Assembly (NCBI GenBank): GCA_943354045.1
Contig: CALRBF010000001.1
Location: 68,046 to 132,045 of the forward strand
Length of the DNA: 64,000 bases
From: Parcubacteria group bacterium
GTDB taxonomy: Bacteria; Patescibacteriota; Minisyncoccia; SW-4-49-11
Reading direction: 5' to 3'
Notes under the pieces: generated by a model
The model's database searches: none
What the model was told of the DNA's origin: nothing
What the model saw: only the letters and a program-made list of their open reading frames with translations
Shown here: positions 1-64,000 of the stretch, one piece after another
Layout: each line of letters opens with the position of its first letter
Position numbering within the stretch: position 1 is the stretch's first letter
Program-made: the position numbers and the translations under genes

Positions 1-2
1 GG

Positions 3-215
3 GCTATTCCCTTAGTTATTGGGGACACTGGCTATATTGTGGCTGAAAAAGATATTTTTTCTATTCGAGAAGCTCTCAATGATGCATATATTAATAAATC
101 TAAATATATAAAATTATCTAAATTAGCTCAAAATAGAGCAAACACAGAGTTTTCATATACAGCTATTGCCAAGAAAACTTATGATTTTATTCAAGAGATA
201 AAAAAGTCAAGCTAA
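3..215 (+). CDS. C-terminal fragment of a glycosyltransferase (GT4-like); the gene begins upstream of the window
   Basis: Frame 3 is open from the window edge to a TAA stop at 213-215. The translation AIPLVIGDTGYIVAEKDIFSIREALNDAYINKSKYIKLSKLAQNRANTEF resembles the C-terminal end of GT4 family glycosyltransferases. Confidence 0.4.
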   Translation, partial: AIPLVIGDTGYIVAEKDIFSIREALNDAYINKSKYIKLSKLAQNRANTEFSYTAIAKKTYDFIQEIKKSS

Positions 216-760
216 TTAGCCCGATAAATAACTTTATTATCTTGATAGATTTCTAATAATTTAGGCTCTCCACTTGAATTTAACTCTACTTTAGCTACCG
301 CTCCAACTAAGGATATAGGCTCAAAATTTAAATCTTCTATCCCATATTGTATATTATAAGTTGTGATTTCACCGGACTCTGGCTTCCCTTTTTTAATACT
401 AATTACCTTCCCCTTTATGATTGGGTCTTTACCATCTCCAAGATACTCTTTATCTACTTGTCTTACTCCACTTACCTTCCCCCTATATTGATCTAATATA
501 ATATATACAATATCATCTACATCTACATTTATATTATTTATATTTGCCTTATACTCTTCTAACATATAACCATATCCAAATACAGATTCTTGAATAGTAT
601 TAATATCAAAATATAATGTATCTTTTTGATATTCGGTATTAATAGTTGGCAGATAAACTATTGAGTTAATATCCCTCTTTTGAGTATAGAAATAAGCAAA
701 AAGACCTAAGATAATAATCAGTTGTAGGATAAATACTATAATCAAATTTTTAGTTTTCAT
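212..760 (-). CDS. Hypothetical membrane-anchored protein with an N-terminal transmembrane helix
   Basis: 182-aa ORF with a hydrophobic N-terminus (LIIVFILQLIIILGLFAYFY). No recognisable motif. Confidence 0.4.
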   Translation of the reverse strand: MKTKNLIIVFILQLIIILGLFAYFYTQKRDINSIVYLPTINTEYQKDTLYFDINTIQESVFGYGYMLEEYKANINNINVDVDDIVYIILDQYRGKVSGVRQVDKEYLGDGKDPIIKGKVISIKKGKPESGEITTYNIQYGIEDLNFEPISLVGAVAKVELNSSGEPKLLEIYQDNKVIYRAN

Positions 761-761
761 A

Positions 762-1850
762 CTAATTATCTATACTAGCTAATATATTTCGTCTTACTCT
801 CTCCAAAACCCAACCTGTAATCAAAAATATTAATCCTAAACTCAAGAAAAATAAACTCCTATCTAACTCTGTTCTCTCAACCCAATCAAAATACCTGACT
901 AATACGAATATAAATAAGGCTAAAATACTCAAATTTAATCTCCAAATTTCTTTTAATTTATAAGCACTAAATAAAAGCCATAATACCCCTATGAGGAAAA
1001 TACTATTGAATGATATAATATGTGGTAATATTTCTCTATTTTTATTAGCTAAAATAGTAGTATCATACATATATGTTTGATTGGATTCGTATAGTGATGC
1101 GACTTTTGGTAAAAATATTACAAACAAAGAACCAGCAAGCCCAATCAAAATCCCAATACCCTGATACAAATCAGATTTGATTTTTTTCCAAGCACTTATA
1201 CTACTTACACCAAATATTGCTATTGCCCCCAGCAATATACTAAGCGTTTTAGGATTATTCCAAATAGCAGTAGTAGTATTATTAGTAATAGTCGCCCAAA
1301 TATCCCTAGAGCTAAATGCTCCCAACACAAAACTGAGAATGCCTAATCCCAAGACACCAATCAAAGTAAGTACGGTATAATAGCGTTTATTACGAGATTG
1401 GTCAAAGAAAGTAAATGCTATAGTATAAAGACTTGTTGATAATAAAAAAGTAGCAATAAAAGATATGTTTGTATCTACTCCATTTTGAAAAGCAACCTGA
1501 TAACTTCCAATAATAATACCTAATAAGAATTCTATTATTCCAACAGCAAATACAGCAGGACTATGTTTACGGTGTCCTAAAATAGCTGTTATAACACCTC
1601 CTATACTAACAAAATAATACCAGCCAATAGGAAGACTTAATACTTGACTCATTGCATAAATACCTGCAAGGCCTAATATAAGAGATATACTCAAAAGTAA
1701 TTGTCTTAATAAATCATCCCATGAAACAGCAATAAAAAATGTAGCCTCGGCAAATGATCTTTGTAGACTAATTAAGCGAACTAATATAATAATACCCCCT
1801 ATAATAAGTATGAATATAATAAATGGGATAAGTATACTAAATATTTCCAT
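762..1850 (-). CDS. Polytopic integral membrane protein, function unknown
   Basis: 362-aa ORF with at least 8 hydrophobic segments. It is tightly packed with its neighbours on the same strand. Confidence 0.45.
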   Translation of the reverse strand: MEIFSILIPFIIFILIIGGIIILVRLISLQRSFAEATFFIAVSWDDLLRQLLLSISLILGLAGIYAMSQVLSLPIGWYYFVSIGGVITAILGHRKHSPAVFAVGIIEFLLGIIIGSYQVAFQNGVDTNISFIATFLLSTSLYTIAFTFFDQSRNKRYYTVLTLIGVLGLGILSFVLGAFSSRDIWATITNNTTTAIWNNPKTLSILLGAIAIFGVSSISAWKKIKSDLYQGIGILIGLAGSLFVIFLPKVASLYESNQTYMYDTTILANKNREILPHIISFNSIFLIGVLWLLFSAYKLKEIWRLNLSILALFIFVLVRYFDWVERTELDRSLFFLSLGLIFLITGWVLERVRRNILASIDN

Positions 1851-1855
1851 AGTAT

Positions 1856-2530
1856 TTAATCAAATGAATAGCGAGAAAAATCATCTTGTTTTAATTTTTT
1901 AGCTATATACCAATATAATTTAATTGAGACTATAAGAGCTAATATTGCATATACCAAATATTCTTGACGATACCAATCATAATTATCAAAAAAATCTGGA
2001 ATTCCTAATACTGAAATAATTCCTAATAATGCAAGTCCCAAAGACAATATTCGAGACTGCAACCAATATACTGCGACAAATACTCCCATACTCCATATCA
2101 AAAAACTTATTTGCCATGCAATATCAATATGTACAATTTCTCCTATCAAAAACACCCCCGCACCAAAAATTAACTGAGCTAATATAATAAGCCCATTGTA
2201 TACGCGTATAAGCTTTGCTTTACTTGCAAAATAAGCTCCTAAATATGATAGAGCCAATCCCATACTAATAATAGAAACTTTCCCAATATCCTCAAATATA
2301 CTCCAATTGGAAGCAATAAAACTGATTGCCGCAAGTCCTATAGATATAGCTCCAAATAATATAATTACTGTAATCCCTTGAGATTGTATATCAAAGTGAG
2401 GCTTTTCAATATCTTTGAGTGCCTGTTGTATTTCTTTAACAGTAATATTTTTCTGTAATAATTCAAGGTAAATCTCCTCGGTAGTTGCCCGCTTCTCTAC
2501 AAGTTCTTTGACTTGCTGCTGGGTGGTCAT
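1856..2530 (-). CDS. Integral membrane protein, function unknown
   Basis: 224-aa ORF with a soluble, charged N-terminus followed by 5-6 transmembrane helices. Confidence 0.4.
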   Translation of the reverse strand: MTTQQQVKELVEKRATTEEIYLELLQKNITVKEIQQALKDIEKPHFDIQSQGITVIILFGAISIGLAAISFIASNWSIFEDIGKVSIISMGLALSYLGAYFASKAKLIRVYNGLIILAQLIFGAGVFLIGEIVHIDIAWQISFLIWSMGVFVAVYWLQSRILSLGLALLGIISVLGIPDFFDNYDWYRQEYLVYAILALIVSIKLYWYIAKKLKQDDFSRYSFD

Positions 2531-2531
2531 A

Positions 2532-2693
2532 TTATTTTTTTATAATATTATCTAGAGGAATTTTAATCGCATTTGAGCGTTGTGGGATCATTTCAGCTTC
2601 AGGCTTTTGGCTAATTGAAACTGTTTCTGTTTGATGTGCACCAATATCTTCTATAGATATTTTTGTGATTATGTCTGTATCTTGAGTGCTCAT
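2532..2693 (-). CDS. Small acidic ORF of 53 aa, below the ORF-track cutoff, whose stop overlaps the start of the downstream membrane-protein gene
   Basis: The ATG is at 2691-2693 on the minus strand and translates as MSTQDTDIITKISIEDIGAHQTETVSISQKPEAEMIPQRSNAIKIPLDNIIKK. Its TAA stop overlaps the ATG of the 1856..2530 gene in a TAATATG arrangement. Confidence 0.25.
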   Translation of the reverse strand: MSTQDTDIITKISIEDIGAHQTETVSISQKPEAEMIPQRSNAIKIPLDNIIKK

Positions 2694-2860
2694 ATATAGT
2701 ATGTATTTAAAGTTACATTTAGTATATCACATTATATGTATTCGTCAAAATTATATATTTATTTTGATTTAATTATATATAGAGAGAATCATAATTACCT
2801 CTATAATATAAGAATATACCTAATTCATATATTGGGTATATTCTTATATTAATTTTTCAT

Positions 2861-2936
2861 TGGTCGGGAAGACAGGACTCGAACCTGCAGCCCCCTGGTC
2901 CCAAACCAGGTGCGCTAGCCATTGCGCCACTTCCCG
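2861..2936 (-). tRNA. tRNA-Pro with anticodon UGG
   Basis: The minus-strand read is CGGGAAGTGGCGCAATGGCTAGCGCACCTGGTTTGGGACCAGGGGGCTGCAGGTTCGAGTCCTGTCTTCCCGACCA. It has a 7-bp acceptor stem, an anticodon stem CCTGG/CCAGG with loop TTTGGGA (anticodon TGG, G37), a T-loop TTCGAGT and an encoded CCA. Confidence 0.85.
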
Positions 2937-3004
2937 TATATAACCATATTATTCTATCAATAATATGATATATAGTCAACTTAATCCGTATATATATTAT
3001 ATTT

Positions 3005-4396
3005 TTACTTTTTCTGAAGCCCAAGTCCTAATTCTAAAAGCTGATCGATTTGAATTGGGTTTGGAGATTGCATCATAGGATCTCTCCCATCTCCAGTTTT
3101 TGGAAAAGCAATAACTTCACGAATACTCGATTCATTTTGAAGTACTGTTAATAATCTATCTAACCCCCAAGCAATGCCTCCATGAGGTGGGGTTCCAGAA
3201 GCAAGAGCTGTCAACATATGCCCAAAAGCTTGATCAACTATTTCTCCTTTATAGCCTAAAATTTCTAATACTATTCTCAAGGCTTCTGGATTATGATTTC
3301 GAATACTTCCCCCTCCTATTTCGAATCCATTTAAGACAATATCATATTGCGTTGAGATAATATTCCCAATATCTTTTTTCTCTAATAATTGCTCTCTATA
3401 TTCAGGCTTTGGTGCTGAAAAAGGATTATGAGAAAATGTCCAATTTCCTTGCTCAGTTTTCTCGAATTGTGGAAAATCTATAATCCAACAAAATGCTAAT
3501 ATATTTGTGTCTTCTTTGTCCTCTCTAATATCTGGTCTATCATTACCATATTTTTCCATTGCCTCAGCATAGCTAATACGAGGAAAAGGTATAGTCTGAA
3601 TTTTCTTTTCTGGGTATAATTGTGTCACCAAATCAATCAAAAGCTTTTCATTTAAAGCAATAACATCTTCTGCTTCTACAAAACTAATCTCTAAATCTAA
3701 TTGAGTAAATTCAGGCTGTCTATCTTTACGAGTATCTTCATCTCGAAAACAACGGGCAATTTGAAAATACTTTTCTATACCACTTGCCATCAATAATTGC
3801 TTATATTGTTGTGGTGATTGAGGAAGAGCATAAAAACTTCCAGGCTGATGCCGAGATGGCACTACAAAATCTCGAGCACCTTCTGGAGTAGATTTGGTCA
3901 AGATAGGAGTTTCAATTTCAAGAAATCCCTCTTTATCAAGAAAATTACGAATAAATTGAGTCACTTTATGCCGATTAGCAAGATTTTTATACATTGATGA
4001 TCGGCGTAAGTCAAGATACCGATATTGTAATCTCAATTCCTCACTAATTTCATTTTTATCCTGATCTAGGGGAAATACAGGAGTAATAGCAGTATTCAAT
4101 ACTTCTATACTCAAAGCTTCAATTTCAACAGTACCCGTAGCCAAATCAGTATTAATAAGTCTTTCTGGACGAGCTTTTACTAGCCCACGAATACGAATCA
4201 CCCATTCTGGACGAATCTCTACAATCAGGGACTGTGAGGCCTCATCTAAACTTGCAGGGACCAATACCACTTGAACTTTTGCCGTGCGGTCTCTAAGGTC
4301 AATAAATGAAATTTTCCCATGATCTCTTTTGGTATCAATCCACCCCTCAATAGTAATTTCTTCTCCAATATGATTAATAGTATCTAGAATGCTCAT
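3005..4396 (-). CDS. aspS: Aspartate--tRNA ligase, short form lacking the bacterial GAD insertion (archaeal/eukaryal-type, possibly non-discriminating)
   Basis: Class II aaRS motifs are present: QSPQQYKQLLMASGIEKYFQIARCFRDEDTRKDRQPEFTQLDLE (the AspRS motif 2 signature FRDED..RQPEFTQ) and GLDRLL (motif 3). There is an N-terminal OB-fold. At 463 aa it is too short to carry the GAD domain of canonical bacterial AspRS. Confidence 0.8.
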   Translation of the reverse strand: MSILDTINHIGEEITIEGWIDTKRDHGKISFIDLRDRTAKVQVVLVPASLDEASQSLIVEIRPEWVIRIRGLVKARPERLINTDLATGTVEIEALSIEVLNTAITPVFPLDQDKNEISEELRLQYRYLDLRRSSMYKNLANRHKVTQFIRNFLDKEGFLEIETPILTKSTPEGARDFVVPSRHQPGSFYALPQSPQQYKQLLMASGIEKYFQIARCFRDEDTRKDRQPEFTQLDLEISFVEAEDVIALNEKLLIDLVTQLYPEKKIQTIPFPRISYAEAMEKYGNDRPDIREDKEDTNILAFCWIIDFPQFEKTEQGNWTFSHNPFSAPKPEYREQLLEKKDIGNIISTQYDIVLNGFEIGGGSIRNHNPEALRIVLEILGYKGEIVDQAFGHMLTALASGTPPHGGIAWGLDRLLTVLQNESSIREVIAFPKTGDGRDPMMQSPNPIQIDQLLELGLGLQKK

Positions 4397-4454
4397 GATT
4401 TATATACTTATATTAGTTTTTATTATAGCATTAAAAGCTTATTTTGAGAAATTC

Positions 4455-5207
4455 TTATTGATTTACTTTGAATCTCACCTTACCAAATTCAGCTTTTGTA
4501 AAATTATCTTCAATAATCAATACATATTCTCCATTTTGAATATTGCGTCCATTAATATCTACAAAATTCCAATCAAATTTCCCTGTATTAATACGATTTT
4601 GAGCTAATACAAAACGCTCATTATCACTTTCAAGATATATATTTACAAAAAATATATCAGGAGTAAAGCTCCAAGAAATACTGTTATTCTCTTGATTGAA
4701 AATTTGTTTTTCCACTGGACTCGTAATAGTAAGATTTTGTTTTTCACGAATCAGAGCAAATATAGGAGATTGTCCTATATTTTGACTATTTTGTACTAAT
4801 ATAATTTGATATTGACCTGGCTCATAAGCTTTACTATTTATCTCAATAAAACCCCTATTAAACTTTTGCTGTCCTAAAGAATATTCTTTAAGCTGTGGCT
4901 TATCTGACAGAGAAGAATCAAGAGATACCAAAAAAACTTCAATTGGCTCTAAATAAACTTGACTTAATTCTAATTTGATTATATCCCCAATTTCAATATT
5001 CTGATATTGTCTAGGACTATTCACAGTTACTATTTTTTTAGGAGAAATAGTATTATTTTGATTAGATATGGGATTTTGTATATTTTCTTTATTAGTATAA
5101 ACAACAAAGATACGAGCTCCTATTATCAATACTAAAAATAAAACAATACCTATACTATAAAGTATATTATTTTTTATCCAATTTATAAATTGATTCCAAA
5201 ACATCAT
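4455..5207 (-). CDS. Hypothetical protein with an N-terminal transmembrane anchor
   Basis: 250-aa ORF with a single N-terminal hydrophobic helix. Its start overlaps the end of the upstream plsC-like gene. Confidence 0.35.
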   Translation of the reverse strand: MMFWNQFINWIKNNILYSIGIVLFLVLIIGARIFVVYTNKENIQNPISNQNNTISPKKIVTVNSPRQYQNIEIGDIIKLELSQVYLEPIEVFLVSLDSSLSDKPQLKEYSLGQQKFNRGFIEINSKAYEPGQYQIILVQNSQNIGQSPIFALIREKQNLTITSPVEKQIFNQENNSISWSFTPDIFFVNIYLESDNERFVLAQNRINTGKFDWNFVDINGRNIQNGEYVLIIEDNFTKAEFGKVRFKVNQ

Positions 5208-5787
5208 CTGCTACTTTTTGTATTTCATCTTCTGACTTTATTGTATCATATGATTTGATTTTGCCTATATGTAGTGTTAAATACCATATTGGAATATATT
5301 TCCAAGGCTTTCGATAATTAATATATACAGGTAATACTGGAGCTTGTGATTTCCAAATGAGATACCCTACACCCCTTTTTGCATCCCCTTTATGATCAGG
5401 GTGTTTTTGCATTTTTCCTTCTGGAAAAATGCCAACCATCTCACAATTCTTTAAGGCAGTAACCATGGGATCAAGAACTTGAATACCCATTCCACGATCA
5501 ACTGGGAAACATTTCATTTGACGTAAATACCATCCAACAATAGGTTGCTTAAAAAATCGTGCCCCTGTAACAAAGTAAATTGATATAACCTTAGTTCGAT
5601 TCATCAAAGCTAAATAATACCAAATCCAAATACCATCATATGGCCCTCGATGATTAGATGCAATAATTAATGGTCCCTTTATATTTTGCAAATTTTCCAC
5701 TCCACTAATATGGACTTGTTTGCAAAACAAACGCATAATTATATGAAAAAACCAGAAGGTAATCCAGTACAATACATTATGTACCAT
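5167..5787 (-). CDS. Lysophospholipid (1-acyl-sn-glycerol-3-phosphate) acyltransferase family protein
   Basis: It carries the H(X)4D acyltransferase motif (ASNHRGPYDG) and the FPEGK motif typical of PlsC-type acyltransferases. Confidence 0.6.
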   Translation of the reverse strand: MVHNVLYWITFWFFHIIMRLFCKQVHISGVENLQNIKGPLIIASNHRGPYDGIWIWYYLALMNRTKVISIYFVTGARFFKQPIVGWYLRQMKCFPVDRGMGIQVLDPMVTALKNCEMVGIFPEGKMQKHPDHKGDAKRGVGYLIWKSQAPVLPVYINYRKPWKYIPIWYLTLHIGKIKSYDTIKSEDEIQKVADDVLESIYKLDKK

Positions 5788-5855
5788 AACAAAAAGATTA
5801 ATTATATTCCAACTATAATATAACTAATCTTTTTTGTCAATTATGGACAACTGAT

Positions 5856-6188
5856 TTATTTAGCTTTCTTAGTGACTTTAGATTGAGTCTCAGCAACTTC
5901 ATTCCATTTTTCTTGTAAAGTAGTCTTTAATGTCTCAATTTGTTCTTGGGTAATAGGATCTAATTTTTGATATTCATTGACAACTGCATCAACAATTTGA
6001 TCATATTTTGATTGACTCATATCCTCCAAGTCATTAATTCTTTTTGCAATATCTTTGCTCGTAGCTCTATATGCTTTTTTTAAATCTTGTCTTGTCTGAC
6101 GGCCTGATTTAGGGGCAAATAATACGCCAAGAGCTCCTCCAATTGCAAGTCCAGCCATAATTCCTTTGAATAGATTTTTATTACTCAT
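5856..6188 (-). CDS. YtxH-like protein (DUF948-related general stress-type small protein)
   Basis: The N-terminus MSNKNLFKGIMAGLAIGGALGVLFAPKSGRQTRQDLKK is characteristic of the YtxH family, and the rest of the protein is a charged helical segment. Confidence 0.55.
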   Translation of the reverse strand: MSNKNLFKGIMAGLAIGGALGVLFAPKSGRQTRQDLKKAYRATSKDIAKRINDLEDMSQSKYDQIVDAVVNEYQKLDPITQEQIETLKTTLQEKWNEVAETQSKVTKKAK

Positions 6189-6203
6189 AGTAGTGTTTTT
6201 TAA

Positions 6204-6551
6204 TTATATAATACGTTTTTTCTTTTTAGGTATAACTTTACTTAAAGCTTCCCCCAAATCATCCCCTTCATCTGTAACTGTAGATTTAGATGAATGATTC
6301 CAAGAGGCCACAATTTCTGAAATATTCCCAATAACCGAGGTAATACCAGAAATTGAAGTAAGATTGGATTTTAATTCAGTAGCAGTATCTACTGCTACAT
6401 CACCTAAATGCAAAGCTTTGTCAATAAGATTACGTATTGCATCAATACTTTTCTTTACATCGAGTAACATAATTAATAACACCAATAGTAATAGGCCTAT
6501 TTCTATCAATATAATTGCATATAGGCTTAAAATAACTTGTTCCGTAATCAT
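6204..6551 (-). CDS. DUF948-like small membrane protein
   Basis: An N-terminal transmembrane helix is followed by a helical region (AIRNLIDKALHLGDVAVDTATELKSNLTSISGI). It is paired with the YtxH-like gene, as is common in Firmicutes-type loci. Confidence 0.4.
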   Translation of the reverse strand: MITEQVILSLYAIILIEIGLLLLVLLIMLLDVKKSIDAIRNLIDKALHLGDVAVDTATELKSNLTSISGITSVIGNISEIVASWNHSSKSTVTDEGDDLGEALSKVIPKKKKRII

Positions 6552-6685
6552 AATTTTTTATTTTATACTATATTAATATATTATCATATCATATCATATT
6601 GTCAATTAACATTATGAATATACATATACCCCTTCATATGTTATACTTATTATATTGATAAAATAGATCTCAAATACGAATTTCC

Positions 6686-7423
6686 ATGATTAAATCTCTA
6701 TTCACAAAGAAAAATATTATCATATCTAGTATTGTTCTTGTATTAGGTTTGGGAATAGCCTATATCCTATTAAAGCCCGATTCTAAACCTAAGCTCACGC
6801 CTATAGATGAAGGGCTTGCTCCCATTAGAATTATTCAGATCAAGGACGGCAAAGAACAAGAAGTTAATTTTACTGAGTCAGGAGCTGAAATTATTGCAAG
6901 TGCCCTTTTTTCTGCCAATCCTTTTGATGAACAAATTAAACAAGATATACAAGATCTTGGTATTAATCGTATAGATTTCCCCCCCCTCCCAGAAAATCAA
7001 ATAAAAGTTATCCCCAATCCAGAAAATCCACAAGCAGCAATTGAAAAATATTTAAAAGAGGTATATACTATATTCAAGGATAATACTATCCAGCTCAATA
7101 TCAATCAGCTCTCTGAAGAGGCTTTGGATGGAAAAACACAAAATATTCAATCCCTACTTCGCATTAATACTGATTTATATCGTTCATTATTCACAATAGA
7201 AGTACCCCAAGATGCATTAAAGCTTCATAAAGGATATATTCGAATCACCCAAATACAAAATAACTTTTTATTGGGACTATTAAATGCAAGCTCTGATCCA
7301 TTAAGACTTGATATCAATAGTAAAATCAGTCTATCTTTACTCCAAAAGATTGATATACCAATAAAAGAGGAACTACAAAGTATCAGAAAAAAATACAATA
7401 TCATATACCAAAAACAATCATAA
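6686..7423 (+). CDS. Hypothetical protein with an N-terminal transmembrane anchor
   Basis: 245-aa ORF with an N-terminal transmembrane helix. It is the first gene of a plus-strand block that ends at 12505. Confidence 0.35.
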   Translation: MIKSLFTKKNIIISSIVLVLGLGIAYILLKPDSKPKLTPIDEGLAPIRIIQIKDGKEQEVNFTESGAEIIASALFSANPFDEQIKQDIQDLGINRIDFPPLPENQIKVIPNPENPQAAIEKYLKEVYTIFKDNTIQLNINQLSEEALDGKTQNIQSLLRINTDLYRSLFTIEVPQDALKLHKGYIRITQIQNNFLLGLLNASSDPLRLDINSKISLSLLQKIDIPIKEELQSIRKKYNIIYQKQS

Positions 7424-7424
7424 T

Positions 7425-9134
7425 ATGTCTTCTCTATTTTCTCAGAAAATAATAACAATAATCGGAATATTTTTATTCGGATTTCTATTTATAGCACCTC
7501 ATATTACCTATGCTGACAACTTGTATGGGCAATCTTGTGGTACAAAAAAATGTAGTGGAGCTGAAGTGTGTCAAAAGCAATATAGAGGGGTATTACCTAT
7601 TGGAGCACAAAATGATGGAAATGCTACCTATACCTGTGTTAAGCCACAGAATATAGCGGCTCCAGATAGTCCCTATAAGGGAGTTCAGGCATCTTGTAGT
7701 GATGTATTTCAAAAAGCATTTGGGCTTGATTTAAGCTCACTTACTGGTTCAGTATTAACAGATACTCTCCAGGTTGGATTGGGACAAATAAAAAATAGTT
7801 TAGGCCTAGATGGAGTCGCATTTGGATATGATTCAAGGGGTCCTCAAGCTTTAAACCTTAATAATGTAGGATTAAACTGGAGTATAGATCCTACTAATCT
7901 TATTAATACCGATGCATCATTTTTCAAAGACTTTGTCCCAAAATGTGATAGTGCTTATAATAATATAAAAGGTATAATTAATACTAATTTCCTCGTAGCT
8001 CCCCTTCCTGTTGATATTTTTAATCCCCTACCTCTTCCAGTTAATGTTACCTCTCCCACTCCACTTCCAGTAATAGTAGTGGATGATTTAGCTCTTTATC
8101 AGCAAAAAGAATTAATTGATGCCCCTCTAGCCGCTCAACAAAAAGCAAAGACAATAGCGACCGTAAGCGATACTCTGAGATATCAAATTAGTGTGGACAC
8201 TTTAATTGTCAATAATTATTTTGCTATTAATCAGTTAGGAATACAATTTGGAGCATTAGATCCTAATACTGGAGTAGTATCTAAAGAAGCTATAGATAAA
8301 TATGGATCTTATCAGAATTTCTCATTAGATAAAAATAAAGAAATAGAACAATATTTTAAAGGTTTACAAGATCAAAAAAGTCAATTACCTGAGGAGGATT
8401 TTACCCAAAGTTGTGGAAATGTAAAGACGGAAGATGCAGCGAAAGTGAGTTTTGAATGTGGTATTTTAGCGACAAAAACCATAAATAATCCCAATGGTAT
8501 TGCCTTTAATATAGCACAAGTAGCTGCAGAAAAATCACAAAATGCCACCGAACTCCTTGATCAAGAAGTTCGTGATGGAAGTGGATATTTTGCAAAGACA
8601 GCAGATGGAGATAAGAACCCATTCACCAAAACTATTCAGACCCCAGGATCAAACATAGAATCTCTTACCAATAAAGTATTAGAGTCTACTGTGGATCAAG
8701 CTATTACTGCATCTGGAGACAATTGTTTTGAGGCAATTCCTAATAATATCCTCGAGGGGTCACTCAAACCCGTACTGACTCAAGGATTATTTGGAGTTAA
8801 TAATACTCTAGCATCAGTACAAAAAAATGTAACCTCTAATCCTGTTAACTCATTACAGAATCCTAGTGGTTTTGCTAATCAATTAACTTCTGGATTACAA
8901 GGTGCTATACCTGACCCTAATAAATTCTTCAAGTCTCTACAAAATTCATTATTACAAAATGTAACCAATGGATTATCTTGTGAGCTTAATAAGCAAGTTT
9001 CAGGGCTACTCAATGGAGCTCTCGGGAATATTAATATCCCAGGTATTGGTAATGTAAGTGGGGCATTAACGAATCAAGCCACAGGGGCTATAAATGGAGC
9101 TCTCAATAATGCTGTTAATGGACTTATACCATAA
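7425..9134 (+). CDS. Secreted protein with a signal peptide; Cys-containing N-terminal domain and an S/T/N/G-rich low-complexity C-terminus
   Basis: Signal peptide IITIIGIFLFGFLFIAPHITYA. The mature protein has a Cys cluster (CGTKKCSGAEVCQK...YTC) and a long polar region. It lies immediately upstream of the TrbL/VirB6-like gene. Confidence 0.4.
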   Translation: MSSLFSQKIITIIGIFLFGFLFIAPHITYADNLYGQSCGTKKCSGAEVCQKQYRGVLPIGAQNDGNATYTCVKPQNIAAPDSPYKGVQASCSDVFQKAFGLDLSSLTGSVLTDTLQVGLGQIKNSLGLDGVAFGYDSRGPQALNLNNVGLNWSIDPTNLINTDASFFKDFVPKCDSAYNNIKGIINTNFLVAPLPVDIFNPLPLPVNVTSPTPLPVIVVDDLALYQQKELIDAPLAAQQKAKTIATVSDTLRYQISVDTLIVNNYFAINQLGIQFGALDPNTGVVSKEAIDKYGSYQNFSLDKNKEIEQYFKGLQDQKSQLPEEDFTQSCGNVKTEDAAKVSFECGILATKTINNPNGIAFNIAQVAAEKSQNATELLDQEVRDGSGYFAKTADGDKNPFTKTIQTPGSNIESLTNKVLESTVDQAITASGDNCFEAIPNNILEGSLKPVLTQGLFGVNNTLASVQKNVTSNPVNSLQNPSGFANQLTSGLQGAIPDPNKFFKSLQNSLLQNVTNGLSCELNKQVSGLLNGALGNINIPGIGNVSGALTNQATGAINGALNNAVNGLIP

Positions 9135-9135
9135 T

Positions 9136-11175
9136 ATGAAAATTAAAACAAAACATATACAATATATAGCTCCTATATGTATTATAACTATCTTATTTTT
9201 CCCCTCTATTACTCATGCACAGAATGTTGTAGACCTTTTTACAGACCCATTGGGGTTTTTTGGAGATGCATTAGGAGCTATTCTAAGTGGAGTTGTAAAA
9301 CCTCTGTTAGATAGCGTAATGTCTTTTCAGAACTTCTTTCCAGCAGGAGTAAACGCAGGTTGGACAGCTACCAGAGATTTTGCCAATTTATTCTTTGCGC
9401 TTATATTACTCTTTATTGCAATAGCAACCGTACTCAATACCGGAGGCTTAGATAATTATACTGCCAAGAGAATGTTACCAAAATTCATATTTGCGGCTTT
9501 ATTTATTAATTTTAGTAAGGCTATTGTGGGATTCCTCATTGATATTAGCCAAATTATTATGATATCCCTATATAATACTTTTGGCACCAATTTAGCAAAA
9601 GATATATTAGATGCATCAGATTATGCACAAACAGCCTCCGAAAGTGGTTTAGATAGCAATATTATTAAATTATTTACTATAATACTTTTAGTTGTCCTAA
9701 TATTTGTATTATTATGGACATCAGCTATTTTTGCTATACGCATAGTAACTCTTTGGTTTGTTATTATGTTGTCTCCCCTAGCCTTTGTATCTGGGCTCAT
9801 TCCCCCATTGAGTTCTCTATCAAAAAGTTGGCAAAATATGTTACAGCAAGCTCTTGTAACAGGTCCAGTATTAATGTTCCTCTTATACTTAGCTGTTACG
9901 GTAATGAATTCAGGCATAGGTCCTGATATTGGAGGGAATCTTTTAGAGAATGGAAACATAATAAAATTTGTATTGGTAATTGGACTATTATTCCTCGCTA
10001 ATATAGAAGCAATGAAAGCAGGACAATCCGCTCCCCCAATGATCAAAAATGCCGTTGGTGTAGCAGGAACTGTAGCTACTTTTGGACTAGGAGCTTATGT
10101 CGGAGCTGGAGGAGTTGGTACTGGAAAAATGTTTGGTAAGGGAGGAGAATTAGTGCAAGGTGGAGTTAAAAATACTGATAAGTTAGCTGGAGGTGCTACG
10201 AGAGGTGTACAGGTTTTGAGTGGAGGGAAATTTAACCCTAATGATAGATATGAGATGTGGAAAGAACAAAATAAGACGAATGTTGAGAAAGGAAAAGCAT
10301 TTGGTGGTGGCTATTTTGGAGCGTTAGCACAACAAACCCTTGGAGGTCAAGCTGGTCAAAAAGCAAATTATCAAAAAACTCAATTAAGGTTAGCTGAAGA
10401 AGCAAGAAAAGCAAATAAATTAGATGATAATCCTATATTAGCCAGGGCTTTAGCAAGTGCTGAATCAGAAATAATAGAAAAGAATAAGTTTGAAGAACGT
10501 CCAGATAAAATAATTGCAGATATTAAAGACGCTATTAAAAAAGCTGATTTAGTTACTGCTAGAGCACTTACAACTCATCTTAATTCTCTAGGGAAAATAA
10601 ATGAATTATTTAACGGAAATGGTCCTTTTAAGGATATTGCTGAAGATTATGCTACAGAGGCTGATCAATTTGCTGCATTTAATCAAAAACATCTTCAGGC
10701 AAATGATTCCCAATATGATAAATCTTTCTTACAAAGGAATAAAAATATTGCTAAAAACAAATCAGGTATGGAAGGGTTTGGAGTTAATGCCGCTACAACA
10801 ATTCCTAATATTAATAGTGTTGCAGGGCAACCAAATGTTCCCCAAAATTCTCCATTATTTCAAAAATACAAAAAAGGATCTTTATCAAGTAATGCAAAAA
10901 CTTTCTCTGATAATCTCTTTAGTACCCGTAAAATTGATCCGAATACCAATAAATTTGCTTTTGATGCAAGTGGTAATGCTACTTATGAATTTGACAGTCG
11001 GGCATTTGATGATTTTGTATCAAATAGGAGTATGAATGAATTAGAAAACCCTGATACCTGGAAATCTATGAATCAATCTTTAAAAACAACTATTATTGAT
11101 GGATTAAGACAATCTGGATTACAAAAAAATGACCCAGGGAATGCTGCTGCTGCTTGGAGGGGAATAGAACCTTAA
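9136..11175 (+). CDS. TrbL/VirB6-like polytopic membrane protein, a putative type IV secretion channel component
   Basis: There is a signal-like N-terminus (start chosen at the ATG at 9136, just after the upstream stop). About 6 transmembrane helices span roughly aa 90-300. The long C-terminal tail is Gly-rich (GLGAYVGAGGVGTGKMFGKGGELVQGG...), an architecture typical of the TrbL/VirB6 family. The family assignment is inference. Confidence 0.4.
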   Translation: MKIKTKHIQYIAPICIITILFFPSITHAQNVVDLFTDPLGFFGDALGAILSGVVKPLLDSVMSFQNFFPAGVNAGWTATRDFANLFFALILLFIAIATVLNTGGLDNYTAKRMLPKFIFAALFINFSKAIVGFLIDISQIIMISLYNTFGTNLAKDILDASDYAQTASESGLDSNIIKLFTIILLVVLIFVLLWTSAIFAIRIVTLWFVIMLSPLAFVSGLIPPLSSLSKSWQNMLQQALVTGPVLMFLLYLAVTVMNSGIGPDIGGNLLENGNIIKFVLVIGLLFLANIEAMKAGQSAPPMIKNAVGVAGTVATFGLGAYVGAGGVGTGKMFGKGGELVQGGVKNTDKLAGGATRGVQVLSGGKFNPNDRYEMWKEQNKTNVEKGKAFGGGYFGALAQQTLGGQAGQKANYQKTQLRLAEEARKANKLDDNPILARALASAESEIIEKNKFEERPDKIIADIKDAIKKADLVTARALTTHLNSLGKINELFNGNGPFKDIAEDYATEADQFAAFNQKHLQANDSQYDKSFLQRNKNIAKNKSGMEGFGVNAATTIPNINSVAGQPNVPQNSPLFQKYKKGSLSSNAKTFSDNLFSTRKIDPNTNKFAFDASGNATYEFDSRAFDDFVSNRSMNELENPDTWKSMNQSLKTTIIDGLRQSGLQKNDPGNAAAAWRGIEP

Positions 11176-11186
11176 GATAATTCACT

Positions 11187-12059
11187 ATGACACTCGCAGA
11201 TATCAAAAGTGAAGCTCAATCCCTTATCACCACAGATAATGTGCCGGGATCTCTTGAATTTGCGGAGAAATTAGAGAAATCTCTTAATGAGAATAATATC
11301 AAAGATTCGAATCCAGAGGCTTATCGAGAATTATCTAAGATTATATTCCAACTTTATGTTACTGCTATTCCCAATATATCAACCGAATTATTCCATAAAA
11401 TTATTTCCCTCAATATTATAGAGGCTTTGAATCCTCTATGGCCTTCTGAGCGTGATTTTGCCGCCCGAATTGAGAGTAGATATTCTATTTACCCTGTAGA
11501 ACTCATCAAAGAAGAAATGCGCAAGGATTTACTCCCTCTTATCAAACAAAATAATCAACTTATTGGCTCTGTAGTATTACGATTATCTCAAGAAAATCCT
11601 CAGGCCAAGCCAAGTATTAGTAATTGGATTGAGTATTATGATAGAACAACTGGTTTAGGGTCAGCTAACAGCTTTGAGCGTTCTCGTTTTATTAGTGGCG
11701 ACCCCATTGTACAAACCTTAAATCCTGAGGAAAAAGAGTCTCTGAGGAAAGTAGTTCAATTCTACGATTATCTTCAAACTGATGAGACAATCCTCTATCA
11801 GGATATTTATAATACTGCTCCTCAATCAACTCTCAATACAATAACTCCTAATATTGACCCTAAGCCAAAACAGACTACTCCCCTCCCCACACCTAAACCA
11901 ATTACTACGGTGAAAACTCCTGTCTCTACTCCCAATAATATTCCCCAAAATACAATTCCCCGAGCTCCAATACCTCGCCGTACTTCTGCTCCTGTAGTAT
12001 TGACAGCTAAGCCAACTCCTATTCCACAAAATCTTGTTAATCTCAAAAAACCAGAATAA
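11187..12059 (+). CDS. Hypothetical protein with a Pro/Thr-rich C-terminal tail
   Basis: 290-aa ORF whose C-terminus is PKPKQTTPLPTPKPITTVKTPVSTPNNIPQNTIPRAPIPRR. No catalytic motif is recognisable. Confidence 0.35.
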   Translation: MTLADIKSEAQSLITTDNVPGSLEFAEKLEKSLNENNIKDSNPEAYRELSKIIFQLYVTAIPNISTELFHKIISLNIIEALNPLWPSERDFAARIESRYSIYPVELIKEEMRKDLLPLIKQNNQLIGSVVLRLSQENPQAKPSISNWIEYYDRTTGLGSANSFERSRFISGDPIVQTLNPEEKESLRKVVQFYDYLQTDETILYQDIYNTAPQSTLNTITPNIDPKPKQTTPLPTPKPITTVKTPVSTPNNIPQNTIPRAPIPRRTSAPVVLTAKPTPIPQNLVNLKKPE

Positions 12060-12061
12060 CT

Positions 12062-12505
12062 ATGCAGCAATATAATATTCCACAATTTATTGACTCTGAA
12101 GATAAAATCATTGGTCCTCTGACCATAAGGCAATTTGCATTTTTGGCAATTGGTGTGGTAATTGGGGGATTTTTATGGTATTTTAAACCCAATTTGGGAG
12201 TTTTTGTGATTAGTATATTACCTGTTGCTATTGCAACTTTTGCTTTTGCTTTTATCAAGATAAATGGGCAGAATTTTGATATATTCCTGGTAAATGTTGT
12301 GGTTTATATCCTGAAGCCAACTTTATTCCTTTGGTCTCGAGATATAGATCCAACCCAATCAGTTATTAAAGTATCTATTGAAAAGCGTAAAGCTTCATTT
12401 AGGCGAGAGACTCATGATTATAATCAATCTCGTGTAGAAGAAGTAGCTTGGACTCTGGATAGTTATGGTGAGAAAACGGTAATTCCAGATATTGCGACAG
12501 AATAG
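12062..12505 (+). CDS. PrgI/VirB3-like small membrane protein (Gram-positive conjugation-type type IV secretion component)
   Basis: The N-terminus MQQYNIPQFIDSEDKIIGPLTIRQFAFLAIGVVIGGFLWYF matches the PrgI-family pattern, followed by two transmembrane helices. The assignment is inference from memory of the family. Confidence 0.4.
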   Translation: MQQYNIPQFIDSEDKIIGPLTIRQFAFLAIGVVIGGFLWYFKPNLGVFVISILPVAIATFAFAFIKINGQNFDIFLVNVVVYILKPTLFLWSRDIDPTQSVIKVSIEKRKASFRRETHDYNQSRVEEVAWTLDSYGEKTVIPDIATE

Positions 12506-12757
12506 CTATTTTGTATTATTGGTATCTTTTACAGTTTCCGTATTAGCTTTATTATTTTCTTCTACACTATTTTTTATTTCCTCAGCTTGATTTTTTGTCT
12601 CATTCGCACTTGGTATTTCTGGTACTTTTATATCGGGTTTTGTAAAAGACAAGCCTGAAAAATTAAGAATCATAGACCAAATAAATACTCCTACTATCAT
12701 AATACTCCCTATTACAAATAGTATTATCAATTGTTTTTTCTTTTTATCGCTGTCCAT
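12506..12757 (-). CDS. Small membrane protein with a charged C-terminal tail
   Basis: 83-aa ORF with one transmembrane helix (LIILFVIGSIMIVGVFIWSMIL) and a Lys/Glu/Asn-rich tail. Confidence 0.3.
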   Translation of the reverse strand: MDSDKKKKQLIILFVIGSIMIVGVFIWSMILNFSGLSFTKPDIKVPEIPSANETKNQAEEIKNSVEENNKANTETVKDTNNTK

Positions 12758-12768
12758 TAATCCCCCTC

Positions 12769-13968
12769 TTAATCTTTGTTTATAAGCTTACTATGTCTTG
12801 ACATTACCAGAATCATAAGTCCTGCCAAACCTAATACTGCTAATCCCATATATCTATCATTACGCAGAAATCCAAATTTAGATGCACTTTGTATATTTGC
12901 ATCAAGTGGTATCCTATCTTTATTAATAGTAAAAGATTTAGTCGCATTGGCATCTCCATTAATATCCTTTACCACTATATCTATTTTATAGGCTTGATTA
13001 GGATCAATATCGAGAGATAAAGAATTACCACTGCCATCCTGTACTTCATCATTAACTCTATAGGTATAAGATAATTTTGCATTTTGCCCAATATTATCCA
13101 CATCACTTGATATCAACAGCTGTATTGCCTCATCAATTTTTAAATCATCAGCATAATCAATAGGGGTATTATTCTTATTATTGACGAGTGAAACCCGAAT
13201 TGCAGGCTGTTTAATCGCAATAGTATTTATTCCATAATACCTGGTATATCCTGTTATTCTATCTCTTGCAATAGCTTGTATGAGATAACTTTTATCATAT
13301 CCTTTATTCTCCGTAAAGGTAATTTTATTATTATTTTGCTCTACTGTCTCCCCATCAATTTTCCACTCAATTGCATATTGTGATATGGGTAACTCTGTCG
13401 CAACAGAAATGGTATCCCCTTTTGCAGGATTAAGTGGTCTATAATCGAGGGAGATTTTATCAAAAATATCCAAACTAATACTCCCCGTCTTAATTATTCC
13501 TTGAGAATTGACAGTAATTTCTATTTGATAAGTACCTGATTCTGTAAATGTATAAAAGAATCCCGTTTTATCAATTCCATTTGCTTCAAATACAATCTTT
13601 TCTCCCCTCTTTATTCTCCAATTATATTGAGCTCCATCAAATACAAACCCTTTATCTATATGATAATTAATAGTTGCAAAATTAATTTGTTGTTTGGTAA
13701 AAAGATATTTATTTTTTACTACAAGTTTAATCTCCCCTGTTGATGATTTCTCGGTATAATAACTATCTGCAAAACTTTGCTTAATATAATTGTCAATCAG
13801 GGTATTGGCCTCATCCTGAGTTTTGGGATCATTATTGGAAAGAGTTGATTGGGGAATAATCGTTGAATCAGTATTGGTAGTACTAGTATCCTGTGCCAAT
13901 ACTACTGATGAGCTCAATACTATTGAACCTATCAGCAATGCTACTATTATATATTGTGTATATTTCAT
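12769..13968 (-). CDS. Secreted, C-terminally membrane-anchored protein with Ig/PKD-like beta-rich repeats
   Basis: Signal peptide IIVALLIGSIVLSSSVVLA. The body is a Thr/Asn-rich beta-type region with repeated internal motifs, and the C-terminus has a transmembrane segment (YMGLAVLGLAGLMILVMS). Confidence 0.4.
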   Translation of the reverse strand: MKYTQYIIVALLIGSIVLSSSVVLAQDTSTTNTDSTIIPQSTLSNNDPKTQDEANTLIDNYIKQSFADSYYTEKSSTGEIKLVVKNKYLFTKQQINFATINYHIDKGFVFDGAQYNWRIKRGEKIVFEANGIDKTGFFYTFTESGTYQIEITVNSQGIIKTGSISLDIFDKISLDYRPLNPAKGDTISVATELPISQYAIEWKIDGETVEQNNNKITFTENKGYDKSYLIQAIARDRITGYTRYYGINTIAIKQPAIRVSLVNNKNNTPIDYADDLKIDEAIQLLISSDVDNIGQNAKLSYTYRVNDEVQDGSGNSLSLDIDPNQAYKIDIVVKDINGDANATKSFTINKDRIPLDANIQSASKFGFLRNDRYMGLAVLGLAGLMILVMSRHSKLINKD

Positions 13969-14022
13969 TGATATTAATTAAATTTGTATTTAGTATATCA
14001 TATTATTCTTGATATTGGGAAT

Positions 14023-14667
14023 TTATCTTTTTGCTGCCACTGGCTGAGGTTTTACACTACGATTAAATCCCCGAATATTATTCACGGCTCCTGATACACT
14101 GAGCGATTGTCTCCATTTATTAATAGAATCTTCAAATTTCTCATTATCTTCTTTGATTTGTTTTGCTCGGGATCGATGAGCTTTTATATGAAGCCAAGCT
14201 CCAATAGTCCAAGTTGGAGAAAAATCTCCAATAAATGGAATGGCCTCTACAACACCTTTAATTATACTACTCACTATTCTTTTCCAACCAAATGCCATAA
14301 TATATTCCCCTGTCTTATCAAGTATATACTTACTCGCCTCTTGAGTTCTACGAGCCAAAGCCTGTTGAACTTTACTTTGTGCAGGACTGGTATTACGGGA
14401 ATTACGAGATAAGCGCATTAATTGTCTAATGGTATTGACTTGATACAATTTTAGATTAGCATGATATATCGTAAGATAACTATAATATATAGCACAAAAT
14501 GCAAAATCAGTCATAATAGCTACAATATCTACCACAAAAGATCCAACAATAGAAACAACTTGAATAACTGGTACGAAATTAATAATAAATAATATGAATC
14601 CTAAAAAATCCCACATTATGGCAAATCCGAGATTGATATATAACCACATTCCACTTAATGGTTTCAT
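14023..14667 (-). CDS. Hypothetical membrane protein
   Basis: 214-aa ORF with 3 N-terminal transmembrane helices and a basic C-terminal region. Confidence 0.35.
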   Translation of the reverse strand: MKPLSGMWLYINLGFAIMWDFLGFILFIINFVPVIQVVSIVGSFVVDIVAIMTDFAFCAIYYSYLTIYHANLKLYQVNTIRQLMRLSRNSRNTSPAQSKVQQALARRTQEASKYILDKTGEYIMAFGWKRIVSSIIKGVVEAIPFIGDFSPTWTIGAWLHIKAHRSRAKQIKEDNEKFEDSINKWRQSLSVSGAVNNIRGFNRSVKPQPVAAKR

Positions 14668-14761
14668 TTTTTAATTTCTTATATAATATAAGTATATCAT
14701 ATTTATTGGCATATTGTGATAGATTTTGCTATAATATTAGTATATACATAATATCGATATA

Positions 14762-15973
14762 ATGAGTACTATATTAGAATTAATTAAAAAAGAAACTCTA
14801 CGACAAGCTCAGTCTATACGATTAATAGCCTCCGAGAATTATGTCTCTCAGGATATATTGATAGCTCTTGGATCTAGTCTCACCAATAAATATAGTGAAG
14901 GTTATCCCTATCACAGATATTATGAAGGGCAAGAATATATAGATGAAATTGAAACTTTAGCAATTGAATCCGCTAAAAAATTATTTGGAGCTGAGTTTGC
15001 TAATGTGCAGGCTTATTCTGGAAGTCCCGCTAATTTGGCAGTATATTTTGCTTTACTTGAGCCACATGATACTATTTTGGGGCTTTCACTCCCAGCAGGA
15101 GGACATCTTACTCATGGGCATAAGGTTAGTATATCAGGAAAATGGCTGAACTCTATTAGTTATGGTCTCACCCCTGAGGGGCATATTAATTATGAAGAAA
15201 TAGAACAACTGGCTCAGGCACATAAACCTAAACTTATTATTTCAGGACATTCCGCCTATACAAGGCAAGTTGATTTTAAGCGTATTGGAGATATTGCAAA
15301 ATCTATAGGAGCTTATCATTTAGCCGATATTTCTCATATATCCGGACTTGTTGCAACAGGAGTACATCCACATCCATTCCCAGATGCTGATATTATTACA
15401 ACCACCACTCATAAAGTATTAAGAGGCCCCAGAGGAGCTCTTATACTCACCAATAATCCAGAACTTGCGACAAAAATTGACAAAGCCGTATTCCCAGGAT
15501 TACAAGGTGGCCCTCATAATAATAATATAGCGGGTATTGCTATTGCTCTAGAAGAAGCGTTAGCGCCAGAATATACTCAATATTGTGAGCAAGTTATCGC
15601 TAATGCTAAAGCTCTCGGAGAAGCCCTCAAGTCAAAAGGATTTACGCTCGTGTCTGGAGGAACTGAAAATCATCTTTTATTAGTTGATCTTAGAAATAAA
15701 AATATTGATGGAGATACTTTATCTAAAGCCCTCAACTCAGTACATATAGAGACAAATAAGAATAGTATACCTTTTGATACCGCCTCTCCCTTTAAACCAA
15801 ATGGAATTCGTCTCGGAACTCCTGCCATCACCACACTCGGATTAAAAGAAGCAGATATGGAGACAATTGCCGACTTTATCAATCAAGTAGTTGAGTCTAT
15901 TGACAATACCGATACTTTAGCACATATTAAAGAACAAGTTATTGCATTTATCACTCAATTCAAACAATATTAA
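14762..15973 (+). CDS. glyA: Serine hydroxymethyltransferase
   Basis: Hallmark SHMT motifs are present: SGSPANLAVYFALLEPHDTILGLSLPAGGHLTHG and the PLP-lysine region TTTTHKVLRGPRGALIL. Confidence 0.95.
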   Translation: MSTILELIKKETLRQAQSIRLIASENYVSQDILIALGSSLTNKYSEGYPYHRYYEGQEYIDEIETLAIESAKKLFGAEFANVQAYSGSPANLAVYFALLEPHDTILGLSLPAGGHLTHGHKVSISGKWLNSISYGLTPEGHINYEEIEQLAQAHKPKLIISGHSAYTRQVDFKRIGDIAKSIGAYHLADISHISGLVATGVHPHPFPDADIITTTTHKVLRGPRGALILTNNPELATKIDKAVFPGLQGGPHNNNIAGIAIALEEALAPEYTQYCEQVIANAKALGEALKSKGFTLVSGGTENHLLLVDLRNKNIDGDTLSKALNSVHIETNKNSIPFDTASPFKPNGIRLGTPAITTLGLKEADMETIADFINQVVESIDNTDTLAHIKEQVIAFITQFKQY

Positions 15974-15976
15974 TCA

Positions 15977-16822
15977 ATGATTTCCCTTATAGCACAACCC
16001 ATTATTGATACTATTATCCCCAAAATACCCGAAGGATTACATTTGGCAGTGATTTTGGTTGGGGATGATATTGCCTCCCAGATTTATGTAGACAAAAAAT
16101 CCAAAGCTCTCGAAGAAGTAGGGGGGAAATTACATTTATTCAAATATGAAAAGAATATATCCCAAGAAGAATTAATAGCTGAAATACACAACCTTAATCG
16201 AGACAATAGTATTGATGGAATTATTATACAATTACCTCTCCCCCCATTTATTGAGGAACAGGTCGTATTAAATAGCATACATCCCACTAAAGATGCCGAT
16301 GGCCTCACTGATTTTTGGCTAGGTAAATTATTCCAAAGTCGTATTAGTGCAACTCTGTCCCCTATTATTCCTGCCACTCCTCGTGGAATTATTCTTTTAT
16401 TTGAGCATTATGATATTTCGTTAATTGGCAAAACCGTATTGATACTCAATGACAGTGTATTGGTAGGGAAACCTCTCGCAGCTTTACTCCCAGCCTATGG
16501 AGCTACCCCCATATTAGCTCATCGCGAAACCCATAATCTTGAGGATTTAATACAATTATCAGATATTATTGTATCAGCAACGGGAAACCCAGATATACTC
16601 AAAAATATACCCTTTAGAGAAAATCAAATACTAATTGATGTTGGTATAGCAAGAGACGAGAACAATCATATCAGGGGAGATATATATCATAAAGATTTTG
16701 TATTTGAAGGAGCAATAACTCCCGTACCAGGAGGAATAGGCCCTCTCACTGTTTGGGCACTTATACACAATTTAGCTATTTTGAAAAACTTAAAAGAGCA
16801 GCATATTCAAAACACTTTATAA
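15977..16822 (+). CDS. folD: Bifunctional methylenetetrahydrofolate dehydrogenase/cyclohydrolase
   Basis: FolD motifs IIQLPLP, GKTVLILNDSVLVGKPLAALL and PVPGGIGPLTVWALIHN are present. It sits immediately downstream of glyA in a one-carbon metabolism pair. Confidence 0.9.
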   Translation: MISLIAQPIIDTIIPKIPEGLHLAVILVGDDIASQIYVDKKSKALEEVGGKLHLFKYEKNISQEELIAEIHNLNRDNSIDGIIIQLPLPPFIEEQVVLNSIHPTKDADGLTDFWLGKLFQSRISATLSPIIPATPRGIILLFEHYDISLIGKTVLILNDSVLVGKPLAALLPAYGATPILAHRETHNLEDLIQLSDIIVSATGNPDILKNIPFRENQILIDVGIARDENNHIRGDIYHKDFVFEGAITPVPGGIGPLTVWALIHNLAILKNLKEQHIQNTL

Positions 16823-16826
16823 CACA

Positions 16827-16850
16827 AAAGCCCCTTATGGGGCTTTATTT
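16827..16850 (+). terminator. Rho-independent terminator of the glyA-folD unit
   Basis: AAAGCCCC-TTAT-GGGGCTTT hairpin followed by ATTT, located directly after the folD stop. Confidence 0.6.
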
Positions 16851-16926
16851 GGTGCGCATGCCATGACTTGAACATGGGACCTCTACATTATCAGTGTAGC
16901 GCTCTAACCAGCTGAGCTACACGCGC
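16850..16926 (-). tRNA. tRNA-Ile with anticodon GAU
   Basis: The minus-strand read is GCGCGTGTAGCTCAGCTGGTTAGAGCGCTACACTGATAATGTAGAGGTCCCATGTTCAAGTCATGGCATGCGCACCA. The anticodon stem is CTACA/TGTAG with loop CTGATAA (anticodon GAT). CCA is encoded. Confidence 0.85.
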
Positions 16927-16971
16927 ATTTAAATATAATTATATCATAAACCCAACCTTTTTGCAAGATAT

Positions 16972-18573
16972 CTATAACATACTGTCACTAATAGGAATTC
17001 CTGTTGGCACACTATCAAGTCCCTCCGGAGATACAACAATAATATTATTCCATTTATACCCTAATCCTTCAAATACCCCTGGAGAGGTCACATAGCGTTT
17101 TTTTCCATCAGACATGATATACACTTCCCCTCTGTTTGAAGCTCTCAAAATCACTCCATCACGAAAATATACCGCAGGTCCCTGCTGATAAGAATTCCAT
17201 TCAGACCCCGATACATATACTAAATCCTTATAATTATATTGGGTATCGAATACTTCTGGACTTGGTATTGGTCGCCTTTTACCCGCTTCCAAAACCTCTA
17301 TCCCAGTTGGATTATCGCGATTAACCAATAATGTCCCATCTGGATAAGGGCGAGACTGCATAATAGGTCCAATTGGATGAGATATTGCAAGAGTCCCATC
17401 AGCAATAATAGTAATATTACTCCATTTATAGCCTAAAGCCTCAAAAGTAACTGGGGATGGAATATGTCTTCTTTGCTGATTACTAATCACATATACATCT
17501 GGATTATTTCTCTCCCTTACTAGCATCCCCTCTCGAAAAGTCAAAGCCGAGGCCAAAGGATAAGAATCCCACTCGGCACGTGTGACATCTAATACATCTT
17601 TCCATTTAAAACGAGAATTAAAAACATCAGGATTTACGAGAGGCCTAATACTCCCATTCTCGAGATATCCAACTCCCGTATCTGTTCTTAACAATGAACC
17701 ATTGGGAAAAGTTCGAATATTACTATTATCAGGAAATAAGGCTAATTCAGTTGCATTAATACTAATCACATTTTTCCCTCCAATATTACCCGTAGGAGTT
17801 TTTATCCCATTTTGAATAGTATAAACACGACCATTATCATCTCGATACAGCGAATTATCATAATATTGCTTCCATTCTTGAGCTCGATTCCGAAGCCAGC
17901 TCATATCAACCATATTAGTGTCTCCATTACCAGCTTCTACAGCTCCATGATCAGTAAGCCGAAAGCCGGTATAATTAGAACTATATGCCTTAGTATAAAA
18001 ATTCCAAATAGGTTCAGTCACATAATCAGTTGGGGCAATACTATTAGTTGAACTAAGCCATCCAGATAATTTGGCTAAAGATTGTTTCATAGCTTCCGGT
18101 ACTATTGCATAGCCACTTCCATAGCGACCAATCAGAGAAACTCCAATACTTTGATAATTAAAATTATCTCCCGTACTATTCACATAAAGATGAGCTCCTC
18201 TCACCCCATTTTGTCCCATTCTCCCCTGATAAATACTGCCATCGCGAGCAATGAGATAATTATACCCTATATCCCCCCAACCATTATTACGGGCATGTGT
18301 AGTGAATATTGAACGAATTATTTGTCTAGAATCAAGAGAATCACTATTAAAATCAGCTAAAGCTGTATCGTGTAATAGTATTCTCTTTATCTGAAAAGTA
18401 TTATTAGAATTTGGTGCCCAATTATTGAGGGTATAGGTATTATCATCCGCTGTTGCCCAAGTATTACGAGATTGTATATTGGGAGTACTCGCAAAAGTGG
18501 ATATTGGGAATATAAATACAATCAACATTATCATTGACAATAATATTGATCGCAAATATAATAGCCCCCTCAT
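16972..18573 (-). CDS. Secreted N-acetylmuramoyl-L-alanine amidase (Amidase_2/PGRP domain) with four C-terminal repeats of about 60 aa
   Basis: Signal peptide at the N-terminus. The amidase_2-like core is NNGWGDIGYNYLIARDGSIYQGRMG...GAHLYVNSTGDNFNYQSIGVSLIGRY. The C-terminus has four repeats of the pattern DG.LL......YVI..G.RR.IPSP.VF...GY.W..V..VS. Confidence 0.7.
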   Translation of the reverse strand: MRGLLYLRSILLSMIMLIVFIFPISTFASTPNIQSRNTWATADDNTYTLNNWAPNSNNTFQIKRILLHDTALADFNSDSLDSRQIIRSIFTTHARNNGWGDIGYNYLIARDGSIYQGRMGQNGVRGAHLYVNSTGDNFNYQSIGVSLIGRYGSGYAIVPEAMKQSLAKLSGWLSSTNSIAPTDYVTEPIWNFYTKAYSSNYTGFRLTDHGAVEAGNGDTNMVDMSWLRNRAQEWKQYYDNSLYRDDNGRVYTIQNGIKTPTGNIGGKNVISINATELALFPDNSNIRTFPNGSLLRTDTGVGYLENGSIRPLVNPDVFNSRFKWKDVLDVTRAEWDSYPLASALTFREGMLVRERNNPDVYVISNQQRRHIPSPVTFEALGYKWSNITIIADGTLAISHPIGPIMQSRPYPDGTLLVNRDNPTGIEVLEAGKRRPIPSPEVFDTQYNYKDLVYVSGSEWNSYQQGPAVYFRDGVILRASNRGEVYIMSDGKKRYVTSPGVFEGLGYKWNNIIVVSPEGLDSVPTGIPISDSML

Positions 18574-18575
18574 AA

Positions 18576-20513
18576 TTATTGTAAAGGTCCTACTGGAATA
18601 GATTGATCAATTAAGAATCCATATTGTAATGTATCATCAGTAACTACTCCTAGAGCCAACATAGCCTCAGGAGAAAGCCCAGATACACGATTAGTAAATA
18701 TAGCAGGCCCCGATTCCATAATAGAGGCTACTAATCTCTTACCATTAGCAGGATTGGTAACTAATACCTTGCGTCCTCTATGCCAATTTTTAGCAGTATT
18801 ACTAAAGTCTGCACTACGAGTCCTTCCTCTCCAGATATCGGTTCTAAACTCATATACTTCTTGTACTGTACTTCCTGAATTATGAGATTTAGGAGAAGCT
18901 GCTATAGATGGACTATCTACACCTCGCTGAGATACAATCAAACTATTTCCATCTCTACCACTATATGCAATAATTTCTCCATTAATAATAACCCAACCAG
19001 TACTTGGATAATCTGCCACATTAGCAAGTGGTATTCTATTAGCAGCAGCAGCAATATTCTGAGTTAATGTACTTGTAGCTTCATACCATCGTACATAATT
19101 CCAACGCATAGTAATATAATACTTCTCATCTTCAACGCCAAATGGAGCATAGCTCGAATTAAGACTTCCTCCAGGACATGATAATGCAAATGCTCCTCCC
19201 GTAGTTAATAGGCCATTTTGTGCTGAGGCTGGAGTACCTGCTCTTCCATAATGATCACCGCTGGTTTCATTACAATCTCGAGAGAGATGCTGTTCACGAG
19301 CTGTTCTACCACTTGTAGCAGGGATAGCATACCCATCTATACTAGCGGCTTGAATATCAGAAAGGTTAGTCCCCATAGCATTAGAGTCAAATTCCTCTTG
19401 TGATACTGCAATTACATTAGCCCAATTATATCCCCGGGCGCCAAATATTGCGGGACTTGGAATACCTCTCTTTAATCCTCCTTCAATCACATATACTCCG
19501 CCACCAAAAGATATCAAAGCACCATTACTAAAGCCAACTCTTCCTGCCTTTGTATATTGATTTACAACATTGTCTGGTAATCTCAGTACGGAATCCCAAC
19601 TATATCCTTGGCTTGCAAAAATTTTAGGACTGGGAATATATTGTAAACTTCCATCATTAGCTACGCGATATATAGGTCCAGCAGTACCGATGAGAGATCC
19701 TTCTGCATATCGTTTCACTGTATTAAAAGCTCCAGATTCAGGAATAATAGATAATTCAAAATCTGTAGCTCGCTTTACTTGTCCCCAATTAAGTCCATAA
19801 CTCTCAAAAACTGCTGGAGAAGTAATAGGCTGCCGTACATTATTCTGCATCATAAATACTCCCGTAGCACTAGATATCAATAATCCATCTGGATAGAATT
19901 CATTGGCCCCTTGGGGATAGGTATTCAGATATGCCTCTGAGACATCAATCAGAGCTTCCCAACGATATCTTGCTTGAAATATAAGAGGACTAGGAATATA
20001 TCTTCTCTGCCCATTTTTAATCACATACACTTCCCCTCCTGGTTTTACCAATAAACTTCCATTGGGATGTTTGGAAGCTGTAGTTAAGCCAGGCCCCTGA
20101 GGCTGAGGAGCAAGTTCCGCATCACTTACCGCAATGACATTAGACCATTTGTACCCCTTTTGAAGAAAAGTACTCGGAGAATCAATAGGCAATCTCTGCC
20201 CATCAGATATTACAAAGACTCCGCCTCTATTAGATAATAATGATCCATCTCTATATGTCATTTGTGGACCATTAGGCAGTGCATCAATTTCAGTTTGTGT
20301 AGTAACTACCAAATCCTCCCATCTAAATTGAGATCGTAGCATATTAGGGGACTCAATAGGACGCTTTTGTCCATTATCAATATAATAGACTTTGGGATTA
20401 TTAGTAGATTTTAATAATATTCCATTAGGAAAGCTTGGGCTACTCGCATAACTCATTAATGGGAATGCCCATATCAAAGCAACCGTAATTAAAATTTTAT
20501 TTGATATTTTCAT
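18576..20513 (-). CDS. Secreted cell-wall protein with six copies of the same 60-aa repeat followed by a C-terminal RlpA/3D-like (double-psi beta-barrel) domain
   Basis: Signal peptide MKISNKILITVALIWAFPLMSYA. Six tandem repeats (for example GSLLSNRGGVFVISDGQRLPIDSPSTFLQKGYKWSNVIAVSDAEL) are homologous to the repeats in the adjacent amidase. The C-terminal segment GRKVLVTNPANGKRLVASIMESGPAIFTNRVSGLSPEAMLALG resembles the RlpA/3D lytic-transglycosylase-like fold. Confidence 0.5.
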   Translation of the reverse strand: MKISNKILITVALIWAFPLMSYASSPSFPNGILLKSTNNPKVYYIDNGQKRPIESPNMLRSQFRWEDLVVTTQTEIDALPNGPQMTYRDGSLLSNRGGVFVISDGQRLPIDSPSTFLQKGYKWSNVIAVSDAELAPQPQGPGLTTASKHPNGSLLVKPGGEVYVIKNGQRRYIPSPLIFQARYRWEALIDVSEAYLNTYPQGANEFYPDGLLISSATGVFMMQNNVRQPITSPAVFESYGLNWGQVKRATDFELSIIPESGAFNTVKRYAEGSLIGTAGPIYRVANDGSLQYIPSPKIFASQGYSWDSVLRLPDNVVNQYTKAGRVGFSNGALISFGGGVYVIEGGLKRGIPSPAIFGARGYNWANVIAVSQEEFDSNAMGTNLSDIQAASIDGYAIPATSGRTAREQHLSRDCNETSGDHYGRAGTPASAQNGLLTTGGAFALSCPGGSLNSSYAPFGVEDEKYYITMRWNYVRWYEATSTLTQNIAAAANRIPLANVADYPSTGWVIINGEIIAYSGRDGNSLIVSQRGVDSPSIAASPKSHNSGSTVQEVYEFRTDIWRGRTRSADFSNTAKNWHRGRKVLVTNPANGKRLVASIMESGPAIFTNRVSGLSPEAMLALGVVTDDTLQYGFLIDQSIPVGPLQ

Positions 20514-20610
20514 ATTTTGTATATACTTTATATTATTAAGTATATCATAAAATTATATATTTTGATATACTATACCTGTAATCAAATAATCATAAAACTA
20601 TAAAACCATA

Positions 20611-21231
20611 ATGAAATCTATATTAGAAGCCCTCAATTGGCGCTATGCTACCGACAAATTCCTAAATACTGCCATCCCTGAGGATATATTATATACCATC
20701 ATAGAGGCGGCGCGTCTCGCCCCTTCATCTATGAATTTTCAACCATGGAAATATATCTCTATACAGTCTCCAGAAATTCGTAATCAAATATTCGAAGCTG
20801 GAGGAAAACAAGAAGCCATCAATGCTCCTACCCTACTAGTACTCACCATACCCAATATTCTCACTGCGGAAAGCGTAAATAATGTTGTTCTGGCTGCTGC
20901 TAAAGCTCGGAATGCCGATCCAGCTACTCTTGATGGATATCGTAATATGCTACAAGGCTTTATAGATACAACTGAACCTAATAAATTCTTTGATTGGAGT
21001 CGTAGACAAGCCTATATTTCACTAGGGATGCTATTACTTGCTGCCGCTCAACTCGAAGTGGATGCCGCCCCTATGGAAGGTTTTGATGCCACGAAAGTAA
21101 CCGAGATATTAGGGCTCAAAGATTATACCGCCGTAACTCTGATTGGACTTGGATACCGCAGCCCTGAAGATGATCATCAAAGCTGGCCAAAAGTCCGATT
21201 TGATATAGAGGAAATTTTGGAGGTGAGATAG
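20611..21231 (+). CDS. Nitroreductase family protein
   Basis: The N-terminal pattern LNWRYATDKF...IIEAARLAPSSMNFQPW is the classic nitroreductase/NAD(P)H-flavin oxidoreductase fold signature. Confidence 0.8.
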   Translation: MKSILEALNWRYATDKFLNTAIPEDILYTIIEAARLAPSSMNFQPWKYISIQSPEIRNQIFEAGGKQEAINAPTLLVLTIPNILTAESVNNVVLAAAKARNADPATLDGYRNMLQGFIDTTEPNKFFDWSRRQAYISLGMLLLAAAQLEVDAAPMEGFDATKVTEILGLKDYTAVTLIGLGYRSPEDDHQSWPKVRFDIEEILEVR

Positions 21232-21235
21232 AACC

Positions 21236-21277
21236 TAAAAAAGAAAGAGCTTGATAAGCTCTTTCTTTTTTTATTTT
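21236..21277. terminator. Strong bidirectional intrinsic terminator
   Basis: AAAAAA-GAAAGAGCTT-GAT-AAGCTCTTTC-TTTTTTTATTTT. It is a 10-bp perfect stem flanked by an A-run and a T-run, lying between the nitroreductase gene (plus strand) and the tRNA-Ser-like segment (minus strand). Confidence 0.65.
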
Positions 21278-21298
21278 GGCGGAGAGAAAGGGATTCGG
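21273..21298 (-). repeat. 26-nt direct repeat duplicating the 3' end of tRNA-Ser (acceptor 3' strand plus part of the T-arm); the second copy is at 21477-21502 inside or next to the intact tRNA gene
   Basis: TATTTTGGCGGAGAGAAAGGGATTCG occurs at both sites. The first copy continues into a non-tRNA GC-rich segment. Confidence 0.6.
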
Positions 21299-21449
21299 TC
21301 ACAGATAATTTCCCTGGCGGGAAATTTCCGCGACCCCGTCTCGCCGTGTTCGCCTTGTACTCTGTACAAACTCACACCAGGCTCCGACTTTCTCTTCCCT
21401 ACGCCAGCAACACTGTTGCTAGCTTTCTCTCATCCAATCTAGAATATAT

Positions 21450-21473
21450 AAAATAGGGCTATAGCCCTATTTT
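21450..21473. terminator. Perfect hairpin immediately downstream of tRNA-Ser (minus-strand terminator)
   Basis: AAAATAGGGCT-ATA-GCCCTATTTT. This is a perfect 11-bp inverted repeat flanked by A and T runs. Confidence 0.55.
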
Positions 21474-21481
21474 ATATATTT

Positions 21482-21572
21482 TGGCGGAGAGAAAGGGATT
21501 CGAACCCTTGATAAGTTTTACCCTATGCCACGTTAGCAGTGTGGTGCTTTCGACCAGCTCAGCCATCTCTCC
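21482..21572 (-). tRNA. tRNA-Ser with anticodon GCU and a long variable arm
   Basis: The minus-strand read is GGAGAGATGGCTGAGCTGGTCGAAAGCACCACACTGCTAACGTGGCATAGGGTAAAACTTATCAAGGGTTCGAATCCCTTTCTCTCCGCCA. The anticodon loop is CTGCTAA (GCT). It has a long variable arm, a T-arm AAGGG/CCCTT and an encoded CCA. Confidence 0.85.
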
Positions 21573-21753
21573 ATAATTAAATTAACTATTATAGTTTACC
21601 TAAATTTTGATAATTTTGCAACTTATTCCTATTGAAAAATTATAGAATTATTATAAACTTGTAATTATTGATAGTTTACATTAAATCATAAGACAGGCAT
21701 ATTATTCCGCATTTTTATTCACCTATGCTATAATATAGATAAAATAATAGTAT

Positions 21754-22197
21754 ATGCATATCTTCCCAAAATACATAAATAATACCTATACGGGACATCC
21801 TATTGCTCTCTATACTTTTTATATCATTATCTTTATCACTATAGTCCGAAGTCTCATTCATATATTAGCCCCTGATGGTGGAGCACAAAGTATAGCCACT
21901 ATTCCACTCGATACCTATTCTGTAGAAAGTGCTAATGCGGTTATTTTTATGTTTGGATTATGGGGAATTTCTCAACTACTGCTTGGAATACTGTTTCTCA
22001 TCATCACAATTCGTTACAAAGCTCTTATACCCCTTATGTACCTATTTATCTTTACCGAATATACTCTCAGACTTATACTTGGATTTTTCAAACCCATTAC
22101 CCTCACAGGTGTCGCCCCAGGAGGTATAGGGAATTATGTGTTTATTATTTTATCTATTCTTTTATTTATGTTATCTATGAAAACGAAAAAAACTTAA
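21754..22197 (+). CDS. Hypothetical integral membrane protein
   Basis: 147-aa ORF with 4 transmembrane helices. It is separated from the tRNA by an AT-rich region. Confidence 0.35.
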   Translation: MHIFPKYINNTYTGHPIALYTFYIIIFITIVRSLIHILAPDGGAQSIATIPLDTYSVESANAVIFMFGLWGISQLLLGILFLIITIRYKALIPLMYLFIFTEYTLRLILGFFKPITLTGVAPGGIGNYVFIILSILLFMLSMKTKKT

Positions 22198-22233
22198 TAT
22201 AGTTCAACCATTAACTTTAACAAAATATCAACC

Positions 22234-22878
22234 CTAATATCTAATCTCAGCATCTATTCTACTCATATACATCTCCCAAAACATATTAGCCAATATAGAC
22301 GGGGAATAGAGATCACTCTCTTCCTGAATATGCCCATTAATAGTGAGTGTCCCTACATAAATATCATCCTCTTTTAATGCTTCATTCAATTGAAGTGCCA
22401 AATTCCTCAGTCCAGCCTTCCCGAGAGACAATGACCCAAATTCATGATTAGGATTGAGCGAAAATCCTCCCCCCGTCAATAATACCGCCCCCTTTGTTTG
22501 TCTCAAATCATCCAAAAGATATTGTACCGAATGAAATACATGTGCAACATTTAACCTAAAATCATTCACGAGATCATCAGTCTCTTCAGATAATAAGTTT
22601 TTCCTTTTCATACCGGCAGCATTATAAAATAAAACATCTATAATACCCATCTTTTTCTTCAAAGCAGAGATGGCAGCTTCGAGTTCATCTTTATAATATG
22701 CATCAGCTGTATGATAAAAAACATTAATACCCTGCCCTTGCAACAGAGTAGCCCGCTCCTTTAAAGCACTTTCATTACGACTAATAAGCCCTACTGCAAA
22801 CCCATTCTCCCCAAACTTTTTTGCCATAGCAAATCCTAATTTAGGACCCAATCCAATGATGATAATATTTTTATTCAT
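22234..22878 (-). CDS. Short-chain dehydrogenase/reductase (SDR)-like Rossmann-fold protein
   Basis: The N-terminal dinucleotide-binding pattern is NIIIIGLGPKLGFAMAKKFGENGFAVGLISRNESAL. The length fits an atypical short SDR. Confidence 0.45.
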   Translation of the reverse strand: MNKNIIIIGLGPKLGFAMAKKFGENGFAVGLISRNESALKERATLLQGQGINVFYHTADAYYKDELEAAISALKKKMGIIDVLFYNAAGMKRKNLLSEETDDLVNDFRLNVAHVFHSVQYLLDDLRQTKGAVLLTGGGFSLNPNHEFGSLSLGKAGLRNLALQLNEALKEDDIYVGTLTINGHIQEESDLYSPSILANMFWEMYMSRIDAEIRY

Positions 22879-22910
22879 AACTTATATAATATATACACAT
22901 TATACTAATT

Positions 22911-23318
22911 TTACTTATTCCTACTACATTTTAATGCAATTTCACGACTAACTTTCTTAACTTGAATTGTTTTATGTCCGAGCATAACGGCTTTTGTAAA
23001 TCTGTGTACCCCATCTAATATTATCCACTTATCTTTATGTAGATATATATGAATAGGGAAACTTAAATCACATTGATTTACTCTTTTTGCATGAGGAATT
23101 TCAATCTCAAAATTAGCAATAAGTTCGCGAGGGCTAAGATTCCAATCATCAGTCCCCTTTTTTTCCAAATAGGGAATATCTAAATTATATTCAATTTCAC
23201 TAATTGATATTTCTTCAACAGGAAAATCTTCCCTCCATAATTCGGACTCATCAATTTTAAAGCCAGTATTGATAATTTCTGGAATAATACTCATACGAAT
23301 TAATTTTATTAATCTCAA
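22911..23318 (-). CDS. ParB/sulfiredoxin-fold (ParB-like nuclease domain) protein
   Basis: The motif WIILDGVHRFTKAVMLGHKTIQV matches the DGxHR core of the ParB N-terminal/Srx fold. Confidence 0.4.
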   Translation of the reverse strand: MRLIKLIRMSIIPEIINTGFKIDESELWREDFPVEEISISEIEYNLDIPYLEKKGTDDWNLSPRELIANFEIEIPHAKRVNQCDLSFPIHIYLHKDKWIILDGVHRFTKAVMLGHKTIQVKKVSREIALKCSRNK

Positions 23319-23365
23319 TTTAATCCCCCTTATTCTACCCTATTTCCCCTATCTCTACAATAACA

Positions 23366-23851
23366 TTACCCCTTATACTGATAAGATAAGAGATTATATT
23401 CATCTGTATCATATACACAGATTCCATCTTCATGCCAGAGTACAAATTCTTGTATACCGACATCGAGGGACATTTTACTACATATAGTACAATAGGGATT
23501 TCCCGCTCGGGTGGCATTATCCTCTTCATCTAATCGCATAAAATATAATCTTGAGCCTATTATCTTGTCTGAGTTATGTGCCAGAGCATCCATAATAGCT
23601 CTCTGCTCGGCATGAATACAGCAGGTTTTGTCAGTTATTTTGCGGTGATAGGAATCTTTATTATAATTACATCGTCTTTGATTCTCTTGATTATCTACTG
23701 GACTATTGATACCCTTGCCAATAATGACATCATTAGCGACTATTATAGAGCCACATTTACTCCGCTCACAACTTGCTGATTTTGCAAGTTCAGTAGTGTA
23801 CTCCAAATATTTCTTTGCTTCTTCCTCTTCCTTGCCTGATAGATATCTCAT
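23366..23851 (-). CDS. Cytidine/deoxycytidylate (dCMP) deaminase family protein
   Basis: Zinc-binding deaminase motifs C-IHAEQRAIMDA and PYCTICSKM (the H-A-E ... P-C-x-x-C arrangement) are present. Confidence 0.7.
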   Translation of the reverse strand: MRYLSGKEEEEAKKYLEYTTELAKSASCERSKCGSIIVANDVIIGKGINSPVDNQENQRRCNYNKDSYHRKITDKTCCIHAEQRAIMDALAHNSDKIIGSRLYFMRLDEEDNATRAGNPYCTICSKMSLDVGIQEFVLWHEDGICVYDTDEYNLLSYQYKG

Positions 23852-23862
23852 ACTTTCTTTAC

Positions 23863-25374
23863 TTATTCTTTTATACTATCTAGATGAGCTTGAGCTAATT
23901 GTGTATAATTATCTTTCTTCTCTGCTGTCATTTTGCTATATTGTACTCCAATAAATCCTAATCTGCCTTCTTTTTGTAATTGTTCAAAATGTATCCCTAC
24001 AAAATTCCAAAAAAGTGTATCAAAAGTATCGCACCATTCCCCCGCTTTGAAATCACTCATTTTCCGAATATAATTGGATGAGGCAATATAGGGTTTAGTG
24101 GTCAGTAATCCCCCATCGGCATATAAAGTCATACTATATACATTGGGTACCATCACCCAATCATAGGCATCAATATACATTTCCATAAACCATTCATAGA
24201 CTGCATTGGGTTCAATATGGCATAAATTCATATAATTCCCCAGAATCATAAGTCGCGGAATATGATGAGTATAGGCATATTTCCTTAGCACTTTTATATG
24301 ATAATCCACTGGTTCTATACCTGTTGTTGCGGTCCATAATGAGGCGGGCATAGATGTATGCGCTTCAAAATAATTACGATTTCGAATAGTACTTCCTTCC
24401 AATATATACAAAGCTCGGATATATTCTCTCCAACCAATAATTTGGCGGATAAAGCCTTCTGCTGATTCGAGGGGTATACTTTGTTGTTCCGCGAGAGCCA
24501 ATGTCTCTTGAAGTACAAAATCTGGAGTTAATAGTCCATTATTGAGAAGTGGTGATATAGTACTGTGAAAAACTGAAGCTGATTGTTGGGTAACAGCATC
24601 TTCATAAGGTCCAAAAAGAGTAAATCTCTGATTGAGAAAATCTCTCAGATGTTTTTTGGCTTGCTTATGATCAATAGGGCTCCAAAAAGCATCCGTATCA
24701 CCAAAATTATTGGGGAAATATTGCTCTATATATGCTCTTGCTTCCTCTACATATGAGGAATTATTGGGGGTAAATGTCTCTGGTATATCTATGTCTTTGG
24801 GGAGCTTTTTTCTATTTTCGGTATCAAAACTCCATCTCCCGCCTTGTGGTTTATTATCTTCAATCAGAATATTGAGCCGTTTTCTCTGCCATATATAGAA
24901 GTCATTCATATGGTATTTGCGGGCTCCTATGCGTGATTGGAAAAATTCCGTAAATTCTGATATAGAGGTGAGGAACATAGGACTTTCGTATACAGTATAT
25001 GCAATGACTGCCTTATCGAGAGCCTTGATAAGGCGACTACTCAGCCAATCATCAGTAACATCATAGAATTCTACGGTATCGATATGATTCTGTTGTAATA
25101 GAGATACAATACTGTCAGTGGTCTCAAGCTTATGATACTCGATATATTCAACAGCAATATTTTGAGTGATAAGATATTGCTGATAGCTTTTCATACTCGC
25201 TCGATGTAATATGAGCTTTTGTTTATGAAAAGCAAATTCACTAAAATAAAGTGGCTCTTCTATCAAATACACAATATCACTATCTTTTAGATATTGTATA
25301 TCTTCAAATAGTTGATGAGGGTATATGAGAAATGCTTTTTTCTTAACTTTCAATTCCTTTTGGATTAGGTCCAT
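23863..25374 (-). CDS. Cryptochrome/photolyase-related protein (COG3046-like, FeS-BCP/(6-4) photolyase-type)
   Basis: It is about 500 aa. The N-terminus FLIYPHQLFEDIQYLKDSDIVYLIEEPLYFSEFAFHKQKLILHRASMKSY is typical of the photolyase-related family. C-terminal motifs WVMVPNVYSM and YIASSNYIRKMSDF are present. The start was set at the internal MDLIQ (ATG at 25374) because the longer ORF overlaps the upstream gene by 90 nt. Confidence 0.6.
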   Translation of the reverse strand: MDLIQKELKVKKKAFLIYPHQLFEDIQYLKDSDIVYLIEEPLYFSEFAFHKQKLILHRASMKSYQQYLITQNIAVEYIEYHKLETTDSIVSLLQQNHIDTVEFYDVTDDWLSSRLIKALDKAVIAYTVYESPMFLTSISEFTEFFQSRIGARKYHMNDFYIWQRKRLNILIEDNKPQGGRWSFDTENRKKLPKDIDIPETFTPNNSSYVEEARAYIEQYFPNNFGDTDAFWSPIDHKQAKKHLRDFLNQRFTLFGPYEDAVTQQSASVFHSTISPLLNNGLLTPDFVLQETLALAEQQSIPLESAEGFIRQIIGWREYIRALYILEGSTIRNRNYFEAHTSMPASLWTATTGIEPVDYHIKVLRKYAYTHHIPRLMILGNYMNLCHIEPNAVYEWFMEMYIDAYDWVMVPNVYSMTLYADGGLLTTKPYIASSNYIRKMSDFKAGEWCDTFDTLFWNFVGIHFEQLQKEGRLGFIGVQYSKMTAEKKDNYTQLAQAHLDSIKE

Positions 25375-25861
25375 ATTTATTTGCTCCAGGAGTACTATCC
25401 GTAAACTGTAATATAAATAGCCATAAAGCTCCAATAATAGGAATAATACCTATAAGTAAAAACCATCCACTTTTCCCAACATCATGAAGTCTTCTTACCA
25501 ATACAGCGAATCCAGGGATAAATGATATTAATGTATATATCCCACCAAGACCTTCTCCAATATTTAATGATTTAGAGATAAAGCTTAATAGTATAAAAAC
25601 AATAACATTAAGTAAAGTAAAATACCAATATTCACTTCTCCTTGCACGTCCACTAAAGTCAGCATATTTACGAAAAGCTCCTATATAATAATCAATAGGT
25701 GATCTCTCAAGAATGGGCTCTGCTGTTGCTTCATTCGTCGTCGCTTTCTTCTCTTGATAAAACTCAGATATCTCTTGGATTTTATCTGCATTAGGTGTAG
25801 ATGCTACTGGGCTTTGTTCTACAGGTTGTTCAGGGTTTTGATTGGTATTTTGATCATCCAT
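25343..25861 (-). CDS. DUF805-family inner-membrane protein with an acidic N-terminal extension
   Basis: DUF805 signatures RRSEYWYF, VRRLHDVGKSGWF and NKYGPNP are present, with 3 transmembrane helices. Confidence 0.6.
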   Translation of the reverse strand: MDDQNTNQNPEQPVEQSPVASTPNADKIQEISEFYQEKKATTNEATAEPILERSPIDYYIGAFRKYADFSGRARRSEYWYFTLLNVIVFILLSFISKSLNIGEGLGGIYTLISFIPGFAVLVRRLHDVGKSGWFLLIGIIPIIGALWLFILQFTDSTPGANKYGPNPKGIES

Positions 25862-25873
25862 ATTTTTTATTAT

Positions 25874-26242
25874 TTAATTATAAAATGCTGGGGGAAATGA
25901 ACTTATTGTAAAAAACATAAAAATCCAAAAAGGAATAGTTAATATAAACCACACCAACCAATATATTAGCTGGGCTTTTGCCCAACTCTTCTTAGTTTTA
26001 TTAGATTCATCCCCAAATGCCCATATAAGTAAAAATATAAATCCTAAAATTGGAATAGATGAAATTAATATTATTACTAGCCATTGTTTTGTACTGATTA
26101 CAGAATTTGATTCAGTAGTATTATTTTTACTTTCATAGATTTCAGATATCTCTTGGATTTTATCTGTATTAGGTGTAGATTCTACTGAACTTTGTTCTAC
26201 AGGTTGTTCAGGACTTTGATTGGTATTTATTTCGTCAGACAT
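25874..26242 (-). CDS. Small membrane protein whose N-terminal 40 aa are a near-copy of the N-terminus of the adjacent DUF805 protein
   Basis: Its N-terminus MSDEINTNQSPEQPVEQSSVESTPNTDKIQEISEIYESK matches MDDQNTNQNPEQPVEQSPVASTPNADKIQEISEFYQEK in the neighbour. About 110 bp of DNA are roughly 90% identical (26120-26242 against 25740-25861). Confidence 0.4.
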   Translation of the reverse strand: MSDEINTNQSPEQPVEQSSVESTPNTDKIQEISEIYESKNNTTESNSVISTKQWLVIILISSIPILGFIFLLIWAFGDESNKTKKSWAKAQLIYWLVWFILTIPFWIFMFFTISSFPPAFYN

Positions 26243-26352
26243 AGTATTTATTATTAATTAATATTATCTATATAAATAATATCACTTTTTTCATTTTTTA
26301 CCAATATATATGTTATAATGAAGTAAAATATATATCTTAATAAACTCTATAT

Positions 26353-26841
26353 ATGGAAATATTAAAACAAGCTACTCTAATATTCCTTATTCAGAAATTT
26401 GATAATAATATACAAAATATTGTCCTTGCGATGAAAAAGCGTGGATTTGGTATGAATAAATGGAATGGGGTTGGGGGTAAGGTAGAGCCAGGAGAAACCA
26501 TTGAGCAGTCTGCCATACGAGAAACCGAAGAGGAAATATCTGTTATTATAAAAGATATTGTTAAAGTTGCTGAATTAACATTTTATTTTAGTGAAAATCC
26601 TGATTGGGATAAAGTTGTATATGTATATTTTGCTGAGAACTGGGAGGGGGAACCTATTGAAAGTGAAGAGATGAAACCTCAATGGTATACTGTTGATTCT
26701 ATTCCTTATGAGAATATGTGGCCAGATGATATATTTTGGCTACCAGAAGTCATAAAGGGACAGAAGCTCAAAGCAAGCTTTACCCTAGATTCTCATGATA
26801 CAATTTTAGAGCAACATATAGATATTGTTGATGAACTCTAA
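26353..26841 (+). CDS. NUDIX hydrolase (MutT-like)
   Basis: The Nudix box is GGKVEPGETIEQSAIRETEEEISV. Confidence 0.75.
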   Translation: MEILKQATLIFLIQKFDNNIQNIVLAMKKRGFGMNKWNGVGGKVEPGETIEQSAIRETEEEISVIIKDIVKVAELTFYFSENPDWDKVVYVYFAENWEGEPIESEEMKPQWYTVDSIPYENMWPDDIFWLPEVIKGQKLKASFTLDSHDTILEQHIDIVDEL

Positions 26842-26872
26842 ATCACAGAATATATCATCGGTAAAAAAGATA

Positions 26873-27526
26873 TTAATCTTTATGTCTTGGTGGATGCCAT
26901 TTATGTAATGGTTTATAATCTCCTCCAAATATTCCAATATCCATAGTCGCAGTTAATACTGCTCGCATACATTGATATTCTGCATTAAAATCATGAGTAC
27001 CTGCTACCCATTGAGCAGTATTATCATTAGTAATATCTTCTGCATCTAATAAATCCATAATTTCTTCTGGTTGATACCATTGTATTTGTTCTATCTCTTC
27101 TTTTTGTAAAGTAAGTGCTGAGATATCTCCATCAAATACGGTAAGAAAATCTCTTACCCAAACATGAGCTGATTTAATTTTACTGGTTCTCCAAGGAATT
27201 AATTGAAATGGATTTACGCTTAGTCCAATTTCTTCTCCTAGTTCTTTGAGGGCACTAATTTTAAATGATTCCCCCTCAGTTACATGTCCTCCAAAATGAG
27301 TAGACCACGCTCCTGGAGCAAATTCTTTATCAAATGATCTCTGATGACAAAGTATTTGTCCTAAACTGTTGAGTACAAATATATTGGTAGTACGACACCA
27401 TAACCCTTTTTCATAGAGTTCTTTGCGTGAAACATGCTCCCCTGTGGGTTCACCTGTTTCAGGATTAATAACTTGTAGCATTTCTTGTTGTGACATATTA
27501 AGAATAATTATATCATATATTGACAA
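26873..27526 (-). CDS. NUDIX hydrolase family protein (IDI/Nudix-like)
   Basis: The Nudix box is GGHVTEGESFKISALKELGEEIGL. It is convergent with the other Nudix gene. Confidence 0.6.
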   Translation of the reverse strand: MSIYDIIILNMSQQEMLQVINPETGEPTGEHVSRKELYEKGLWCRTTNIFVLNSLGQILCHQRSFDKEFAPGAWSTHFGGHVTEGESFKISALKELGEEIGLSVNPFQLIPWRTSKIKSAHVWVRDFLTVFDGDISALTLQKEEIEQIQWYQPEEIMDLLDAEDITNDNTAQWVAGTHDFNAEYQCMRAVLTATMDIGIFGGDYKPLHKWHPPRHKD

Positions 27527-28013
27527 TTATTGCAAAGATTTATATTCTTTTCCACCCCAACAAGCAAGCTTGTCACCCCTCTCTCCCTACGGGAGATAAA
27601 TTGAGGGGTGTGCCCATAGGGCGGGGTAGAGCACATAATTTGACCCTATAATAAGTATATGTTAGTGTATAAGTGACCACTTGCTGTGTTAATTTGTATC
27701 ACTCAGTTCAAGTCCGACCTCTTGTGCTCATGACTATTCCACCCTGATTAGGAGTTGACTAGCTATGAAACATTTTCCTTGTCCAGCAGAAGAGAATGCT
27801 ATCATTAACTTGATGGCTAGTAGCTCTTCTATCTCAGAATGGAAACGCAATGCTGAGACTATTCGGCATTGGTATAATGGAGCTTTTCCCCCATTCTGGA
27901 CCACCCTACTGTACGAAAAACCCAACAGTGAAAGTCAATCCGTATTTGAAAGAGCCCAATCCAAATGGCGATTGCGTCTATCCGGAAGAAAAGCTGGGCA
28001 TATTTGATTTGAG

Positions 28014-28049
28014 TGTCCCTCATATCATTTCATGAGGGACTTTTTTATT
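28014..28049 (+). terminator. Intrinsic terminator ending the GC-elevated intergenic block
   Basis: CCTCAT-atcatttc-ATGAGG followed by GACTTTTTTATT. Confidence 0.5.
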
Positions 28050-28599
28050 CTAGATACTTCCAATTAATATGCTTTTGCTCTCGAATTTGACAAGTTTTTT
28101 GTACAAATCCTTCTCTTCCCGAACCTACACGATATCGTTGATAATGTTGTGGATTTTTTTCTGAATATTGTTGATGATAATCTTCAGCTGGGTAAAATTC
28201 TGTTCTTGGTAATATATCTACTTGTATTGCTTCTGTATATAGACCGGAATCATCTAATTCTTGCAATGTATCTTGCGCAATATTTTGCTCTAATTGATCT
28301 GAATAATATATTGCTGTTTTATAATTCTCTCCCCTATCTCCAAATTGTCCGCCATCATCAGTGGGGTCAATATGGTCCAGGAAAAATTGCGTTAATAGTC
28401 TAAAATTTGTCTTATTCTCATCATATATTACCTGTACAACTTCGCGATGTTCAGTATTATGACTACTGACATCTTCATAATTAGCAGTCTCAGCCCTACC
28501 TCCCATATAGCCTGATATGACATCCTCTACTCCTGAAGCTTGCCGCAAATCATGCTCTACGCACCAAAAACATCCTCCTGCAAAAACTATTTCTTTCAT
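28045..28599 (-). CDS. msrA: Peptide methionine sulfoxide reductase A
   Basis: The N-terminal active-site motif MKEIVFAGGCFWCVEH is present, and the length and remaining pattern fit MsrA. Confidence 0.9.
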   Translation of the reverse strand: MKEIVFAGGCFWCVEHDLRQASGVEDVISGYMGGRAETANYEDVSSHNTEHREVVQVIYDENKTNFRLLTQFFLDHIDPTDDGGQFGDRGENYKTAIYYSDQLEQNIAQDTLQELDDSGLYTEAIQVDILPRTEFYPAEDYHQQYSEKNPQHYQRYRVGSGREGFVQKTCQIREQKHINWKYLE

Positions 28600-28610
28600 A
28601 TTATTGTTAT

Positions 28611-29627
28611 TTATACCACCAAATTCCCATTTACTTTATTTGGTCTATTGTCAATAGTATGAATAATATCTAAACAAGCGACTACGCCTATCATAATTGC
28701 ATTATCTGTGGATAAGATTTTATTAGGGACTAATAATTCTATTCCATTTTGCTGAGCATAATGTTCAAAAGCCTGCCGTAATTTTGTATTAGCGGTTACC
28801 CCACCTCCAATTACTACTTGATTGACATTATATTCATTGACAGCCCAATTCAATTTTGCTATTAGTACATCGATAACAGCTTGCTCAAAGCTGGCACAAA
28901 TATTGGCAATATCAGTATCATTTTGCGGTGGATTATCGCGAATATAATATAATACTGCAGTTTTTAGCCCAGAAAATGACATATTTCCATTACCAGAACT
29001 CATCATTGGTCTTGGGAAAGCTATTGCATCTGCATCTCCACTTTGAGCTAACTTAGAGATTTTGGGCCCTCCTGGATATCCTAAATTAAGCATTTTTGCC
29101 ACCTTATCAAAAGCCTCTCCCGCGGCATCATCTTGAGTAATACCTACAATTTCATACTCATTATACGCTTTGACTAAAACCAGCTCAGTATGCCCACCTG
29201 ATATGGTATAGGCGATAAATGGATAGCTTAGGGGTATAGAACCCTCTAATGCCTCATTTAATAATCCAGAGAACATATGTCCATGCATATGATTAACAGG
29301 TATCAAGGGCACTCCTAATACTTCTGCCAATAAACTTGCCATATTTACTCCTACGAATAATGATGGCTCAAGCCCTGGACCTACGGTAACTGCAATAGCA
29401 TCAATATTTCTCCCATTTTGATGAATAAATTCTTGTAACATTCCCGGTAATTTTTTATTATGTAGCCGAGAAGCAAGTGCTGGCACTACTCCCCCATATT
29501 GACTATGCTCTTCTATTTGAGAATATACAATATGATCAAGTACTTTAAAACTCTGAGTCTCTTTATCAAGACTCAATAAAGCAAGTGCTGTTTCATCACA
29601 GGATGTTTCAATAGCAAGTATTTTCAT
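28611..29627 (-). CDS. tsaD: tRNA N6-adenosine threonylcarbamoyltransferase (Kae1/Gcp family)
   Basis: Motifs MKILAIETSCDETALAL, the metal-binding HMHGHMFSG and GGVTANTKLR are present. Confidence 0.9.
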   Translation of the reverse strand: MKILAIETSCDETALALLSLDKETQSFKVLDHIVYSQIEEHSQYGGVVPALASRLHNKKLPGMLQEFIHQNGRNIDAIAVTVGPGLEPSLFVGVNMASLLAEVLGVPLIPVNHMHGHMFSGLLNEALEGSIPLSYPFIAYTISGGHTELVLVKAYNEYEIVGITQDDAAGEAFDKVAKMLNLGYPGGPKISKLAQSGDADAIAFPRPMMSSGNGNMSFSGLKTAVLYYIRDNPPQNDTDIANICASFEQAVIDVLIAKLNWAVNEYNVNQVVIGGGVTANTKLRQAFEHYAQQNGIELLVPNKILSTDNAIMIGVVACLDIIHTIDNRPNKVNGNLVV

Positions 29628-29668
29628 ATATGTATAGTTTGCCAGATTTAATCCCTTGAGTCAAATAC

Positions 29669-30670
29669 TTATACTTTGGCTAATAATTGAGCCCAAAATT
29701 GAGCGATTGCTTGATAACTATATTTCCTTTGAAATTGTGCTGAAGCATAATCTCGAATCTCTCGTTTTTTTGATTCATTTCTTTGTAAAACATCAATACA
29801 AGCGGTAAGCTGACTCGTAGATGATTGATTATAATATAATGCTCCCCTCCCTAATAATGTCTGATATATTTCTTCTCTTGGAGCAATTACAATGGTTCCA
29901 GAAGCTAATGCATTCAATATATGATAACTAATAATCTCATCAATAGGCCCACTCACTATCAGACAATCTAATAATTCATATATGATTGGTAATTCATTTT
30001 GAATTCCTTGTGGTAATACAAAACTGCCTTTTTGATACTGTACATCATACCATTCACAATTATTATACTCGAGATAAGAAATTAACTCACTACTCATAGA
30101 GCCCACATGGCCACATACAAATGCTTTCTGAATAACTTGATTTTCATATTGTACCAATCCAGTATTCTGTTTAATATCTAATACCAATTGGGTATCAAGA
30201 TCAAGAAAATGTTGATAATTAATACGGGGAAATGGGCTATAGGCTATTCTTTTTTGAAAATTTACCCGAGCAGTATATTCAGAATAGATATTCATTACAT
30301 ATCCTGCTATTTCTTTTTCAAGTAAAGAATTATAAACTCGAACTCGCTGAATAGTAGGATTTTGTCTCAAATTCCAGGTAATGAATTGTGGTATATTCCC
30401 TATCTCTATACAAATATCTATAGTATAATTTTGTATCAATTCTCTCATTGATTGATAATCATTGAGCTTAAATATTGAGCGAGATAATAGATGAACAGTA
30501 TCAATATCTACAATTGAGCGAGCTATATCAGCTAAATCTGAATCCCACATCACAAATTGAATTGTTGATCTCAGATTTTGCTTGATTTGATGAAACAGTT
30601 GAAACCAATGAATTGCTTGCTCTCTTTCACAATCTATCAGTACGGCTATGTGGTGAACTTTTCGAATCAT
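29669..30670 (-). CDS. Putative glycosyltransferase (GT-B fold; GT4-like C-terminal region)
   Basis: The C-terminal region ISYHILNALASGTIVIAPREEIYQTLLGRGALYY resembles the EX7E-type region of retaining GT-B glycosyltransferases. The N-terminus is divergent. Confidence 0.35.
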   Translation of the reverse strand: MIRKVHHIAVLIDCEREQAIHWFQLFHQIKQNLRSTIQFVMWDSDLADIARSIVDIDTVHLLSRSIFKLNDYQSMRELIQNYTIDICIEIGNIPQFITWNLRQNPTIQRVRVYNSLLEKEIAGYVMNIYSEYTARVNFQKRIAYSPFPRINYQHFLDLDTQLVLDIKQNTGLVQYENQVIQKAFVCGHVGSMSSELISYLEYNNCEWYDVQYQKGSFVLPQGIQNELPIIYELLDCLIVSGPIDEIISYHILNALASGTIVIAPREEIYQTLLGRGALYYNQSSTSQLTACIDVLQRNESKKREIRDYASAQFQRKYSYQAIAQFWAQLLAKV

Positions 30671-30675
30671 ATACT

Positions 30676-31671
30676 TTATGGAAGATATTGTTGTTTAGCC
30701 TTGATATGCTCCTCAAAGGTTTTAGAAAATACTGTCTTGGGGGGATTATCTCGAGTTGTGAGGAAAAAATAATAATCACTTGAAGTAGGATTAATAACTG
30801 CTTTTATAGCCTCAACACTTGGATTAGTAATAGGTCCTGGAGGAAGTCCAGTAATTTGATACGTATTATAGGGAGAATCAATTTTTAAGTCATCTAAGGT
30901 AGATTGTGATCTCCCTGATTGCGTAATAAAATTAATTGTCGCATCACTTTGTAATTTCATTCCATCTTTCAATCTATTCAAGAATATCCCCGCTACAATT
31001 TGCCTATCCTTTGGAATAGAAACCTCTTTTTCTACAATGGAAGCTAATATTAAGACTTGATAACTTGATAAAGTATCTGTAGCCTTAAGATTAGGTAATG
31101 CTTTTTTTTGAAAATTATTTACCATTTTGATAATCACATCTTCAGCACTCGCATCATCAAAAAATCGATAGGTATCAGGATACAAATATCCTTGTAATGA
31201 TTTATTTTCTATAAAGTCATATTGAGTTGTATCAAATTTCTCAGTTGCTTTTACAAAATTTGCTCTATTAAAACTAAGACCTGATTCTAAAATATCTCCT
31301 ATTTCATAAATATCTGAACCCTCTGGAATAGTTATAGTGACTTCGGGCCTTGTCAATAAACCTCGAGCTATCATTTTGATAACCTGATCGGTATTCATTG
31401 TTTTGGGAATGGTATAAGTTGCTGGCTTGGGACTTAATCTCCTAAATGCAATATAAAAATTCAAACCATCTGTTTTAGAAATAATATTGTTTTTTTGTAA
31501 ATTAACAATAATAGTATCCCAAGATTCATTTTCCTTTACCTGAAAGGTCACTGACTCCTGTATGGTAACAGGAGCACCCAAAGTATTGACTACATTTACA
31601 ATATAAACAGCTCCTGCAATACCTATAATAAATATTATTAATAATACCCAATATATGATTTTCTTAATCAT
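30676..31671 (-). CDS. mltG: Endolytic murein transglycosylase MltG (YceG-like)
   Basis: An N-terminal transmembrane helix is followed by YceG motifs GYLYPDTYRF, LILASIVEKE and GLPPGPI. Confidence 0.85.
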   Translation of the reverse strand: MIKKIIYWVLLIIFIIGIAGAVYIVNVVNTLGAPVTIQESVTFQVKENESWDTIIVNLQKNNIISKTDGLNFYIAFRRLSPKPATYTIPKTMNTDQVIKMIARGLLTRPEVTITIPEGSDIYEIGDILESGLSFNRANFVKATEKFDTTQYDFIENKSLQGYLYPDTYRFFDDASAEDVIIKMVNNFQKKALPNLKATDTLSSYQVLILASIVEKEVSIPKDRQIVAGIFLNRLKDGMKLQSDATINFITQSGRSQSTLDDLKIDSPYNTYQITGLPPGPITNPSVEAIKAVINPTSSDYYFFLTTRDNPPKTVFSKTFEEHIKAKQQYLP

Positions 31672-31675
31672 ATGT

Positions 31676-32746
31676 TTATACTTTATCTTCTAGATCAGCT
31701 GACTTCAATAAAGCATTGATTTGCTTTACATCTTGAACCTTATCAATATGAGATACTAATAAAGCATCTTCAGTCTCTACTATAACTATATCACGAATTC
31801 CAATTGTGGCAATAATTTTATCCTTATTATGAGAATGTACCAATATATGTTCTGAATCAATATCAAAATGTTTAGAGCTTCCTTTATGAGTTACTGTAAT
31901 ATCATCTACTTGCAACATATCTTTAAGCGCCGACCAAGAACCAATATCACTCCAGCCAATATCAGCAGGGATTACTGCAATATGATTAGCTTTTTCCATA
32001 ATTCCATAGTCAAAACTAATAGCATCTGTTTGATGATATAACTCTTCTATATTTGCTTCTTTATGTAATTCTATATCGACTAAAATTTTTGCAGTATCTG
32101 GTAAATATTCTTGATACATTGATGCTAATGTCTGTTTTTGTACCACAAACATACCCGAATTCCAAACATAATGCCCATCAGCAAGATATTCTGTTGCTGT
32201 TTTGAAATCTGGTTTTTCTACAAAGGCATCAACCGCATATACTGATATATCCTGATTCTCCACCAGAGAATCTTGACTATATTTGATATATCCATATCCT
32301 GTCTCTGGAGCAGTTGGGGTTATACCTAGAGTAATAATATATTCTGGAGATTGTTGCAAAAATTCATCTGCAATTTGTAATATATGACATAATTCTTGAG
32401 GCTTATGAATATAATGATCCGCCGCCAAAAAGGCAATAGCTTCATCAGACCTTGCCTCAACCGATATGCTCGCAAGCCCAATTGCAGGTGCTGTATCTCT
32501 TTTTTCTGGTTCTAAAATAATATGATTAGCTGCAAGATCTGGTAATTCTTGTAATACTTCCTCTCTATATTGCTGATTTGTTGCAATATAAATATCCTCT
32601 AAACTAAAATGACTTAATAATCGCTTTACTGTCATTTGCAACATTGTCTCCTCACCGAATAATGGTTGAAATTGTTTGGGCTTAGATATACGGCTCAGAG
32701 GCCATAATCGTGTTCCGGTCCCCCCTGCCATAATAATAATTTTCAT
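31676..32746 (-). CDS. manC: Mannose-1-phosphate guanylyltransferase (GDP-mannose pyrophosphorylase)
   Basis: The nucleotidyltransferase N-terminus is MKIIIMAGGTGTRLWPLSRISKPKQF. The remainder is consistent with ManC/CpsB-type enzymes. Confidence 0.75.
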   Translation of the reverse strand: MKIIIMAGGTGTRLWPLSRISKPKQFQPLFGEETMLQMTVKRLLSHFSLEDIYIATNQQYREEVLQELPDLAANHIILEPEKRDTAPAIGLASISVEARSDEAIAFLAADHYIHKPQELCHILQIADEFLQQSPEYIITLGITPTAPETGYGYIKYSQDSLVENQDISVYAVDAFVEKPDFKTATEYLADGHYVWNSGMFVVQKQTLASMYQEYLPDTAKILVDIELHKEANIEELYHQTDAISFDYGIMEKANHIAVIPADIGWSDIGSWSALKDMLQVDDITVTHKGSSKHFDIDSEHILVHSHNKDKIIATIGIRDIVIVETEDALLVSHIDKVQDVKQINALLKSADLEDKV

Positions 32747-32757
32747 ATCTATACCGT

Positions 32758-33456
32758 TTATTTGCCTCTTCTTTGTCCTCTTGTTTTATACTCTGCAATA
32801 GCTGCATCAAATTCAGTCATTCCAAAATCTGGATAATTCATATCGGTAAAATAATACTGAGAATTAGCGGTATCCCACATCATAAACCCTACACTATTAT
32901 GAGGCTCGCCTCCTGTACGAATTAATAAATCTACTGGGGGTAAATCTTTCGTATATAATGATTGCTTAATAAGTTCTGGGGTGACTATTAAGTCTGGGTT
33001 TTGTAATTTTTGTTCACTAATAGATTGAATTGCTTTTAACATTTCCTCATCTCCATTATATCCTAGGAGAAAATTAAGAGTGTAATTAGAGTATCCTTGC
33101 GTTGTATCAATGACTTTTTGAATAATTTTTTGTAGTGATTCTGGGAATAATTCTTGCCAGCGGCCTAAAATGTTTACTCTTATCCCTTGCTTGTGAATTT
33201 CTTTATAAGTCAGTAAATTTTGAAGATGTTTTTGAAATCCTCCATATAAATGCTTAACTTCATCTTCTGGTCTTTTTACCAAATTATCTAATGAAGCACC
33301 CCAAAGTGTTAGGTTTCGAACTCTTCCAATAAAAGCTTTTTCTATAATTTCACGAGTTCTCTCAAACCCCTCCAAATGTCCTTTTTCTGGGGCCTTTCCA
33401 TTAGCACGAGCCCAACGACGATTCCCATCAGGAATAATTGCAATATGATCTATCAT
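32758..33456 (-). CDS. uppS: Undecaprenyl diphosphate synthase (isoprenyl transferase)
   Basis: Motifs HIAIIPDGNRRWA, LTLWGASLDN and LLIRTGGE are present. Confidence 0.9.
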   Translation of the reverse strand: MIDHIAIIPDGNRRWARANGKAPEKGHLEGFERTREIIEKAFIGRVRNLTLWGASLDNLVKRPEDEVKHLYGGFQKHLQNLLTYKEIHKQGIRVNILGRWQELFPESLQKIIQKVIDTTQGYSNYTLNFLLGYNGDEEMLKAIQSISEQKLQNPDLIVTPELIKQSLYTKDLPPVDLLIRTGGEPHNSVGFMMWDTANSQYYFTDMNYPDFGMTEFDAAIAEYKTRGQRRGK

Positions 33457-33489
33457 AGTATCAGACTTTTATTCATATATTAAAATATA

Positions 33490-34842
33490 TTATACCATAT
33501 TTTGCGTAATTTTCCAGACATCTCCAGCCCCCATAGTTACAATAATAGTTTCTGGACCTTGTATTTGCTTTAAATCAGATATAAGGACTGATTCAGTCTC
33601 ATATATTGTGATATTTTTATTATGAATAAATGGTAATATATCAGTACTAGTAATTATACCCTTTTGTTCTCGGGCTGAAGCATATATTGGGAGAAGATAA
33701 ATATAATCAGCTTCAGATAAAGCTTTACCAAATTCTTGCAATAAAGCTTGTGTACGACTAAAAGTATGTGGCTGAAATACACAATGAATACTATGATGAG
33801 GATATTTTTCTCTCAAAGCCTGTAATCCCGCCATAATTTCAGTTGGATGATGAGCATAATCATCAATAATAATAACGCCATCCTGTGTTATACCTTTATA
33901 TTCAAGTCGTCTTTGCGTTCCATGAAATCCAACTAATGCTTTGATACTCTCATTAATATCAAATCCTCTTGAGTATAATAAGGCAATACAAGACAAAGCA
34001 TTCAGGCGATTATGCTCTCCTGCAATAGCTAGTGTTAATTGATTATATTTTATTTTCTCAATAATAACATTATTATTTTCATCTAAAGTAATATCATTAT
34101 CTCTATTAAACCCAAATTTGATCATTTTTCTATTTTTATCTTTAATATTAGGGAGAATATATTGTGCTATATTTTTATCGTCTCCATTGATAATTAAAGG
34201 CTTATCTGAGGGCAAATTATCAATTACATTAACAAAGGCTTGATAATAGATATCTGGGGTTTTAAAAAAATCGGGATGATCATAATCGACATTAAGTATA
34301 ATTAATCCTCCAATATCAAGATCCAAAAAATGATTCTGATATTCATCCGCCTCTACCACTAAATATTTTGAATTTTCATCTCCTATACGAGCATTACCCC
34401 CAAATTGAGGGACTACACTCCCAATAACTCCGAAAGGATTTTGATTTAATTCTTGTAAAGCAAAGGTTAATAAAGCTGAGGTTGTTGTTTTTCCATGAGA
34501 GCCTGCTACTGCAATAGTATAATCAAATTGTTTACTAATATTTCCTAAAGCCTGACTATAGGTATAAAGAGGAATATTGCGAGATAATACTTCAATTACT
34601 TCAGGATTAGTTGGTTCTTTCTCTTCAAGATAATAAGCTCCTGAGACAACCGCATATTCAATTTCAGATGGTATATTGTCAATATGAAAGGGAGATTTAA
34701 CTGGGATACGGGCTCTATCTAATACCACATCTGTCATAAAAACCTCAGCCACATCACTACCCATTACCTGTATTCCTTTTGCTTGCAAAACCTGAGCCAA
34801 AGCTGTCATACCAACTCCTTTAATCCCGACCAAATATACCAT
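33490..34842 (-). CDS. murC: UDP-N-acetylmuramate--L-alanine ligase
   Basis: The N-terminus is a Mur ligase Rossmann domain (VYLVGIKGVGMTALAQVLQAKGIQVMGSD). The P-loop GSHGKTTTSALL and the DDYAHHP motif are present. Confidence 0.9.
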   Translation of the reverse strand: MVYLVGIKGVGMTALAQVLQAKGIQVMGSDVAEVFMTDVVLDRARIPVKSPFHIDNIPSEIEYAVVSGAYYLEEKEPTNPEVIEVLSRNIPLYTYSQALGNISKQFDYTIAVAGSHGKTTTSALLTFALQELNQNPFGVIGSVVPQFGGNARIGDENSKYLVVEADEYQNHFLDLDIGGLIILNVDYDHPDFFKTPDIYYQAFVNVIDNLPSDKPLIINGDDKNIAQYILPNIKDKNRKMIKFGFNRDNDITLDENNNVIIEKIKYNQLTLAIAGEHNRLNALSCIALLYSRGFDINESIKALVGFHGTQRRLEYKGITQDGVIIIDDYAHHPTEIMAGLQALREKYPHHSIHCVFQPHTFSRTQALLQEFGKALSEADYIYLLPIYASAREQKGIITSTDILPFIHNKNITIYETESVLISDLKQIQGPETIIVTMGAGDVWKITQNMV

Positions 34843-34846
34843 ATAC

Positions 34847-35953
34847 TTATTGATTTAATGAGAATAATTGTTCAGCAATATGGGTAGCAGCATCTGGAGT
34901 TGCAAATTGGACAGTCTGAGCAGACATAGATTCTAAAATATTAGGTTGCCTTAATAATTCATCTATTTTCCCGAGTACAATATGAGGAGTAAAATTAGGT
35001 TCTTCCAATACAATACTTGCCCCTATTTTTGCCATTTCATAGGCATTAGAACGTTGCTGTCCTGCATCAACCGTAATAGGTACCAAAATACTCGGCTTAT
35101 GAGTAAGACAAATATCAGTAATGCTTGATGCTCCCGCTCTTGATATTACTAAATCAGCAGCCGCATAAGCATGTTTCATATCATTGTCAAGAAATCCCGC
35201 ATAATGATATAATCTTTCCTGACTTGGAGGAAGTGATTTCTTAACTTTAGATGCGGCAAGTATATTATTATTCCCTACAATATGAATAATTTCTACACTA
35301 TTAGTTAAATTGGGTAAAATACTCCAAATCACTTCATTAATAATTCTAGCACCCTGACTACCACCCACCACTAATAATACAGGCTTTTCAAAAGTTAATT
35401 CAAAAACCCTCCCCGCATCTTCACGACTACCCTCAGCAATATCTGGATGAGTCATATTCCCCACAATACTGGTTTTCTTTTCTCCAAAAACAGAAGCCAC
35501 ATTAGGAAATCCAACCGCTACTACACTCGCAAAACGCCCCAAAAATTTATTGGCTAGTCCCGGCACAGAATCTGATTCATGAATTAATGTGGGTACTTGA
35601 TATATCCATGATATTAATACTCCTGGAACACTGGCATAGCCACCTTTTCCAAATGTAATATCTGGCATAAATTTCCAAATATACCATTGTGCTTTGAATA
35701 GACCTGCAATTGCTCGGAATATATCAAAGAAATTATCAAAAGAAAAATAGCGCCTAATTTTACCTGCATATACTGATTTATACGGGATATTATGCGCTTC
35801 CAATAATGATTTACCCACCTCATCAAGATGCCCAACTAATAAAAATTCTATAGGGATTTGTTTTTCTTGAGCTAATCGTTCTAATTCCTGTTTAACTGCA
35901 ATAATAGGTAAAATATGACCTCCAGTTCCCCCACTCGCGAATAATACTCTCAT
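34847..35953 (-). CDS. murG: Undecaprenyldiphospho-muramoylpentapeptide beta-N-acetylglucosaminyltransferase
   Basis: The N-terminus is RVLFASGGTGGHILP and the C-terminal GT28 domain is present. It lies next to murC. Confidence 0.9.
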   Translation of the reverse strand: MRVLFASGGTGGHILPIIAVKQELERLAQEKQIPIEFLLVGHLDEVGKSLLEAHNIPYKSVYAGKIRRYFSFDNFFDIFRAIAGLFKAQWYIWKFMPDITFGKGGYASVPGVLISWIYQVPTLIHESDSVPGLANKFLGRFASVVAVGFPNVASVFGEKKTSIVGNMTHPDIAEGSREDAGRVFELTFEKPVLLVVGGSQGARIINEVIWSILPNLTNSVEIIHIVGNNNILAASKVKKSLPPSQERLYHYAGFLDNDMKHAYAAADLVISRAGASSITDICLTHKPSILVPITVDAGQQRSNAYEMAKIGASIVLEEPNFTPHIVLGKIDELLRQPNILESMSAQTVQFATPDAATHIAEQLFSLNQ

Positions 35954-36001
35954 ATATGTTTTGTCTATATAGTATTATTGTATACAAGATTATAGCTTTG
36001 G

Positions 36002-38062
36002 TCAAATAATATCATTATCTTGTAATTCTTTTTCTGTAATAATCGCAATACCTAATTTTTTTGCTTTTGCAAGTTTACTCCCAGCATCGAGCCCCACTAT
36101 TAATATATCAGTTTTTGAACTTATCTGAGAACCTACAATACCTCCCTGTTCTTCAATAATTGCCTGCAATTCTTTACGAGAAATACTAGTAAATGTTCCG
36201 GTAATACAAATAATTTTATTATTCCATTTCCCTTGTTTTACTGTTTCATATTCAATATGAATACCAGATTCAATAAGACGAGATATGATATCGATATTAT
36301 GAGTATTATGAAAGAACTCAATAATAGACTGCGATACTTTATCCCCAATATCTGGAATATTTTGTAATTCTTCAATTGTAGTTATCAGTAAATCATCTAA
36401 TGATTTGAAAGTACGAGATAATTGTAGCGCTGTTTGACTACCAACCATTGGGATACCAAGAGCCTGAATAAATCGCCTAAAAGAAATATGCTTAGCATTC
36501 TGAATACTGGTAAACAAATTATGGGCAGATTTTTCGCCAAAACCAGCAGTGATACGAATATCATCTAAAGTTAATGTAAATATATCATTAATATGTTGTA
36601 ATAATCCTGCCTCTTGCAGGCGAATTAATAATTTTTCACTAAGTCCCACAATATGAAACCCCTCTGCTGATACTGCATAAGACAAATATCCAATATTGCG
36701 CGCAGGACATTTGGTATTTGGACAATATCTATTCACTTGATTCTCTTGTTGCATAAGAGGGGTATCACATTCAGGGCAATTTTCTGGATATTGATATTCA
36801 GTCTCTACCCCTATTCTAAGCTCTGGTAATACTTTTACAATTTCAGGTATTACATCTCCTGCTCGCCTAATAATAACGGTATCTCCAATTTTTAAATCTA
36901 ATCTTGCAATTTCATCTTGATTATGAAGAGTTGCCCTCGTCACAATAACACCATATACATTAACTGGCTTCATAATTGCAACAGGAGTTACCTTCCCCGA
37001 TCTTCCCACCTGAGAAATAATATCAACTACTTGAGTTGTCACCTCCTCAGCGGGGAATTTGTAGGCAATCATAAATCGAGGTCCCTTACCCGTAAATCCT
37101 AATTGATCTTGTATATTCTTATCATTCACTTTGACCACCATTCCATCATAAGCAAAATCAATCCCCTCTCTGAGAGAATATACCTGTTTATAATATGCTT
37201 GTACCTCTTGTATATTGGATACTAATATATTTTCTTTAACCACCGGGAAACCTAAAGTCTTCAAAATCCAGTATTCCTCTTGTTGTGTTTGTTGTCCTAA
37301 ATCAGTAATAAGCCCCCAAGCAAAAAAACTAAGCCCCCTACTCGCCGCAATACTACTATCTAATTGCCTGATTGACCCTGCGGCTAAATTTCGGGTATTA
37401 GCATATTCAGACTGACCATTTGTTTTTAATTCTCTATTCAATTTCTGTAATTGAGAGTCCCTCATATAGACTTCCCCCCTCACCTCACAACTGCCCTGCC
37501 ATTTTGATTGAAATCTCTCTGCTAAATCTGCATTATGAGATTTTAATTGTTGTATATTATCCTCTGTAATTGATAGGTCAAGAGGAATATCTTGAATAGT
37601 ACGAATATTATGACTAATATTCTCCCCCTCTCTCCCATTACCTCTGGTTAATCCCTGTACAAATTCTAAATTTTTATAAGTAAGGCTTACCGCAAGTCCA
37701 TCTAATTTTAATTCTACAAAATATTGCCAATTATCATTATGAGATATAATACCCTTATTTCTGTGCTCCCATTGATATAATTCCTCTTCATCAAATACAT
37801 CATTGAGGGATATCATCGGGACTTGATGAGTAATTTTCTCAAATTGACTTAATACTTCCCCACCCACTCTTTGTGTTGGGGAATCAGGAGTAATAAGTTC
37901 TGGATATTCTGTCTCTAATTTTGATAATTCATGCATCAAACTATCCAATACCCCTCCCGAAATAGTAGATTTATCATTAATATGATAGTTAGACCGATGA
38001 TATTGAATTTCTTTTCTTAGTTTCTCTACTCTCTTTCTTGCCTCTGCTATCATATATATCAA
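36002..38062 (-). CDS. ligA: NAD-dependent DNA ligase
   Basis: The adenylation KxDG motif is KLDGLAVSL. Also present are EYPELITPDSPTQRVGG, a Zn-finger cysteine cluster (CPECDTP...CPNTKC), HhH motifs and a C-terminal BRCT domain. Confidence 0.95.
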   Translation of the reverse strand: MIYMIAEARKRVEKLRKEIQYHRSNYHINDKSTISGGVLDSLMHELSKLETEYPELITPDSPTQRVGGEVLSQFEKITHQVPMISLNDVFDEEELYQWEHRNKGIISHNDNWQYFVELKLDGLAVSLTYKNLEFVQGLTRGNGREGENISHNIRTIQDIPLDLSITEDNIQQLKSHNADLAERFQSKWQGSCEVRGEVYMRDSQLQKLNRELKTNGQSEYANTRNLAAGSIRQLDSSIAASRGLSFFAWGLITDLGQQTQQEEYWILKTLGFPVVKENILVSNIQEVQAYYKQVYSLREGIDFAYDGMVVKVNDKNIQDQLGFTGKGPRFMIAYKFPAEEVTTQVVDIISQVGRSGKVTPVAIMKPVNVYGVIVTRATLHNQDEIARLDLKIGDTVIIRRAGDVIPEIVKVLPELRIGVETEYQYPENCPECDTPLMQQENQVNRYCPNTKCPARNIGYLSYAVSAEGFHIVGLSEKLLIRLQEAGLLQHINDIFTLTLDDIRITAGFGEKSAHNLFTSIQNAKHISFRRFIQALGIPMVGSQTALQLSRTFKSLDDLLITTIEELQNIPDIGDKVSQSIIEFFHNTHNIDIISRLIESGIHIEYETVKQGKWNNKIICITGTFTSISRKELQAIIEEQGGIVGSQISSKTDILIVGLDAGSKLAKAKKLGIAIITEKELQDNDII

Positions 38063-38544
38063 TCCGTAAATTGCTGTTCTAATGTCCTCTCTATAATAGT
38101 ATTATCCCTAACTACTCTTCCTTTAGAAATAATAAGAGGTTTTGTTGGAGGAATTGCTGCAGGATTACCTACTTGGAATTCTACTCTATATTGAATAGAT
38201 GAGCCACCTATACTAGATAATACAATCCATTTCCCTGTACTATCGACTTCTGCAATCGGTGCTTTACCATTAGGCCAATTTTGCCAAGATCCATTAATTA
38301 TACTTCCAGTAGGGGATGTAGTAAGAGCAACATCCCCTGTTTGTGCCAGTCGATATTCCCACGCATCAATACCAGTATTAGCTGCCTGTATTGCCTGTTG
38401 TGAATACAGATTTTCTCGAGAGATGCGAGATTCAACTGTGATTTTTTGTGATAAGGCAAGTAATAATATCAACATAACTGCTGATACAATAATAGTAACA
38501 AATAGGGTAATATCTCCTCTATATTGTTTTAGAATAGATTTCAT
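38059..38544 (-). CDS. PilX-like minor pilus assembly protein
   Basis: An N-terminal transmembrane helix is followed by the PilX_N-like pattern QQAIQAANTGIDAW. It is the last gene of the pilus block, and its stop overlaps the ligA start. Confidence 0.4.
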   Translation of the reverse strand: MKSILKQYRGDITLFVTIIVSAVMLILLLALSQKITVESRISRENLYSQQAIQAANTGIDAWEYRLAQTGDVALTTSPTGSIINGSWQNWPNGKAPIAEVDSTGKWIVLSSIGGSSIQYRVEFQVGNPAAIPPTKPLIISKGRVVRDNTIIERTLEQQFTD

Positions 38545-38550
38545 AGTATA

Positions 38551-39045
38551 TTAATTATTTCGTGGCATTGTGGTTGATTGCATAGTAACGATATCTTTAT
38601 CATCTACAGATTTAGCGGTAATCACTACAGTCACTATAGTTCCTGGGCTATTATTATTTACTGAACCACCATCCCCAGCCTTAATAAAAAAGCTAAGGTC
38701 CTCAACGGTAAATACACTGGAGTCAGTATATGCGATATAGAACACACCATTATCTACTGACTTCCTAATAATATTGCCATCTTTTTTATATACTACACCT
38801 GCCCCCTCCTGATCTATAAATGTAAGAGTACCTGTTGATGCATCTATCCTAAGATCAGATGAAGTTCTCAACTCTTTATCTATCACATTCAAAATAAATT
38901 GCAAATTATCTCTTACATTATCACTTTGCTGAGACTCTCTTTGATATTTAATAATATTAGTTATAGGCTGTGCTACTACAAGTATAATAATAGATAATAT
39001 CCCTATTACCACCGTAAGTTCTGCTATCGTAAATCCTTTTTTCAT
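38551..39045 (-). CDS. Type IV pilin-like (pseudopilin/minor pilin) protein
   Basis: The class III prepilin signal is MKKGFTIAELTVVIGILSIII (a G/FTxxE cleavage-methylation motif). Confidence 0.6.
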   Translation of the reverse strand: MKKGFTIAELTVVIGILSIIILVVAQPITNIIKYQRESQQSDNVRDNLQFILNVIDKELRTSSDLRIDASTGTLTFIDQEGAGVVYKKDGNIIRKSVDNGVFYIAYTDSSVFTVEDLSFFIKAGDGGSVNNNSPGTIVTVVITAKSVDDKDIVTMQSTTMPRNN

Positions 39046-39219
39046 ATTTATATTTTATATATAATAATTATACTGTATATTCATAATTATAGCAACTTCA
39101 GATTAATTGATTCAAGGACATATATTGAAATATGAGTATTATAAAAAATTTATTATATTATTATATCTTGCACCTGAGTCGCTACAACCACTTCTATTAA
39201 CAGATTTTATAAAAACATA

Positions 39220-39741
39220 TTAAGGAGCGCTATTCAAAAATGTATTAAACAATTCCATATTTGCTGAATATATTTTTGTTTTATTATTGAGTCTTGGGTT
39301 ATTCACTATAACGGTACTTGTTACGGTAATTTTATCAGTAGCATTAAGAACCGTAATATATCGATATAATATATTTGATGCTGGGTCTAATTGATAGCCT
39401 CCAGATACTGTGGGTGTTAATGCATAACTTGAATCAGGGACAAAATTAGATACTATAGAAGCTGGATTACTTAATCCAGCTTCTATATCAGCTTTATAAT
39501 CTACTCGATATATACCATCTGCCAGTCCCGCATTCCATGTCCCTGTATCATTAAGATTACTTTCATATATTGCCCTTACTATTTCTAAGCCCTCTGACAT
39601 TAATAAATTAGCAGTATTGTCATATTGGCTATTATATTTAGCTTTAATAATACCTGCCTGTAAATCTAAAAGTGCTATAAAGGAAATTGACAATATCATT
39701 GTTGCTACTATTGCTCCTACTAATGTTGCTCCTCTTTTCAT
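39220..39741 (-). CDS. Pilin-like protein with a degenerate prepilin signal
   Basis: The N-terminus MKRGATLVGAIVATMILSISFIALL is pilin-like but lacks the Glu at position +5. Confidence 0.35.
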   Translation of the reverse strand: MKRGATLVGAIVATMILSISFIALLDLQAGIIKAKYNSQYDNTANLLMSEGLEIVRAIYESNLNDTGTWNAGLADGIYRVDYKADIEAGLSNPASIVSNFVPDSSYALTPTVSGGYQLDPASNILYRYITVLNATDKITVTSTVIVNNPRLNNKTKIYSANMELFNTFLNSAP

Positions 39742-39971
39742 ATTTATATTTTATATATCTTTTAGTATATCATGTGTTACTATCTATTACTATCCTCTAT
39801 GTCTACGATGTATTTCATCTTATTCATTGTATTTCAATATAATAACGGATACCATTCCTATTGTTAATAAAACTACAGCCCTCCCATACTATATAAAAAC
39901 GAATTTATCCTCGATAATATTAATGCCTAAATCCTATCCTTAGTGTTGCTGGTAAAATAGGGATGACAGTT

Positions 39972-40856
39972 TTAATTGATAACACACCCAGCTGCATTCG
40001 CCATATTATAGACATCAGCACTACTTACATATTTTGTTTCTCCCACCCCAGCTGTACCACCCGATCCAGCTGCACCACCAGTTGCATAAAGGATCCCCTC
40101 ATATGTTGCGTACACATCCGGTTTAACGGGACCATCAACAATGCCTGCATTACTTCCGCACATATTTCCGCTGGAAAGAAAAGTATTGTTAATCCTACCA
40201 GTTCCTGTGTCAGCCTGTAAAGTTATAGATGTATTACCATCTTTGGTGATTTTCAATGCCGCCGCACCATCTCGATAACAATCCCCACCCGAACAATACC
40301 AAGTTACTCCCCATGGTGTCTCATACCTAAAATCAATGGAAAGTGGTGATAATGGGGTTGATTCTACTTGAATTAATCCAGAATCTTTTGTAACAGTGAT
40401 TGTTTTTTCCACCACTCCTGATCCTGTCAATTCTAATTGTATTGATTGTGCTGTGGATCTATTATTAGCAAAAGGTAATCCGAATTCAAATTTCCCTCCC
40501 GACTTAAATGTAGCACTTTGTAATACTATGTCTGCACCATAATAAGAGAGAGGAGTAGTAGTAGTACATGCCCCTGACTGCTCCACAACATAATAACTTC
40601 TAATTGTCTTTGGTGCAGTTACCTCCACCCCCATAGCACAAAGCTTATCATCAATTCCTATTCCAGTTAAATCACTTCGAGAAGGAGATAAAGCTCTATT
40701 CTGAGCTTGTCTAATAGCAGAAGTCACTGTTATTACATCTGACTTTAATTGTGCGCTACGCTGAGCAGTAACATAAGTCTGTATACCAATAACAGATAAT
40801 ATGGTGATAATGGAGATGGATACGATTAATTCTGCTAATGTAAATCCTTTTTTCAT
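39972..40856 (-). CDS. Type IV pilin (large, 294 aa) with an N-terminal prepilin signal
   Basis: Signal MKKGFTLAELIVSISIITILSVIG. The C-terminal globular region contains Cys pairs. Confidence 0.6.
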   Translation of the reverse strand: MKKGFTLAELIVSISIITILSVIGIQTYVTAQRSAQLKSDVITVTSAIRQAQNRALSPSRSDLTGIGIDDKLCAMGVEVTAPKTIRSYYVVEQSGACTTTTPLSYYGADIVLQSATFKSGGKFEFGLPFANNRSTAQSIQLELTGSGVVEKTITVTKDSGLIQVESTPLSPLSIDFRYETPWGVTWYCSGGDCYRDGAAALKITKDGNTSITLQADTGTGRINNTFLSSGNMCGSNAGIVDGPVKPDVYATYEGILYATGGAAGSGGTAGVGETKYVSSADVYNMANAAGCVIN

Positions 40857-41689
40857 TTTGATATATTATATATAATCCAATAATACCATATATTAGTACT
40901 TGGAACAAGCTGTACTTGAATTAAGGTATATATTATTACAAATGAAAGTATAATACTTGGTCCAAAAGCAATTTTTTGCTTGAGAGAAGAATTCCGATTC
41001 ATAAGCATTACAATTATGCCCCATATCATTCCTATCAAGAATGACCCAAAGAAAAATGGGACAAACCACATTAAGGGGATAAATAATCCCAATCCCGCAA
41101 ATAATTCCACATCCCCCCAACCTATACCTTGCTTTTTGGTAATAATATACAAGAATAATACAATACCAGCACTTAATAAAGCGGTAATAAGAGAATCTGG
41201 CATAATACGAGTTTGATAATACTCTAGACAGAAATATATTAGTCCCAATATTTGTATAGCACGTAGCTGAATTACGGAAATTAATTGATACTGCAAATCA
41301 TATACAAAGACAATAATAAGTTGAGTTATAAGAATATATATAATAAGCCCTCGTATATATTGTATTGGAGTAAATGTATACAGAGATATTAAATCCGGAA
41401 TATACAAATAAGCAAATCCTGTAAACAGTATCGCTGTTAATAATTCAACCAGAGGATATTGAAGAGATAGCTTCACTTCACATTCTCTACATCTACCTCT
41501 CTGTATAATATAAGAGAATAATGGTATCAGCTCATACCATTCAAGAGTATGATGACAACTCATACATTCTGATCTACCATTCCAGAATTTTTTCTCGGTA
41601 GTCATCCTGAATAATACCACATTCAAAAAACTCCCAATCCCAAGACCTAAAATAAATATTATTCCTAATATATAATATATTGCATCCAT
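40853..41689 (-). CDS. pilD: Prepilin peptidase (A24 family)
   Basis: Eight transmembrane helices are predicted. A cytoplasmic tetra-Cys zinc motif (CMSCHH...CRECEVK) is present. The catalytic region is GIGWGDVELFAGLGLF. Confidence 0.85.
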   Translation of the reverse strand: MDAIYYILGIIFILGLGIGSFLNVVLFRMTTEKKFWNGRSECMSCHHTLEWYELIPLFSYIIQRGRCRECEVKLSLQYPLVELLTAILFTGFAYLYIPDLISLYTFTPIQYIRGLIIYILITQLIIVFVYDLQYQLISVIQLRAIQILGLIYFCLEYYQTRIMPDSLITALLSAGIVLFLYIITKKQGIGWGDVELFAGLGLFIPLMWFVPFFFGSFLIGMIWGIIVMLMNRNSSLKQKIAFGPSIILSFVIIYTLIQVQLVPSTNIWYYWIIYNISK

Positions 41690-41780
41690 ATTATTCTATT
41701 TATCTGTATACACAATATATTCCAATTATTTTGATAGATAAAAGATTAAACAATCTTTTATCTATACAAAGTAATTTGAA

Positions 41781-42191
41781 TTATGGACACTGAGTTGCTG
41801 TATCAAGTACTATAAATGCAGCCGTATATGTTCTTGATTGTCCAGAACTATCTACACACCAACCTGCATAATCTGTTCCTGTTCTTCCATTATTTGCACC
41901 TACTACATAAGTATCATTAGTTGTTGTATCTGCTTGGGCGGTACCTCCATTACTGGAGATACTGGTTCTAATACTATCGAAGGCTTTATTACCAAATACA
42001 GGATAGTTAAGACCAGTTGCTGACAACTCCATTTGACTTTTAACTTGTGAAACAGCAGCTTGAATAGCTACGTTTCTAGCTCGTTGTCGAGCTGTGCTAA
42101 CATTTACCAATACCACTGCTGCTAAGATACCAATAATAGCAATAACAACCAAAAGCTCAATGAGTGTAAATCCTTTTTGTAACTGTTTCAT
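41781..42191 (-). CDS. pilA: Type IVa major pilin
   Basis: The N-terminus MKQLQKGFTLIELLVVIAIIGILAAVVLV is canonical. The C-terminal disulfide pair is C...C. Confidence 0.8.
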   Translation of the reverse strand: MKQLQKGFTLIELLVVIAIIGILAAVVLVNVSTARQRARNVAIQAAVSQVKSQMELSATGLNYPVFGNKAFDSIRTSISSNGGTAQADTTTNDTYVVGANNGRTGTDYAGWCVDSSGQSRTYTAAFIVLDTATQCP

Positions 42192-42232
42192 TTGTTTACA
42201 CCCCCTTTCTGTATATATTTCATATATATATA

Positions 42233-43450
42233 TTAAATTGAACCTGCTATATTGTAAACAGGAAGCAATATAGATACTACAAATATTGCAACACCAATTC
42301 CGAGAGTCACTATCATAACCGGTTCTACTAATATGGTTAAATTATTTACTACATTATCTACTTCTTTTTTATAAAATCGTGATAATGTATCTAATACAGA
42401 GGTAATTTTACCTGTTTTCTCCCCCACAGATATGATTTGAGATGCAACATAAGGAAATTCCTTATGCCGCAAAAGAGCTGTAGATAATTGTCCCCCACCT
42501 TTTATAGAATTAATTGCATCCTGAATAATATTCCTAAATACAAGATTCCCCACTACTACGGAACTAATTTCAAGAGCCGTAATAATAGGAACTCCTCCTT
42601 GCAATAAAGTTTTCATATTAGATGCAAAACGGGTTACATATAATTTGGTAAATAAAGACCCAAAAATTGGTAATCTTAATTTCCATTTATCTGACCATCT
42701 TACACCCCCCTCTGTACGAATAAATAATATAAATCCTCCTATTAGGAGTATAAATCCTCCTAATATAAACCATACATATTGTTGTAATATTTCAGATCCA
42801 AGAATAATGAGTTGTGTTGTCCAAGGTAATTGCACATCTGTCCCTAAATCATTAAGAACTTGTACTAATTGTGGTAGGACAAAATATGCGATACCAAGTC
42901 CAATAACAAAAAACACTAATAATACAAATACCGGATAAGCTAAAGCCCCTTTAATTTTATTATTTAAGTCATATTGTCCTTCTAGATAATTTGCCATATA
43001 TAAAAAAGATTCCTGTAATCCCCCCGCAGCCTCTCCAGACCTTGCCATAGAAACATATAATTGACTAAATACTTTTGGATGCTTCGCCATTGCCTCAGAT
43101 AGCAAATTACCATCCTGTACATCAGCTATTAGCTGATCTAATACTACCGTAAAATATTTATTTTTCTTATTCTGTTCCCGTATTAACGATAAAGCCTCCA
43201 CAAGAGGAATTTGCACCTCCAAAAATGTAGCTAATATACGAGAGAATACTACTAATTCTCTATCTGATACTCTATTGAATATTTCTAAATCTTGTTTAAA
43301 AACAGATTGTTGATTTGTATTTTTAAGAGAAATAATAATGAGACCTTTTGACTGTAAATCTGTAATAGCAATATCTTCATTAGGAGCTGTTATAAAACCT
43401 TGTATAGTACTCCCACTTTGTGATTTTGCTAAGTAACTAAATTTTAACAT
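42233..43450 (-). CDS. pilC: Type IV pilus inner-membrane platform protein (GspF family)
   Basis: Two GspF repeats with 3 transmembrane helices are present. The length and N-terminus are typical of PilC. Confidence 0.85.
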   Translation of the reverse strand: MLKFSYLAKSQSGSTIQGFITAPNEDIAITDLQSKGLIIISLKNTNQQSVFKQDLEIFNRVSDRELVVFSRILATFLEVQIPLVEALSLIREQNKKNKYFTVVLDQLIADVQDGNLLSEAMAKHPKVFSQLYVSMARSGEAAGGLQESFLYMANYLEGQYDLNNKIKGALAYPVFVLLVFFVIGLGIAYFVLPQLVQVLNDLGTDVQLPWTTQLIILGSEILQQYVWFILGGFILLIGGFILFIRTEGGVRWSDKWKLRLPIFGSLFTKLYVTRFASNMKTLLQGGVPIITALEISSVVVGNLVFRNIIQDAINSIKGGGQLSTALLRHKEFPYVASQIISVGEKTGKITSVLDTLSRFYKKEVDNVVNNLTILVEPVMIVTLGIGVAIFVVSILLPVYNIAGSI

Positions 43451-43462
43451 ATATATAATCTA

Positions 43463-44536
43463 TTATGATGTTGACCTTTTTAACATATTTCTAAGATTTA
43501 TTGGGTCTGGAGAGTATAATAATGCTGTTTCAAAAGAAACAATTCCTGTTCTTATGAGATCAAATAATGATAAATTCATAGACACCATACCCTCTTTACG
43601 ATGAGTTTCTATCACAGTATCTAATTGATATATTCGATTTTCTCGAATAAGACTTTTTACCGCATTATTGGCTAGTAAAATTTCAAGAGCTGGAGTAAGA
43701 TCTCCATTTACGGTCGGAATCAGTCTCTGAGAAATTACAGCCTGTAATGAATTAGATATTTGAGATCTTACTTGTCCTTGTTGATGAGTAGGAAATGTAT
43801 CAATAACTCTATCTATAGATTGAGAAGCGCTATTAGTATGCAAAGTTGAAAACACTAAATGCCCTGTCTCAGCAGCAGTAACTGCAACTTGCACGGTATT
43901 TAAATCTCTCATTTCCCCAAGGAGAATGACATCTATATCCTGACGAAATGATGATTCAAGAGCATTCGTAAAGCTATTGGTATCATATCCAACCTCTCTT
44001 TGAGTAATAATACTTTTATCAGAACTATATATAAACTCAATTGGATCTTCAATGGTAACAATTTTTACATCTCTTGTATGATTGATCTCATTGATAATAG
44101 AGGCTAATGTAGTAGATTTTCCTGAACCTGTAGGACCTGTAACTAGTACTAATCCTTGCATTAGTTGAGAAAATTGATGCATTATGGATGGCAACCCTAA
44201 TTGTTCAAATGTTAAAATTGCTGGTGGCAAATATCTCATTACCAAATTAGGATTAGCTTGAGCTATAAAGGCATTTACACGAAATCGAGCATTAAGCTCA
44301 AGAAATGTATATGCAAAATCTTGCTCTTCTCCCTGATACAATGCCATTAACTGATCTTCTCTTAGAATATATTTTAACAATTCATCAAGAGATTCTTTTG
44401 TTAAAACAGGCTGATCCTCTAGAGTAACTAATCTATTCTTAACTCTTAATACAGGCTTAATTCCTGTACTAAGATGTATATCAGATCCTTTTGCATTTAC
44501 TATTTGTGTTATTATTGTACTAAGGTTTATCAACAT
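43463..44536 (-). CDS. pilT: Type IV pilus retraction ATPase
   Basis: The Walker A is LVTGPTGSGKSTT, the Asp box is VKIVTIEDPIEF and the His box is HLVFSTLHTN. The 357-aa size is typical of PilT. Confidence 0.85.
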   Translation of the reverse strand: MLINLSTIITQIVNAKGSDIHLSTGIKPVLRVKNRLVTLEDQPVLTKESLDELLKYILREDQLMALYQGEEQDFAYTFLELNARFRVNAFIAQANPNLVMRYLPPAILTFEQLGLPSIMHQFSQLMQGLVLVTGPTGSGKSTTLASIINEINHTRDVKIVTIEDPIEFIYSSDKSIITQREVGYDTNSFTNALESSFRQDIDVILLGEMRDLNTVQVAVTAAETGHLVFSTLHTNSASQSIDRVIDTFPTHQQGQVRSQISNSLQAVISQRLIPTVNGDLTPALEILLANNAVKSLIRENRIYQLDTVIETHRKEGMVSMNLSLFDLIRTGIVSFETALLYSPDPINLRNMLKRSTS

Positions 44537-44541
44537 ATTTT

Positions 44542-44928
44542 TTATATTTTAGATATTGATAAATACTTTTGCACTATACGCATTACCTCAGTAGGAGTAT
44601 AGTTTGACTTCACAATACAATCAACCGCACCTAATTCGAAAGCTTGATTAATATCAGCTTGTGAAGACAAATTACTTAATACTACAACTGGAATATTTTT
44701 TAGATCAGATTCTTTTTTCACCCATTTCAACACATCAAATCCACTCACATCGGGAAGTATAAGATCAAGAAGAATTAAACTAATTTGTTTGCTATTTTTA
44801 CTAAGAATATCTTTAACCTCCGCATGATTAGCAGCAGTAAAGACACCGTAGCCTAATTCATCAATTTTCATAGCATACATCTGTGTAATAAAACTATCAT
44901 CCTCAATCAATAATATTTGATTTTTCAT
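44542..44928 (-). CDS. Single-domain response regulator (CheY-like receiver)
   Basis: Receiver-domain signatures are ILLIEDD...LILLDLILPDVSGFDVLKWV...VVVLSN...K. It sits between pilB and pilT. Confidence 0.75.
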   Translation of the reverse strand: MKNQILLIEDDSFITQMYAMKIDELGYGVFTAANHAEVKDILSKNSKQISLILLDLILPDVSGFDVLKWVKKESDLKNIPVVVLSNLSSQADINQAFELGAVDCIVKSNYTPTEVMRIVQKYLSISKI

Positions 44929-44983
44929 ATATATTTATTTACTCTTATTCTATATTGATAATATCATATGTTTATTATTTTGC

Positions 44984-46699
44984 CTATACCTCTATGGTTG
45001 TTAATAACTCAGGCAAAGAAAGATATCCTTGCAATACCTTGAATATTCCATCTTGTTTTAAGGTAATATAATTATTGGCTCGAAGATATTCAAAAACTTC
45101 TTTTTCATTGAATTTTTTTTCTACAATCGCCTGTAACTCTGGAGTCATGACTACTACTTCAAAAATAGACATTCTCCCCTTGAACCCATTACTACATTTA
45201 GGACATCCAACTGGAGTATATATTGAGTCATAGCCACCAGTATATATTTCCTGTATACAATCATTACTCAATGAAGCAATAGCTTCTTGAATATATTCTT
45301 TTTCTTTTCCTTCCAAAGGCACTTCTTTTTTACAATATTGACATAGTTTTCTTACTAATCGCTGAGCAATAACTATTTGAAGCGATGCAGAAAGTAAAAA
45401 TGGTTCAACTCCCATATCAATAAGACGAGGTAATGCTCCTGGAGCATCATTAGTATGCAATGTTGAGAATACAATATGTCCTGTCAAAGCTGACTGTACC
45501 GCTAGCCCCGCTGTTTCACCATCTCGGATTTCTCCTACCATAATAACATCTGGATCCTGCCTCAAAATTGATCTAAGTCCAGAAGCAAAAGTATAATTTA
45601 TTTCTGGCTTTACCTGAGACTGATTAACTCCAGATAAATAGTATTCTATTGGATCCTCTAATGTCACAATATTAATATCATCCGTATTAATTTGTGATAA
45701 CAGAGTATAAACTGTTGTTGATTTACCCGATCCCGTTGGTCCTGTTAATAGAATCATACCAAATGGTTTTTTGATTGCTTCTTGAATCAAGTCTACTCGA
45801 GGACCAATAAATCCTAATTGCTCTAATGATCTAACACCGCCCGAAGTATCTAAAATTCTCAATACTACCTTTTCTCCATATTGGGTAGGGAAAGTCGATA
45901 CACGAAAATCTACTTTTTTATCTTTATCTAAAATAGAAAATCTTCCATCCTGGGGCTTTCTTTGCTCATCAATTTTGAGATTTGATAAAATTTTAATACG
46001 AGCAACAATGGGAGAATAGGCTTCTTTTGGTAAAATCAAACTAGTATGTAATACTCCATCTACACGAAATCTTACCCGTACTGATTCATCAGTTCCTTCA
46101 ATATGTATATCTGATGCTCCCCCTTCTACGGCATTTTTAATAATAACAGATACAATTTTGATAATAGGAGCACTTTCTAAATTTTTTGTTGTAATACCTG
46201 TGGTATCTGGGAGTATTTGTTCTGCTTTATTTTTTTGATGAAATTCCTCAAGATTTTCTGTAACTGCATTTTTTAAATTCTCTGCCTTTTTAAGAGCCTT
46301 TTTAATATCTGATTCTATTGCAACAAATAACTCAAAGGATAATTTTTTTTCTTGAAAAATAAACTTAATAGCTTGTACAGCAGTATAATTTTGTGGGTCA
46401 GCAATAGCGATAGAAATAGTATTATTTTCTTGTGCAAAAGGAATTAAGGTATATCTTTTCATAATATTAATCGAAAAAATATCATACAATTCTTTTGGTA
46501 TACTAATATTCTCTAAATCTATAAATTCTAATCCCAAAATCTGAGCATTTACTGTTATTAATTCTTTTTCCGTAAAATTTTTCTCGAGAAAGGCTTTAAT
46601 TTCTGATTCTGGGATAGTATCAAAAGAAGATATAGCCTTAAACTTATCAGGGAACTCATTTTTTAATAGTTCAAATGTTTTTTTTAAATCTAACTGCAT
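44984..46699 (-). CDS. pilB: Type IV pilus assembly ATPase (GspE family)
   Basis: An N-terminal GSPII_E_N domain is present. The Walker A is ILLTGPTGSGKSTT, and a tetracysteine motif (CQYCKK...CPKC) is present. The start was set at MQLDL (ATG at 46699) so that it does not overlap the upstream small ORF. Confidence 0.9.
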   Translation of the reverse strand: MQLDLKKTFELLKNEFPDKFKAISSFDTIPESEIKAFLEKNFTEKELITVNAQILGLEFIDLENISIPKELYDIFSINIMKRYTLIPFAQENNTISIAIADPQNYTAVQAIKFIFQEKKLSFELFVAIESDIKKALKKAENLKNAVTENLEEFHQKNKAEQILPDTTGITTKNLESAPIIKIVSVIIKNAVEGGASDIHIEGTDESVRVRFRVDGVLHTSLILPKEAYSPIVARIKILSNLKIDEQRKPQDGRFSILDKDKKVDFRVSTFPTQYGEKVVLRILDTSGGVRSLEQLGFIGPRVDLIQEAIKKPFGMILLTGPTGSGKSTTVYTLLSQINTDDINIVTLEDPIEYYLSGVNQSQVKPEINYTFASGLRSILRQDPDVIMVGEIRDGETAGLAVQSALTGHIVFSTLHTNDAPGALPRLIDMGVEPFLLSASLQIVIAQRLVRKLCQYCKKEVPLEGKEKEYIQEAIASLSNDCIQEIYTGGYDSIYTPVGCPKCSNGFKGRMSIFEVVVMTPELQAIVEKKFNEKEVFEYLRANNYITLKQDGIFKVLQGYLSLPELLTTIEV

Positions 46700-46700
46700 A

Positions 46701-46883
46701 TTATAACTTAAAATAACTACTAATAGTATCAAAGCTAGGTGCTACTATATCGGTATCCCCAACAGATATATGATTTAATATAATAGCAAATATTTGATAT
46801 CCAAAATAGCCTACAGCTATAATACTAACTGATACTATAATGAATTTGTGATACCTTTCAATAATTTGAGATATATTTTTCAT
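46701..46883 (-). CDS. Small membrane protein within the pilus operon
   Basis: 60-aa ORF with one transmembrane helix (FIIVSVSIIAVGYFGYQIFAIIL). Confidence 0.3.
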   Translation of the reverse strand: MKNISQIIERYHKFIIVSVSIIAVGYFGYQIFAIILNHISVGDTDIVAPSFDTISSYFKL

Positions 46884-46885
46884 AT

Positions 46886-47416
46886 TTATTTATAATATGT
46901 TATTGCATTAATAGTTCCCTCTATATTATCTAGGCCTTTATCAAAAGATAAGCTAACGGTATTCACCCCTATATATCGCTTTGATTGTGTTAATTTCTGT
47001 AAAAAAGTATATATTTCTCTTTTACCTCCAGTTATTTTTAATGAAATATTCACTGGTCTTAATGTATTAATAGAAGTATTATTGGTATCTAAGTTATTAG
47101 TATCTTTTATTAGTGAACCTTGCTCATCTACAGAGATGGAAGCTATTTCAATATTAGATTCTCTTTCAAATTGTGTAAATTCTGTTGTAATCGCGGTCTT
47201 ATCCAGTGAATCTGGTGTGAATTCATTCATTCTTTTTGCCAATTCTGAGGGCGATTTTTGATCAGCAAATGATTGGGTAATTTGTGTTTTTTTCTGTAAT
47301 TCTTTTACTCCAGAAAATTTACTTGTCAAAAAATCAGTATAAAAATTAGTTATTGTCCAAATCAAAGCAATAAATATAATACAGAATGAAATGGATAAAA
47401 GGGTTTTTTGATTCAT
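46886..47416 (-). CDS. PilO-like pilus assembly protein
   Basis: A bitopic architecture (N-terminal transmembrane helix, coiled coil, C-terminal domain) together with its position between pilN-like and pilB genes. Confidence 0.5.
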   Translation of the reverse strand: MNQKTLLSISFCIIFIALIWTITNFYTDFLTSKFSGVKELQKKTQITQSFADQKSPSELAKRMNEFTPDSLDKTAITTEFTQFERESNIEIASISVDEQGSLIKDTNNLDTNNTSINTLRPVNISLKITGGKREIYTFLQKLTQSKRYIGVNTVSLSFDKGLDNIEGTINAITYYK

Positions 47417-47421
47417 ATCAT

Positions 47422-48003
47422 CTACTTTAACTTAATCAATATATCAAGATTAACTCCACTACCCTCAGAATTCTTCCTAATATCTGAGTAAGAAGCATCT
47501 ATAACACCTTTAACCTCCTTTATCTTAGATATTTGAGAATTAGCATCATCAAAAGAAAGCGCTTGTGCTGAAAGAATAATAGTCTTTTTTTGTCTATTAT
47601 ATACCCAAGAACTTGTTTTAAACCCAGTAGTATATGTTGCTTCAATTTCTTTCATAATTTCAACTGGATTATATGTTTGAGAAATCAATGTATTCACATT
47701 ATACACTGTTTTTTCTAAATCATCTTTTGGATAATATACACTATTTCTTACATTTAAATCTGATAAAATTTGATTATATTCATTCGTAGGCTTTATAATA
47801 TAAACCCAATAAACAGCACCTAATACTCCTATATATGTAATTAATGTCAATATAAATCCAATAATATACCCCCGATACGGATGTTCTTTTTGCGTCATTA
47901 CATATCCCTCTAAACCCTTTTGTCTATTAGGAATAAAGCTAATATTTTCCATATTATTCGACATAATCTTTAAGTGAAATACCAATTGACAATACCAAAT
48001 CAT
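47422..48003 (-). CDS. PilN-like pilus assembly protein
   Basis: A short cytoplasmic N-terminus, a transmembrane helix (YIIGFILTLITYIGVLGAVYWVYII) and a periplasmic domain. The true start is probably an internal ATG at 47952 or 47964, since the longest ORF overlaps pilM. Confidence 0.5.
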   Translation of the reverse strand: MIWYCQLVFHLKIMSNNMENISFIPNRQKGLEGYVMTQKEHPYRGYIIGFILTLITYIGVLGAVYWVYIIKPTNEYNQILSDLNVRNSVYYPKDDLEKTVYNVNTLISQTYNPVEIMKEIEATYTTGFKTSSWVYNRQKKTIILSAQALSFDDANSQISKIKEVKGVIDASYSDIRKNSEGSGVNLDILIKLK

Positions 48004-49024
48004 GCCAAATTGTATGCAGAACTTCCTTATCCTTCACCCCTTTAATAGTCAAATTAGAATAGGGTTCTGCAACAGTAATGGTAATTTTTTGACTTACTCC
48101 TAATTGATTATTAATAACTAAATCAACAAATTCGCGAATACCCTCCATTTTAGCAAATCCACCAAGTAATACAATATCTTGTATTTTTTCTTCATTATTA
48201 TCCTGAAACTGTCTTATAATAGGCAATACTTCATTCTCAAAAAAGCTTTTGATGCCCGATTGTATTAGGGCTGATATATCTGAGTTAGAGCCAGACATCC
48301 CATTATCTTTCTTTATTTTTTCTGCTTCTATACTGGATATATTATGAGAAGATGCAATTTTATCAGTAATATGATTCCCCCCAAAATCAAATGATTGTAT
48401 TAATTGTAATTGTTTGTCAGCACTTACAATACTTACTGTACTAGTTCTGGCACCAATATCTACAATACATACTTGAGTATTGGGTAAATCAATAGAACGA
48501 ATAATGGAGAAGGTATCTAATTCAAATCCTTTAATAGTAATACCCAGAGCTCTACTTACTTCAATATACGTATTTACCACACTATTAGGAATGGCAATAA
48601 GGAGTACATTTAATTTATCTTTTTCCTTATTGGGTCCCAAATTCATCCAATCTAATTGCACACTGCTTAAAGAAATAGGAATATGTTGTTTTGCCTCAAA
48701 CGGTACAGCTGTTGCTAATTCCTCATAGGAAAGAATTGGGAAAGGGACAACTGCTGAAAAAGCTAAATAGGATGGAATAGCAATATATGCCTCCTTTATT
48801 TCCATTTTAGCAGCATTAAGCATAGCTTGTATAATGGTAGTAATCTGAGATACAGAAATAGTATGCTCCCCGTTTTTCTCTTGAATAATATTATCTAAGT
48901 CATCATCCCAAATACTATAATTAATCACGGATATTTTACTTCCTCGCTTTTGAACTTCAGAAATTTTAATAGTTTGAGTACCAATATCAATACCAAACGA
49001 ATTTTTTGCTCCTAATCCTAACAT
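47954..49024 (-). CDS. pilM: Type IV pilus assembly ATPase-like protein PilM (actin/HSP70 fold)
   Basis: The N-terminus SFGIDIGTQTIKISEV is typical of PilM. The size and its pairing with pilN are also typical. Confidence 0.8.
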   Translation of the reverse strand: MLGLGAKNSFGIDIGTQTIKISEVQKRGSKISVINYSIWDDDLDNIIQEKNGEHTISVSQITTIIQAMLNAAKMEIKEAYIAIPSYLAFSAVVPFPILSYEELATAVPFEAKQHIPISLSSVQLDWMNLGPNKEKDKLNVLLIAIPNSVVNTYIEVSRALGITIKGFELDTFSIIRSIDLPNTQVCIVDIGARTSTVSIVSADKQLQLIQSFDFGGNHITDKIASSHNISSIEAEKIKKDNGMSGSNSDISALIQSGIKSFFENEVLPIIRQFQDNNEEKIQDIVLLGGFAKMEGIREFVDLVINNQLGVSQKITITVAEPYSNLTIKGVKDKEVLHTIWHDLVLSIGISLKDYVE

Positions 49025-49080
49025 TGTTTTTATTTATTGATATTATTCTATAGTATAATATTATCATATGGTATATAAAT

Positions 49081-49788
49081 ATGCAAGATTCACTATTCAC
49101 ATTATTACAAAATAGCATAATACCAAATCAATGCATTATTTGCCATAAACTTCATGCTTCAAATTTATGCTCTGATTGCCTATCCAAAATTCCTCATAAG
49201 CCTAATATCTGGATACACAAATATACACAACAAAAATCATTATTTGCCCCCAAAATACATACAAATATTCAACCTAATCTTGTAGAGGGTAAACTTATGA
49301 GTATACTTACCTGTACCCCATTTAATGACCCTATTATACGTAAAAGTATTCATTATCTCAAGTATAAAAATATTCCCCAAATCGCCGAGCCTTTGGGAGC
49401 CATAATGCTTCGTACTCTTACCCAACATATACGACTAAAATCAAATATTATTTTATGCCCCATTCCCCTACACCCTAAACGATTACAATTTCGAAAATAT
49501 AATCAATCTTTATTATTAGCTCAATATTTATCTGATAAGCTCAAATTACCTCTTTATCTTGATTTACAGCGTATACGTAATACCCCACAACAAATGCGTA
49601 TTAAAGACAGGCGAGACAGAATAGAGAATGTAATTGCTTCTTTTGAGGCCTATTCTCGAGCTCCAAAAAACTCTACCATAATTATTATTGATGATGTTAC
49701 TACGACTTTATCCACAATTCAGGAAGCTGCAAAAGCCTTATCAAAACAGGGTTTTAATGATATACATGCTCTTATTTTGGCGCATTAG
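49081..49788 (+). CDS. comFC: ComF family protein (competence; double zinc ribbon plus a phosphoribosyltransferase domain)
   Basis: The N-terminus has the Cys pattern CIICHKL...CSDC. The C-terminal PRTase motif is IIIIDDVTTTLSTIQEAAKAL. Confidence 0.7.
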   Translation: MQDSLFTLLQNSIIPNQCIICHKLHASNLCSDCLSKIPHKPNIWIHKYTQQKSLFAPKIHTNIQPNLVEGKLMSILTCTPFNDPIIRKSIHYLKYKNIPQIAEPLGAIMLRTLTQHIRLKSNIILCPIPLHPKRLQFRKYNQSLLLAQYLSDKLKLPLYLDLQRIRNTPQQMRIKDRRDRIENVIASFEAYSRAPKNSTIIIIDDVTTTLSTIQEAAKALSKQGFNDIHALILAH

Positions 49789-49875
49789 CTCAGTATCTAT
49801 TATCAGGAGTACAAAAGATATGATATAATGACATCAAAGTTTATATAACTTTGATTAATAGATAAAAACACAGAA

Positions 49876-50172
49876 ATGGAAAGTACAGTAGATAAAGAAT
49901 TTGTTTCATATATTGTTAAGTCAATTGTAGACAATCCTAATGATGTTCTGATTGAAAGAACCGTAGATGAAATGGGAGTATTAATAACCTTACAAGTGAA
50001 TCCCCGTGATATGGGTTATGTAATTGGAAAATCAGGGTCCACTGCTAAAGCTATTCGTTCCCTCCTTCGCATTGTGGGAGCTCGCAATAATGCTCGAGTA
50101 AATCTCAAAATCCTTGAGCCAGAGCAAGGTGTGAGAGATATTAATAAAGCCGTAGATGATTTGGATCTCTAA
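49876..50172 (+). CDS. KH-domain RNA-binding protein (UPF0109/YlqC-like)
   Basis: The KH GxxG loop is VIGKSGSTAKAIRSLL. It has the conserved position upstream of trmD. Confidence 0.7.
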   Translation: MESTVDKEFVSYIVKSIVDNPNDVLIERTVDEMGVLITLQVNPRDMGYVIGKSGSTAKAIRSLLRIVGARNNARVNLKILEPEQGVRDINKAVDDLDL

Positions 50173-50175
50173 AAT

Positions 50176-50868
50176 ATGCGTTTCGATATATTAACTCTTT
50201 TTCCAGAAATTGTAACTCCTTATGTCAATAATGGAGTAATTGGAAGAGCCCAAAACCTCAAACAAAGTATTGAGATTGGTATTCATAATATACGAGATTA
50301 CACAAATAACCCCCATAACAAAGTTGATGATACTCCCTTTGGAGGTGGAGCTGGTATGATATTACAAATAGAGCCTATTTATCAAACTCTTACATTTATT
50401 ATCAACAAATATCCAACCACAAAAAAACATATTATTTTAACTAAAGCAGGAGCTCCCATATTTAATCAACAAAAAGCTATCTTGCTCAGTGATACCTATA
50501 ATCATATTATTTTTATCTGTGGTAGATATGAGGGAGTTGATTCAAGAGTAGAACAATATTTGACGAATGAATCTCTCTCTATTGGTCAATTTGTATTAAC
50601 AGGAGGAGAATTACCTGCCCTTGTTATGCTTGATGCTATTTCTCGACATATTCCTGATGTACTGGGAAATAAAGAATCTTTAGCTGAAGAATCCTGGACA
50701 AATACTGACACAAAAGAGTATCCTCATTATTCCCGTCCAGCTGTATTTACCCCCCCTAATCCCCAATTAGTTAATCCCGACGCTCCAGATAATTGGGAAG
50801 TTCCTGAAATATTATTGTCAGGCAATCATCAAGCCATAGAATCGTGGAGAAAGGAACAAAGAGTATAA
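50176..50868 (+). CDS. trmD: tRNA (guanine37-N1)-methyltransferase
   Basis: Motifs MRFDILTLFPE and DDTPFGGGAGMIL, plus a SPOUT-fold C-terminal region, are present. Confidence 0.9.
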   Translation: MRFDILTLFPEIVTPYVNNGVIGRAQNLKQSIEIGIHNIRDYTNNPHNKVDDTPFGGGAGMILQIEPIYQTLTFIINKYPTTKKHIILTKAGAPIFNQQKAILLSDTYNHIIFICGRYEGVDSRVEQYLTNESLSIGQFVLTGGELPALVMLDAISRHIPDVLGNKESLAEESWTNTDTKEYPHYSRPAVFTPPNPQLVNPDAPDNWEVPEILLSGNHQAIESWRKEQRV

Positions 50869-50924
50869 TATCTTTTCTAATCAAAAGATTTATGCTACAA
50901 TTAATTTGAAATACCAATATATTT

Positions 50925-51401
50925 ATGGCTAAACAAAAAAAATCATCTCTTTACAACTATCAAGCTTTAGAGTTTGATAAGTATCAAAAAACTCCTACTT
51001 GGTATGTCCTTTTTGGTATTATAGGTATTCTTCTTTTAGTATATGCAATATTCACGCGATCCCCAATGATGTTTGTGGTATTTGTTTTAACCTTTATTGT
51101 CACTCTATTAATATCCAGTAAAGATCCTAAATATATTACTGTTGAAATCACAGAAACTGGTATTAATTTAGACTCTAAAAGAACATTTCAATATCAAGAC
51201 ATTGAATCATTTGGGATTTTTATAAGACAAGATGTCAGATTTATATCTTTGCATATGGCAACAGGAGTAATAACCAATGCTCGTATTCCTCTTGGAAAAG
51301 AAAATCCTGATGATATTGCTGATATACTGGAGCAATTCATCCCCAGAGAAGATGGGAAAGAATCATTTTTTGATACTATAGATCACTTCCTTAAAATTTA
51401 A
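50925..51401 (+). CDS. Hypothetical membrane protein
   Basis: 158-aa ORF with two transmembrane helices near the N-terminus. Confidence 0.35.
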   Translation: MAKQKKSSLYNYQALEFDKYQKTPTWYVLFGIIGILLLVYAIFTRSPMMFVVFVLTFIVTLLISSKDPKYITVEITETGINLDSKRTFQYQDIESFGIFIRQDVRFISLHMATGVITNARIPLGKENPDDIADILEQFIPREDGKESFFDTIDHFLKI

Positions 51402-51402
51402 T

Positions 51403-51479
51403 GTACCTATAGCTCAGTTGGATAGAGCGCAGGTTTGCGGAACCTGAGGTCAGAGGTTCGAACCCTCTTAGGTACACCA
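51403..51479 (+). tRNA. tRNA-Arg with anticodon GCG by my reading of the anticodon loop
   Basis: The sequence is GTACCTATAGCTCAGTTGGATAGAGCGCAGGTTTGCGGAACCTGAGGTCAGAGGTTCGAACCCTCTTAGGTACACCA. The acceptor stem is 7 bp. The anticodon stem is CAGGT/ACCTG with loop TTGCGGA. The T-arm is AGAGG-TTCGAAC-CCTCT and CCA is encoded. Confidence 0.75.
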
Positions 51480-51490
51480 ATATTATATAT

Positions 51491-53617
51491 ATGAATGTTC
51501 TCTATACCCCCATTGAAAACCTAAAACCAAAACCAACTCCAAGACTTATTAGTAGTTTTCATAAATTAGGAATTTTTACTCTTTCTCAGCTTCTCCTTTA
51601 CCCACCTAAAAAATTTATTAATTATACACATTTTCAAACATTAGACAATATTAATAATATTCCTCCAGGAACTCCTGCTGTATTTGAAGTAACTATTATT
51701 CATAAAAAATCAACTCGCCTAAGAGGGCGCAATCTTATTTTAGGAGAAATCATTATACAAGATAAAACTGATCAATATACTATTACTCTCTTTAATCAAA
51801 AATTACTACTTGAGTCTTTGCAAATAGGTTCGCAATATGCCCTATCAGCCATTATAAAGCCTGGGACTAAATCCCCTCTTAGTAATATTAGTTTTGAGCG
51901 AATATTACCTCAAAAAATCCTATTACATTCTCATCGCCTAGTACCTATTTATCCGGAAACCTTTGGCATCACGTCAAAAATGCTCAGATATCGTATTGAT
52001 CTTGCCATTAAACAATTTGGACAATTACCTGAAACCTTACCCAAATGGGTTTTACAAAAAGCTCATATTCCTGATATTAATACAACTATTCAGTATTTAC
52101 ATTATCCAAAGAATACTGATAATATTCATCAAGCAAAACAAAGACTAATATTTGAAGAAGCTTTGATTATGCAATTATATATTGCTAAACAAAAACTTAT
52201 TTTTCAATCTAAATACGCTCCTATATTGACATCTCAAATGGATAAAATTCAAGAATTTATTCATAAACTCCCTTTTGATTTAACCAAGGCTCAACAAAAA
52301 TCTGTACAAGAAATTCTTGATGATATCGCTAAACCATCACCTATGAATAGATTATTGGAAGGAGATGTGGGTACAGGAAAAACTATTGTTGCCACAATAT
52401 CCATGCTTAATTCTTATTATAATAAAGCGCAATCGGTATTAATGGCACCAACCGAAATACTAGCAACTCAACATTTTGAAGGAATTACCAAATTAACACA
52501 AAATATAAGTACTCCTCCCATTATGGCATTAATTACCTCAAAAGAATCTCGTATATCTACTGATATCGAGCTTGGTTCCTGGATTACTATTCCCAAAAAA
52601 GAATTATTACGTAAAATTGCACGAGGAAATATTGATATTATTATTGGGACTCATAGTGTTATTACTGAGCAATTACACTATCACAATTTAGCTCTGGTTA
52701 TAGTAGATGAGCAACATAGATTTGGCGTCAAGCAAAGAGCAGAATTACAGACAATGATTAGTAAAACCAAAGATAAAAGCCCAGAGACAATTTCTCATCT
52801 CTTGAGTATGACAGCAACTCCAATTCCTCGAACTTTAGCCCTCAGTATATATGGTGACTTAGATATATCCCTATTAGATGAATATCCAGCCGGTAGAAAA
52901 CTTATCAAAACTAAATTAGTACCTCCATCCAAAAGATCAGAGGCCTATACCTTTATACGCAAACATATACAATCAGGTAGACAAGCTTTTGTTGTGTGCC
53001 CTAAAATTGAAGCTGATGAAGAATCTGATATCAAATCAGTAGAAGAGACTTTTATTGATTTATCTCAGAATATATTTCCTGATCTTAAAATCAATATGAT
53101 GCATGGAAAGATGAAAACCGCTGAAAAAGATAGTATTATTCAAGATTTTAAAAATAAAAAGTTTGATATACTAGTTGCCACCTCAGTCATAGAAGTTGGT
53201 ATTGATATACCCAATGCGAGTATTATGGTAATAGAAGGAGCAGAACGCTTTGGACTAGCTCAATTACATCAATTCCGAGGAAGAGTTGGTCGTGGAGAAT
53301 ATCAATCATTTTGCTTTTTGTTTGAAACAGGTGAACAAGAAGTCTCTATGAATCAAAGATTAAAGGCAATTGAAAAAGCTAATAATGGATTCGAGCTGGC
53401 AGAAAAGGATTTAGCGATTAGAGGCCCAGGTCAATTCATTGGATCCAATCAAAGTGGAATATCAGATATTAGTATGGAGGCACTCCTTAATAAAGATATT
53501 ATTGTACAAACTCGTAATATCTCACAAGAAATCCTAAGACAAGATACTACACTTAATACCTATCCTGAATTAAAATCTCGCCTATCCCATTTTGAAGATA
53601 CCGTACATTTTGAATAA
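51491..53617 (+). CDS. recG: ATP-dependent DNA helicase RecG
   Basis: A wedge/OB N-terminus is present. Helicase motifs are LEGDVGTGKTIVA (motif I), VIVDEQHRFGV (motif II), MTATPIPRTLA and QFRGRVGRG. Confidence 0.9.
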   Translation: MNVLYTPIENLKPKPTPRLISSFHKLGIFTLSQLLLYPPKKFINYTHFQTLDNINNIPPGTPAVFEVTIIHKKSTRLRGRNLILGEIIIQDKTDQYTITLFNQKLLLESLQIGSQYALSAIIKPGTKSPLSNISFERILPQKILLHSHRLVPIYPETFGITSKMLRYRIDLAIKQFGQLPETLPKWVLQKAHIPDINTTIQYLHYPKNTDNIHQAKQRLIFEEALIMQLYIAKQKLIFQSKYAPILTSQMDKIQEFIHKLPFDLTKAQQKSVQEILDDIAKPSPMNRLLEGDVGTGKTIVATISMLNSYYNKAQSVLMAPTEILATQHFEGITKLTQNISTPPIMALITSKESRISTDIELGSWITIPKKELLRKIARGNIDIIIGTHSVITEQLHYHNLALVIVDEQHRFGVKQRAELQTMISKTKDKSPETISHLLSMTATPIPRTLALSIYGDLDISLLDEYPAGRKLIKTKLVPPSKRSEAYTFIRKHIQSGRQAFVVCPKIEADEESDIKSVEETFIDLSQNIFPDLKINMMHGKMKTAEKDSIIQDFKNKKFDILVATSVIEVGIDIPNASIMVIEGAERFGLAQLHQFRGRVGRGEYQSFCFLFETGEQEVSMNQRLKAIEKANNGFELAEKDLAIRGPGQFIGSNQSGISDISMEALLNKDIIVQTRNISQEILRQDTTLNTYPELKSRLSHFEDTVHFE

Positions 53618-54904
53618 TTATTCTTTCCAATTCCAATCAGTATGAATATACTCGGATACTTGTTTTGATTTTGGTTTATAATCTAAATTAAATTCAAATC
53701 CTGCAATACCCGGCTGTTTTTGAATTTGTAAACTATATTGTTGAGGCTTGGGAATACTATAATCAATCACAATATTCTTAGTACTATTAAAGGGAATATA
53801 TATTTGAAATCCTCCAATCTTTTTATCATATTCACTACTATAATCAATTTTATCTTTGTCTATACCGGTAATATTTGTAATAAAGGCATTTTTTGGTAAA
53901 ATTACTCTTGTATACGACTTATAGTCATTATTGAGAGGAGAAGCAGTTTTTGCGGTATTATTATACTGTATAGTAATTTTAGAACATAATTTATCCCCAC
54001 AGCTATCAACTATTTTATTAATATTTCTCTTCATATAATAATCTGTCTTGAGAGCTCCTAAATTAGCGTCAACCAACATAAAATAATCACTATCTCCATT
54101 ATTCTCAATCATCCCATCCCAATTCAAAGACTCTACCCTATCTTGTACTTTTTGATCTGAACTCCATAGCAATAATTGTTTTTGATTAGCCTGTTCTATC
54201 AGTATATTTGCAAGGGTATATAATGTTTGAGGAGAAGATTTGCGAATTTTCTTTTCTACTTCAGCTGCTAAATTTTTAATAGGCTCTTTACGATCAGCAC
54301 GACTAATTCCCTTATCAATAAATCCAAAATTTAACTCATATTGTACTGCTAATAATACATTATCAGCATTTAATTCTCCATCTATGCCCTCAACATTAAC
54401 TGGGCCAATAATCTTTAATATCTCTGGTAAAATAGAAGCATTAAATCCAATAATTCCAGCTATATCTTGAGTCCCCCCCTCCAATTTGTATAAATCAATC
54501 ATTTGTTTTGCCGTAGTTGGAAAATCAGGTGACCAATTACCATCTCTCATTTGCAATGTATTTACCCCTAACATCGTTTTAATAGGCTGAGGCGCATTAA
54601 TACCAGGTTTTCCATAATCAAAAGCATTCGTATTATAAATAGTATACTTTTTCACTTTTCCTTTACTCAAAGTAACTTCTGCAAAATTACCTACAAATCC
54701 CCCCGTTGGTCTTAGCTCTAAAGTATTTTGGAATAATACTAAATAGGTGACATCTCCCTGCTTTTGTATAGCTTGAGCCAAACTAATCTCTTGTCTATAT
54801 TGAGCCCAAATAATGCCCCCAAGAATAAATCCTATACTGATTAGTATCAATACTATAATACCTAATATGGTAAAAATTCTCTTTTTGGGAGAAACTTTTT
54901 TCAT
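53618..54904 (-). CDS. Hypothetical N-terminally membrane-anchored extracytoplasmic protein
   Basis: 428-aa ORF with one N-terminal transmembrane helix. It lies next to polysaccharide genes. The domain is not confidently identifiable. Confidence 0.35.
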   Translation of the reverse strand: MKKVSPKKRIFTILGIIVLILISIGFILGGIIWAQYRQEISLAQAIQKQGDVTYLVLFQNTLELRPTGGFVGNFAEVTLSKGKVKKYTIYNTNAFDYGKPGINAPQPIKTMLGVNTLQMRDGNWSPDFPTTAKQMIDLYKLEGGTQDIAGIIGFNASILPEILKIIGPVNVEGIDGELNADNVLLAVQYELNFGFIDKGISRADRKEPIKNLAAEVEKKIRKSSPQTLYTLANILIEQANQKQLLLWSSDQKVQDRVESLNWDGMIENNGDSDYFMLVDANLGALKTDYYMKRNINKIVDSCGDKLCSKITIQYNNTAKTASPLNNDYKSYTRVILPKNAFITNITGIDKDKIDYSSEYDKKIGGFQIYIPFNSTKNIVIDYSIPKPQQYSLQIQKQPGIAGFEFNLDYKPKSKQVSEYIHTDWNWKE

Positions 54905-54907
54905 ATA

Positions 54908-56089
54908 TTAATATTTCAAAGCTTCCGTAACCTGAATACCCGCCCCACGATATATACGAGAATTTCTATGATATACATTCTCAAGTGCTTTTACAATATG
55001 ATTCCAAGAATAATAATAGCGTATTTCTTCTTGTAATATATCAGCCATTTCTAAAGCACCTCTATAATCTCCCAATACATTCTCTAATTGATGCTTGAGA
55101 GATGAGATACTATTAACTCGAGCAATATGCCCAAGATCCCCTACAATTTCAAGATTTTCTCGAATATCAGAGACAATTACAGGAACCCCATAACTACCCG
55201 CCTCCAAAAGAGAAATAGATAATCCTTCTGAAGATGATGGCAACACATAAACTGCCGCATTCGCAAATAATTGTTTTAATGTTCTCCCTAATTGATGTCC
55301 AGTAAATATAATATTCTTATCCCCTTTTGCTAATACATGAAGATACTTCTCATATTCTCTTGTATAAGAAGGTCCCCCTACAATAACTAATTTTTTCCCG
55401 TATTTGTGCGCCATTTGCTGATAAGCTTGTATCAAAATATGTGCATTTTTATGCTTTACTAATCTTGCAATAAATACAATATATTCTTGCTTCTTGAGAC
55501 CAAATTGAGCTATCTCTGAATCCGAACTGATATGATTAAATACCGTACCATTTGGTATATAAGTAGCCTTAATATCAAATTCCCGAGATATAAAATACCG
55601 TAAACTTTTAGAAACTGTCACTACTTCATCAGCAAAATGACATCCCATCCAAGCCCCTAATTTTAACATTGACTTAGCAAAAAGATTCCATTTTCCATGA
55701 TACCAATCAGCACTATGAAAAGTGAATACCACCTTGGTATATTTATATCCAAAAAGATATTTTATACCGAATCCAAGCCTTGCAAATGGAGTTAATAAAG
55801 CAGGTCCCACCGAATTAATATGAATTACATCCAAATTGGGAATAAAAAAGCTATTCCAGATAGAAGTAAATGTATGAGTAATAGCATCTAGACTTTTGGT
55901 TGCAATAGAGGGAGTTTCAATAACCTGAACTCCTTTATAAATACCCTCTGGAGCATAAGCTTTACGGGTATATACAATAATATGATGCCCCCGCCGAGCA
56001 AGTCTTACTGCAATATGGTCAACATAATTCTCTACCCCACCACCAGCTGAGGCAGGAATACCTTTTTGACCTATAAAAGCAATTTTCAT
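54908..56089 (-). CDS. Glycosyltransferase family 4
   Basis: The N-terminus is MKIAFIGQKGIPASAGGGVENYV. The C-terminal EX7E-type region is LPSSSEGLSISLLEAGSYGVPVIVSDIRENLEIVGD. Confidence 0.8.
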   Translation of the reverse strand: MKIAFIGQKGIPASAGGGVENYVDHIAVRLARRGHHIIVYTRKAYAPEGIYKGVQVIETPSIATKSLDAITHTFTSIWNSFFIPNLDVIHINSVGPALLTPFARLGFGIKYLFGYKYTKVVFTFHSADWYHGKWNLFAKSMLKLGAWMGCHFADEVVTVSKSLRYFISREFDIKATYIPNGTVFNHISSDSEIAQFGLKKQEYIVFIARLVKHKNAHILIQAYQQMAHKYGKKLVIVGGPSYTREYEKYLHVLAKGDKNIIFTGHQLGRTLKQLFANAAVYVLPSSSEGLSISLLEAGSYGVPVIVSDIRENLEIVGDLGHIARVNSISSLKHQLENVLGDYRGALEMADILQEEIRYYYSWNHIVKALENVYHRNSRIYRGAGIQVTEALKY

Positions 56090-56159
56090 AATAATATGAA
56101 TAGTAAGATAATCACTTTATATAATAGCATATTTCATCCTAAATGTCAAAAGTTTTCAA

Positions 56160-56201
56160 CAGGTGAAATAAAAGAAAAACTCACCCCAAGCTAGAGGTGA
56201 G
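56160..56201 (-). terminator. Intrinsic terminator at the left edge of the GC-rich island
   Basis: On the minus strand the sequence is CTCACC-tctagcttgg-GGTGAG followed by TTTTTCTTTTATTT. Confidence 0.5.
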
Positions 56202-56418
56202 TATATATGATTAAAGCAATATCTCCTACCAAAAATAGTCCTATCAATGCCCCCAAGAGTCTAACTAAGAAGCGGGCTTGTACTTCTTGATCAGCTCTAC
56301 TTAGTAGGATATTTTCATCAAGAGTATCATTCTTTATTTCCCGAGCTATTAACACAGCTACAAGGAAAAGAACGGGTTTGAGATTGCGTCGCATGAGTTC
56401 AAAGAGCGGGAATAACAT
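56191..56418 (-). CDS. Small membrane protein at the island edge
   Basis: 75-aa ORF with two hydrophobic segments. Its composition is intermediate between the island and the background. Confidence 0.3.
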   Translation of the reverse strand: MLFPLFELMRRNLKPVLFLVAVLIAREIKNDTLDENILLSRADQEVQARFLVRLLGALIGLFLVGDIALIIYTHL

Positions 56419-56548
56419 GTATTATACCCTATCTTCATGTAAAATGAAAATCCCCAGTTGCAAAGCAACCGGGGACATAGAGTAAAACCAGAAATGGTCA
56501 AGGCGACTGCTCCCCGTGAGGGGTTAGTTGCTATCATTTTAGGTTTTC

Positions 56549-57769
56549 TTAGAAACGGAGGCCAGCGCGAAGCGTGGCGGCAAGACCATCACCGGAGGTG
56601 CCCGAGTTGTACCCGAGAACACCTTCAGCATAGGCGTTCTTGCTGATGCCGACCTGGAGACCACCGCCCACTTGGACATTGTGGTAGCCATCGCCGACCT
56701 CTCCTCGGACCTCTCCGAAGGGACGCCACTGACCACTCTTGGTCAGATAATAACGGCCATAGCCATTGGCATAGGCTCCGGTATTGTTCACACCGACCTC
56801 AGCAAAAACTTCAGTCTGCTGAGTGCGAGACCAGAGACCAGTTTTAGCGTTGAACGCCAAGCCGGACTCGCCAGCCACCGTAGCAGCACCCTCACCCTCA
56901 ACAAAGACAGTAAATTGCTGATACTTGTTCTGAACGAGATCTCGCTCGAGTCGAGCCCTAACACCCAATTGGGTGATCGGCTTGGCCGGGTTTTTCCAGG
57001 TATAGACATAGGGATACTCCATACCCGGACGGCTCTTGCCCTCACCAGAATCGGTATGAGTCAACTGACGGCCGAAGCCGACAACAGACCACCGAGTACG
57101 GGCATCTTGGGAGCGTCCATGAATACCTGCCCAGAATTCCAGACGGGAATCCGTATAGGACCCCTTCCAGATTTCTTTCAGGTTATCACCTGTGAAGCTA
57201 CCCGACTGAGTGACATATTGCACACCACTCATGAAGCCCTTGGCGGTAACAAACTCAGCTTTCACATCGAAGGCCGTATCCCGCGGACGGGAACGGAATT
57301 CTGTATGAAGACGGAATGGGTTCCACTTCCCTTCTCCCTGTTGCGGAATGGAATCCCGAGGAGGGACCACAATTCCAGTATTGGGAGTGGTGGAAGCGGG
57401 AGCAACGGCAACTGGGGCAGCAACCTGAATTACCGGGATAACCGGCGGAGGGCCAGGCTGTTGCTGTGATGAAACACCATTACGCTCAGCTTCCAGACGC
57501 ATGCGAATAGCACGGATCTGAGCTGCTTCCTCTCGAGTCGAGAGACGCCGAACTGAAGCGGTGGCGAGAGTATTGGTGACGACCGTGGAGGTCGCCGATT
57601 GAGGAACTGTAGCGTTCAACTCCTCCGCCTTGACACCCATGGGGGCACCAAGGAGAGGAAGAGCAAAGGCCAACAGTCCCAAGATGGTACGCTTTTTCAC
57701 AGCGACCTCCTGGTAAAGAACCCCCTTACAGTAGCATAAAAACACCATTTTGTCAATAGTTAACAACAT
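56549..57769 (-). CDS. Putative outer-membrane beta-barrel protein with an N-terminal coiled-coil and Pro-rich linker (GC-rich island gene)
   Basis: The signal peptide is KKRTILGLLAFALPLLGAPMGVKA (the true start is probably downstream of the ORF-track ATG). A helical segment (EEAAQIRAIRMRLEAERN) and a PGPPPVIPVIQVAAPVAVAP linker follow. The C-terminal 280 aa show alternating-hydrophobic beta-strands and end in GLRF. A C-terminal Phe is the OMP beta-barrel signature. Confidence 0.5.
   Translation of the reverse strand: MLLTIDKMVFLCYCKGVLYQEVAVKKRTILGLLAFALPLLGAPMGVKAEELNATVPQSATSTVVTNTLATASVRRLSTREEAAQIRAIRMRLEAERNGVSSQQQPGPPPVIPVIQVAAPVAVAPASTTPNTGIVVPPRDSIPQQGEGKWNPFRLHTEFRSRPRDTAFDVKAEFVTAKGFMSGVQYVTQSGSFTGDNLKEIWKGSYTDSRLEFWAGIHGRSQDARTRWSVVGFGRQLTHTDSGEGKSRPGMEYPYVYTWKNPAKPITQLGVRARLERDLVQNKYQQFTVFVEGEGAATVAGESGLAFNAKTGLWSRTQQTEVFAEVGVNNTGAYANGYGRYYLTKSGQWRPFGEVRGEVGDGYHNVQVGGGLQVGISKNAYAEGVLGYNSGTSGDGLAATLRAGLRF
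57730..57760 (-). promoter_or_regulatory. Promoter-like conserved motif upstream of the OMP-like gene
   Basis: In the minus sense the sequence is TTGACAAAATGGTGTTTTTATGCTAC. A near-identical 26-mer lies upstream of the 58908..59717 gene, and a variant (TTGACAAAATTGATAAAATATGCTAG) lies upstream of 57842..58294. Confidence 0.45.
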
Positions 57770-57841
57770 CTCAAATAGTGTCGGAAGAGAATAAAAAAAG
57801 CCCCCACGAGATGTGGGGGTAATTGGTGTTCAGGACTGGCC

Positions 57842-58243
57842 TCAGGGGGCAATGACGGCGTAAGTGTCAGGACTGATCGGTACTGACGGACAGGAGCTTT
57901 GCTGGCACTTGCCGGCCATGATGGTTCCTGCCCAGCCCTGAGGGGGGGCGATACCAACACTGTACCAGGTTTTGCCGTCGGGGAAACGGAAGTTCCCAAA
58001 GGCTCCTGAAGGAGGGCTGGCAACCCGCCCATCGATGACGGTTGCCGTCATCCCCCAATGACGAGGACCAAAGAGAAGCAGGGTGCTCCCATTGGGTACT
58101 CCCGGGGGCACCGAAATGCTTGCCCCCACCTGCTGAGCCGTGCCGGAAGACCCGGAGGGCTGGCTCAGCGGCCTTGCCATGACGGAGGCCATGGGAAGGA
58201 GGATGATGCCGGCCAGGAGGGCCTTGAAAAGAGCTTTCATGGA
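57842..58243 (-). CDS. Secreted protein that is a paralog of the N-terminal domain of the 58908..59717 product
   Basis: The signal peptide is MKALFKALLAGIILLPMASVMA (start set at the internal ATG at 58243). Motifs PGVPNGSTLLLFG, FGNFRFPDGKTWY, PQGWAGTIMAGKC and DTYAVIAP are shared with the larger paralog. Confidence 0.45.
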   Translation of the reverse strand, partial: SMKALFKALLAGIILLPMASVMARPLSQPSGSSGTAQQVGASISVPPGVPNGSTLLLFGPRHWGMTATVIDGRVASPPSGAFGNFRFPDGKTWYSVGIAPPQGWAGTIMAGKCQQSSCPSVPISPDTYAVIAP

Positions 58244-58299
58244 TTTACCACGAAACGACTTAGGGACTCTAGCATATTTTATCAATTTTGTCAAGAGTA

Positions 58300-58345
58300 A
58301 ACAGCATAAAAAAATACCGGCAGCTATTGCTACCGGCTTGAGAAT
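58300..58345 (-). terminator. Intrinsic terminator downstream of the N/Q-rich protein gene
   Basis: In the minus sense the sequence is GCCGGTAGC-aata-GCTGCCGGT (9 bp including 2 G-U pairs) followed by ATTTTTTT. Confidence 0.45.
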
Positions 58346-58363
58346 ATAGTTTTTACCTAGTTC

Positions 58364-58819
58364 CTAGTTACACAATATCCTTACATGATTATTTTGATAT
58401 ACACATCCTCTATTATTCCAAGAAGGAGTATGTTGCAAGTGATAATTATTATTCCAACCTGGATTTTGCTGGTGCAAGGGATAGTTCTGTCTACCCCATC
58501 TTGAACGTGGACGACCCACATAATGAGTAGTATATCCAGTGGAGTTACGTTGCTCATAAAAATACTCACAGGGAAGTCTTGTAGCCTTACGGACCCAATC
58601 ACATGTATCCATATTGGGAATGAGATTATTAGTCAAAATCTGACCCTCATAGTCAACTGTATCCCCACCGCCCTGATTTTGCCAGTAATTATTTTGCTGA
58701 TAGTATCCTCCTCCAAATTGATGTTGAGCCTGAACAGTGGTCGGAATACTCAAAAACAAAGCTGTTGCCAAAGAAGAAATGAGCCTTTGCATGAGAGGTA
58801 AACCTCTAATGTTTGCCAC
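58364..58819 (-). CDS. Small secreted N/Q/Y/W/G-rich protein with 4 Cys
   Basis: The signal peptide is LISSLATALFLSIPTTVQA. The mature part is low-complexity (QHQFGGGYYQQNNYWQNQGGG...WNNNYHLQHTPSWNNRGC). The DNA is noticeably less GC-rich than the flanking island genes. Confidence 0.4.
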   Translation of the reverse strand: MANIRGLPLMQRLISSLATALFLSIPTTVQAQHQFGGGYYQQNNYWQNQGGGDTVDYEGQILTNNLIPNMDTCDWVRKATRLPCEYFYEQRNSTGYTTHYVGRPRSRWGRQNYPLHQQNPGWNNNYHLQHTPSWNNRGCVYQNNHVRILCN

Positions 58820-58907
58820 TTCACCATAACATATATTATTATAAATATCAAGTCAAAAGGAAAAACCGCCAGCACTAGGTGCTGGCGGCGAGTTTTTGGA
58901 ATGGGGG

Positions 58908-59717
58908 TCACTGCGCCTGATAGGCATAGGGTCCGACCGGAGCCGGAGCATTGCCATCAAGCTTGATGACAGAGCCACGAAGCCTTGCGGCTCCGACGGT
59001 GCTCCAAGCTTGGAGTTGACCTCCATTCGCCCGATAGGCAAATTGGAAGACCTGTCCCCGTTGGACTGGGAGGCACCAGGTATTACCACTCACCTTGGTG
59101 AGTGCAACGACTTGTGCCGATCCCCTGCCATTATCTACCACCCCGACGGGAGTGGTGGATGAGAGAAGCCTTCTTACATTGACGAGCCCCTTGGGACCGC
59201 CCGTGAGGAGGCCAACTCCTGGGCGACTGGACCCGGCCCCGGAGAAGGAGATGGAGTTCAACCTCGAGGGAAGTTGAAGGCAGGCTTGCCCGCCTTGCAC
59301 CAACACCGTAAAAGAGCTATTGACTCCATTTGTAGTAATCGGGGCTACCAGGGCGAAAGTATCTCGGTCAAGAAAGGCCTCCACGCCATCACAGGCGAGA
59401 GCGTCCCCTTTGCAATCACCTGCAATGATACGAGCTGCCCAACCCTTGGGAACTCCAGAGAGCTTTTCCACCTGAAACCAGCTTGTGTCTGGTAGAATAA
59501 AGTTACCAAATATCGAGGCGGCCCCGACATCACCAGGAATGGTTACTTTTCCACTCCGAACGGGGTAGACTTTCTCCCATCCTTGTCCAAAAAGGACAAG
59601 ACGGGAACCGTCAGGGACTCCCGAAGGTGCCGGGAGGGTATAAGACTTCCCTTGTGCCACCGCAGGAATGGCGGTGAAGATGAGGGCAAGCGCCCCCACA
59701 AATCTGAAAATGTTCAT
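58908..59717 (-). CDS. Secreted two-domain protein; its N-terminal domain is paralogous to the 57842..58243 product
   Basis: The signal peptide is MNIFRFVGALALIFTAIPAVAQG. Motifs PSGVPDGSRLVLFG, FGNFILPDTSWF, PKGWAARIIAGDC and DRDTFALVAP are shared with the smaller paralog. Confidence 0.45.
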   Translation of the reverse strand: MNIFRFVGALALIFTAIPAVAQGKSYTLPAPSGVPDGSRLVLFGQGWEKVYPVRSGKVTIPGDVGAASIFGNFILPDTSWFQVEKLSGVPKGWAARIIAGDCKGDALACDGVEAFLDRDTFALVAPITTNGVNSSFTVLVQGGQACLQLPSRLNSISFSGAGSSRPGVGLLTGGPKGLVNVRRLLSSTTPVGVVDNGRGSAQVVALTKVSGNTWCLPVQRGQVFQFAYRANGGQLQAWSTVGAARLRGSVIKLDGNAPAPVGPYAYQAQ

Positions 59718-59760
59718 TTCAATCTCTCATCGCTGAGGGGTGAAGGTTCAATGTGATGGT

Positions 59761-59790
59761 AGCATAAAACAGCCATTTTGTCAAAAATAT
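59761..59790 (-). promoter_or_regulatory. Second copy of the island promoter-like motif
   Basis: In the minus sense the sequence is TTGACAAAATGGCTGTTTTATGCTAC, located about 45 nt upstream of the ATG of the 58908..59717 gene. Confidence 0.45.
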
Positions 59791-59855
59791 ACACCAATAT
59801 AATTACTCTATAACCCTATCGTCAATATCCTAAAAATAAGCTATACTATACCTAT

Positions 59856-61118
59856 ATGAAACAATCTGTTGCTATCTTAATTACCAATTTTGAAGGAGGT
59901 GGAGCTCAAAAGATTGCTCTTACTCAAGCTCAACTTTTCCAAGATTTAGGATATAAGGTACATATTATTGCTCTTGAGCAACAAGAATCCTATACTATAC
60001 CCAATAATCTTTCTATTCATTTTCTCTCTCACAATAAGGGACAAGACTCTAAACTCAAAAAACTCTTTCAATTCCCTCTACTTCCCTTCAGACTTGCTCA
60101 ATATCTCAAAGAGAATAGTATATCTCTTTGTATTAGCCATCTTGAGCGAGCTGATTTTGTGAATATCTTAGCAAAACCTATTGCCCATCATAAAACCATA
60201 TCCATTATACATAGTCATCTTACTGCTAATTATACTAAAGAAGGTATATCATTTCGAAGTACGATATACTTGGGACTCGTCAAAATATTAGAACAATTTA
60301 ATAATCGTATTATTGGAGTATCGCGAGGTATTGCGGCTAATTTGATTCATGAATTACATTTACCTCAAGATAAAATTCAAGTCATACTAAATCCCTTTGA
60401 TATTATAGATATACGAGATAAAGCTCAAATCCCCCTCCAAAAATATCAGGATATTTTTGAGACTAATACCATTATTTCTATTGGACGTCTTTCTCGTCAA
60501 AAAGGATTATGGCATAGTATATTAGCCTTTCATACGGTATTACAAAATAATCCCAAACTTAAATATATTATATTAGGTGATGGTCCATTGAGAGATTATC
60601 ATATACAATTAGCACGCGAATTGGGGCTAAAAGTATATTCACTATGGGATAATCAGGAGTTCTCAACCGATTATGATATATATTTTCTTGGATTTCAGGA
60701 TAATCCCTTTCAATATATTGCCAAGGCAAAAGCACTTATATTACCATCACATTATGAGGGACTTCCTAATGTATTGGTAGAAAGTCTTATTATTGGAACT
60801 CCCGTCATCGCCTCTGATTCTGACTCAGGTCCTCGTGAATTATTAGCTCCAAATACTAATATTACCTATAAAACAAAAACTTTAGACCAAGCTGAATATG
60901 GCATTATTATCCCTCTTGATAACAATATATTGACTCAAGCCCCCTATAATCTTAGCCCTTCTGAACAATACCTCTCTGAGGCTATCAATCTCATAATAAA
61001 CAATACTGATTTACAAAAATCATATAGTGAGAGGGCGAATACTCGTATACAGGACTTTAATATCAATACTATTGCCCCTCAATGGGAAGATCTTTTGGAG
61101 ACTGTTTTGGCCGAATAG
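59856..61118 (+). CDS. Glycosyltransferase family 4
   Basis: The N-terminus is ILITNFEGGGAQKIAL. The C-terminal EX7E-type region is ILPSHYEGLPNVLVESLIIGTPVIASDSDSGPRELL. Confidence 0.8.
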   Translation: MKQSVAILITNFEGGGAQKIALTQAQLFQDLGYKVHIIALEQQESYTIPNNLSIHFLSHNKGQDSKLKKLFQFPLLPFRLAQYLKENSISLCISHLERADFVNILAKPIAHHKTISIIHSHLTANYTKEGISFRSTIYLGLVKILEQFNNRIIGVSRGIAANLIHELHLPQDKIQVILNPFDIIDIRDKAQIPLQKYQDIFETNTIISIGRLSRQKGLWHSILAFHTVLQNNPKLKYIILGDGPLRDYHIQLARELGLKVYSLWDNQEFSTDYDIYFLGFQDNPFQYIAKAKALILPSHYEGLPNVLVESLIIGTPVIASDSDSGPRELLAPNTNITYKTKTLDQAEYGIIIPLDNNILTQAPYNLSPSEQYLSEAINLIINNTDLQKSYSERANTRIQDFNINTIAPQWEDLLETVLAE

Positions 61119-62481
61119 TAGTATATTTTATCACCATTCCCAATAGTCCAAAAAATATCCACATCACTGCTGTTTGACGCAGTAAATTATCCCAAATACT
61201 GGATAAATATATAGCAAAAACTAAAAAAGTCATAATAAGTAGTAATGTATCTTTACGAGATTGTATACGAATAAGTAAACTATACACTATACCAATAATG
61301 AATAATACATAGGCTGCAAGTCCAATAATACCCATCTCAACAAAAATTTTAATATAATCATTATGAGCTTCAAGAGCTCCCAAAGATACCCCCCTTACCT
61401 CTTCTACAATAATTTCTATTGTTCCTGTACCAAATCCCGTCCATGGCCGAGATAATCCCTTATTATACATATCCGCCCACATGACTTGTCGCCATATAAT
61501 AGAATCACTAGGATCTCCATTAAATAGTCCCACTACTCGAGCAATCACTGGGATATCTTCTAATGGAGTTAAATTATACCAAATATTTTGTTCTACCCAA
61601 ATATATCCAGCCACTCCTATCACAATAATTGGGGTAATAATTGATCCTATAATAAGAGTTTTTTTGGTATAGCGAATTAAACTCACTCCAACTAATAGTA
61701 AAGCAAGTCCAATCCAAGCTCCTCGAGTATAGGTTGCAATTAATAATATTGCTAATAATATTCCATAGCCTACAAAAGCAACCTTATATAATGGTTTTTT
61801 TATACTATTTTCAAAAAACATATATACCATTAATGCAATAATAATCAGGAGAAAATACCCCAAAACATTAGGATGTCCAAATGTACCTGCGATACGATTT
61901 TCAAAACCAGGATTAGTATATAAACCTGCTCCATTAAATAATTGTATATACCCAACAATAGCAGGGATAATAGAGGAACTAATAAATAATGTAATAATAT
62001 ATAATAAATCCTTTTGAGATTGTATAATCACATATCCAGTAATATACATTAATAAGAATGAAAGTACTCTGACTAATTCATTAATAGAGGCTAATGGATA
62101 TATAGATATACTCGCAAATATAATATAAACTCCAAATAATCCCATAAATAATCCACTTAAAGGAATAGAAAATATTGACAATTGCGACCTATATATAATA
62201 AGTATACTAATAATAATCGATATAATTGCAACTAAACCAGCTATATTAATTGCCGGTAAATCAGTCGTTAACACAAAAGAATAAGTCCCAAATATATCAA
62301 GCGAGGGGCGAATAAATAATAATACCGATAATATTGATAATAATGAAACACTAAAAAGTGCTATTAATATACTGATACTTGCAAATATAATAAACGGAAT
62401 TATTCCATTATCAATGAATAATGCGATAATCCCTAATATAGCTCCAATGATAAGAATTAACCTAGAATTTCTCTGAGTCAT
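61069..62481 (-). CDS. O-antigen ligase/polymerase family (Wzy_C-like) polytopic membrane protein
   Basis: There are at least 10 transmembrane helices, with a large external loop containing WTGFGTGTIE...ALEAHNDYIKIFVEMGIIGL, typical of O-antigen ligase-domain proteins. Confidence 0.6.
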   Translation of the reverse strand: MTQRNSRLILIIGAILGIIALFIDNGIIPFIIFASISILIALFSVSLLSILSVLLFIRPSLDIFGTYSFVLTTDLPAINIAGLVAIISIIISILIIYRSQLSIFSIPLSGLFMGLFGVYIIFASISIYPLASINELVRVLSFLLMYITGYVIIQSQKDLLYIITLFISSSIIPAIVGYIQLFNGAGLYTNPGFENRIAGTFGHPNVLGYFLLIIIALMVYMFFENSIKKPLYKVAFVGYGILLAILLIATYTRGAWIGLALLLVGVSLIRYTKKTLIIGSIITPIIVIGVAGYIWVEQNIWYNLTPLEDIPVIARVVGLFNGDPSDSIIWRQVMWADMYNKGLSRPWTGFGTGTIEIIVEEVRGVSLGALEAHNDYIKIFVEMGIIGLAAYVLFIIGIVYSLLIRIQSRKDTLLLIMTFLVFAIYLSSIWDNLLRQTAVMWIFFGLLGMVIKYTTIRPKQSPKDLPIEGQ

Positions 62482-63214
62482 ATTCTGTGTCTGGGCTTAT
62501 AGTTGGAGTATGGGTAAAGTTTAAAATGGGATTTTGTGCTAATTCTGTGTCATCTGGTAATTGTGGAGATACAAAATTATCAACACCAAAATCATAGGAT
62601 AGATTTTTATCTCGCCTAGCAATCACATAGCCAATAGCAATAGCAAATCCTAATAAGGCTGATCCCAAGAGATTTACGAGAATATCTGGTCTTCCAACAC
62701 CATCATACAGAGATGATTGATTTACAACTTGAATATTACCCGTTTCTCCGAGCAATGTCTTTGCTTGTTCTATTAATTTATCTACTACTACTTTATTCAT
62801 AGTAAGTGCAAGCTCAGATGAGGCATCATAGGTCTCAACGGTAATAAAGCCAGTCCCCTTGGATTTGATAATAATATTACGTGCAAATGTAGTTCTTCTA
62901 TCTTTGAGATTTTCAGGGAATGCATTTTTGATATCGACATTATCAGCGGTAACACTTGCAAAAAAGGTGTCAGTATATACTAGATTAACTAATAAATCTA
63001 CTTTGGAATCAATAGATCTTTGCGCAGTATAGGAGTCAATTTCTGGATTTGCCGTCTGAATAACAACAAGTTGAGATTCTCCCCTATATTGTTTTGGTAT
63101 AATAAGAGTAATACCTACTCCCACTAATACAAAAACAAGAGTTATGATAATGACGGTATTAAATTTTCTTTGTATTTTGGATATAATATCACCCAAAGTG
63201 AGATTGGACTCCAT
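62462..63214 (-). CDS. Wzz/CpsC-like polysaccharide chain-length determinant protein
   Basis: It has an N-terminal transmembrane helix (TVIIITLVFVLVGVGITLII), a periplasmic domain and a C-terminal transmembrane helix (LLGSALLGFAIAIGYVIA). It lies next to the ligase/polymerase gene. Confidence 0.5.
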   Translation of the reverse strand: MESNLTLGDIISKIQRKFNTVIIITLVFVLVGVGITLIIPKQYRGESQLVVIQTANPEIDSYTAQRSIDSKVDLLVNLVYTDTFFASVTADNVDIKNAFPENLKDRRTTFARNIIIKSKGTGFITVETYDASSELALTMNKVVVDKLIEQAKTLLGETGNIQVVNQSSLYDGVGRPDILVNLLGSALLGFAIAIGYVIARRDKNLSYDFGVDNFVSPQLPDDTELAQNPILNFTHTPTISPDTEYDSEKF

Positions 63215-63325
63215 ATTATGATATTAAATTATACTATATATCAGACTTAGTATATCATAGATTGACTTTTATCTCAATATATGATATTATTATAGACAAT
63301 TATGTAATGCTTAATATATCCATTT

Positions 63326-63547
63326 ATGAAATCTGGTATTCACCCAACCTATTATCATACTACTGTCAAATGTATTTCTTGTAAGACAGAATTTGAAATT
63401 GGAGCTACAAGAGAAAAAATTTCTATTGAAGTATGTTCAAAATGTCATCCTTTTTACACAGGAAAAAGAACTTTGGTAGATACCGCAGGAAGAGTTGAGA
63501 AATTCCGAGCTAAATTAGAGAAGAAAGATAAACTTTCTAATAAATAA
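63326..63547 (+). CDS. rpmE: 50S ribosomal protein L31
   Basis: The N-terminus MKSGIHPTYY is present with the zinc-ribbon C..C...C..H pattern. The 73-aa size fits L31. Confidence 0.9.
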   Translation: MKSGIHPTYYHTTVKCISCKTEFEIGATREKISIEVCSKCHPFYTGKRTLVDTAGRVEKFRAKLEKKDKLSNK

Positions 63548-63577
63548 CTCCCTCAACTTATATTTAGGGACAATACT

Positions 63578-64000
63578 ATGATTGCCTCTCTACCTGATAT
63601 TCAAGCAGAATATGAATTATTATCTACTCAAATGTCTGATCCTCAGATATTTGGTAGTCCTGATTTTATTACTATTTCAAAAAGACATACTGAACTTGGC
63701 AATCTCATTACCTTATTACAATCTATTGAGAGTATCAAATCTCAATTAGCAGAGGCAAAAATTCTTCTTACTGATCCTGAGATGAAAGAAATTGCGGAAG
63801 AGGAAATTACTCAATTAGAATTAGAATTAATTGAAAAAGAAAATATTTGGAATGATATTATATCTCCCAAAGAAACTTTTGCGGATGAAATTATTATAGA
63901 AATTCGAGCGGGTGCTGGAGGAGATGAAGCTGGTTTATTTGCTTTAGAATTATTCAAAGCTTATATTAATTTTTTACAAAAAAATGGAGCTAAGACAGAA
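63578..64000 (+). CDS. prfA: Peptide chain release factor 1 (N-terminal part; continues beyond the window)
   Basis: The translation MIASLPDIQAEYELL...EIRAGAGGDEAGLFALELFKAY matches the RF1 N-terminal domain. It has the conserved position after rpmE. Confidence 0.85.
   Translation, partial: MIASLPDIQAEYELLSTQMSDPQIFGSPDFITISKRHTELGNLITLLQSIESIKSQLAEAKILLTDPEMKEIAEEEITQLELELIEKENIWNDIISPKETFADEIIIEIRAGAGGDEAGLFALELFKAYINFLQKNGAKTE

Follow-up and report, generated by a model that had tools for sequence, protein, structure and literature searches.

Does a cluster of type IV secretion system (T4SS)-like membrane proteins with no VirB4 ATPase beside it belong to a secretion machine, and if so, where is the ATPase encoded? 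This question is raised by five plus-strand open reading frames (ORFs), g1 to g5, at positions 6686 to 12505 of the window, by which we mean the whole 64-kb stretch of DNA analyzed here (Table 1). We consider it very probable that these genes encode the membrane/extracytoplasmic half of a chromosomal Patescibacteria T4SS whose operon has been split, with VirB4 supplied in trans. The T4SS of Patescibacteria is already known from work of 2023 to 2025; what is new here is the rearranged gene order.

Table 1. Positions of the five genes and of the region upstream of them, in window coordinates
Feature	Length (aa)	Positions	Strand	Source or context
g1	245	6686-7423	+	ORF list
g2	569	7425-9134	+	ORF list
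g3	693/680	9094/9136-11175	+	ORF list
g4	290	11187-12059	+	ORF list
g5 (PrgI)	147	12062-12505	+	ORF list
Divergent intergenic region, AT-rich		6552-6685		Between minus-strand 115-aa gene and g1

The preliminary description of this DNA, made from its letters and ORFs, had presented the five genes as co-directional and tightly packed. All five ORFs lie where it placed them, with intergenic gaps of 1, 1, 11, and 2 nt, and hydropathy agrees with the architectures it gave for their products (transmembrane [TM] segments, signal-like N terminus, cysteines, and tails). The later of the two g3 starts, at 9136, is backed by orthologs, which begin MKIK..HI.YIAPI. Judging from its sequence, the divergent region upstream of g1 is likely the promoter region of a five-gene operon; it holds a promoter-like site on the plus strand (TATACA-17-TATACT with TG, 6619 to 6647) and a second on the minus strand (6605 to 6578), sites of this kind being no more frequent there than chance predicts. 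At the other end, g5 and a convergent minus-strand gene meet stop codon to stop codon at 12506. Housekeeping genes flank the module, AspRS, an acyltransferase, and YtxH on one side and SHMT and FolD on the other, and the GC content of the module is not anomalous (0.32 to 0.36, versus ~0.33 for the window).

The reading of g5 as a PrgI/VirB3 protein is upheld by Pfam. The protein matches PF12666 (PrgI) at 44 bits (E = 3.4e-11, profile positions 2 to 81 of 91) against a gathering cutoff of 27 bits, and the same domain is carried by all 72 g5 homologs among the matches listed. Hydrophobic segments at about residues 16 to 43, 47 to 65, and 72 to 90 point to two to three TM helices, and the PrgI alignment shows the N-terminal motif IPQF(I/V)(D/E)xED(K/R)(I/V)IGP(L/V/I)T(I/L)(R/K)QF, with P7, Q8, F9, G18, Q24, and F25 invariant. 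Purifying selection constrains PrgI no less than SHMT (dN/dS of 0.045 to 0.078 and 0.044 to 0.069, respectively). In known T4SSs, PrgI/VirB3 tethers VirB4 to the membrane, and to our knowledge VirB4 binding is its only known role.

The assignment of g3 to TrbL/VirB6 holds at the level of the family, but the window protein itself falls below the Pfam cutoff. Against PF04610 (TrbL; cutoff, 25.9 bits), the full-length protein scores 14.3 bits and its TM domain 17.4 bits (E = 0.004, profile positions 27 to 209 of 215). The same profile is matched by 15 of 55 orthologous g3 TM domains (best E = 5e-6), and near-identical orthologs from the same species have precomputed matches to PF19590 (TrbL_3) at E ≤ 1e-5. 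PrgI has a g3 homolog upstream of it at 55 loci, and g3 is homologous to a 582-aa protein at the distant locus L003 (E = 3.6e-15). The sole PDB match of the g3 family profile was TrwI, the VirB6 of R388, at a nonsignificant E value of 2.1, and a single-sequence AF2 model (pLDDT 49) was too poor for fold comparison. In layout, g3 consists of a TM domain (about residues 1 to 300, with an N-terminal hydrophobic segment and about five to six TM segments within residues 80 to 295), a Gly/Ala-rich linker (about 300 to 345), and a hydrophilic tail of ~335 to 340 aa rich in Ala, Gly, Lys, and Asn. "Extended" forms of VirB6 carry large hydrophilic C-terminal domains (PMC12857230), and g3, with at least five TM helices and its long hydrophilic C-terminal tail, has this polytopic architecture. 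A VirB6-like identity of g3 is supported for the family, and the protein is presumed to be the channel subunit of the translocon.

The synteny comparison suggested in the preliminary description was carried out on PrgI loci from a contig scan, taken as the best 80 of 587 matches. Among these, PrgI is followed directly by TrsD in all 76 loci from distant species, and VirB4 comes next in 73 of them, the contigs of the other three ending first; at each of the 76, the genes that lead straight into TrsD-VirB4 are orthologs of the module. At L003, for example, the order is 268-501-582(TrbL_3)-493-PrgI, then TraC-like/TrsD and VirB4, adjoining ksgA and yidC-rnpA-dnaA. Dozens of species carry orthologs of g1, g3, g4, and g5 just ahead of VirB4. 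The PrgI-TrsD-VirB4 order is found in none of the loci of the window's own clade, the freshwater-lake relatives of Candidatus Elulimicrobium (the window, L001/2, L008-10, and L015-17), and each of these keeps the synteny of the module with its housekeeping flanks, down to 53% PrgI identity. Among the best 80 of 587 matches, only this clade breaks the operon after PrgI.

The remaining three proteins are uncharacterized. By hydropathy, g1 is bitopic, with a single N-terminal TM segment (about residues 12 to 30) followed by an extracytoplasmic domain. It has no match in Pfam or NCBIfam, and its profile found neither VirB8 nor any other T4SS protein among PDB sequences. Its family, as traced with jackhmmer, is the first gene of the cluster, 5.1 to 7.9 kb upstream of PrgI, at 19 distant loci including L003, and bacterial TSP3 calcium-binding repeats occur in 12 of 26 aligned family members, the window g1 not being one of these 12. 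With dN/dS of about 0.13, g1 is the conserved gene that opens the T4SS cluster of Patescibacteria. Its product is a candidate wall-spanning or scaffold subunit. The g2 product combines a signal-like N terminus with 10 cysteines (positions 38, 43, 49, 71, 91, 174, 330, 345, 434, and 519) and a polar Asn/Gly/Leu-rich tail, and it has no match in Pfam, NCBIfam, or PDB sequences. Its homologs are confined to clade loci (dN/dS, 0.16 to 0.35), where it sits in the second-gene position, held at L003 by a 501-aa protein. In g4, hydropathy reveals no TM segment, the tail is rich in Pro and Thr, and family searches gave no match. Its family lies between g3 and PrgI in 17 distant loci, conserved there in part of the phylum, and its 85 database homologs include one named Candidatus Elulimicrobium. 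An AF2 model built on a 48-sequence alignment was helical with residues 209 to 290 disordered, its low confidence (pLDDT 56) being too poor for fold comparison. The dN/dS of g4 is 0.10 to 0.16. This soluble protein is a candidate cytoplasmic accessory or adaptor.

Where, then, is the ATPase? The preliminary description had found no VirB4, VirD4, relaxase, or coupling protein in the window, and our searches concur. Pfam scans that covered almost all of the larger ORFs, and all those long enough for VirB4 or VirD4, returned no VirB4, VirD4, or relaxase in the 64 kb; tblastn of the window with Patescibacteria VirB4 and TrsD found nothing; and no VirB4, VirD4, relaxase, or T4CP domain occurs within 10 kb past either window end. 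To call the module one "without its ATPase" is correct locally but not for the clade, since the clade assembly GCA_049449075.1 holds both halves on separate contigs. One, JBMTTF010000048.1, reproduces the window's synteny (g4-PrgI / 111, 406, 192 / SHMT-FolD) with 73% identity to the window in PrgI and 82% in SHMT; the other, JBMTTF010000037.1, carries TrsD-VirB4(609 aa)-368aa. A further locus, L214, obtained from an AT-codon-biased scan for VirB4 motifs, carries TrsD-VirB4 and lacks an upstream PrgI. In tetranucleotide signature it correlates with the window at 0.90, inside the clade range, compared with at most 0.71 for nonclade loci; the 90% protein cluster of its VirB4 includes a Candidatus Elulimicrobium humile protein, and its TrsD cluster includes ACO3TG_02755, which shares a locus-tag prefix with the g4 homolog ACO3TG_03250.

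L214, the GCA_049449075.1 locus (L241), and L221-L249 encode a TrsD of 225 aa and a VirB4 of 609 aa (DUF87, AAA_10, P-loop_TraG). These VirB4s are 90 to 96% identical to one another, in a 95-member cluster, and 53 to 55% identical to that of L003. In the clade, the VirB4 half sits between ksgA and yidC-rnpA-rpmH; at L221, ksgA is upstream and yidC-rnpA-rpmH is about 8.6 kb downstream of VirB4. No KsgA, YidC, RnpA, or DnaA was found near the five-gene module in any clade locus. An origin-proximal site, with dnaA, dnaN, rnpA, and ksgA nearby, has been reported for the T4SS of Paceibacteria and Microgenomatia; such a site is typical of Patescibacteria T4SSs, not obligatory. The clade relatives (PrgI 73% identical in the assembly with both halves) and the compositional match of L214 suggest that the window's own genome, too, would encode VirB4 at another site.

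In the split-operon explanation, the five genes belong to the Patescibacteria T4SS, a descendant of monoderm conjugation machinery of the MPF-FATA class. Here, g3 would be its VirB6-like polytopic channel subunit, g5 would dock the VirB4 ATPase at the membrane, and the anchored g1, the secreted and disulfide-rich g2, and the cytoplasmic g4 would be conserved accessory subunits. The operon, which in most Patescibacteria runs on into trsD-virB4, was cut after prgI in this clade; the front half would have been relocated to the interval between ytxH and glyA-folD, leaving the trsD-virB4-368aa half behind at its ancestral position near the origin (ksgA ... yidC-rnpA-rpmH). With the operon split and its halves at two sites, the machine would be assembled from two loci, VirB4 being provided in trans. 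The comparisons establish the homology, the synteny, the split itself, a VirB4 elsewhere in a clade genome, and purifying selection; how the two halves physically assemble, what g1, g2, and g4 do, and which cargo is moved are matters that we infer. Whether the split has consequences of its own is a matter for a more tentative proposal, which we think rather unlikely: it would uncouple the membrane half from the ATPase half, such that the g1-g5 channel is regulated or dosed separately; g1, g2, and g4 would be undescribed T4SS subunits; and g1 would stand in for VirB8. Free-swimming and host-attached states offer an example of separate dosing. VirB8 is missing from most Patescibacteria.

Four other readings were weighed. 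PrgI, known only as a VirB4 binder, is held at dN/dS of about 0.05 to 0.08, which counts against the module having been orphaned in the window's species, with VirB4 lost and the proteins co-opted for adhesion or as a passive channel or driven by another motor (PilB/PilT). Such a loss would fit the lack of any VirB4 in the roughly 84 kb that surround the module, the complete type IV pilus cluster at 38.5 to 49 kb, whose PilB/PilT ATPases are 30 kb away, and the roughly 20% of Patescibacteria assemblies without detectable VirB4 (PMC12102498). However, a clade genome in which the module has these same neighbors carries TrsD-VirB4 at another locus, and the clade VirB4s, at 90 to 96% identity in a 95-member cluster, are strongly maintained, so we regard orphaning as improbable. 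Even less probable, in our view, is that the module is a spare, paralogous front half while a complete PrgI-TrsD-VirB4 operon elsewhere does the work. The PrgI survey took the best 80 of 587 matches, with at least 72 database homologs, which leaves some room for a second copy; yet each clade species genome has one PrgI locus among those 80, and at all clade VirB4 loci whose upstream sequence was available (L214, L221-L224, L230-L234, L240, and L244), TrsD is preceded by ksgA or unrelated small genes, never by PrgI or VirB6.

The preliminary description had itself left two alternatives: the genes are what remains of an integrated element, or they form the reduced T4SS-like apparatus known from ultra-small episymbiotic bacteria. 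The evidence supports the latter: PrgI is above its cutoff, g3 is VirB6-like at the family level, and synteny is upheld at all 76 distant loci. Decay of an integrated conjugative element that has lost its ATPases and relaxase would account for the conjugation-derived PrgI and VirB6-like genes and for the lack of an ATPase nearby. Against this, integrase, relaxase, and coupling protein are absent, GC content is unexceptional, every clade locus keeps the housekeeping flanks, none of the five ORFs is broken, PrgI, g1, and g4 are under purifying selection (dN/dS, 0.05 to 0.16), and throughout the phylum these genes sit on the chromosome and pass down by vertical inheritance (our survey of loci; PMC12102498). 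We rejected this reading, which retains a negligible probability. Scarcely any likelihood attaches, either, to a generic envelope cluster unrelated to type IV secretion with chance similarity to PrgI and TrbL. Three of the five proteins lack a family assignment and the TrbL match is subthreshold, but PrgI stands 17 bits above its Pfam cutoff, and the survey, with orthologs of four of the genes immediately upstream of VirB4, contradicts it.

The Patescibacteria T4SS belongs to a small set of systems whose necessity for epibiotic life has been demonstrated, as reported for growth of Southlakia epibionticum (Wang et al. 2023, as cited in PMC12857230). As to what it transports, effector export or uptake of nutrients or nucleic acids has been proposed (PMC12102498, PMC12857230, PMC11665869). 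The present locus adds no new mechanism. It marks the membrane half (g1, the VirB6-like protein, g4, and PrgI) as a separable, strongly conserved module and offers a natural example of two T4SS halves encoded at different loci that would work jointly, and g1, g2, and g4 become candidates for the missing VirB8, VirB1, or adhesin functions. For annotation, it warns that the lack of a neighboring VirB4 does not mean that the system is absent.

Compared with the chromosomal T4SSs surveyed across Patescibacteria by Quinonero-Coronel et al. 2025 (PMC12102498), the system described here shares PrgI/VirB3, the VirB6-like protein, TrsD, a VirB4 of the Patescibacteria clade, a chromosomal setting with no relaxase nearby in a monoderm-type organism, and a VirB4 half near the origin beside ksgA and yidC-rnpA-rpmH. 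It differs in the clade-specific g2 and in the split after prgI, which leaves the membrane half between ytxH and glyA-folD. VirB3 apart from VirB4 was found in that survey mainly in Microgenomatia and Gracilibacteria, whereas the genome records of the present clade are titled Paceibacteria or Elulimicrobium. No VirB1 or VirB8 homolog was identified next to the module, and the ORF list and hydropathy show no obvious run of ~100-aa two-TM proteins beside it that would suggest a VirB2-like pilin array.

With the Enterococcus pCF10 Prg/Pcf system, the MPF-FATA prototype, the module shares the PrgI family, a VirB6-like gene followed by PrgI, and a monoderm architecture without outer-membrane core proteins. 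The pCF10 order is prgH (VirB6)-prgI (VirB3)-prgJ (VirB4), and the machine, which serves plasmid conjugation, also includes a relaxase, a coupling protein, and the adhesin PrgB. In the present system, by contrast, VirB6 and PrgI are separated by an additional gene, g4, there is no relaxase, and VirB4 is at another locus, preceded by a separate TrsD gene. A parallel in gene arrangement comes from Rickettsiales, where several chromosomal islands together encode the vir homolog (rvh) T4SS (PMC12102498). The rvh system is a diderm MPF-T machine with VirB7/9/10 and duplicated components, unrelated to the present one in sequence and host biology, but it is functional with its subunits encoded at separate chromosomal loci, a precedent for assembly in trans.

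The five module genes at positions 6686 to 12505, here g1 to g5, are co-directional and tightly packed on the plus strand as first described, with intergenic gaps of 1, 1, 11, and 2 nt. An alternative upstream ATG for g3 at 9094 found no support in the N-termini of orthologues. Hydropathy and composition agree with the architectures proposed in the preliminary description: an N-terminal anchor in g1; a signal-like N-terminus and a total of 10 Cys in g2; ~5 to 6 transmembrane (TM) segments in g3, with a Gly/Ala-rich stretch ahead of its long hydrophilic tail; and in g4 a Pro/Thr-rich tail and no TM segment. By hydropathy, g5 has 2 to 3 hydrophobic helices. Promoter and terminator scans did not rise above shuffled expectation. 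The window is an ordinary low-GC (~33%) Patescibacterium chromosomal stretch that includes genes for AspRS, SHMT, FolD, LigA, MurC-like, MurG, RecG, TrmD, and TsaD.

Positions of features in the window
Feature	Position	Strand	Product or content
g1	6686-7423	+	245 aa
g2	7425-9134	+	569 aa
g3	9136-11175	+	680 aa; VirB6/TrbL-like
g4	11187-12059	+	290 aa
g5	12062-12505	+	147 aa; PrgI/VirB3
83-aa gene	within 12506-14667	-	anchored protein
399-aa gene	within 12506-14667	-	secreted protein, weak PKD-like matches, C-terminal anchor
214-aa gene	within 12506-14667	-	membrane protein, basic tail
Amidase_2/repeat-protein pair	16972-20513	-	533-aa Amidase_2 peptidoglycan hydrolase and 645-aa protein
Type IV pilus cluster	38500-49100	-	complete; also PilM, PilC, prepilin peptidase, pilin-like genes
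PilT	43463-44536	-	
PilB	44984-46732	-	
GC island	56400-59750	-	four secreted proteins

Assignment of g5 to the PrgI family was confirmed by PF12666 (44 bits against a cut-off of 27), a domain also found in 72/72 database homologues of g5 among the matches listed. For g3, the proposed TrbL/VirB6 identity did not pass the Pfam check as a single sequence (14.3 bits for the full length and 17.4 bits for the TM domain, against a cut-off of 25.9), although the match to PF04610 covers profile positions 27 to 209 of 215. Support came instead from the family: the TM domains of 15 of 55 g3 orthologues matched PF04610 individually (best E = 5e-6), and precomputed matches to TrbL_3 (PF19590) exist on same-species orthologues. 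The sole match of the g3 family profile among PDB sequences was TrwI, the VirB6 of R388, and was nonsignificant (E = 2.1). Sequence comparison thereby supports membership of g3 in TrbL/VirB6 at the family level.

Pfam, NCBIfam, and PDB sequences gave no assignment for g1, g2, or g4. Searches of PDB sequences with family profiles of g1, g4, and PrgI and with the single g2 sequence returned no T4SS component, and weak matches (a TSP3-like repeat protein, PYL2, and NDUFB10) were judged spurious or repeat driven. A concatenated g1-g4 query returned homologues for g4 only. Structure predictions were poor, both for g4 from a 48-sequence clade alignment (pLDDT 56) and for the g3 TM domain from a single sequence (pLDDT 49). 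Bacterial thrombospondin type 3 (TSP3) Ca-binding repeats occur in 12 of 26 aligned members of the g1 family (e.g., at loci L069, L029, and L059); in these distant members they sit directly after the membrane anchor, and they are absent from g1 of the window. Such repeats suggest a Ca-dependent extracellular stalk that may have been lost or have diverged in the window's clade.

As the preliminary description stated, VirB4, VirD4, and relaxase are all missing from the window: Pfam scans covering almost every larger open reading frame (ORF) were negative, as were tblastn searches with Patescibacteria VirB4 and TrsD. A search of the unannotated ORFs adjoining the module for Walker A motifs found nothing, and neither VirB4, VirD4, nor relaxase was found in the 10 kb past each window end, read from independent assemblies of the same organism (L095 to L100). 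The minus-strand proteins of 645 and 533 aa proved not to be ATPases: the larger is built of repeats and the smaller belongs to Amidase_2. They share ~60-aa repeat units (DG..R.IPSP..F...GY.W..V), are encoded 4.5 kb downstream from PrgI, and are conserved in the closer clade loci (L008 to L010 and L015 to L017). At two unrelated loci (L082 and L090), homologues of the 645-aa protein border the T4SS cluster on its upstream side, and it is possible that the pair is a VirB1-like wall-opening partner.

We compared the module with the corresponding region in other Patescibacteria. In a distant Patescibacterium (L003; GCA_024239035.1), the order is ksgA, Rce1, genes of 268, 501, 582 (TrbL_3), and 493 aa, and PrgI, followed without a break by a TraC-like/TrsD gene and a 584-aa VirB4 (DUF87, AAA_10, and P-loop_TraG); four more genes then precede jag-yidC-rnpA-rpmH-dnaA-dnaN. 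Genes g1, g3, and g5 of the window are homologous to the L003 genes in corresponding positions. A PrgI-alignment scan of one genome per GTDB species gave 587 matches, of which the best 80 were kept as loci and their ORFs called. Among these best 80, PrgI is followed directly by TrsD in 76/76 nonclade loci, and VirB4 follows TrsD in 73 of the 76, the contig ending first in the other three. Iterative searches located the g3 family upstream of PrgI in 55 loci and, among distant loci, the g1 family at the head of the cluster in 19 and the g4 family between g3 and PrgI in 17; g2 is clade specific in sequence.

The window's clade is a freshwater-lake lineage whose closest species genomes include "Candidatus Paceibacteria bacterium" MAGs from Lake Mendota; a g4 homologue named Candidatus Elulimicrobium is 72% identical to that of the window. 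Gene order is the same at every clade locus (the window, L001/L002, L008 to L010, and L015 to L017), with PrgI 53 to 96% identical to that of the window. An acyltransferase gene, YtxH, and a ~115-aa gene on the minus strand precede g1 to g5, and 3 to 4 clade-specific minus-strand genes for membrane or secreted proteins separate g5 from the housekeeping pair SHMT-FolD. A further locus (L018) has the same upstream part, its contig ending 86 nt past PrgI. The stop codon of PrgI directly abuts that of the convergent gene, the three clade-specific genes of the window standing where other lineages have TrsD-VirB4. Since these three have no homologues outside the clade, we rejected the idea that they derive by inversion from the genes found after VirB4 elsewhere. 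KsgA, YidC, RnpA, or DnaA lies within 10 kb of PrgI in 16 of 35 outgroup loci of at least 18 kb and in no clade module locus.

VirB4 is so highly conserved that an ordinary search, whatever the query, yields thousands of sequences more closely related to that query. Median pairwise identity of VirB4 across the phylum is 56%, and all 120 matches listed for the L003 VirB4 were at least 78% identical to it, those with names being Jorgensenbacteria, Brennerbacteria, and other Paceibacteria types. We therefore converted two invariant VirB4 motifs into a DNA pattern, with two-fold codons limited to the A/T-ending forms, which the window uses 77 to 94% of the time, and scanned a metagenome collection. 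VirB4 was without PrgI upstream in 3 of the 120 resulting loci. Tetranucleotide correlation with the window is 0.92 to 0.97 for same-species loci, 0.72 to 0.85 for other clade members, and, L214 apart, at most 0.71 in all 140 nonclade loci. Two of the three come from unrelated lineages and, although their VirB4 is solitary, were rejected as clade members: L127 with a correlation of 0.35 and L102 with 0.49 and an RF1 only 48% identical to clade RF1. At L214, the third, the correlation is 0.90; RbfA, IF-2, and others are followed there by TrsD, VirB4 (609 aa), and a 366-aa gene. By exact-sequence look-up, this VirB4 falls in a 95-member 90% cluster containing a Candidatus Elulimicrobium humile protein, and the TrsD clusters with ACO3TG_02755, whose locus-tag prefix is shared with a g4 homologue (ACO3TG_03250).

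The search for VirB4 beyond the module locus found both halves in one clade assembly, GCA_049449075.1. Contig JBMTTF010000048.1 reproduces window synteny (g4-PrgI, minus-strand genes of 111, 406, and 192 aa, and SHMT-FolD), with 73% identity to the window in PrgI and 82% in SHMT, and contig JBMTTF010000037.1 carries TrsD, VirB4, a 368-aa gene, and two Wzy_C genes. In longer clade contigs (L221), the VirB4 half is flanked by ksgA and yidC-rnpA-rpmH. In Elulimicrobium-type contigs TrsD starts ~140 nt past the end of ksgA, the slot that holds Rce1 and g1 to PrgI in L003. In these relatives VirB4 is encoded apart from the module and would be supplied in trans; the window's own genome was read over 84 kb. 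Judged from gene order, the simplest history would be transposition of the front half to a new site, with the ATPase half left where it was.

The ksgA-TrsD junction varies within the clade (L221, 3780 to 7305; L222, 1 to 6371; L230, 178 to 317). Outside the Elulimicrobium-type contigs it holds several small unannotated genes, one of them STIV_B116-like; HNH endonuclease genes lie 3.4 to 5.5 kb downstream of VirB4, together in L222 with a fused LexA/S24-DNA methylase gene. The region around the old junction looks like an insertion hotspot. VirB4 has been detached independently, by a second route, in another AT-rich lineage, that of L102. The 698-aa VirB4 there (4332 to 6428) stands alone between gyrA and gyrB, neither TrsD nor PrgI being nearby, and is extended N-terminally by a Lys-rich segment.

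A module without its ATPase had been read either as the remnant of an integrated element or as the reduced T4SS of episymbiotic bacteria. Comparison of the window with three sister species gave dN/dS values of 0.045 to 0.078 for PrgI (versus 0.044 to 0.069 for SHMT), ~0.13 for g1, 0.10 to 0.16 for g4, 0.16 to 0.35 for g2, and 0.34 to 0.45 for g3, whose identity to sister-species orthologues is 69 to 77% in the TM domain and 50 to 55% over the whole protein. All five genes are intact at every clade locus. Clade VirB4s are mutually 90 to 96% identical (53 to 55% to L003 VirB4) and carry the GxGKS(Y) P-loop and hhhhDE motifs. The dN/dS values, intact genes, and conserved VirB4 exclude a decaying remnant, while synteny with TrsD-VirB4 clusters and the ATPase half in clade relatives support the reduced T4SS.

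Elsewhere in the window, the GC island reaches 52 to 60% GC in two blocks (56400 to 58300 and 58800 to 59700), with about 40% between them and a background of ~33%. Flanked by glycosyltransferase genes, it encodes proteins of 406, 150, 151, and 269 aa, for which Pfam, Rfam, and PDB sequences gave no match; the 150- and 269-aa proteins share a motif, and the C-terminus of the 406-aa protein, LRAGLRF, resembles that of a diderm outer-membrane beta-barrel, an oddity in a monoderm-type Patescibacterium. Its presence in independent ENA assemblies (L098 to L100) shows that it is not a chimeric assembly, and it was likely acquired horizontally. The type IV pilus cluster lies ~26 kb from the T4SS module; in Southlakia, pilus and T4SS are both essential according to PMC12857230.

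By homology with monoderm T4SSs, g3 would form a membrane channel and PrgI would recruit a hexamer of VirB4, which the other locus would supply along with TrsD, a free-standing homologue of the VirB4 N-terminal domain. Anchored g1 and secreted, disulfide-rich g2 may be placed to span or decorate the wall, and g4 would be cytoplasmic; the roles of all three are guesses. Proposed activities of the Patescibacteria T4SS are effector delivery or the uptake of nucleic acid or nutrients from the host (PMC11665869). Epibiotic growth of Southlakia epibionticum needs PrgI, VirB6, TrsD, and VirB4 (Wang et al. 2023, as cited in PMC12857230 and PMC11665869).

Quinonero-Coronel et al. 2025 (PMC12102498) described a VirB4-defined, MPF-FATA-derived chromosomal T4SS without relaxase in ~80% of Patescibacteria genomes, often close to dnaA; clade genomes are absent from the supplement of that study. 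In architecture, g3 matches the "extended VirB6" definition of PMC12857230, which also supports its assignment at the family level. On the evidence of gene content and synteny, the window module belongs to the T4SS of Quinonero-Coronel et al. This kind of system is already known, and what is new here, of modest interest, is a member with a rearranged, split gene order.

Follow-up and report, generated by a model that had tools for sequence, protein, structure and literature searches.

A strongly folded, non-coding module of roughly 165 nt, bounded by a duplicated tRNA-Ser tail, was identified next to the tRNA-Ser(GCU) gene of a Parcubacteria group bacterium. The module recurred just downstream of at least six different tRNA genes in related uncultured bacteria (Paceibacteria), ending in a copy of the 3' end of the local tRNA, although in one locus this copy had decayed. 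We therefore read it as an undescribed tRNA-linked element and not as a random integration scar. The module, here named E1, occupies positions 21272-21440 (minus strand) of the window, the stretch of 64,000 nt that was analyzed (contig CALRBF010000001.1 of assembly GCA_943354045.1). Related loci from other contigs are designated by L numbers (L001 and so on).

The duplicated tRNA 3' end and the enclosed segment

ARAGORN and Rfam (RF00005, 56.1 bits) placed an intact tRNA-Ser(GCU) with CCA encoded at 21482-21572 on the minus strand. The 26-mer TATTTTGGCGGAGAGAAAGGGATTCG (CGAAUCCCUUUCUCUCCGCCAAAAUA on the minus strand) occurred exactly twice, at 21477-21502 (copy 1) and 21272-21297 (copy 2). No copies appeared in 100 shuffles, and no others were found in the window with up to 3 mismatches. 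The first-pass annotation had reported this duplication, and the observation was confirmed, although its coordinates were off by one. The 26-mer is also not the last 26 nt of the tRNA, as had been stated, but comprises tRNA positions C56-A76 (21 nt) plus 5 nt of 3' trailer (AAAUA in copy 2). The idea of a dispersed repeat was rejected, since the 26-mer and the E1 motifs occurred nowhere else in the window and the other three tRNAs had no tail copies.

The enclosed segment reached a GC content of 0.55-0.60, against 0.34 for the window. The minus-strand read folded at -73.8 kcal/mol (z = -6.5), and 0 of 200 shuffles folded as well. The 9-bp terminal complementarity GAGAGAAAG/CUUUCUCUC and the hairpins AGCAAC-AGT-GTTGCT and TTGTAC-AGA-GTACAA were seen as previously described. 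Of the two palindromic terminator-like hairpins, the one at 21237-21271 was called by a consensus scan. This 16-bp bidirectional hairpin closes the E1 unit and the convergent nitroreductase gene (20611-21231, plus strand). The other, an AT-rich palindrome at 21444-21476 (AAAAUAGGGCUAUAGCCCUAUUUU) between the tRNA and E1, was not called by that scan and rests on reading the palindrome in the sequence. It looks like a terminator for the tRNA, and a similar hairpin followed the tRNA-Ser of L016, which lacks E1.

Predicted structure of E1

The E1 5' strand UGGAUGAGAGAAAG (21423-21436, minus strand) is complementary to the tRNA-derived 3' tail (CUUUCUCUC..CCA) and is predicted to form an acceptor-stem-like outer helix in this clade. 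It is followed by the P1 hairpin GCUAGCAAC-AGU-GUUGCUGGC (21403-21423, minus strand), and every E1 unit had a hairpin at this position. The P0 5' strand AGGGA (21396-21400, minus strand) pairs with UCCCU, the T-stem 3' strand at the start of repeat copy 2, and closes the core. The core helix P-b (21338-21388, minus strand) consists of GUC/GAC, GCC/GGC and GUGU/ACAC around the UUUGUAC-AGA-GUACAA hairpin, and is flanked by the conserved GAGAAAG and AAGGCGAAC / GAGACGGG joints. The core hairpin P-c (21298-21335, minus strand) is a long hairpin with a bulged A, conserved G-U pairs and a CCGYCAGG tip, and ends in GUGAC directly at the junction with the tRNA-derived repeat.

The core structure was supported by compensatory changes. 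Across 14 aligned sequences, 93.5% of pair cells formed standard pairs, with 6 pairs and 21 cells compensatory, whereas 0 of 500 shuffles reached this and slid controls gave 30-47%. In P-b, CG changed to GC at pair 15-50, and UA/AU changed to CG/GC in the apical hairpin (L027 and L055). In P-c, GC changed to AU at pair 67-92 and AU to GC at pair 68-91, and a strain-level CG to AU change was found in L003/L004. The closing helix covaried with the identity of the adjacent tRNA: 6 of 11 pairs had changes on both sides, and at most 9 of 500 shuffles matched the observed values on the covariation and pairing measures. The sense strand folded 18 kcal/mol better than the antisense strand in the window, and 7-18 kcal/mol better among the units compared.

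The acceptor-type helix was not universal in the family. It was present in the window and L040 (7-9 bp plus GCCA), shorter in L043 and L042, where the equivalents matched their own tRNA acceptor strands, and absent in L041, L027, L054 and L055. The T-arm is not intact, since the T-stem-like helix encloses the ~97-nt core and only C56-U60 of the loop is kept.

Distribution of E1 downstream of tRNA genes

The E1 core was found next to tRNA-Ser(GCU) (window, L007, L040, L041 and L011), Ser(UGA) (L043), Gly(UCC) (L042), Leu(UAA) (L027 and L038), Gln(CUG) (L039, L055 and L056) and Arg(UCG) (L054). In all of these loci the core was located directly downstream of the tRNA. In L009, the core was separated from an inverted tRNA-Ser by a 191-aa gene and lay within about 800 bp of this rearranged tRNA. 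All E1 loci came from searches seeded with E1 sequence, so these counts do not give the family size or the copy number per genome. The hits of the covariance model used in these searches rest on sequence similarity, because its stored structure was shifted by one column and gave meaningless pair counts; the correct structure was supplied explicitly for the pair counts given above.

In all ten measured loci the repeat started at C56 (tRNA ..GGTT|C versus E1 ..TGTGAC|C), which places the junction at T-loop position 55/56. The repeat matched the local tRNA exactly for 20-33 nt, or for the whole unit in tandem arrays, except that it had decayed in L039; in L054 the match was read directly from the sequence. 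It ended 0-5 nt past the tRNA 3' end except in tandem arrays, although the locus-specific trailer bases reached 13 nt in L042. In the lineages of L041-L043 the genes lack CCA.

Presence, absence and inferred transfer of units

A second, unrelated module (E2, 176 bp), bounded by the 30-nt repeat GGGTTCGAATCCCTTTCTCTCCGCCAAAAT, was present between the tRNA and E1 in L002-L005 and absent in the window, L001 and L006, although the nitroreductase protein was identical. Only two haplotypes were seen. Four short contigs began 276 nt upstream of the 147-aa gene, about 10 bp from the nearest repeat copy as judged from the geometries of the two haplotypes and not from their sequence. E2 was 97.8-98.3% identical in L017 and L023, whose flanking genes were 71-76% identical, and L007 kept a hybrid hairpin that marks loss of E2. 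In the L037-type locus the distal E2 repeat lacked CCA, and the host type lacks encoded CCA.

E1 was absent at the syntenic tRNA-Ser in L014-L016, and L042 had a paralogous tRNA-Gly without E1. Tandem arrays occurred in L027 and L054, and L055 had a three-repeat array with an unrelated module. Truncated E1 copies occurred in L009, L011 and L038, three of about 13 copies. At the syntenic site E1 was more conserved (86-93%) than the flanking coding DNA (74-76%). Identity to L014 dropped from 95% on one side of the tRNA (the 147-aa gene) to 72-75% on the other, pointing to recombination around the tRNA. The window also encoded type IV pilus genes and RecG.

Searches for known families, recombinases and coding capacity

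No curated Rfam family (release 15) matched E1 at the gathering threshold. The window and 21 loci gave only tRNA and rRNA matches, and E-value searches of the region gave only chance-level hits, with no tRNA or tmRNA match (RF00005/RF00023) to E1 even at E <= 10. ARAGORN likewise called only the true tRNA. Scans of viral contigs for the tandem repeat and for the E1 and E2 cores, and blastn of E1 against phage and plasmid collections, returned nothing. Literature searches found no description of such elements. RNase P, SRP, 6S and tmRNA identities were considered because of short motif resemblances such as GAAAGUC, and were rejected on size, on fold and on the lack of Rfam or ARAGORN hits. A T-box or riboswitch leader was rejected because the downstream genes are unrelated and, in the window, convergent.

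The unit (155-205 bp) contained no gene. No recombinase, transposase or reverse transcriptase was found among the 50 window ORFs scanned, and no recombinase was found among the precomputed Pfam families listed for the called genes around the syntenic loci; ORFs within 3.5 kb of five other loci were listed only, without assignment to families. It is very unlikely that the segment instead encodes a small protein on the plus strand (ORF 21251-21442, 63 aa). One frame of the strand opposite the tRNA was open for 46-60 codons in seven homologues, but there was no consistent start codon, and the sense frame was equally open, as expected for GC-rich DNA in an AT-rich genome. In addition, no Pfam match was found, substitutions in helices were compensatory, and gene callers did not call it in six contigs.

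Possible origin and function of E1

The first-pass annotation had interpreted the two repeats as attL/attR of a tyrosine-integrase element that may later have been deleted, and this interpretation was only partly supported. The repeat does have the anatomy of a tRNA-site insertion, starting in the T-loop and running to the tRNA 3' end as at classical tRNA integration sites, E2 is bounded by the same repeat and present or absent among near-identical strains, and the gene content of the neighborhood varied among relatives. However, a remnant left after deletion, with decaying junk from the element ends between the repeats, was not supported and is unlikely, being already largely refuted by the conserved boundaries. 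The enclosed unit had the same left and right boundaries at six tRNA species in unrelated contexts, which independent deletions would not produce, and no integrase-bearing occupied site appeared among about 50 loci. Its structure showed covariation, an outcome named beforehand as refuting the scar idea. The annotation's alternative, a small tRNA-derived structured RNA, is closer, although expression of E1 can only be inferred.

We consider, with moderate confidence, that E1 is one copy of a family of compact, non-autonomous, cassette-like structured modules that are gained and lost immediately 3' of tRNA genes in Paceibacteria/Parcubacteria. The analysis itself establishes the anatomy of a unit: a short spacer and the P1 hairpin, a strand complementary to the T-loop/T-stem 3' half of the neighboring tRNA, the ~97-nt conserved core of a three-part helix plus a long bulged hairpin, and, fused at ..GUGAC|C56.., a copy of that tRNA from T-loop position 56 to its 3' end plus 0-5 nt of trailer, which pairs back onto the 5' strand and closes the fold. 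It also establishes that the units act as discrete, dispensable cassettes, which are present or absent between close strains, stack in arrays, duplicate in tandem, are often truncated and sit behind different tRNAs in different genomes. How they move, and whether they are expressed, is inferred. Gain and loss may occur by recombination using the duplicated tRNA 3' segment, either through a trans-acting site-specific recombinase crossing over in the T-loop or through RecA-type recombination after DNA uptake, with the conserved tRNA and its duplicated tail acting as portable homology arms. The unit would be read through from the tRNA promoter as a structured RNA on the tRNA strand. Several findings weigh against this view. 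No excised form or attP was seen, and a circle of 155-205 bp is an unlikely integrase substrate. An incoming element would not be expected to carry locus-specific trailer bases, and moving to a new tRNA species should produce a chimeric, non-functional tRNA, with no route around this shown. In about half the loci a terminator-like hairpin separated the tRNA from E1, and no promoter for E1 was recognized. Strong core conservation and compensatory evolution fit a vertically inherited RNA gene equally well.

It is possible, though less favored, that E1 is such a vertically inherited, trans-acting small RNA gene with a tRNA-like handle. The tRNA-derived tail and its complementary 5' strand would then define and protect the RNA ends, for example through processing by RNase P, RNase Z or the CCA-adding enzyme, and identity with the neighboring tRNA would be maintained by local duplication or gene conversion, not by insertion. 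The compensatory changes, the covariation of the 5' strands with the tRNA tail, the conserved G-U pairs, the more stable sense strand, the conservation of E1 relative to its flanks, the acceptor-like helix with a 3' GCCA in the window clade and a terminator following E1 in the window and L040 agree with this reading. On the other hand, truncated and missing copies, tandem and mixed arrays, the lack of the acceptor-like helix in four units, the absence of a recognized promoter and terminators upstream of E1 in several loci argue against it. Moreover, the T-loop is interrupted by the core, so tRNA-recognizing enzymes that need the elbow would not bind, and the unrelated E2 core shares the same tRNA-tail architecture and is clearly polymorphic or transferred. 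Like the tmRNA tRNA-like domain, bacterial YrlA and eukaryotic mascRNA, E1 in the window clade has a 3' end identical to a tRNA acceptor/T-stem strand, paired to a 5' strand and ending in GCCA, and it lies on the same strand as a tRNA and next to it. It differs from them in having no D arm or anticodon arm, a T-loop split by the core and a tail that copies whichever tRNA is adjacent.

It is also unlikely that E1 is a miniature single-strand-DNA transposon, like the non-autonomous PATE derivatives of IS200/IS605, that would use subterminal hairpins (P1 and P-c), insert 3' of GGTT in the T-loop with a replacement tRNA 3' end at its left end, and be mobilized by a transposase encoded elsewhere. 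The invariant insertion point, the strand-specific, imperfect, bulged hairpin abutting the right end, the lack of coding capacity and the possibility that precise excision would restore the tRNA are consistent with this, and such features are shared with PATEs and REP/BIME elements. However, PATE-type elements make no direct repeats and are dispersed at many short target sites, whereas E1 carries a long repeat and was found only at tRNAs. No Y1 transposase was found in the window, the Rfam IS605-associated RNA families did not match, and the acquisition of each tRNA's tail by the left end is not explained.

Compared with attL/attR repeats of tRNA-targeting integrative elements, whose tyrosine integrases cross over in the T-loop, E1 shares the direct repeat of the tRNA 3' segment, starting in the T-loop and ending at or just past the tRNA 3' end, the intact tRNA, the accretion of units in arrays and the presence/absence polymorphism between strains. 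It differs in its size, the lack of an integrase or any other gene, the fixed, covarying core found at six tRNA species with matching repeats, and the locus-specific trailer bases, and no full-length parent was seen. CIMEs, cis-mobilizable elements described in streptococci, are also non-autonomous DNA bounded by att-type repeats at the 3' end of a conserved gene, in tandem with other units, and would depend on functions supplied in trans, but they are kb-sized decayed islands with genes, whereas E1 is a sub-200-bp folded module with a sequence conserved across lineages. An integron cassette was not supported: by eye, the junction reads GTGAC|CGAATCC and the T-loop reads GTTCGAA, which does not fit the GTTRRRY of attC (R''/R' boxes RYYYAAC/GTTRRRY), and no integrase was found in the window.

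A more speculative and rather unlikely possibility is that E1, E2 and the 'E3' module are cassettes of a previously unrecognized, enzyme-in-trans insertion system using the T-arm of tRNA genes as its attachment site. The folded single strand (DNA or RNA) would rebuild, through P0, the same duplex as the T-loop/T-stem 3' half of the tRNA gene, and would present a structural mimic of the target to a recombinase, in the way integron attC sites do, or to a reverse-transcription or template-switching process primed on the T-loop. This would explain together the invariant 55/56 junction, the tRNA-matched inverted strand and the tRNA-matched direct repeat. In a variant of this idea, the core is a self-processing RNA that cuts at GUGAC|C56.

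Partial tRNA 3' duplications are routinely read as dead integration scars, whereas here the DNA between the repeats is a conserved, covarying module that follows at least six tRNA species in the Candidate Phyla Radiation, copies the tail of the tRNA and also carries the complementary strand. If it is mobile, it is the smallest kind of tRNA-site cassette and works without an enzyme of its own, which raises the question of whether a trans recombinase or plain homologous recombination after DNA uptake, using the tRNA as a universal homology arm, moves it. If it is an RNA gene, it is a new tRNA-linked RNA class in organisms with almost no characterized non-coding RNAs. In either case, E1 provides a concrete sequence and structure model to search for, and marks tRNA 3' ends as hot spots of genome change in these reduced genomes.

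E1 also partly resembles GC-rich hairpin-forming miniature elements of AT-rich reduced genomes, such as yeast mitochondrial GC clusters, Rickettsia palindromic elements and sponge mitochondrial repetitive hairpin elements (PMC2800124), in being a GC-rich, hairpin-dense, non-coding module in a small AT-rich (34% GC) genome. Organellar and rickettsial elements are dispersed and have at most very short target duplications, whereas the E1 copies seen were tRNA-linked and end in a long cognate tRNA-derived repeat. E1 was not dispersed, but the E2-type and other modules in related contigs were modular, mosaic, multi-copy and dispersed, and one such module fragment was located at 27546-27636 of the window.

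Duplicated 3' end of tRNA-Ser(GCU) and the enclosed segment

As shown by ARAGORN and Rfam, tRNA-Ser(GCU) is located at 21482-21572 on the minus strand. The 26-mer TATTTTGGCGGAGAGAAAGGGATTCG occurred exactly twice, at 21272-21297 and 21477-21502. No further copies were found with up to three mismatches, and none appeared in shuffled sequence. On the tRNA strand the repeat reads CGAAUCCCUUUCUCUCCGCCA plus AAAUA, corresponding to tRNA positions 56-76 plus five trailer bases. The duplication reported in the first-pass annotation was therefore confirmed, although its coordinates were off by one and the repeat, described there as the last 26 nt of the tRNA, is not purely tRNA. The segment between the two copies, termed E1, reached 55-60% GC, while the window averaged 34%. 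Its minus-strand read folded at -73.8 kcal/mol (z = -6.5), which was 18 kcal/mol better than the opposite strand. Palindromic terminator-like hairpins were located at 21237-21271 and 21444-21476; only the first was called by the consensus terminator scan, and the second rests on reading of the sequence. No Rfam family matched the segment, even at E <= 10.

Named homologues of the neighboring 645-aa protein came from Candidatus Parcubacteria / Minisyncoccia MAGs, and contigs carrying the identical nitroreductase came from groundwater metagenomes. The flanking genes encoded a nitroreductase (20611-21231, convergent with E1) and a 147-aa membrane ORF. Fifty ORFs of the window were scanned against Pfam. 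They included housekeeping genes, a type IV pilus cluster and RecG, but no integrase, transposase or reverse transcriptase was found among them. The pilus cluster (40856-49024) comprised genes for a prepilin peptidase, a pilin with an N-methylation motif, a PilC-like protein, two PilB/PilT-like ATPases and PilM. This could be DNA-uptake machinery, which is relevant here only as context for gain of modules by recombination.

A second unit that varies between strains

Contigs with the identical nitroreductase protein and near-identical intergenic DNA fell into two haplotypes. One matched the window, and the other contained 176 extra bp between the tRNA and E1. The extra unit, termed E2, had a different, GC-rich and well-folding core and was bounded by the 30-nt repeat GGGTTCGAATCCCTTTCTCTCCGCCAAAAT. 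E2 was not present in the window but was found on related contig L002 (3868-4047), on L003-L005, on L017 (4242-4422), and on L023, L036 and L037. Four short contigs began 276 nt upstream of the 147-aa gene; by the geometries of the two haplotypes, and not from the sequence of these contigs, this lies about 10 bp from the nearest repeat copy. A break near the repeat is what within-sample heterogeneity at that point would produce. Within E1, strains L003 and L004 carried UUUACC...GGUAAA where the window has UUUCCC...GGGAAA, a compensatory CG to AU change, and strain L006 was the single-change intermediate.

E2 was 97.8-98.3% identical, including its AT-rich hairpin, in L017 and L023, whose flanking genes were 71-76% identical to those of L002 and whose tRNA upstream regions barely aligned. 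The E2 core also occurred free of tRNAs, for example at L007 2056-2144 and on contigs L024 and L032, apparently as a unit of ~220 nt ending in a terminator. In loci L020-L035 (for example L021 12376-13000 and L027 12700-13250), GC-rich mosaic intergenic regions of 200-600 nt were built from recurring hairpin modules. Some of these were bounded by inverted GTAGGGGCGAC...GTCGCCCCTAC ends and contained the E2-type core. They look like a family of modular miniature elements in Parcubacteria, often next to variable or defence-type genes.

Orthologous loci

Locus L007, with 92% amino acid identity in the 645-aa protein, retained E1 at 98.8% identity, but E1 was followed by an epimerase gene. The hairpin between its tRNA and E1 was a hybrid of the E2-side and E1-side hairpins, which marks a deletion that removed E2. 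Locus L040, with 76% nucleotide identity in the flanking genes, retained E1 at 93%. Locus L011 retained only the first ~80 nt of the core (86% identity), fused to a fragment of an unrelated small gene, and L009 contained a 5'-truncated E1 separated from an inverted tRNA-Ser. Loci L014, L015 and L016 had the tRNA but no E1. Identity to L014 jumped from 95% (147-aa gene) on one side of the tRNA to 72-75% on the other, and the tRNA is therefore a recombination breakpoint.

A second kind of mobile insertion was observed at the same tRNA gene, at its 5' end. On the minus strand of L016 (4195-4560), a GIY-YIG nuclease ORF (Pfam PF01541, E = 9e-15, with one in-frame TAG) plus GC-rich hairpins was inserted between the tRNA-Ser promoter and the tRNA, with the first 9 nt of the tRNA (GGAGAGGTG) duplicated. 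The tRNA-Ser(GCU) 3' ends also differed among loci. Loci carrying an intact E1 or E2 unit (window, L002, L007, L017, L023 and L040) encoded the CCA end (..CTCCGCCA), while loci with no intact unit (L014 and L016 with neither unit, and L011 with only a truncated E1 core) did not (..CTCCGCATT, ..CTCCGCCG, ..CTCCGCTG). The distal E2 repeat in L037 also lacked CCA. This hints that the tRNA-side copy may be supplied by the module.

The E1 family at other tRNA genes

An exact-pattern scan of species-representative genomes with a conserved E1 23-mer gave five loci. A covariance-model search of all collected sequence added two more; the structure in this model was shifted by one column, and its hits rest on sequence. 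A search with the translated E1 frame, used to pick up spuriously called ORFs, added three more. Every copy was located directly downstream of a tRNA gene on the same strand, with the rearranged L009 as the only exception. The tRNA genes were Ser(GCU) in the window, L007, L040, L041 and L011, Ser(UGA) in L043, Gly(UCC) in L042, Leu(UAA) in L027 and L038, Gln(CUG) in L039, L055 and L056, and Arg(UCG) in L054.

In all ten measured units the core ended ..TGTGAC and was followed by C56 of the local tRNA, where the tRNA itself reads ..GGTT|C56. The copy matched the local tRNA exactly for 20-33 nt and stopped 0-5 nt after the tRNA 3' end, unless the whole unit was tandemly repeated (L027 and L054). 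The copy had decayed in L039, and the match in L054 was read from the sequence because automated T-loop detection failed there. L055 carried three copies of the tRNA-Gln tail, one in the tRNA, one after E1, and one after an unrelated GC-rich mosaic module, and a truncated second E1 followed. L042 carried two paralogous tRNA-Gly(UCC) genes (4943-5016 and 7527-7600), each leading a paralogous secreted or membrane protein gene. Only one of them carried E1, which gives a comparison of a filled and an empty site.

Predicted structure of E1

In the 14-sequence core alignment, 93.5% of pair cells were standard pairs, and six pairs and 21 cells showed changes on both sides. The covariation score was 0.144 against 0.095 in shuffles (0 of 500 reached it), and slid controls gave 30-47% pairing. 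Examples were CG to GC at the base of the core helix P-b, UUUGUAC/GUACAA becoming UUUGUGC/GCACAA (L027) or UUUGCGC/GCGCAA (L055), and GC to AU and AU to GC in the core hairpin P-c.

The strand just upstream of the conserved GAGAAAGUCGG was complementary to the first 5-10 nt of the tRNA-derived tail and changed with the tRNA. The pairs were AGGGA with UCCCU for Ser(GCU), GAGGGAU with AUCCCUC for Gly, GGGACUUG with CAAGUCCC for Leu, GGGGUUCG with CGAACCCC for Arg, and GAGGAU with AUCCUC for Ser(UGA). In a fixed register, 70% of cells paired and 6 of 11 pairs changed on both sides, while between 1 and 9 of 500 shuffles matched the observed values on the covariation and pairing measures. In the window clade a further 5' strand (UGGAUGAGAGAAAG) paired with the acceptor 3' strand and CCA in the predicted fold, but this outer helix was short or missing elsewhere.

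Interpretation and comparison with known elements

We were able to show that E1 is a discrete, conserved, structured and non-coding unit found at tRNA 3' ends in every copy seen apart from the rearranged L009, with an invariant T-loop junction and with a tail and anti-tail that match the local tRNA. The analysis also established that such units are dispensable, stack, duplicate and decay, and that a sister unit is polymorphic within a population and nearly identical across divergent hosts. This excludes a random deletion scar and also argues against an essential housekeeping RNA. The interpretation in the first-pass annotation was thus only partly supported, since the repeat does share the anatomy of tRNA att repeats, whereas the proposed remnant of a deleted element was not supported.

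Gain and loss of the units by recombination through the duplicated tRNA tail, in contrast, is inferred. A trans-acting site-specific recombinase would fit the repeat anatomy. Homologous recombination after DNA uptake would need no dedicated enzyme and would use the conserved tRNA as the left arm and the tail copy as the right arm; it also fits the mosaic identity around the tRNA and the pilus and RecG genes in the window. The inferred recombination does not explain how a unit acquires the tail of a new tRNA and the matching complementary strand without passing through a chimeric tRNA, or why the repeats include locus-specific trailer bases. The strand asymmetry, the conserved G-U pairs and the co-orientation with the tRNA suggest that the fold matters as RNA, in a read-through transcript, or as one particular DNA strand. 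Transcription of E1 is likewise only inferred, since half the loci have a terminator-like hairpin between the tRNA and E1.

The nearest known elements are the tRNA att repeats of integrative elements and the integrase-less, att-flanked CIMEs, which share the repeat anatomy with E1 but differ completely in size and content. tRNA-like RNAs share a partial resemblance, but E1 does not fulfil their defining features of a recognised tRNA-like domain and an intact T-arm, and the acceptor-like helix is present in only some units. GC-rich hairpin miniature elements of AT-rich reduced genomes share the composition and modularity but differ in targeting. No curated RNA family, phage, plasmid or viral contig matched E1, and the literature searches found no description of such an element. 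A new insertion mechanism based on structural mimicry of the T-arm target remains a minority possibility.

Other GC-rich regions of the window

A 3.2-kb block at 56500-59720 had 56-72% GC, compared with 34% for the window, and was located between glycosyltransferase genes. It contained four minus-strand ORFs (406, 150, 151 and 269 aa as listed; the 150- and 151-aa ORFs were scanned from a downstream ATG as 132 and 142 aa) with signal-peptide-like N-termini and no Pfam match. This block is either foreign DNA or an assembly chimera. A GC-rich (0.59) intergenic island of ~90 nt was located at 27546-27636 and contained a hairpin module (CCCCTCTCTCCCTACGGGAGATAAATTGAGGGG) that matched modules of the mosaic elements in L025, L028, L022 and L017 at 86-89% over about 30-35 nt.

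Follow-up and report, generated by a model that had tools for sequence, protein, structure and literature searches.

What is the G+C-rich, hairpin-rich stretch that lies between a Nudix hydrolase gene and msrA on the chromosome of a Parcubacteria group bacterium? We analysed 64,000 nt of contig CALRBF010000001.1, hereafter the window, in which the block at 27527–28049 has a G+C content of 42.1% against a window mean of 34.3%; 5.8% of 523-nt windows reach or exceed the value of the block. A sequence-only reading had noticed this enrichment, putting it slightly too high at about 45% by eye, and the hairpin, the tRNA T-loop-like string, the terminator and the open reading frame (ORF) that it described are all there, position for position. 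It took the block to be intergenic and gave preference to a gene for a structured RNA (RNase P RNA, tmRNA, 6S RNA, a group I intron or a riboswitch), with a small acquired gene as fallback. The first label fails for 243 of the 523 nt, which are a real gene, and the RNA gene finds no counterpart in the searches and comparisons described below. Instead, the block is in all likelihood an autonomous small-gene cassette on the plus strand, made up of a promoter, a leader, an 80-aa ORF and a terminator, and placed between the divergent Nudix gene and the convergent msrA on a Patescibacteria (CPR) chromosome (Table 1).

Table 1. Features of the block and of its two neighbours, in window coordinates.
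Feature	Coordinates	Strand	Evidence or detail
Nudix hydrolase gene, upstream neighbour	26873..27496	-	Pfam NUDIX, E 1e-15
Promoter-like site of the Nudix gene: TTGCAA, 17 nt, TG-n-TATAAT	27507..27535	-	consensus scan
Promoter-like site: TTGACA, 17 nt, TATTCT	27520..27548	+	consensus scan, 10/12 positions
Variable palindromic insertion, 92 nt	27543..27634		empty versus filled sites in relatives
Bulged hairpin CACCCCTC-TCTCCC-TAC-GGGAGA-TAAATT-GAGGGGTG, arm 2 of the insertion, hypervariable	27574..27610	+	exact match to the hairpin of the sequence-only reading
Predicted promoter of the 80-aa gene	27640..27668	+	-35 TTGACC (27640-45), 17-nt spacer, TG (27660-61), -10 TAGTGT (27663-68)
5′ leader, ~90 nt, nearly invariant	27675..27764	+	mean pairwise identity
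Predicted stem-loop 1: ACUUG (27679-83)/CAAGU (27709-13), small inner hairpin, includes GTTCAAGTCC	27679..27713	+	RNAalifold
Predicted stem-loop 2: long imperfect hairpin, UUCAUG..CUA..CCCU with AGG.G..UAG..UAUGAA	27723..27772	+	RNAalifold, centroid folds
Possible mini-uORF ATG ACT ATT CCA CCC TGA (M-T/S-I-P-P-stop), a weak idea	27730..27747	+	synonymous variants
80-aa protein gene, uncharacterised family	27765..28007	+	conservation, dN/dS, SD
Intrinsic terminator: 9-bp G+C-rich stem, 8-nt loop (stem-loop 28015-28040), T-run	28015..28046	+	hairpin and T-run
msrA, downstream neighbour, convergent with the 80-aa gene	28045..28599	-	Pfam PMSR, E 2e-54

Several lines of evidence establish the 80-aa ORF as a protein-coding gene. 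First, it has relatives. A search of 5.8 billion proteins yielded ten homologues that are 62–94% identical; one has 82 aa, the other nine have 80 aa, and their alignment shows invariant W, P and F columns. Genome scans added a 48%-identical copy (L003); in these scans the relatives belong to Patescibacteria, from Paceibacteria and ‘Saccharibacteria’ MAGs. We compared the DNA of eleven distinct related loci, with the ORF compared over ten; a metagenome locus, L004, was discarded as a GC-rich low-complexity false match.

Second, the reading frame is maintained by selection. The ORF is intact and free of frameshifts in 10/10 loci, the +1 frame is the only one without a stop in all of them, and pairwise dN/dS lies between 0.15 and 0.65 at dS values of up to 1.1. 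In view of the dN/dS values and of the single frame open in every locus, we rejected the idea that a high G+C content alone had produced the ORF as an artefact. Third, an SD sequence, AGGAG at 27750–27754, stands 10 nt upstream of the ATG and is invariant in all loci, giving the ORF a ribosome-binding site at the proper spacing in addition to an intact frame with an excess of synonymous change. The composition of the gene is unusual for this genome, with 43% GC overall and a GC3 of 0.36, compared with 0.16–0.28 in seven neighbouring genes, and its GC3 stays raised in most relatives.

The gene also comes with conserved signals on both sides. The ~125 nt 5′ of the ATG, from ATTTGACCC on, are present in every locus, with or without the insertion described below. 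This segment contains a predicted sigma-70-type promoter with an extended −10, from which, judging by the spacing, transcription would start at ~27675; TTTGACCC, the TG and the TA..T of the −10 are invariant in 11 loci, and the spacer is variable. The transcript would span the ~90-nt leader and the 80-codon ORF and would halt at the hairpin and T-run that the sequence-only reading had recognized at the end of the block. This terminator, a G+C-rich hairpin with a U-run directly after it, is found in 10/10 loci, and its structure is preserved through compensatory changes (GUCCCUCAU/AUGAGGGAC, AGUCUCUUG/CAGGAGACU and GUCCUUCAU/AUGAAGGAU), as expected of an intrinsic terminator.

The likely start of the Nudix gene is the ATG at 27496, which gives a protein of 207 aa, the length called in L007, L008 and L009. 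The hexamers of its promoter-like site are also found in L007, a locus that lacks the insertion, and an mRNA from this site, with its start placed by spacing, would be nearly leaderless. On the other side, the 80-aa gene is followed by msrA and then tsaD in related loci whose contigs are long enough. Wherever the flanks of a related locus extend far enough to be assessed, the 80-aa gene occupies the slot between Nudix and msrA; the exception is L013, in which, upstream, a small plus-strand gene takes the place of Nudix. In some relatives the slot also carries an unrelated second cassette, of 66–68 aa. The gap between Nudix and msrA thus serves as a landing pad for mini-genes of this kind.

Across the loci, conservation extends over promoter, leader and terminator, whereas the hairpin block is variable. 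The G+C-rich bulged hairpin that had suggested a structured RNA is one arm of a palindromic insertion that, judging from the related loci, lies outside the conserved unit and is dispensable. The empty site in L007 reads TTGCA-ATAATTTG-ACCC and the filled site in L001 reads TTGCA-ATAATTTG-(114 nt)-ATAATTTG-ACCC, a comparison that reveals an insertion with an 8-bp direct repeat. In the window, the repeat is still recognizable, with a decayed left copy (AAGATTTA at 27535–27542) and ATAATTTG at 27635–27642. The core of the insertion, 27551–27631, is predicted to form a four-way junction with a closing stem, TCCACCCC/GGGGTAGA, and three arms. With a folding energy of −41 kcal/mol over 81 nt it ranks fourth in stability among the 90-nt stretches of the 64 kb, and across loci the energies of the element range from −27 to −56 kcal/mol.

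The element is absent from 3/11 related loci (L007, L008 and L013). Elsewhere its size and content differ, with an insert of ~70 nt in L012 (four-way core of 60 nt) and a composite one of ~300 nt in L005. The inner sequence of arm 2 differs among the window, L001 and L012, and the arm-2 loop of L009–L011, ~30 nt long, is inverted relative to L001, L002 and L014, scoring 27/30 to the reverse complement versus 16/34 direct. Hairpin-associated minute inversions are a phenomenon described for plastid non-coding DNA. Similar to those of chloroplast hairpins, the flip seen here involves a ~30-nt loop between 15-bp inverted repeats and distinguishes related genomes; unlike them, it sits in a bacterial intergenic element. 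The term ‘minute inversions’ is used for plastid hairpins in PMC6005162 and PMC2695775.

These properties fit a palindromic DNA element, MITE-like or simply deletion-prone, rather than a conserved RNA gene. A mobile origin is suggested by the direct repeat and the terminal inverted repeat: a palindrome of ~90 nt would have inserted into the −35 region, accompanied by an 8-bp direct repeat, could be lost precisely and would evolve through indels and hairpin-loop inversion. Like MITE/REP-like elements (Correia/NEMIS, RPE and ERIC), the insertion is short (about 90–120 nt), G+C-rich and highly self-complementary, has an 8-bp terminal inverted repeat (TCCACCCC/GGGGTGGA) and an 8-bp direct repeat (ATAATTTG, twice in L001 versus once in L007), and is present or absent among close relatives. 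It also lies in a promoter region, restoring the −35 there and contributing a hexamer that resembles a −10. It differs from them in its predicted four-way rather than simple hairpin fold and in being seen in one copy: when the 64-kb window and ~80 kb of related loci were searched with 3 mismatches allowed or with blastn-short, no further copy came up, so that multiple dispersed copies are not seen within this scope. The likeness drawn here is one of features; we know of no sequence similarity of the insertion to a described family. A scan of IMG/VR with the pattern of the element gave two matches, both inside coding sequences of GC-rich phages and attributable to chance.

The single copy within the 64 kb and all fetched loci is also what would be seen if the block were not mobile, and instead an ancestral, functionless palindrome, prone to deletion and repeatedly lost by slippage between short direct repeats. 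We regard this as a real possibility, albeit one with somewhat less than an even chance. Direct repeats on either side of a palindrome make it a classical hot spot of deletion, and L007, which lacks the element, is nested among close relatives that have it. However, the 8-bp terminal inverted repeat, together with the 8-bp direct repeat, forms the footprint that transposition normally leaves, and the ~300-nt insert of L005, which has another composition and sits at the same point with a different left flank, suggests repeated insertion or exchange.

The first 6 nt of the insertion, TATTCT, form the −10 of the promoter-like site at the upstream edge of the block, which is kept in the window, L001, L002, L009–L011, L012 and L014 and is missing in the empty-site locus L007. 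As TATTCT stands 17 nt after TTGACA, the palindromic element could be transcribed, from this putative promoter, as part of a longer 5′ UTR.

Within the cassette, the leader is conserved more strongly than the gene: its mean pairwise identity is 0.88, whereas the coding sequence reaches 0.77 and third codon positions 0.71. This places the leader under strong purifying selection; it is single-copy in the window. Two stem-loops are predicted in it. In stem-loop 1 both strands are invariant, leaving no covariation, and its inner hairpin can be formed by both leader types, in different registers. Stem-loop 2, which recurs in five centroid folds (window, L008, L012, L013 and L003), would probably occlude both the SD (27750–27754) and the AUG (27765), according to the modelled folds. 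In L012 the 3′ strand of this hairpin is rewritten, and the hairpin still forms, in a new register.

From this arrangement, we predict that the leader is most likely a translational operator RNA. Its 3′ half would form a hairpin in which SD and start codon are hidden, and its 5′ half (ACUUG...CAAGU) would be the target of a ligand, a protein (possibly the product of the gene itself) or temperature. The leader resembles SD-sequestering operators (riboswitch platforms, RNA thermometers and ribosomal-protein leaders) in that its 3′ half can pair across the SD and AUG and in that it is more conserved than the coding region. It differs from them in having no Rfam match (E ≤ 10), no covariation, no ligand-related gene context and an unremarkable folding energy. 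In the covariation analysis, which the sequence-only reading had suggested, the alignment of related loci varies little and holds 0 compensatory pairs in the leader fold, with shuffle controls not exceeded. In 4/5 loci the leader is predicted to fold no more stably than shuffled sequences do (z from +0.5 to −0.2), with L008 at −1.8. With covariation absent and folding energy ordinary, it is conservation that carries the explanation by RNA structure. Variable columns are fewer among paired than among unpaired positions (8/43 versus 23/50, p = 0.008), a contrast that is partly circular, as the fold derives from the same alignment. A scan of IMG/VR for the leader pattern returned 23 matches, none followed by an SD box, which is the chance level for 18 fixed bases with a variable gap.

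The lack of a covariation or thermodynamic signal for an RNA fold would equally suit a leader conserved as DNA, in which ACTTG (27679) and CAAGT (27709) are the half-sites of an operator and a bound transcription factor blocks elongation or initiation. Indeed, the invariant boxes of 8–10 nt, CCACTTGC and GTTCAAGTCC, hold a perfect inverted repeat. We nevertheless consider a DNA operator unlikely. Depending on the locus, the boxes stand 21 to 24 nt apart, which is awkward for a fixed protein–DNA geometry and harmless for a hairpin loop. Further, conservation runs on through the SD and start region, where constraints at the RNA level are expected, and where stem-loop 2 has changed on one side, G-U pairing accommodates the change on the plus strand only.

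The 5′ strand of stem-loop 2 also coincides with the possible mini-uORF, which ends 2 nt before the SD. In principle, this uORF, M-(T/S)-I-P-P-UGA, could control the main ORF, with a ribosome paused at Pro-Pro-stop melting stem-loop 2 and thereby permitting initiation or re-initiation; expression would then be governed by the activity of EF-P or RF2 or by a ligand, in the manner of TnaC-type or Erm-type leaders. Termination is known to be poor at a UGA that follows a C-terminal Pro-Pro, and among the variants in the related loci two third-position changes are synonymous (ATT>ATC and CCA>CCC) and the sole amino-acid change is Thr to Ser. Control by the uORF is nonetheless quite improbable, given that no SD precedes its ATG, that L003 has ATA in place of this ATG and that conservation covers the whole leader, not the uORF alone. 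A translational operator RNA thus remains our preferred reading of the leader.

These results leave little room for the structured RNA gene that the base composition had suggested. An Rfam 15 cmscan of the whole window at the gathering score found four tRNAs elsewhere and nothing in the block. The same library applied to 27400–28150 with permissive filters gave, even at E ≤ 10, no relevant family and three chance-level matches of 15–18 bits to snoRNA, miRNA and Lnt models. Likewise, ARAGORN found no tRNA or tmRNA in 27.5–28.1 kb and four tRNAs elsewhere in the window. The families named in the sequence-only reading are thus found neither by Rfam nor by ARAGORN, and among relatives the hairpin block is missing or variable, not conserved in presence and structure across orthologous loci as a functional structured RNA gene would be.

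The tRNA-like clue has another explanation. The T-loop-like string, AGTTCAAGTCCGACC at 27705–27719, is real, and GTTCAAGTC (27706–27714) within it fits the T-loop consensus G-TTCRANN-C. Unlike the T-arm of a tRNA or tmRNA, to which the clue would assign it, the string has no T-stem, with 3/5 flanking pairs in the window and 0 in the L003/L013 type, and the block has neither an acceptor strand nor a CCA. In the modelled fold, a more plausible role of the motif is to pair with ACUUG at 27679, and this pairing in stem-loop 1 explains the string without a tRNA. We also considered whether it is the displaced 3′ half of a tRNA left as an att remnant, and rejected this in view of the lack of a nearby tRNA and of a T-stem, as well as of an acceptor-like strand in the L003/L013 variant.

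There is accordingly hardly any chance that the block, or at least the hairpin cluster at 27551–27631, is a structured non-coding RNA gene read from the TTGACA-17 nt-TATTCT promoter: the four-way fold is very stable (−41 kcal/mol over 81 nt), the entire 226-nt upstream region has a z-score of −3.0, the good promoter-like site directly 5′ is kept in loci with this form of the element and stem complementarity is maintained although stem sequences differ among loci, yet the cluster matches no Rfam, tRNA or tmRNA model, is missing in 3/11 related loci (one of them L007, with a protein 84% identical to that of the window), varies four-fold in size, lacks a terminator of its own ahead of the next promoter and has undergone a loop inversion, a DNA-level event that preserves the palindrome and not the RNA sequence. 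In a scan of the window for stable folds, two other places stood out, one of them a strongly structured segment of 161 nt downstream of tRNA-Ser; as a possible unknown RNA, this segment is more promising than the block.

What the cassette encodes would be a small four-helix protein of an undescribed family. AlphaFold2, run on an alignment of 21 sequences, gives a confident four-helix model (pLDDT 84, pTM 0.70), and the C-terminal tail of the protein is basic. With this predicted model, Foldseek found nothing significant in the PDB or BFVD, and a sequence-profile search of the PDB gave no match. When the 80-aa protein and its distant relatives were compared with Pfam, PHROGs, NCBIfam and PADLOC, nothing rose above noise.

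Profile searches, first of 1.8 billion representatives and then of the 5.8 billion proteins, collected a family of 69 proteins, mostly of 52–80 aa and all unannotated, that share the motif LMxSSxSxxEWxxNxxx(I/V)KxxxxGxYPxFW. The few longer members contain the domain twice or carry extensions; matches to two giant proteins, P0013 and P0026, fall in ankyrin/Ig repeats and were dismissed as spurious. Contigs were inspected for three distant members, and in 3/3 the gene lies in a long co-directional array of tiny ORFs. These arrays carry FtsK/SpoIIIE-like, ParB_N or Phage_L5_gp82 genes, which points to a phage or mobile-element context. Searches aimed directly at phages and plasmids returned little: tblastn against cultured phages and PLSDB plasmids gave no real match, with four at E 0.1–0.4 to Propionibacterium phage endolysins, and a scan of IMG/VR with the protein P0027 gave no match.

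The phage-like surroundings of the distant relatives raise the question of how the cassette came to its present position. Similar to moron-type cassettes of prophages and mobile elements, the 80-aa gene has its own promoter and terminator, is oriented against both neighbours and has an atypical base composition; its distant relatives lie in phage-like small-ORF arrays, and its slot is shared with a second cassette. Unlike a moron, it lies outside any recognizable prophage and keeps the same chromosomal position in all related genomes, at dS ~1. The shared position and this divergence mark it as an old, fixed resident under purifying selection, not a recent passenger. Neither presence/absence polymorphism nor a mobile context, the signs of recent acquisition as a phage moron, was found, and the gene is in every related locus. 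Of the fallback in the sequence-only reading, a small acquired gene, the gene itself therefore stands, being conserved, under purifying selection and equipped with its own promoter, SD and terminator. Its acquisition is plausible, in view of the GC3 and of the distant relatives in phage-like contigs, and would be ancient. The cassette is thus long fixed in a CPR clade, and the wider protein family is phage-associated.

A more far-reaching reading, which we put forward tentatively and think rather doubtful as a whole, joins the two: the ~90-nt leader (27675–27764) would be an undescribed cis-regulatory RNA that gates translation of a phage-derived small protein domesticated by a Patescibacteria clade, and the protein would represent a new, widespread family of small domains. 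In this joint reading, the leader might act as a riboswitch or, alternatively, as an operator to which the 80-aa protein itself binds.

The main value of the analysis is a correction. A G+C-rich, hairpin-rich island in an AT-rich CPR genome turns out not to be a missing housekeeping RNA; it is a small protein gene together with a dispensable palindromic insertion. Neither the protein family nor the leader is surprising in kind. Membership of the 80-aa protein in an undescribed family of small proteins nevertheless offers a handle on a small domain shared by phages and CPR bacteria. To our knowledge, almost no regulation has been studied in this phylum, and a leader that is more conserved than the protein it precedes is a reasonable candidate for a new regulatory RNA there.

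At L005, one of the related loci in other genomes, the 80-aa-family protein is 94% identical to that of the window, yet the Nudix-proximal flank resembles that of another related locus, L008 (65% protein identity), rather than that of the window. This mismatch, seen upstream of the 80-aa gene, suggests recombination inside that intergenic region. On the Nudix side, the predicted promoter of the window's Nudix gene stops just 10 nt short of its ATG, implying that the Nudix mRNA would be leaderless or nearly so.

On the msrA side of the 80-aa gene, some relatives carry a second mini-gene, encoding a product of 66–68 aa. With its own promoter-like site (TTGACT, 17 nt, TATACT) and its own terminator, the second mini-gene in L009, L012 and L013 is autonomous. 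Its three versions are only weakly similar to one another and are unrelated to the 80-aa protein. The window lacks this mini-gene, and the terminator of the 80-aa gene there abuts msrA directly.

Feature coordinates (window positions unless a related locus is named)
Feature	Position	Strand	Context
tRNA-Ser(GCT)	21482-21572		
G+C-rich structured segment, 161 nt	21277-21437	minus	adjoins tRNA-Ser(GCT)
Predicted Nudix promoter, TTGCAA, 17 nt, TG-n-TATAAT	27496-27535 region	minus	
27-nt string, TCTACGATGTAT(C/T)TCATCTTATTCA	39800-39826; L005 2818-2844		
G+C-rich island, 3.3 kb	about 56400-59700		55-70% G+C vs 34% genome
406-aa ORF	56549..57769	minus	within G+C-rich island
Second mini-gene	L009 1840-2040; L012 953-1156; L013 1562-1768		between 80-aa gene and msrA

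A 27-nt string is common to L005, where it lies within the enlarged palindromic insert upstream of the 80-aa gene, and the window, where a copy with 96% identity occupies an intergenic position upstream of the minus-strand gene 39220..39741. This could be a short motif common to intergenic regions or promoters; alternatively, the string may be a fragment moving between intergenic regions.

Elsewhere in the window, tRNA-Ser has an AT-rich palindromic terminator, and a structured segment follows immediately downstream of the two. The final 21 nt of this segment, CGAATCCCTTTCTCTCCGCCA, repeat the tRNA-Ser 3′ end, and its 5′ end, GAGAGAAAG, is complementary to that repeat and pairs with it. Folding gives −73 kcal/mol (z = −6.6), equalled in 0 of 200 shuffles, and a terminator-like hairpin of its own follows. 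An Rfam search of the segment matched no family and ARAGORN made no call on it. There are two readings of the segment: a structured RNA gene derived from a tRNA, or an att-type duplication that an integrative element left behind.

Finally, most of the window's most stable local folds fall within the G+C-rich island. Rfam at E<=0.1 matched nothing across the island, nor did Pfam on its five ORFs; the 406-aa ORF has 43 homologues of similar length (35–100% identity), and the ORF next to it begins with a signal-peptide-like start, MKALFKALLAGIILLPMA. On these results the island is a cluster of conserved hypothetical proteins with aberrant composition and not RNA, and its proteins are probably secreted.
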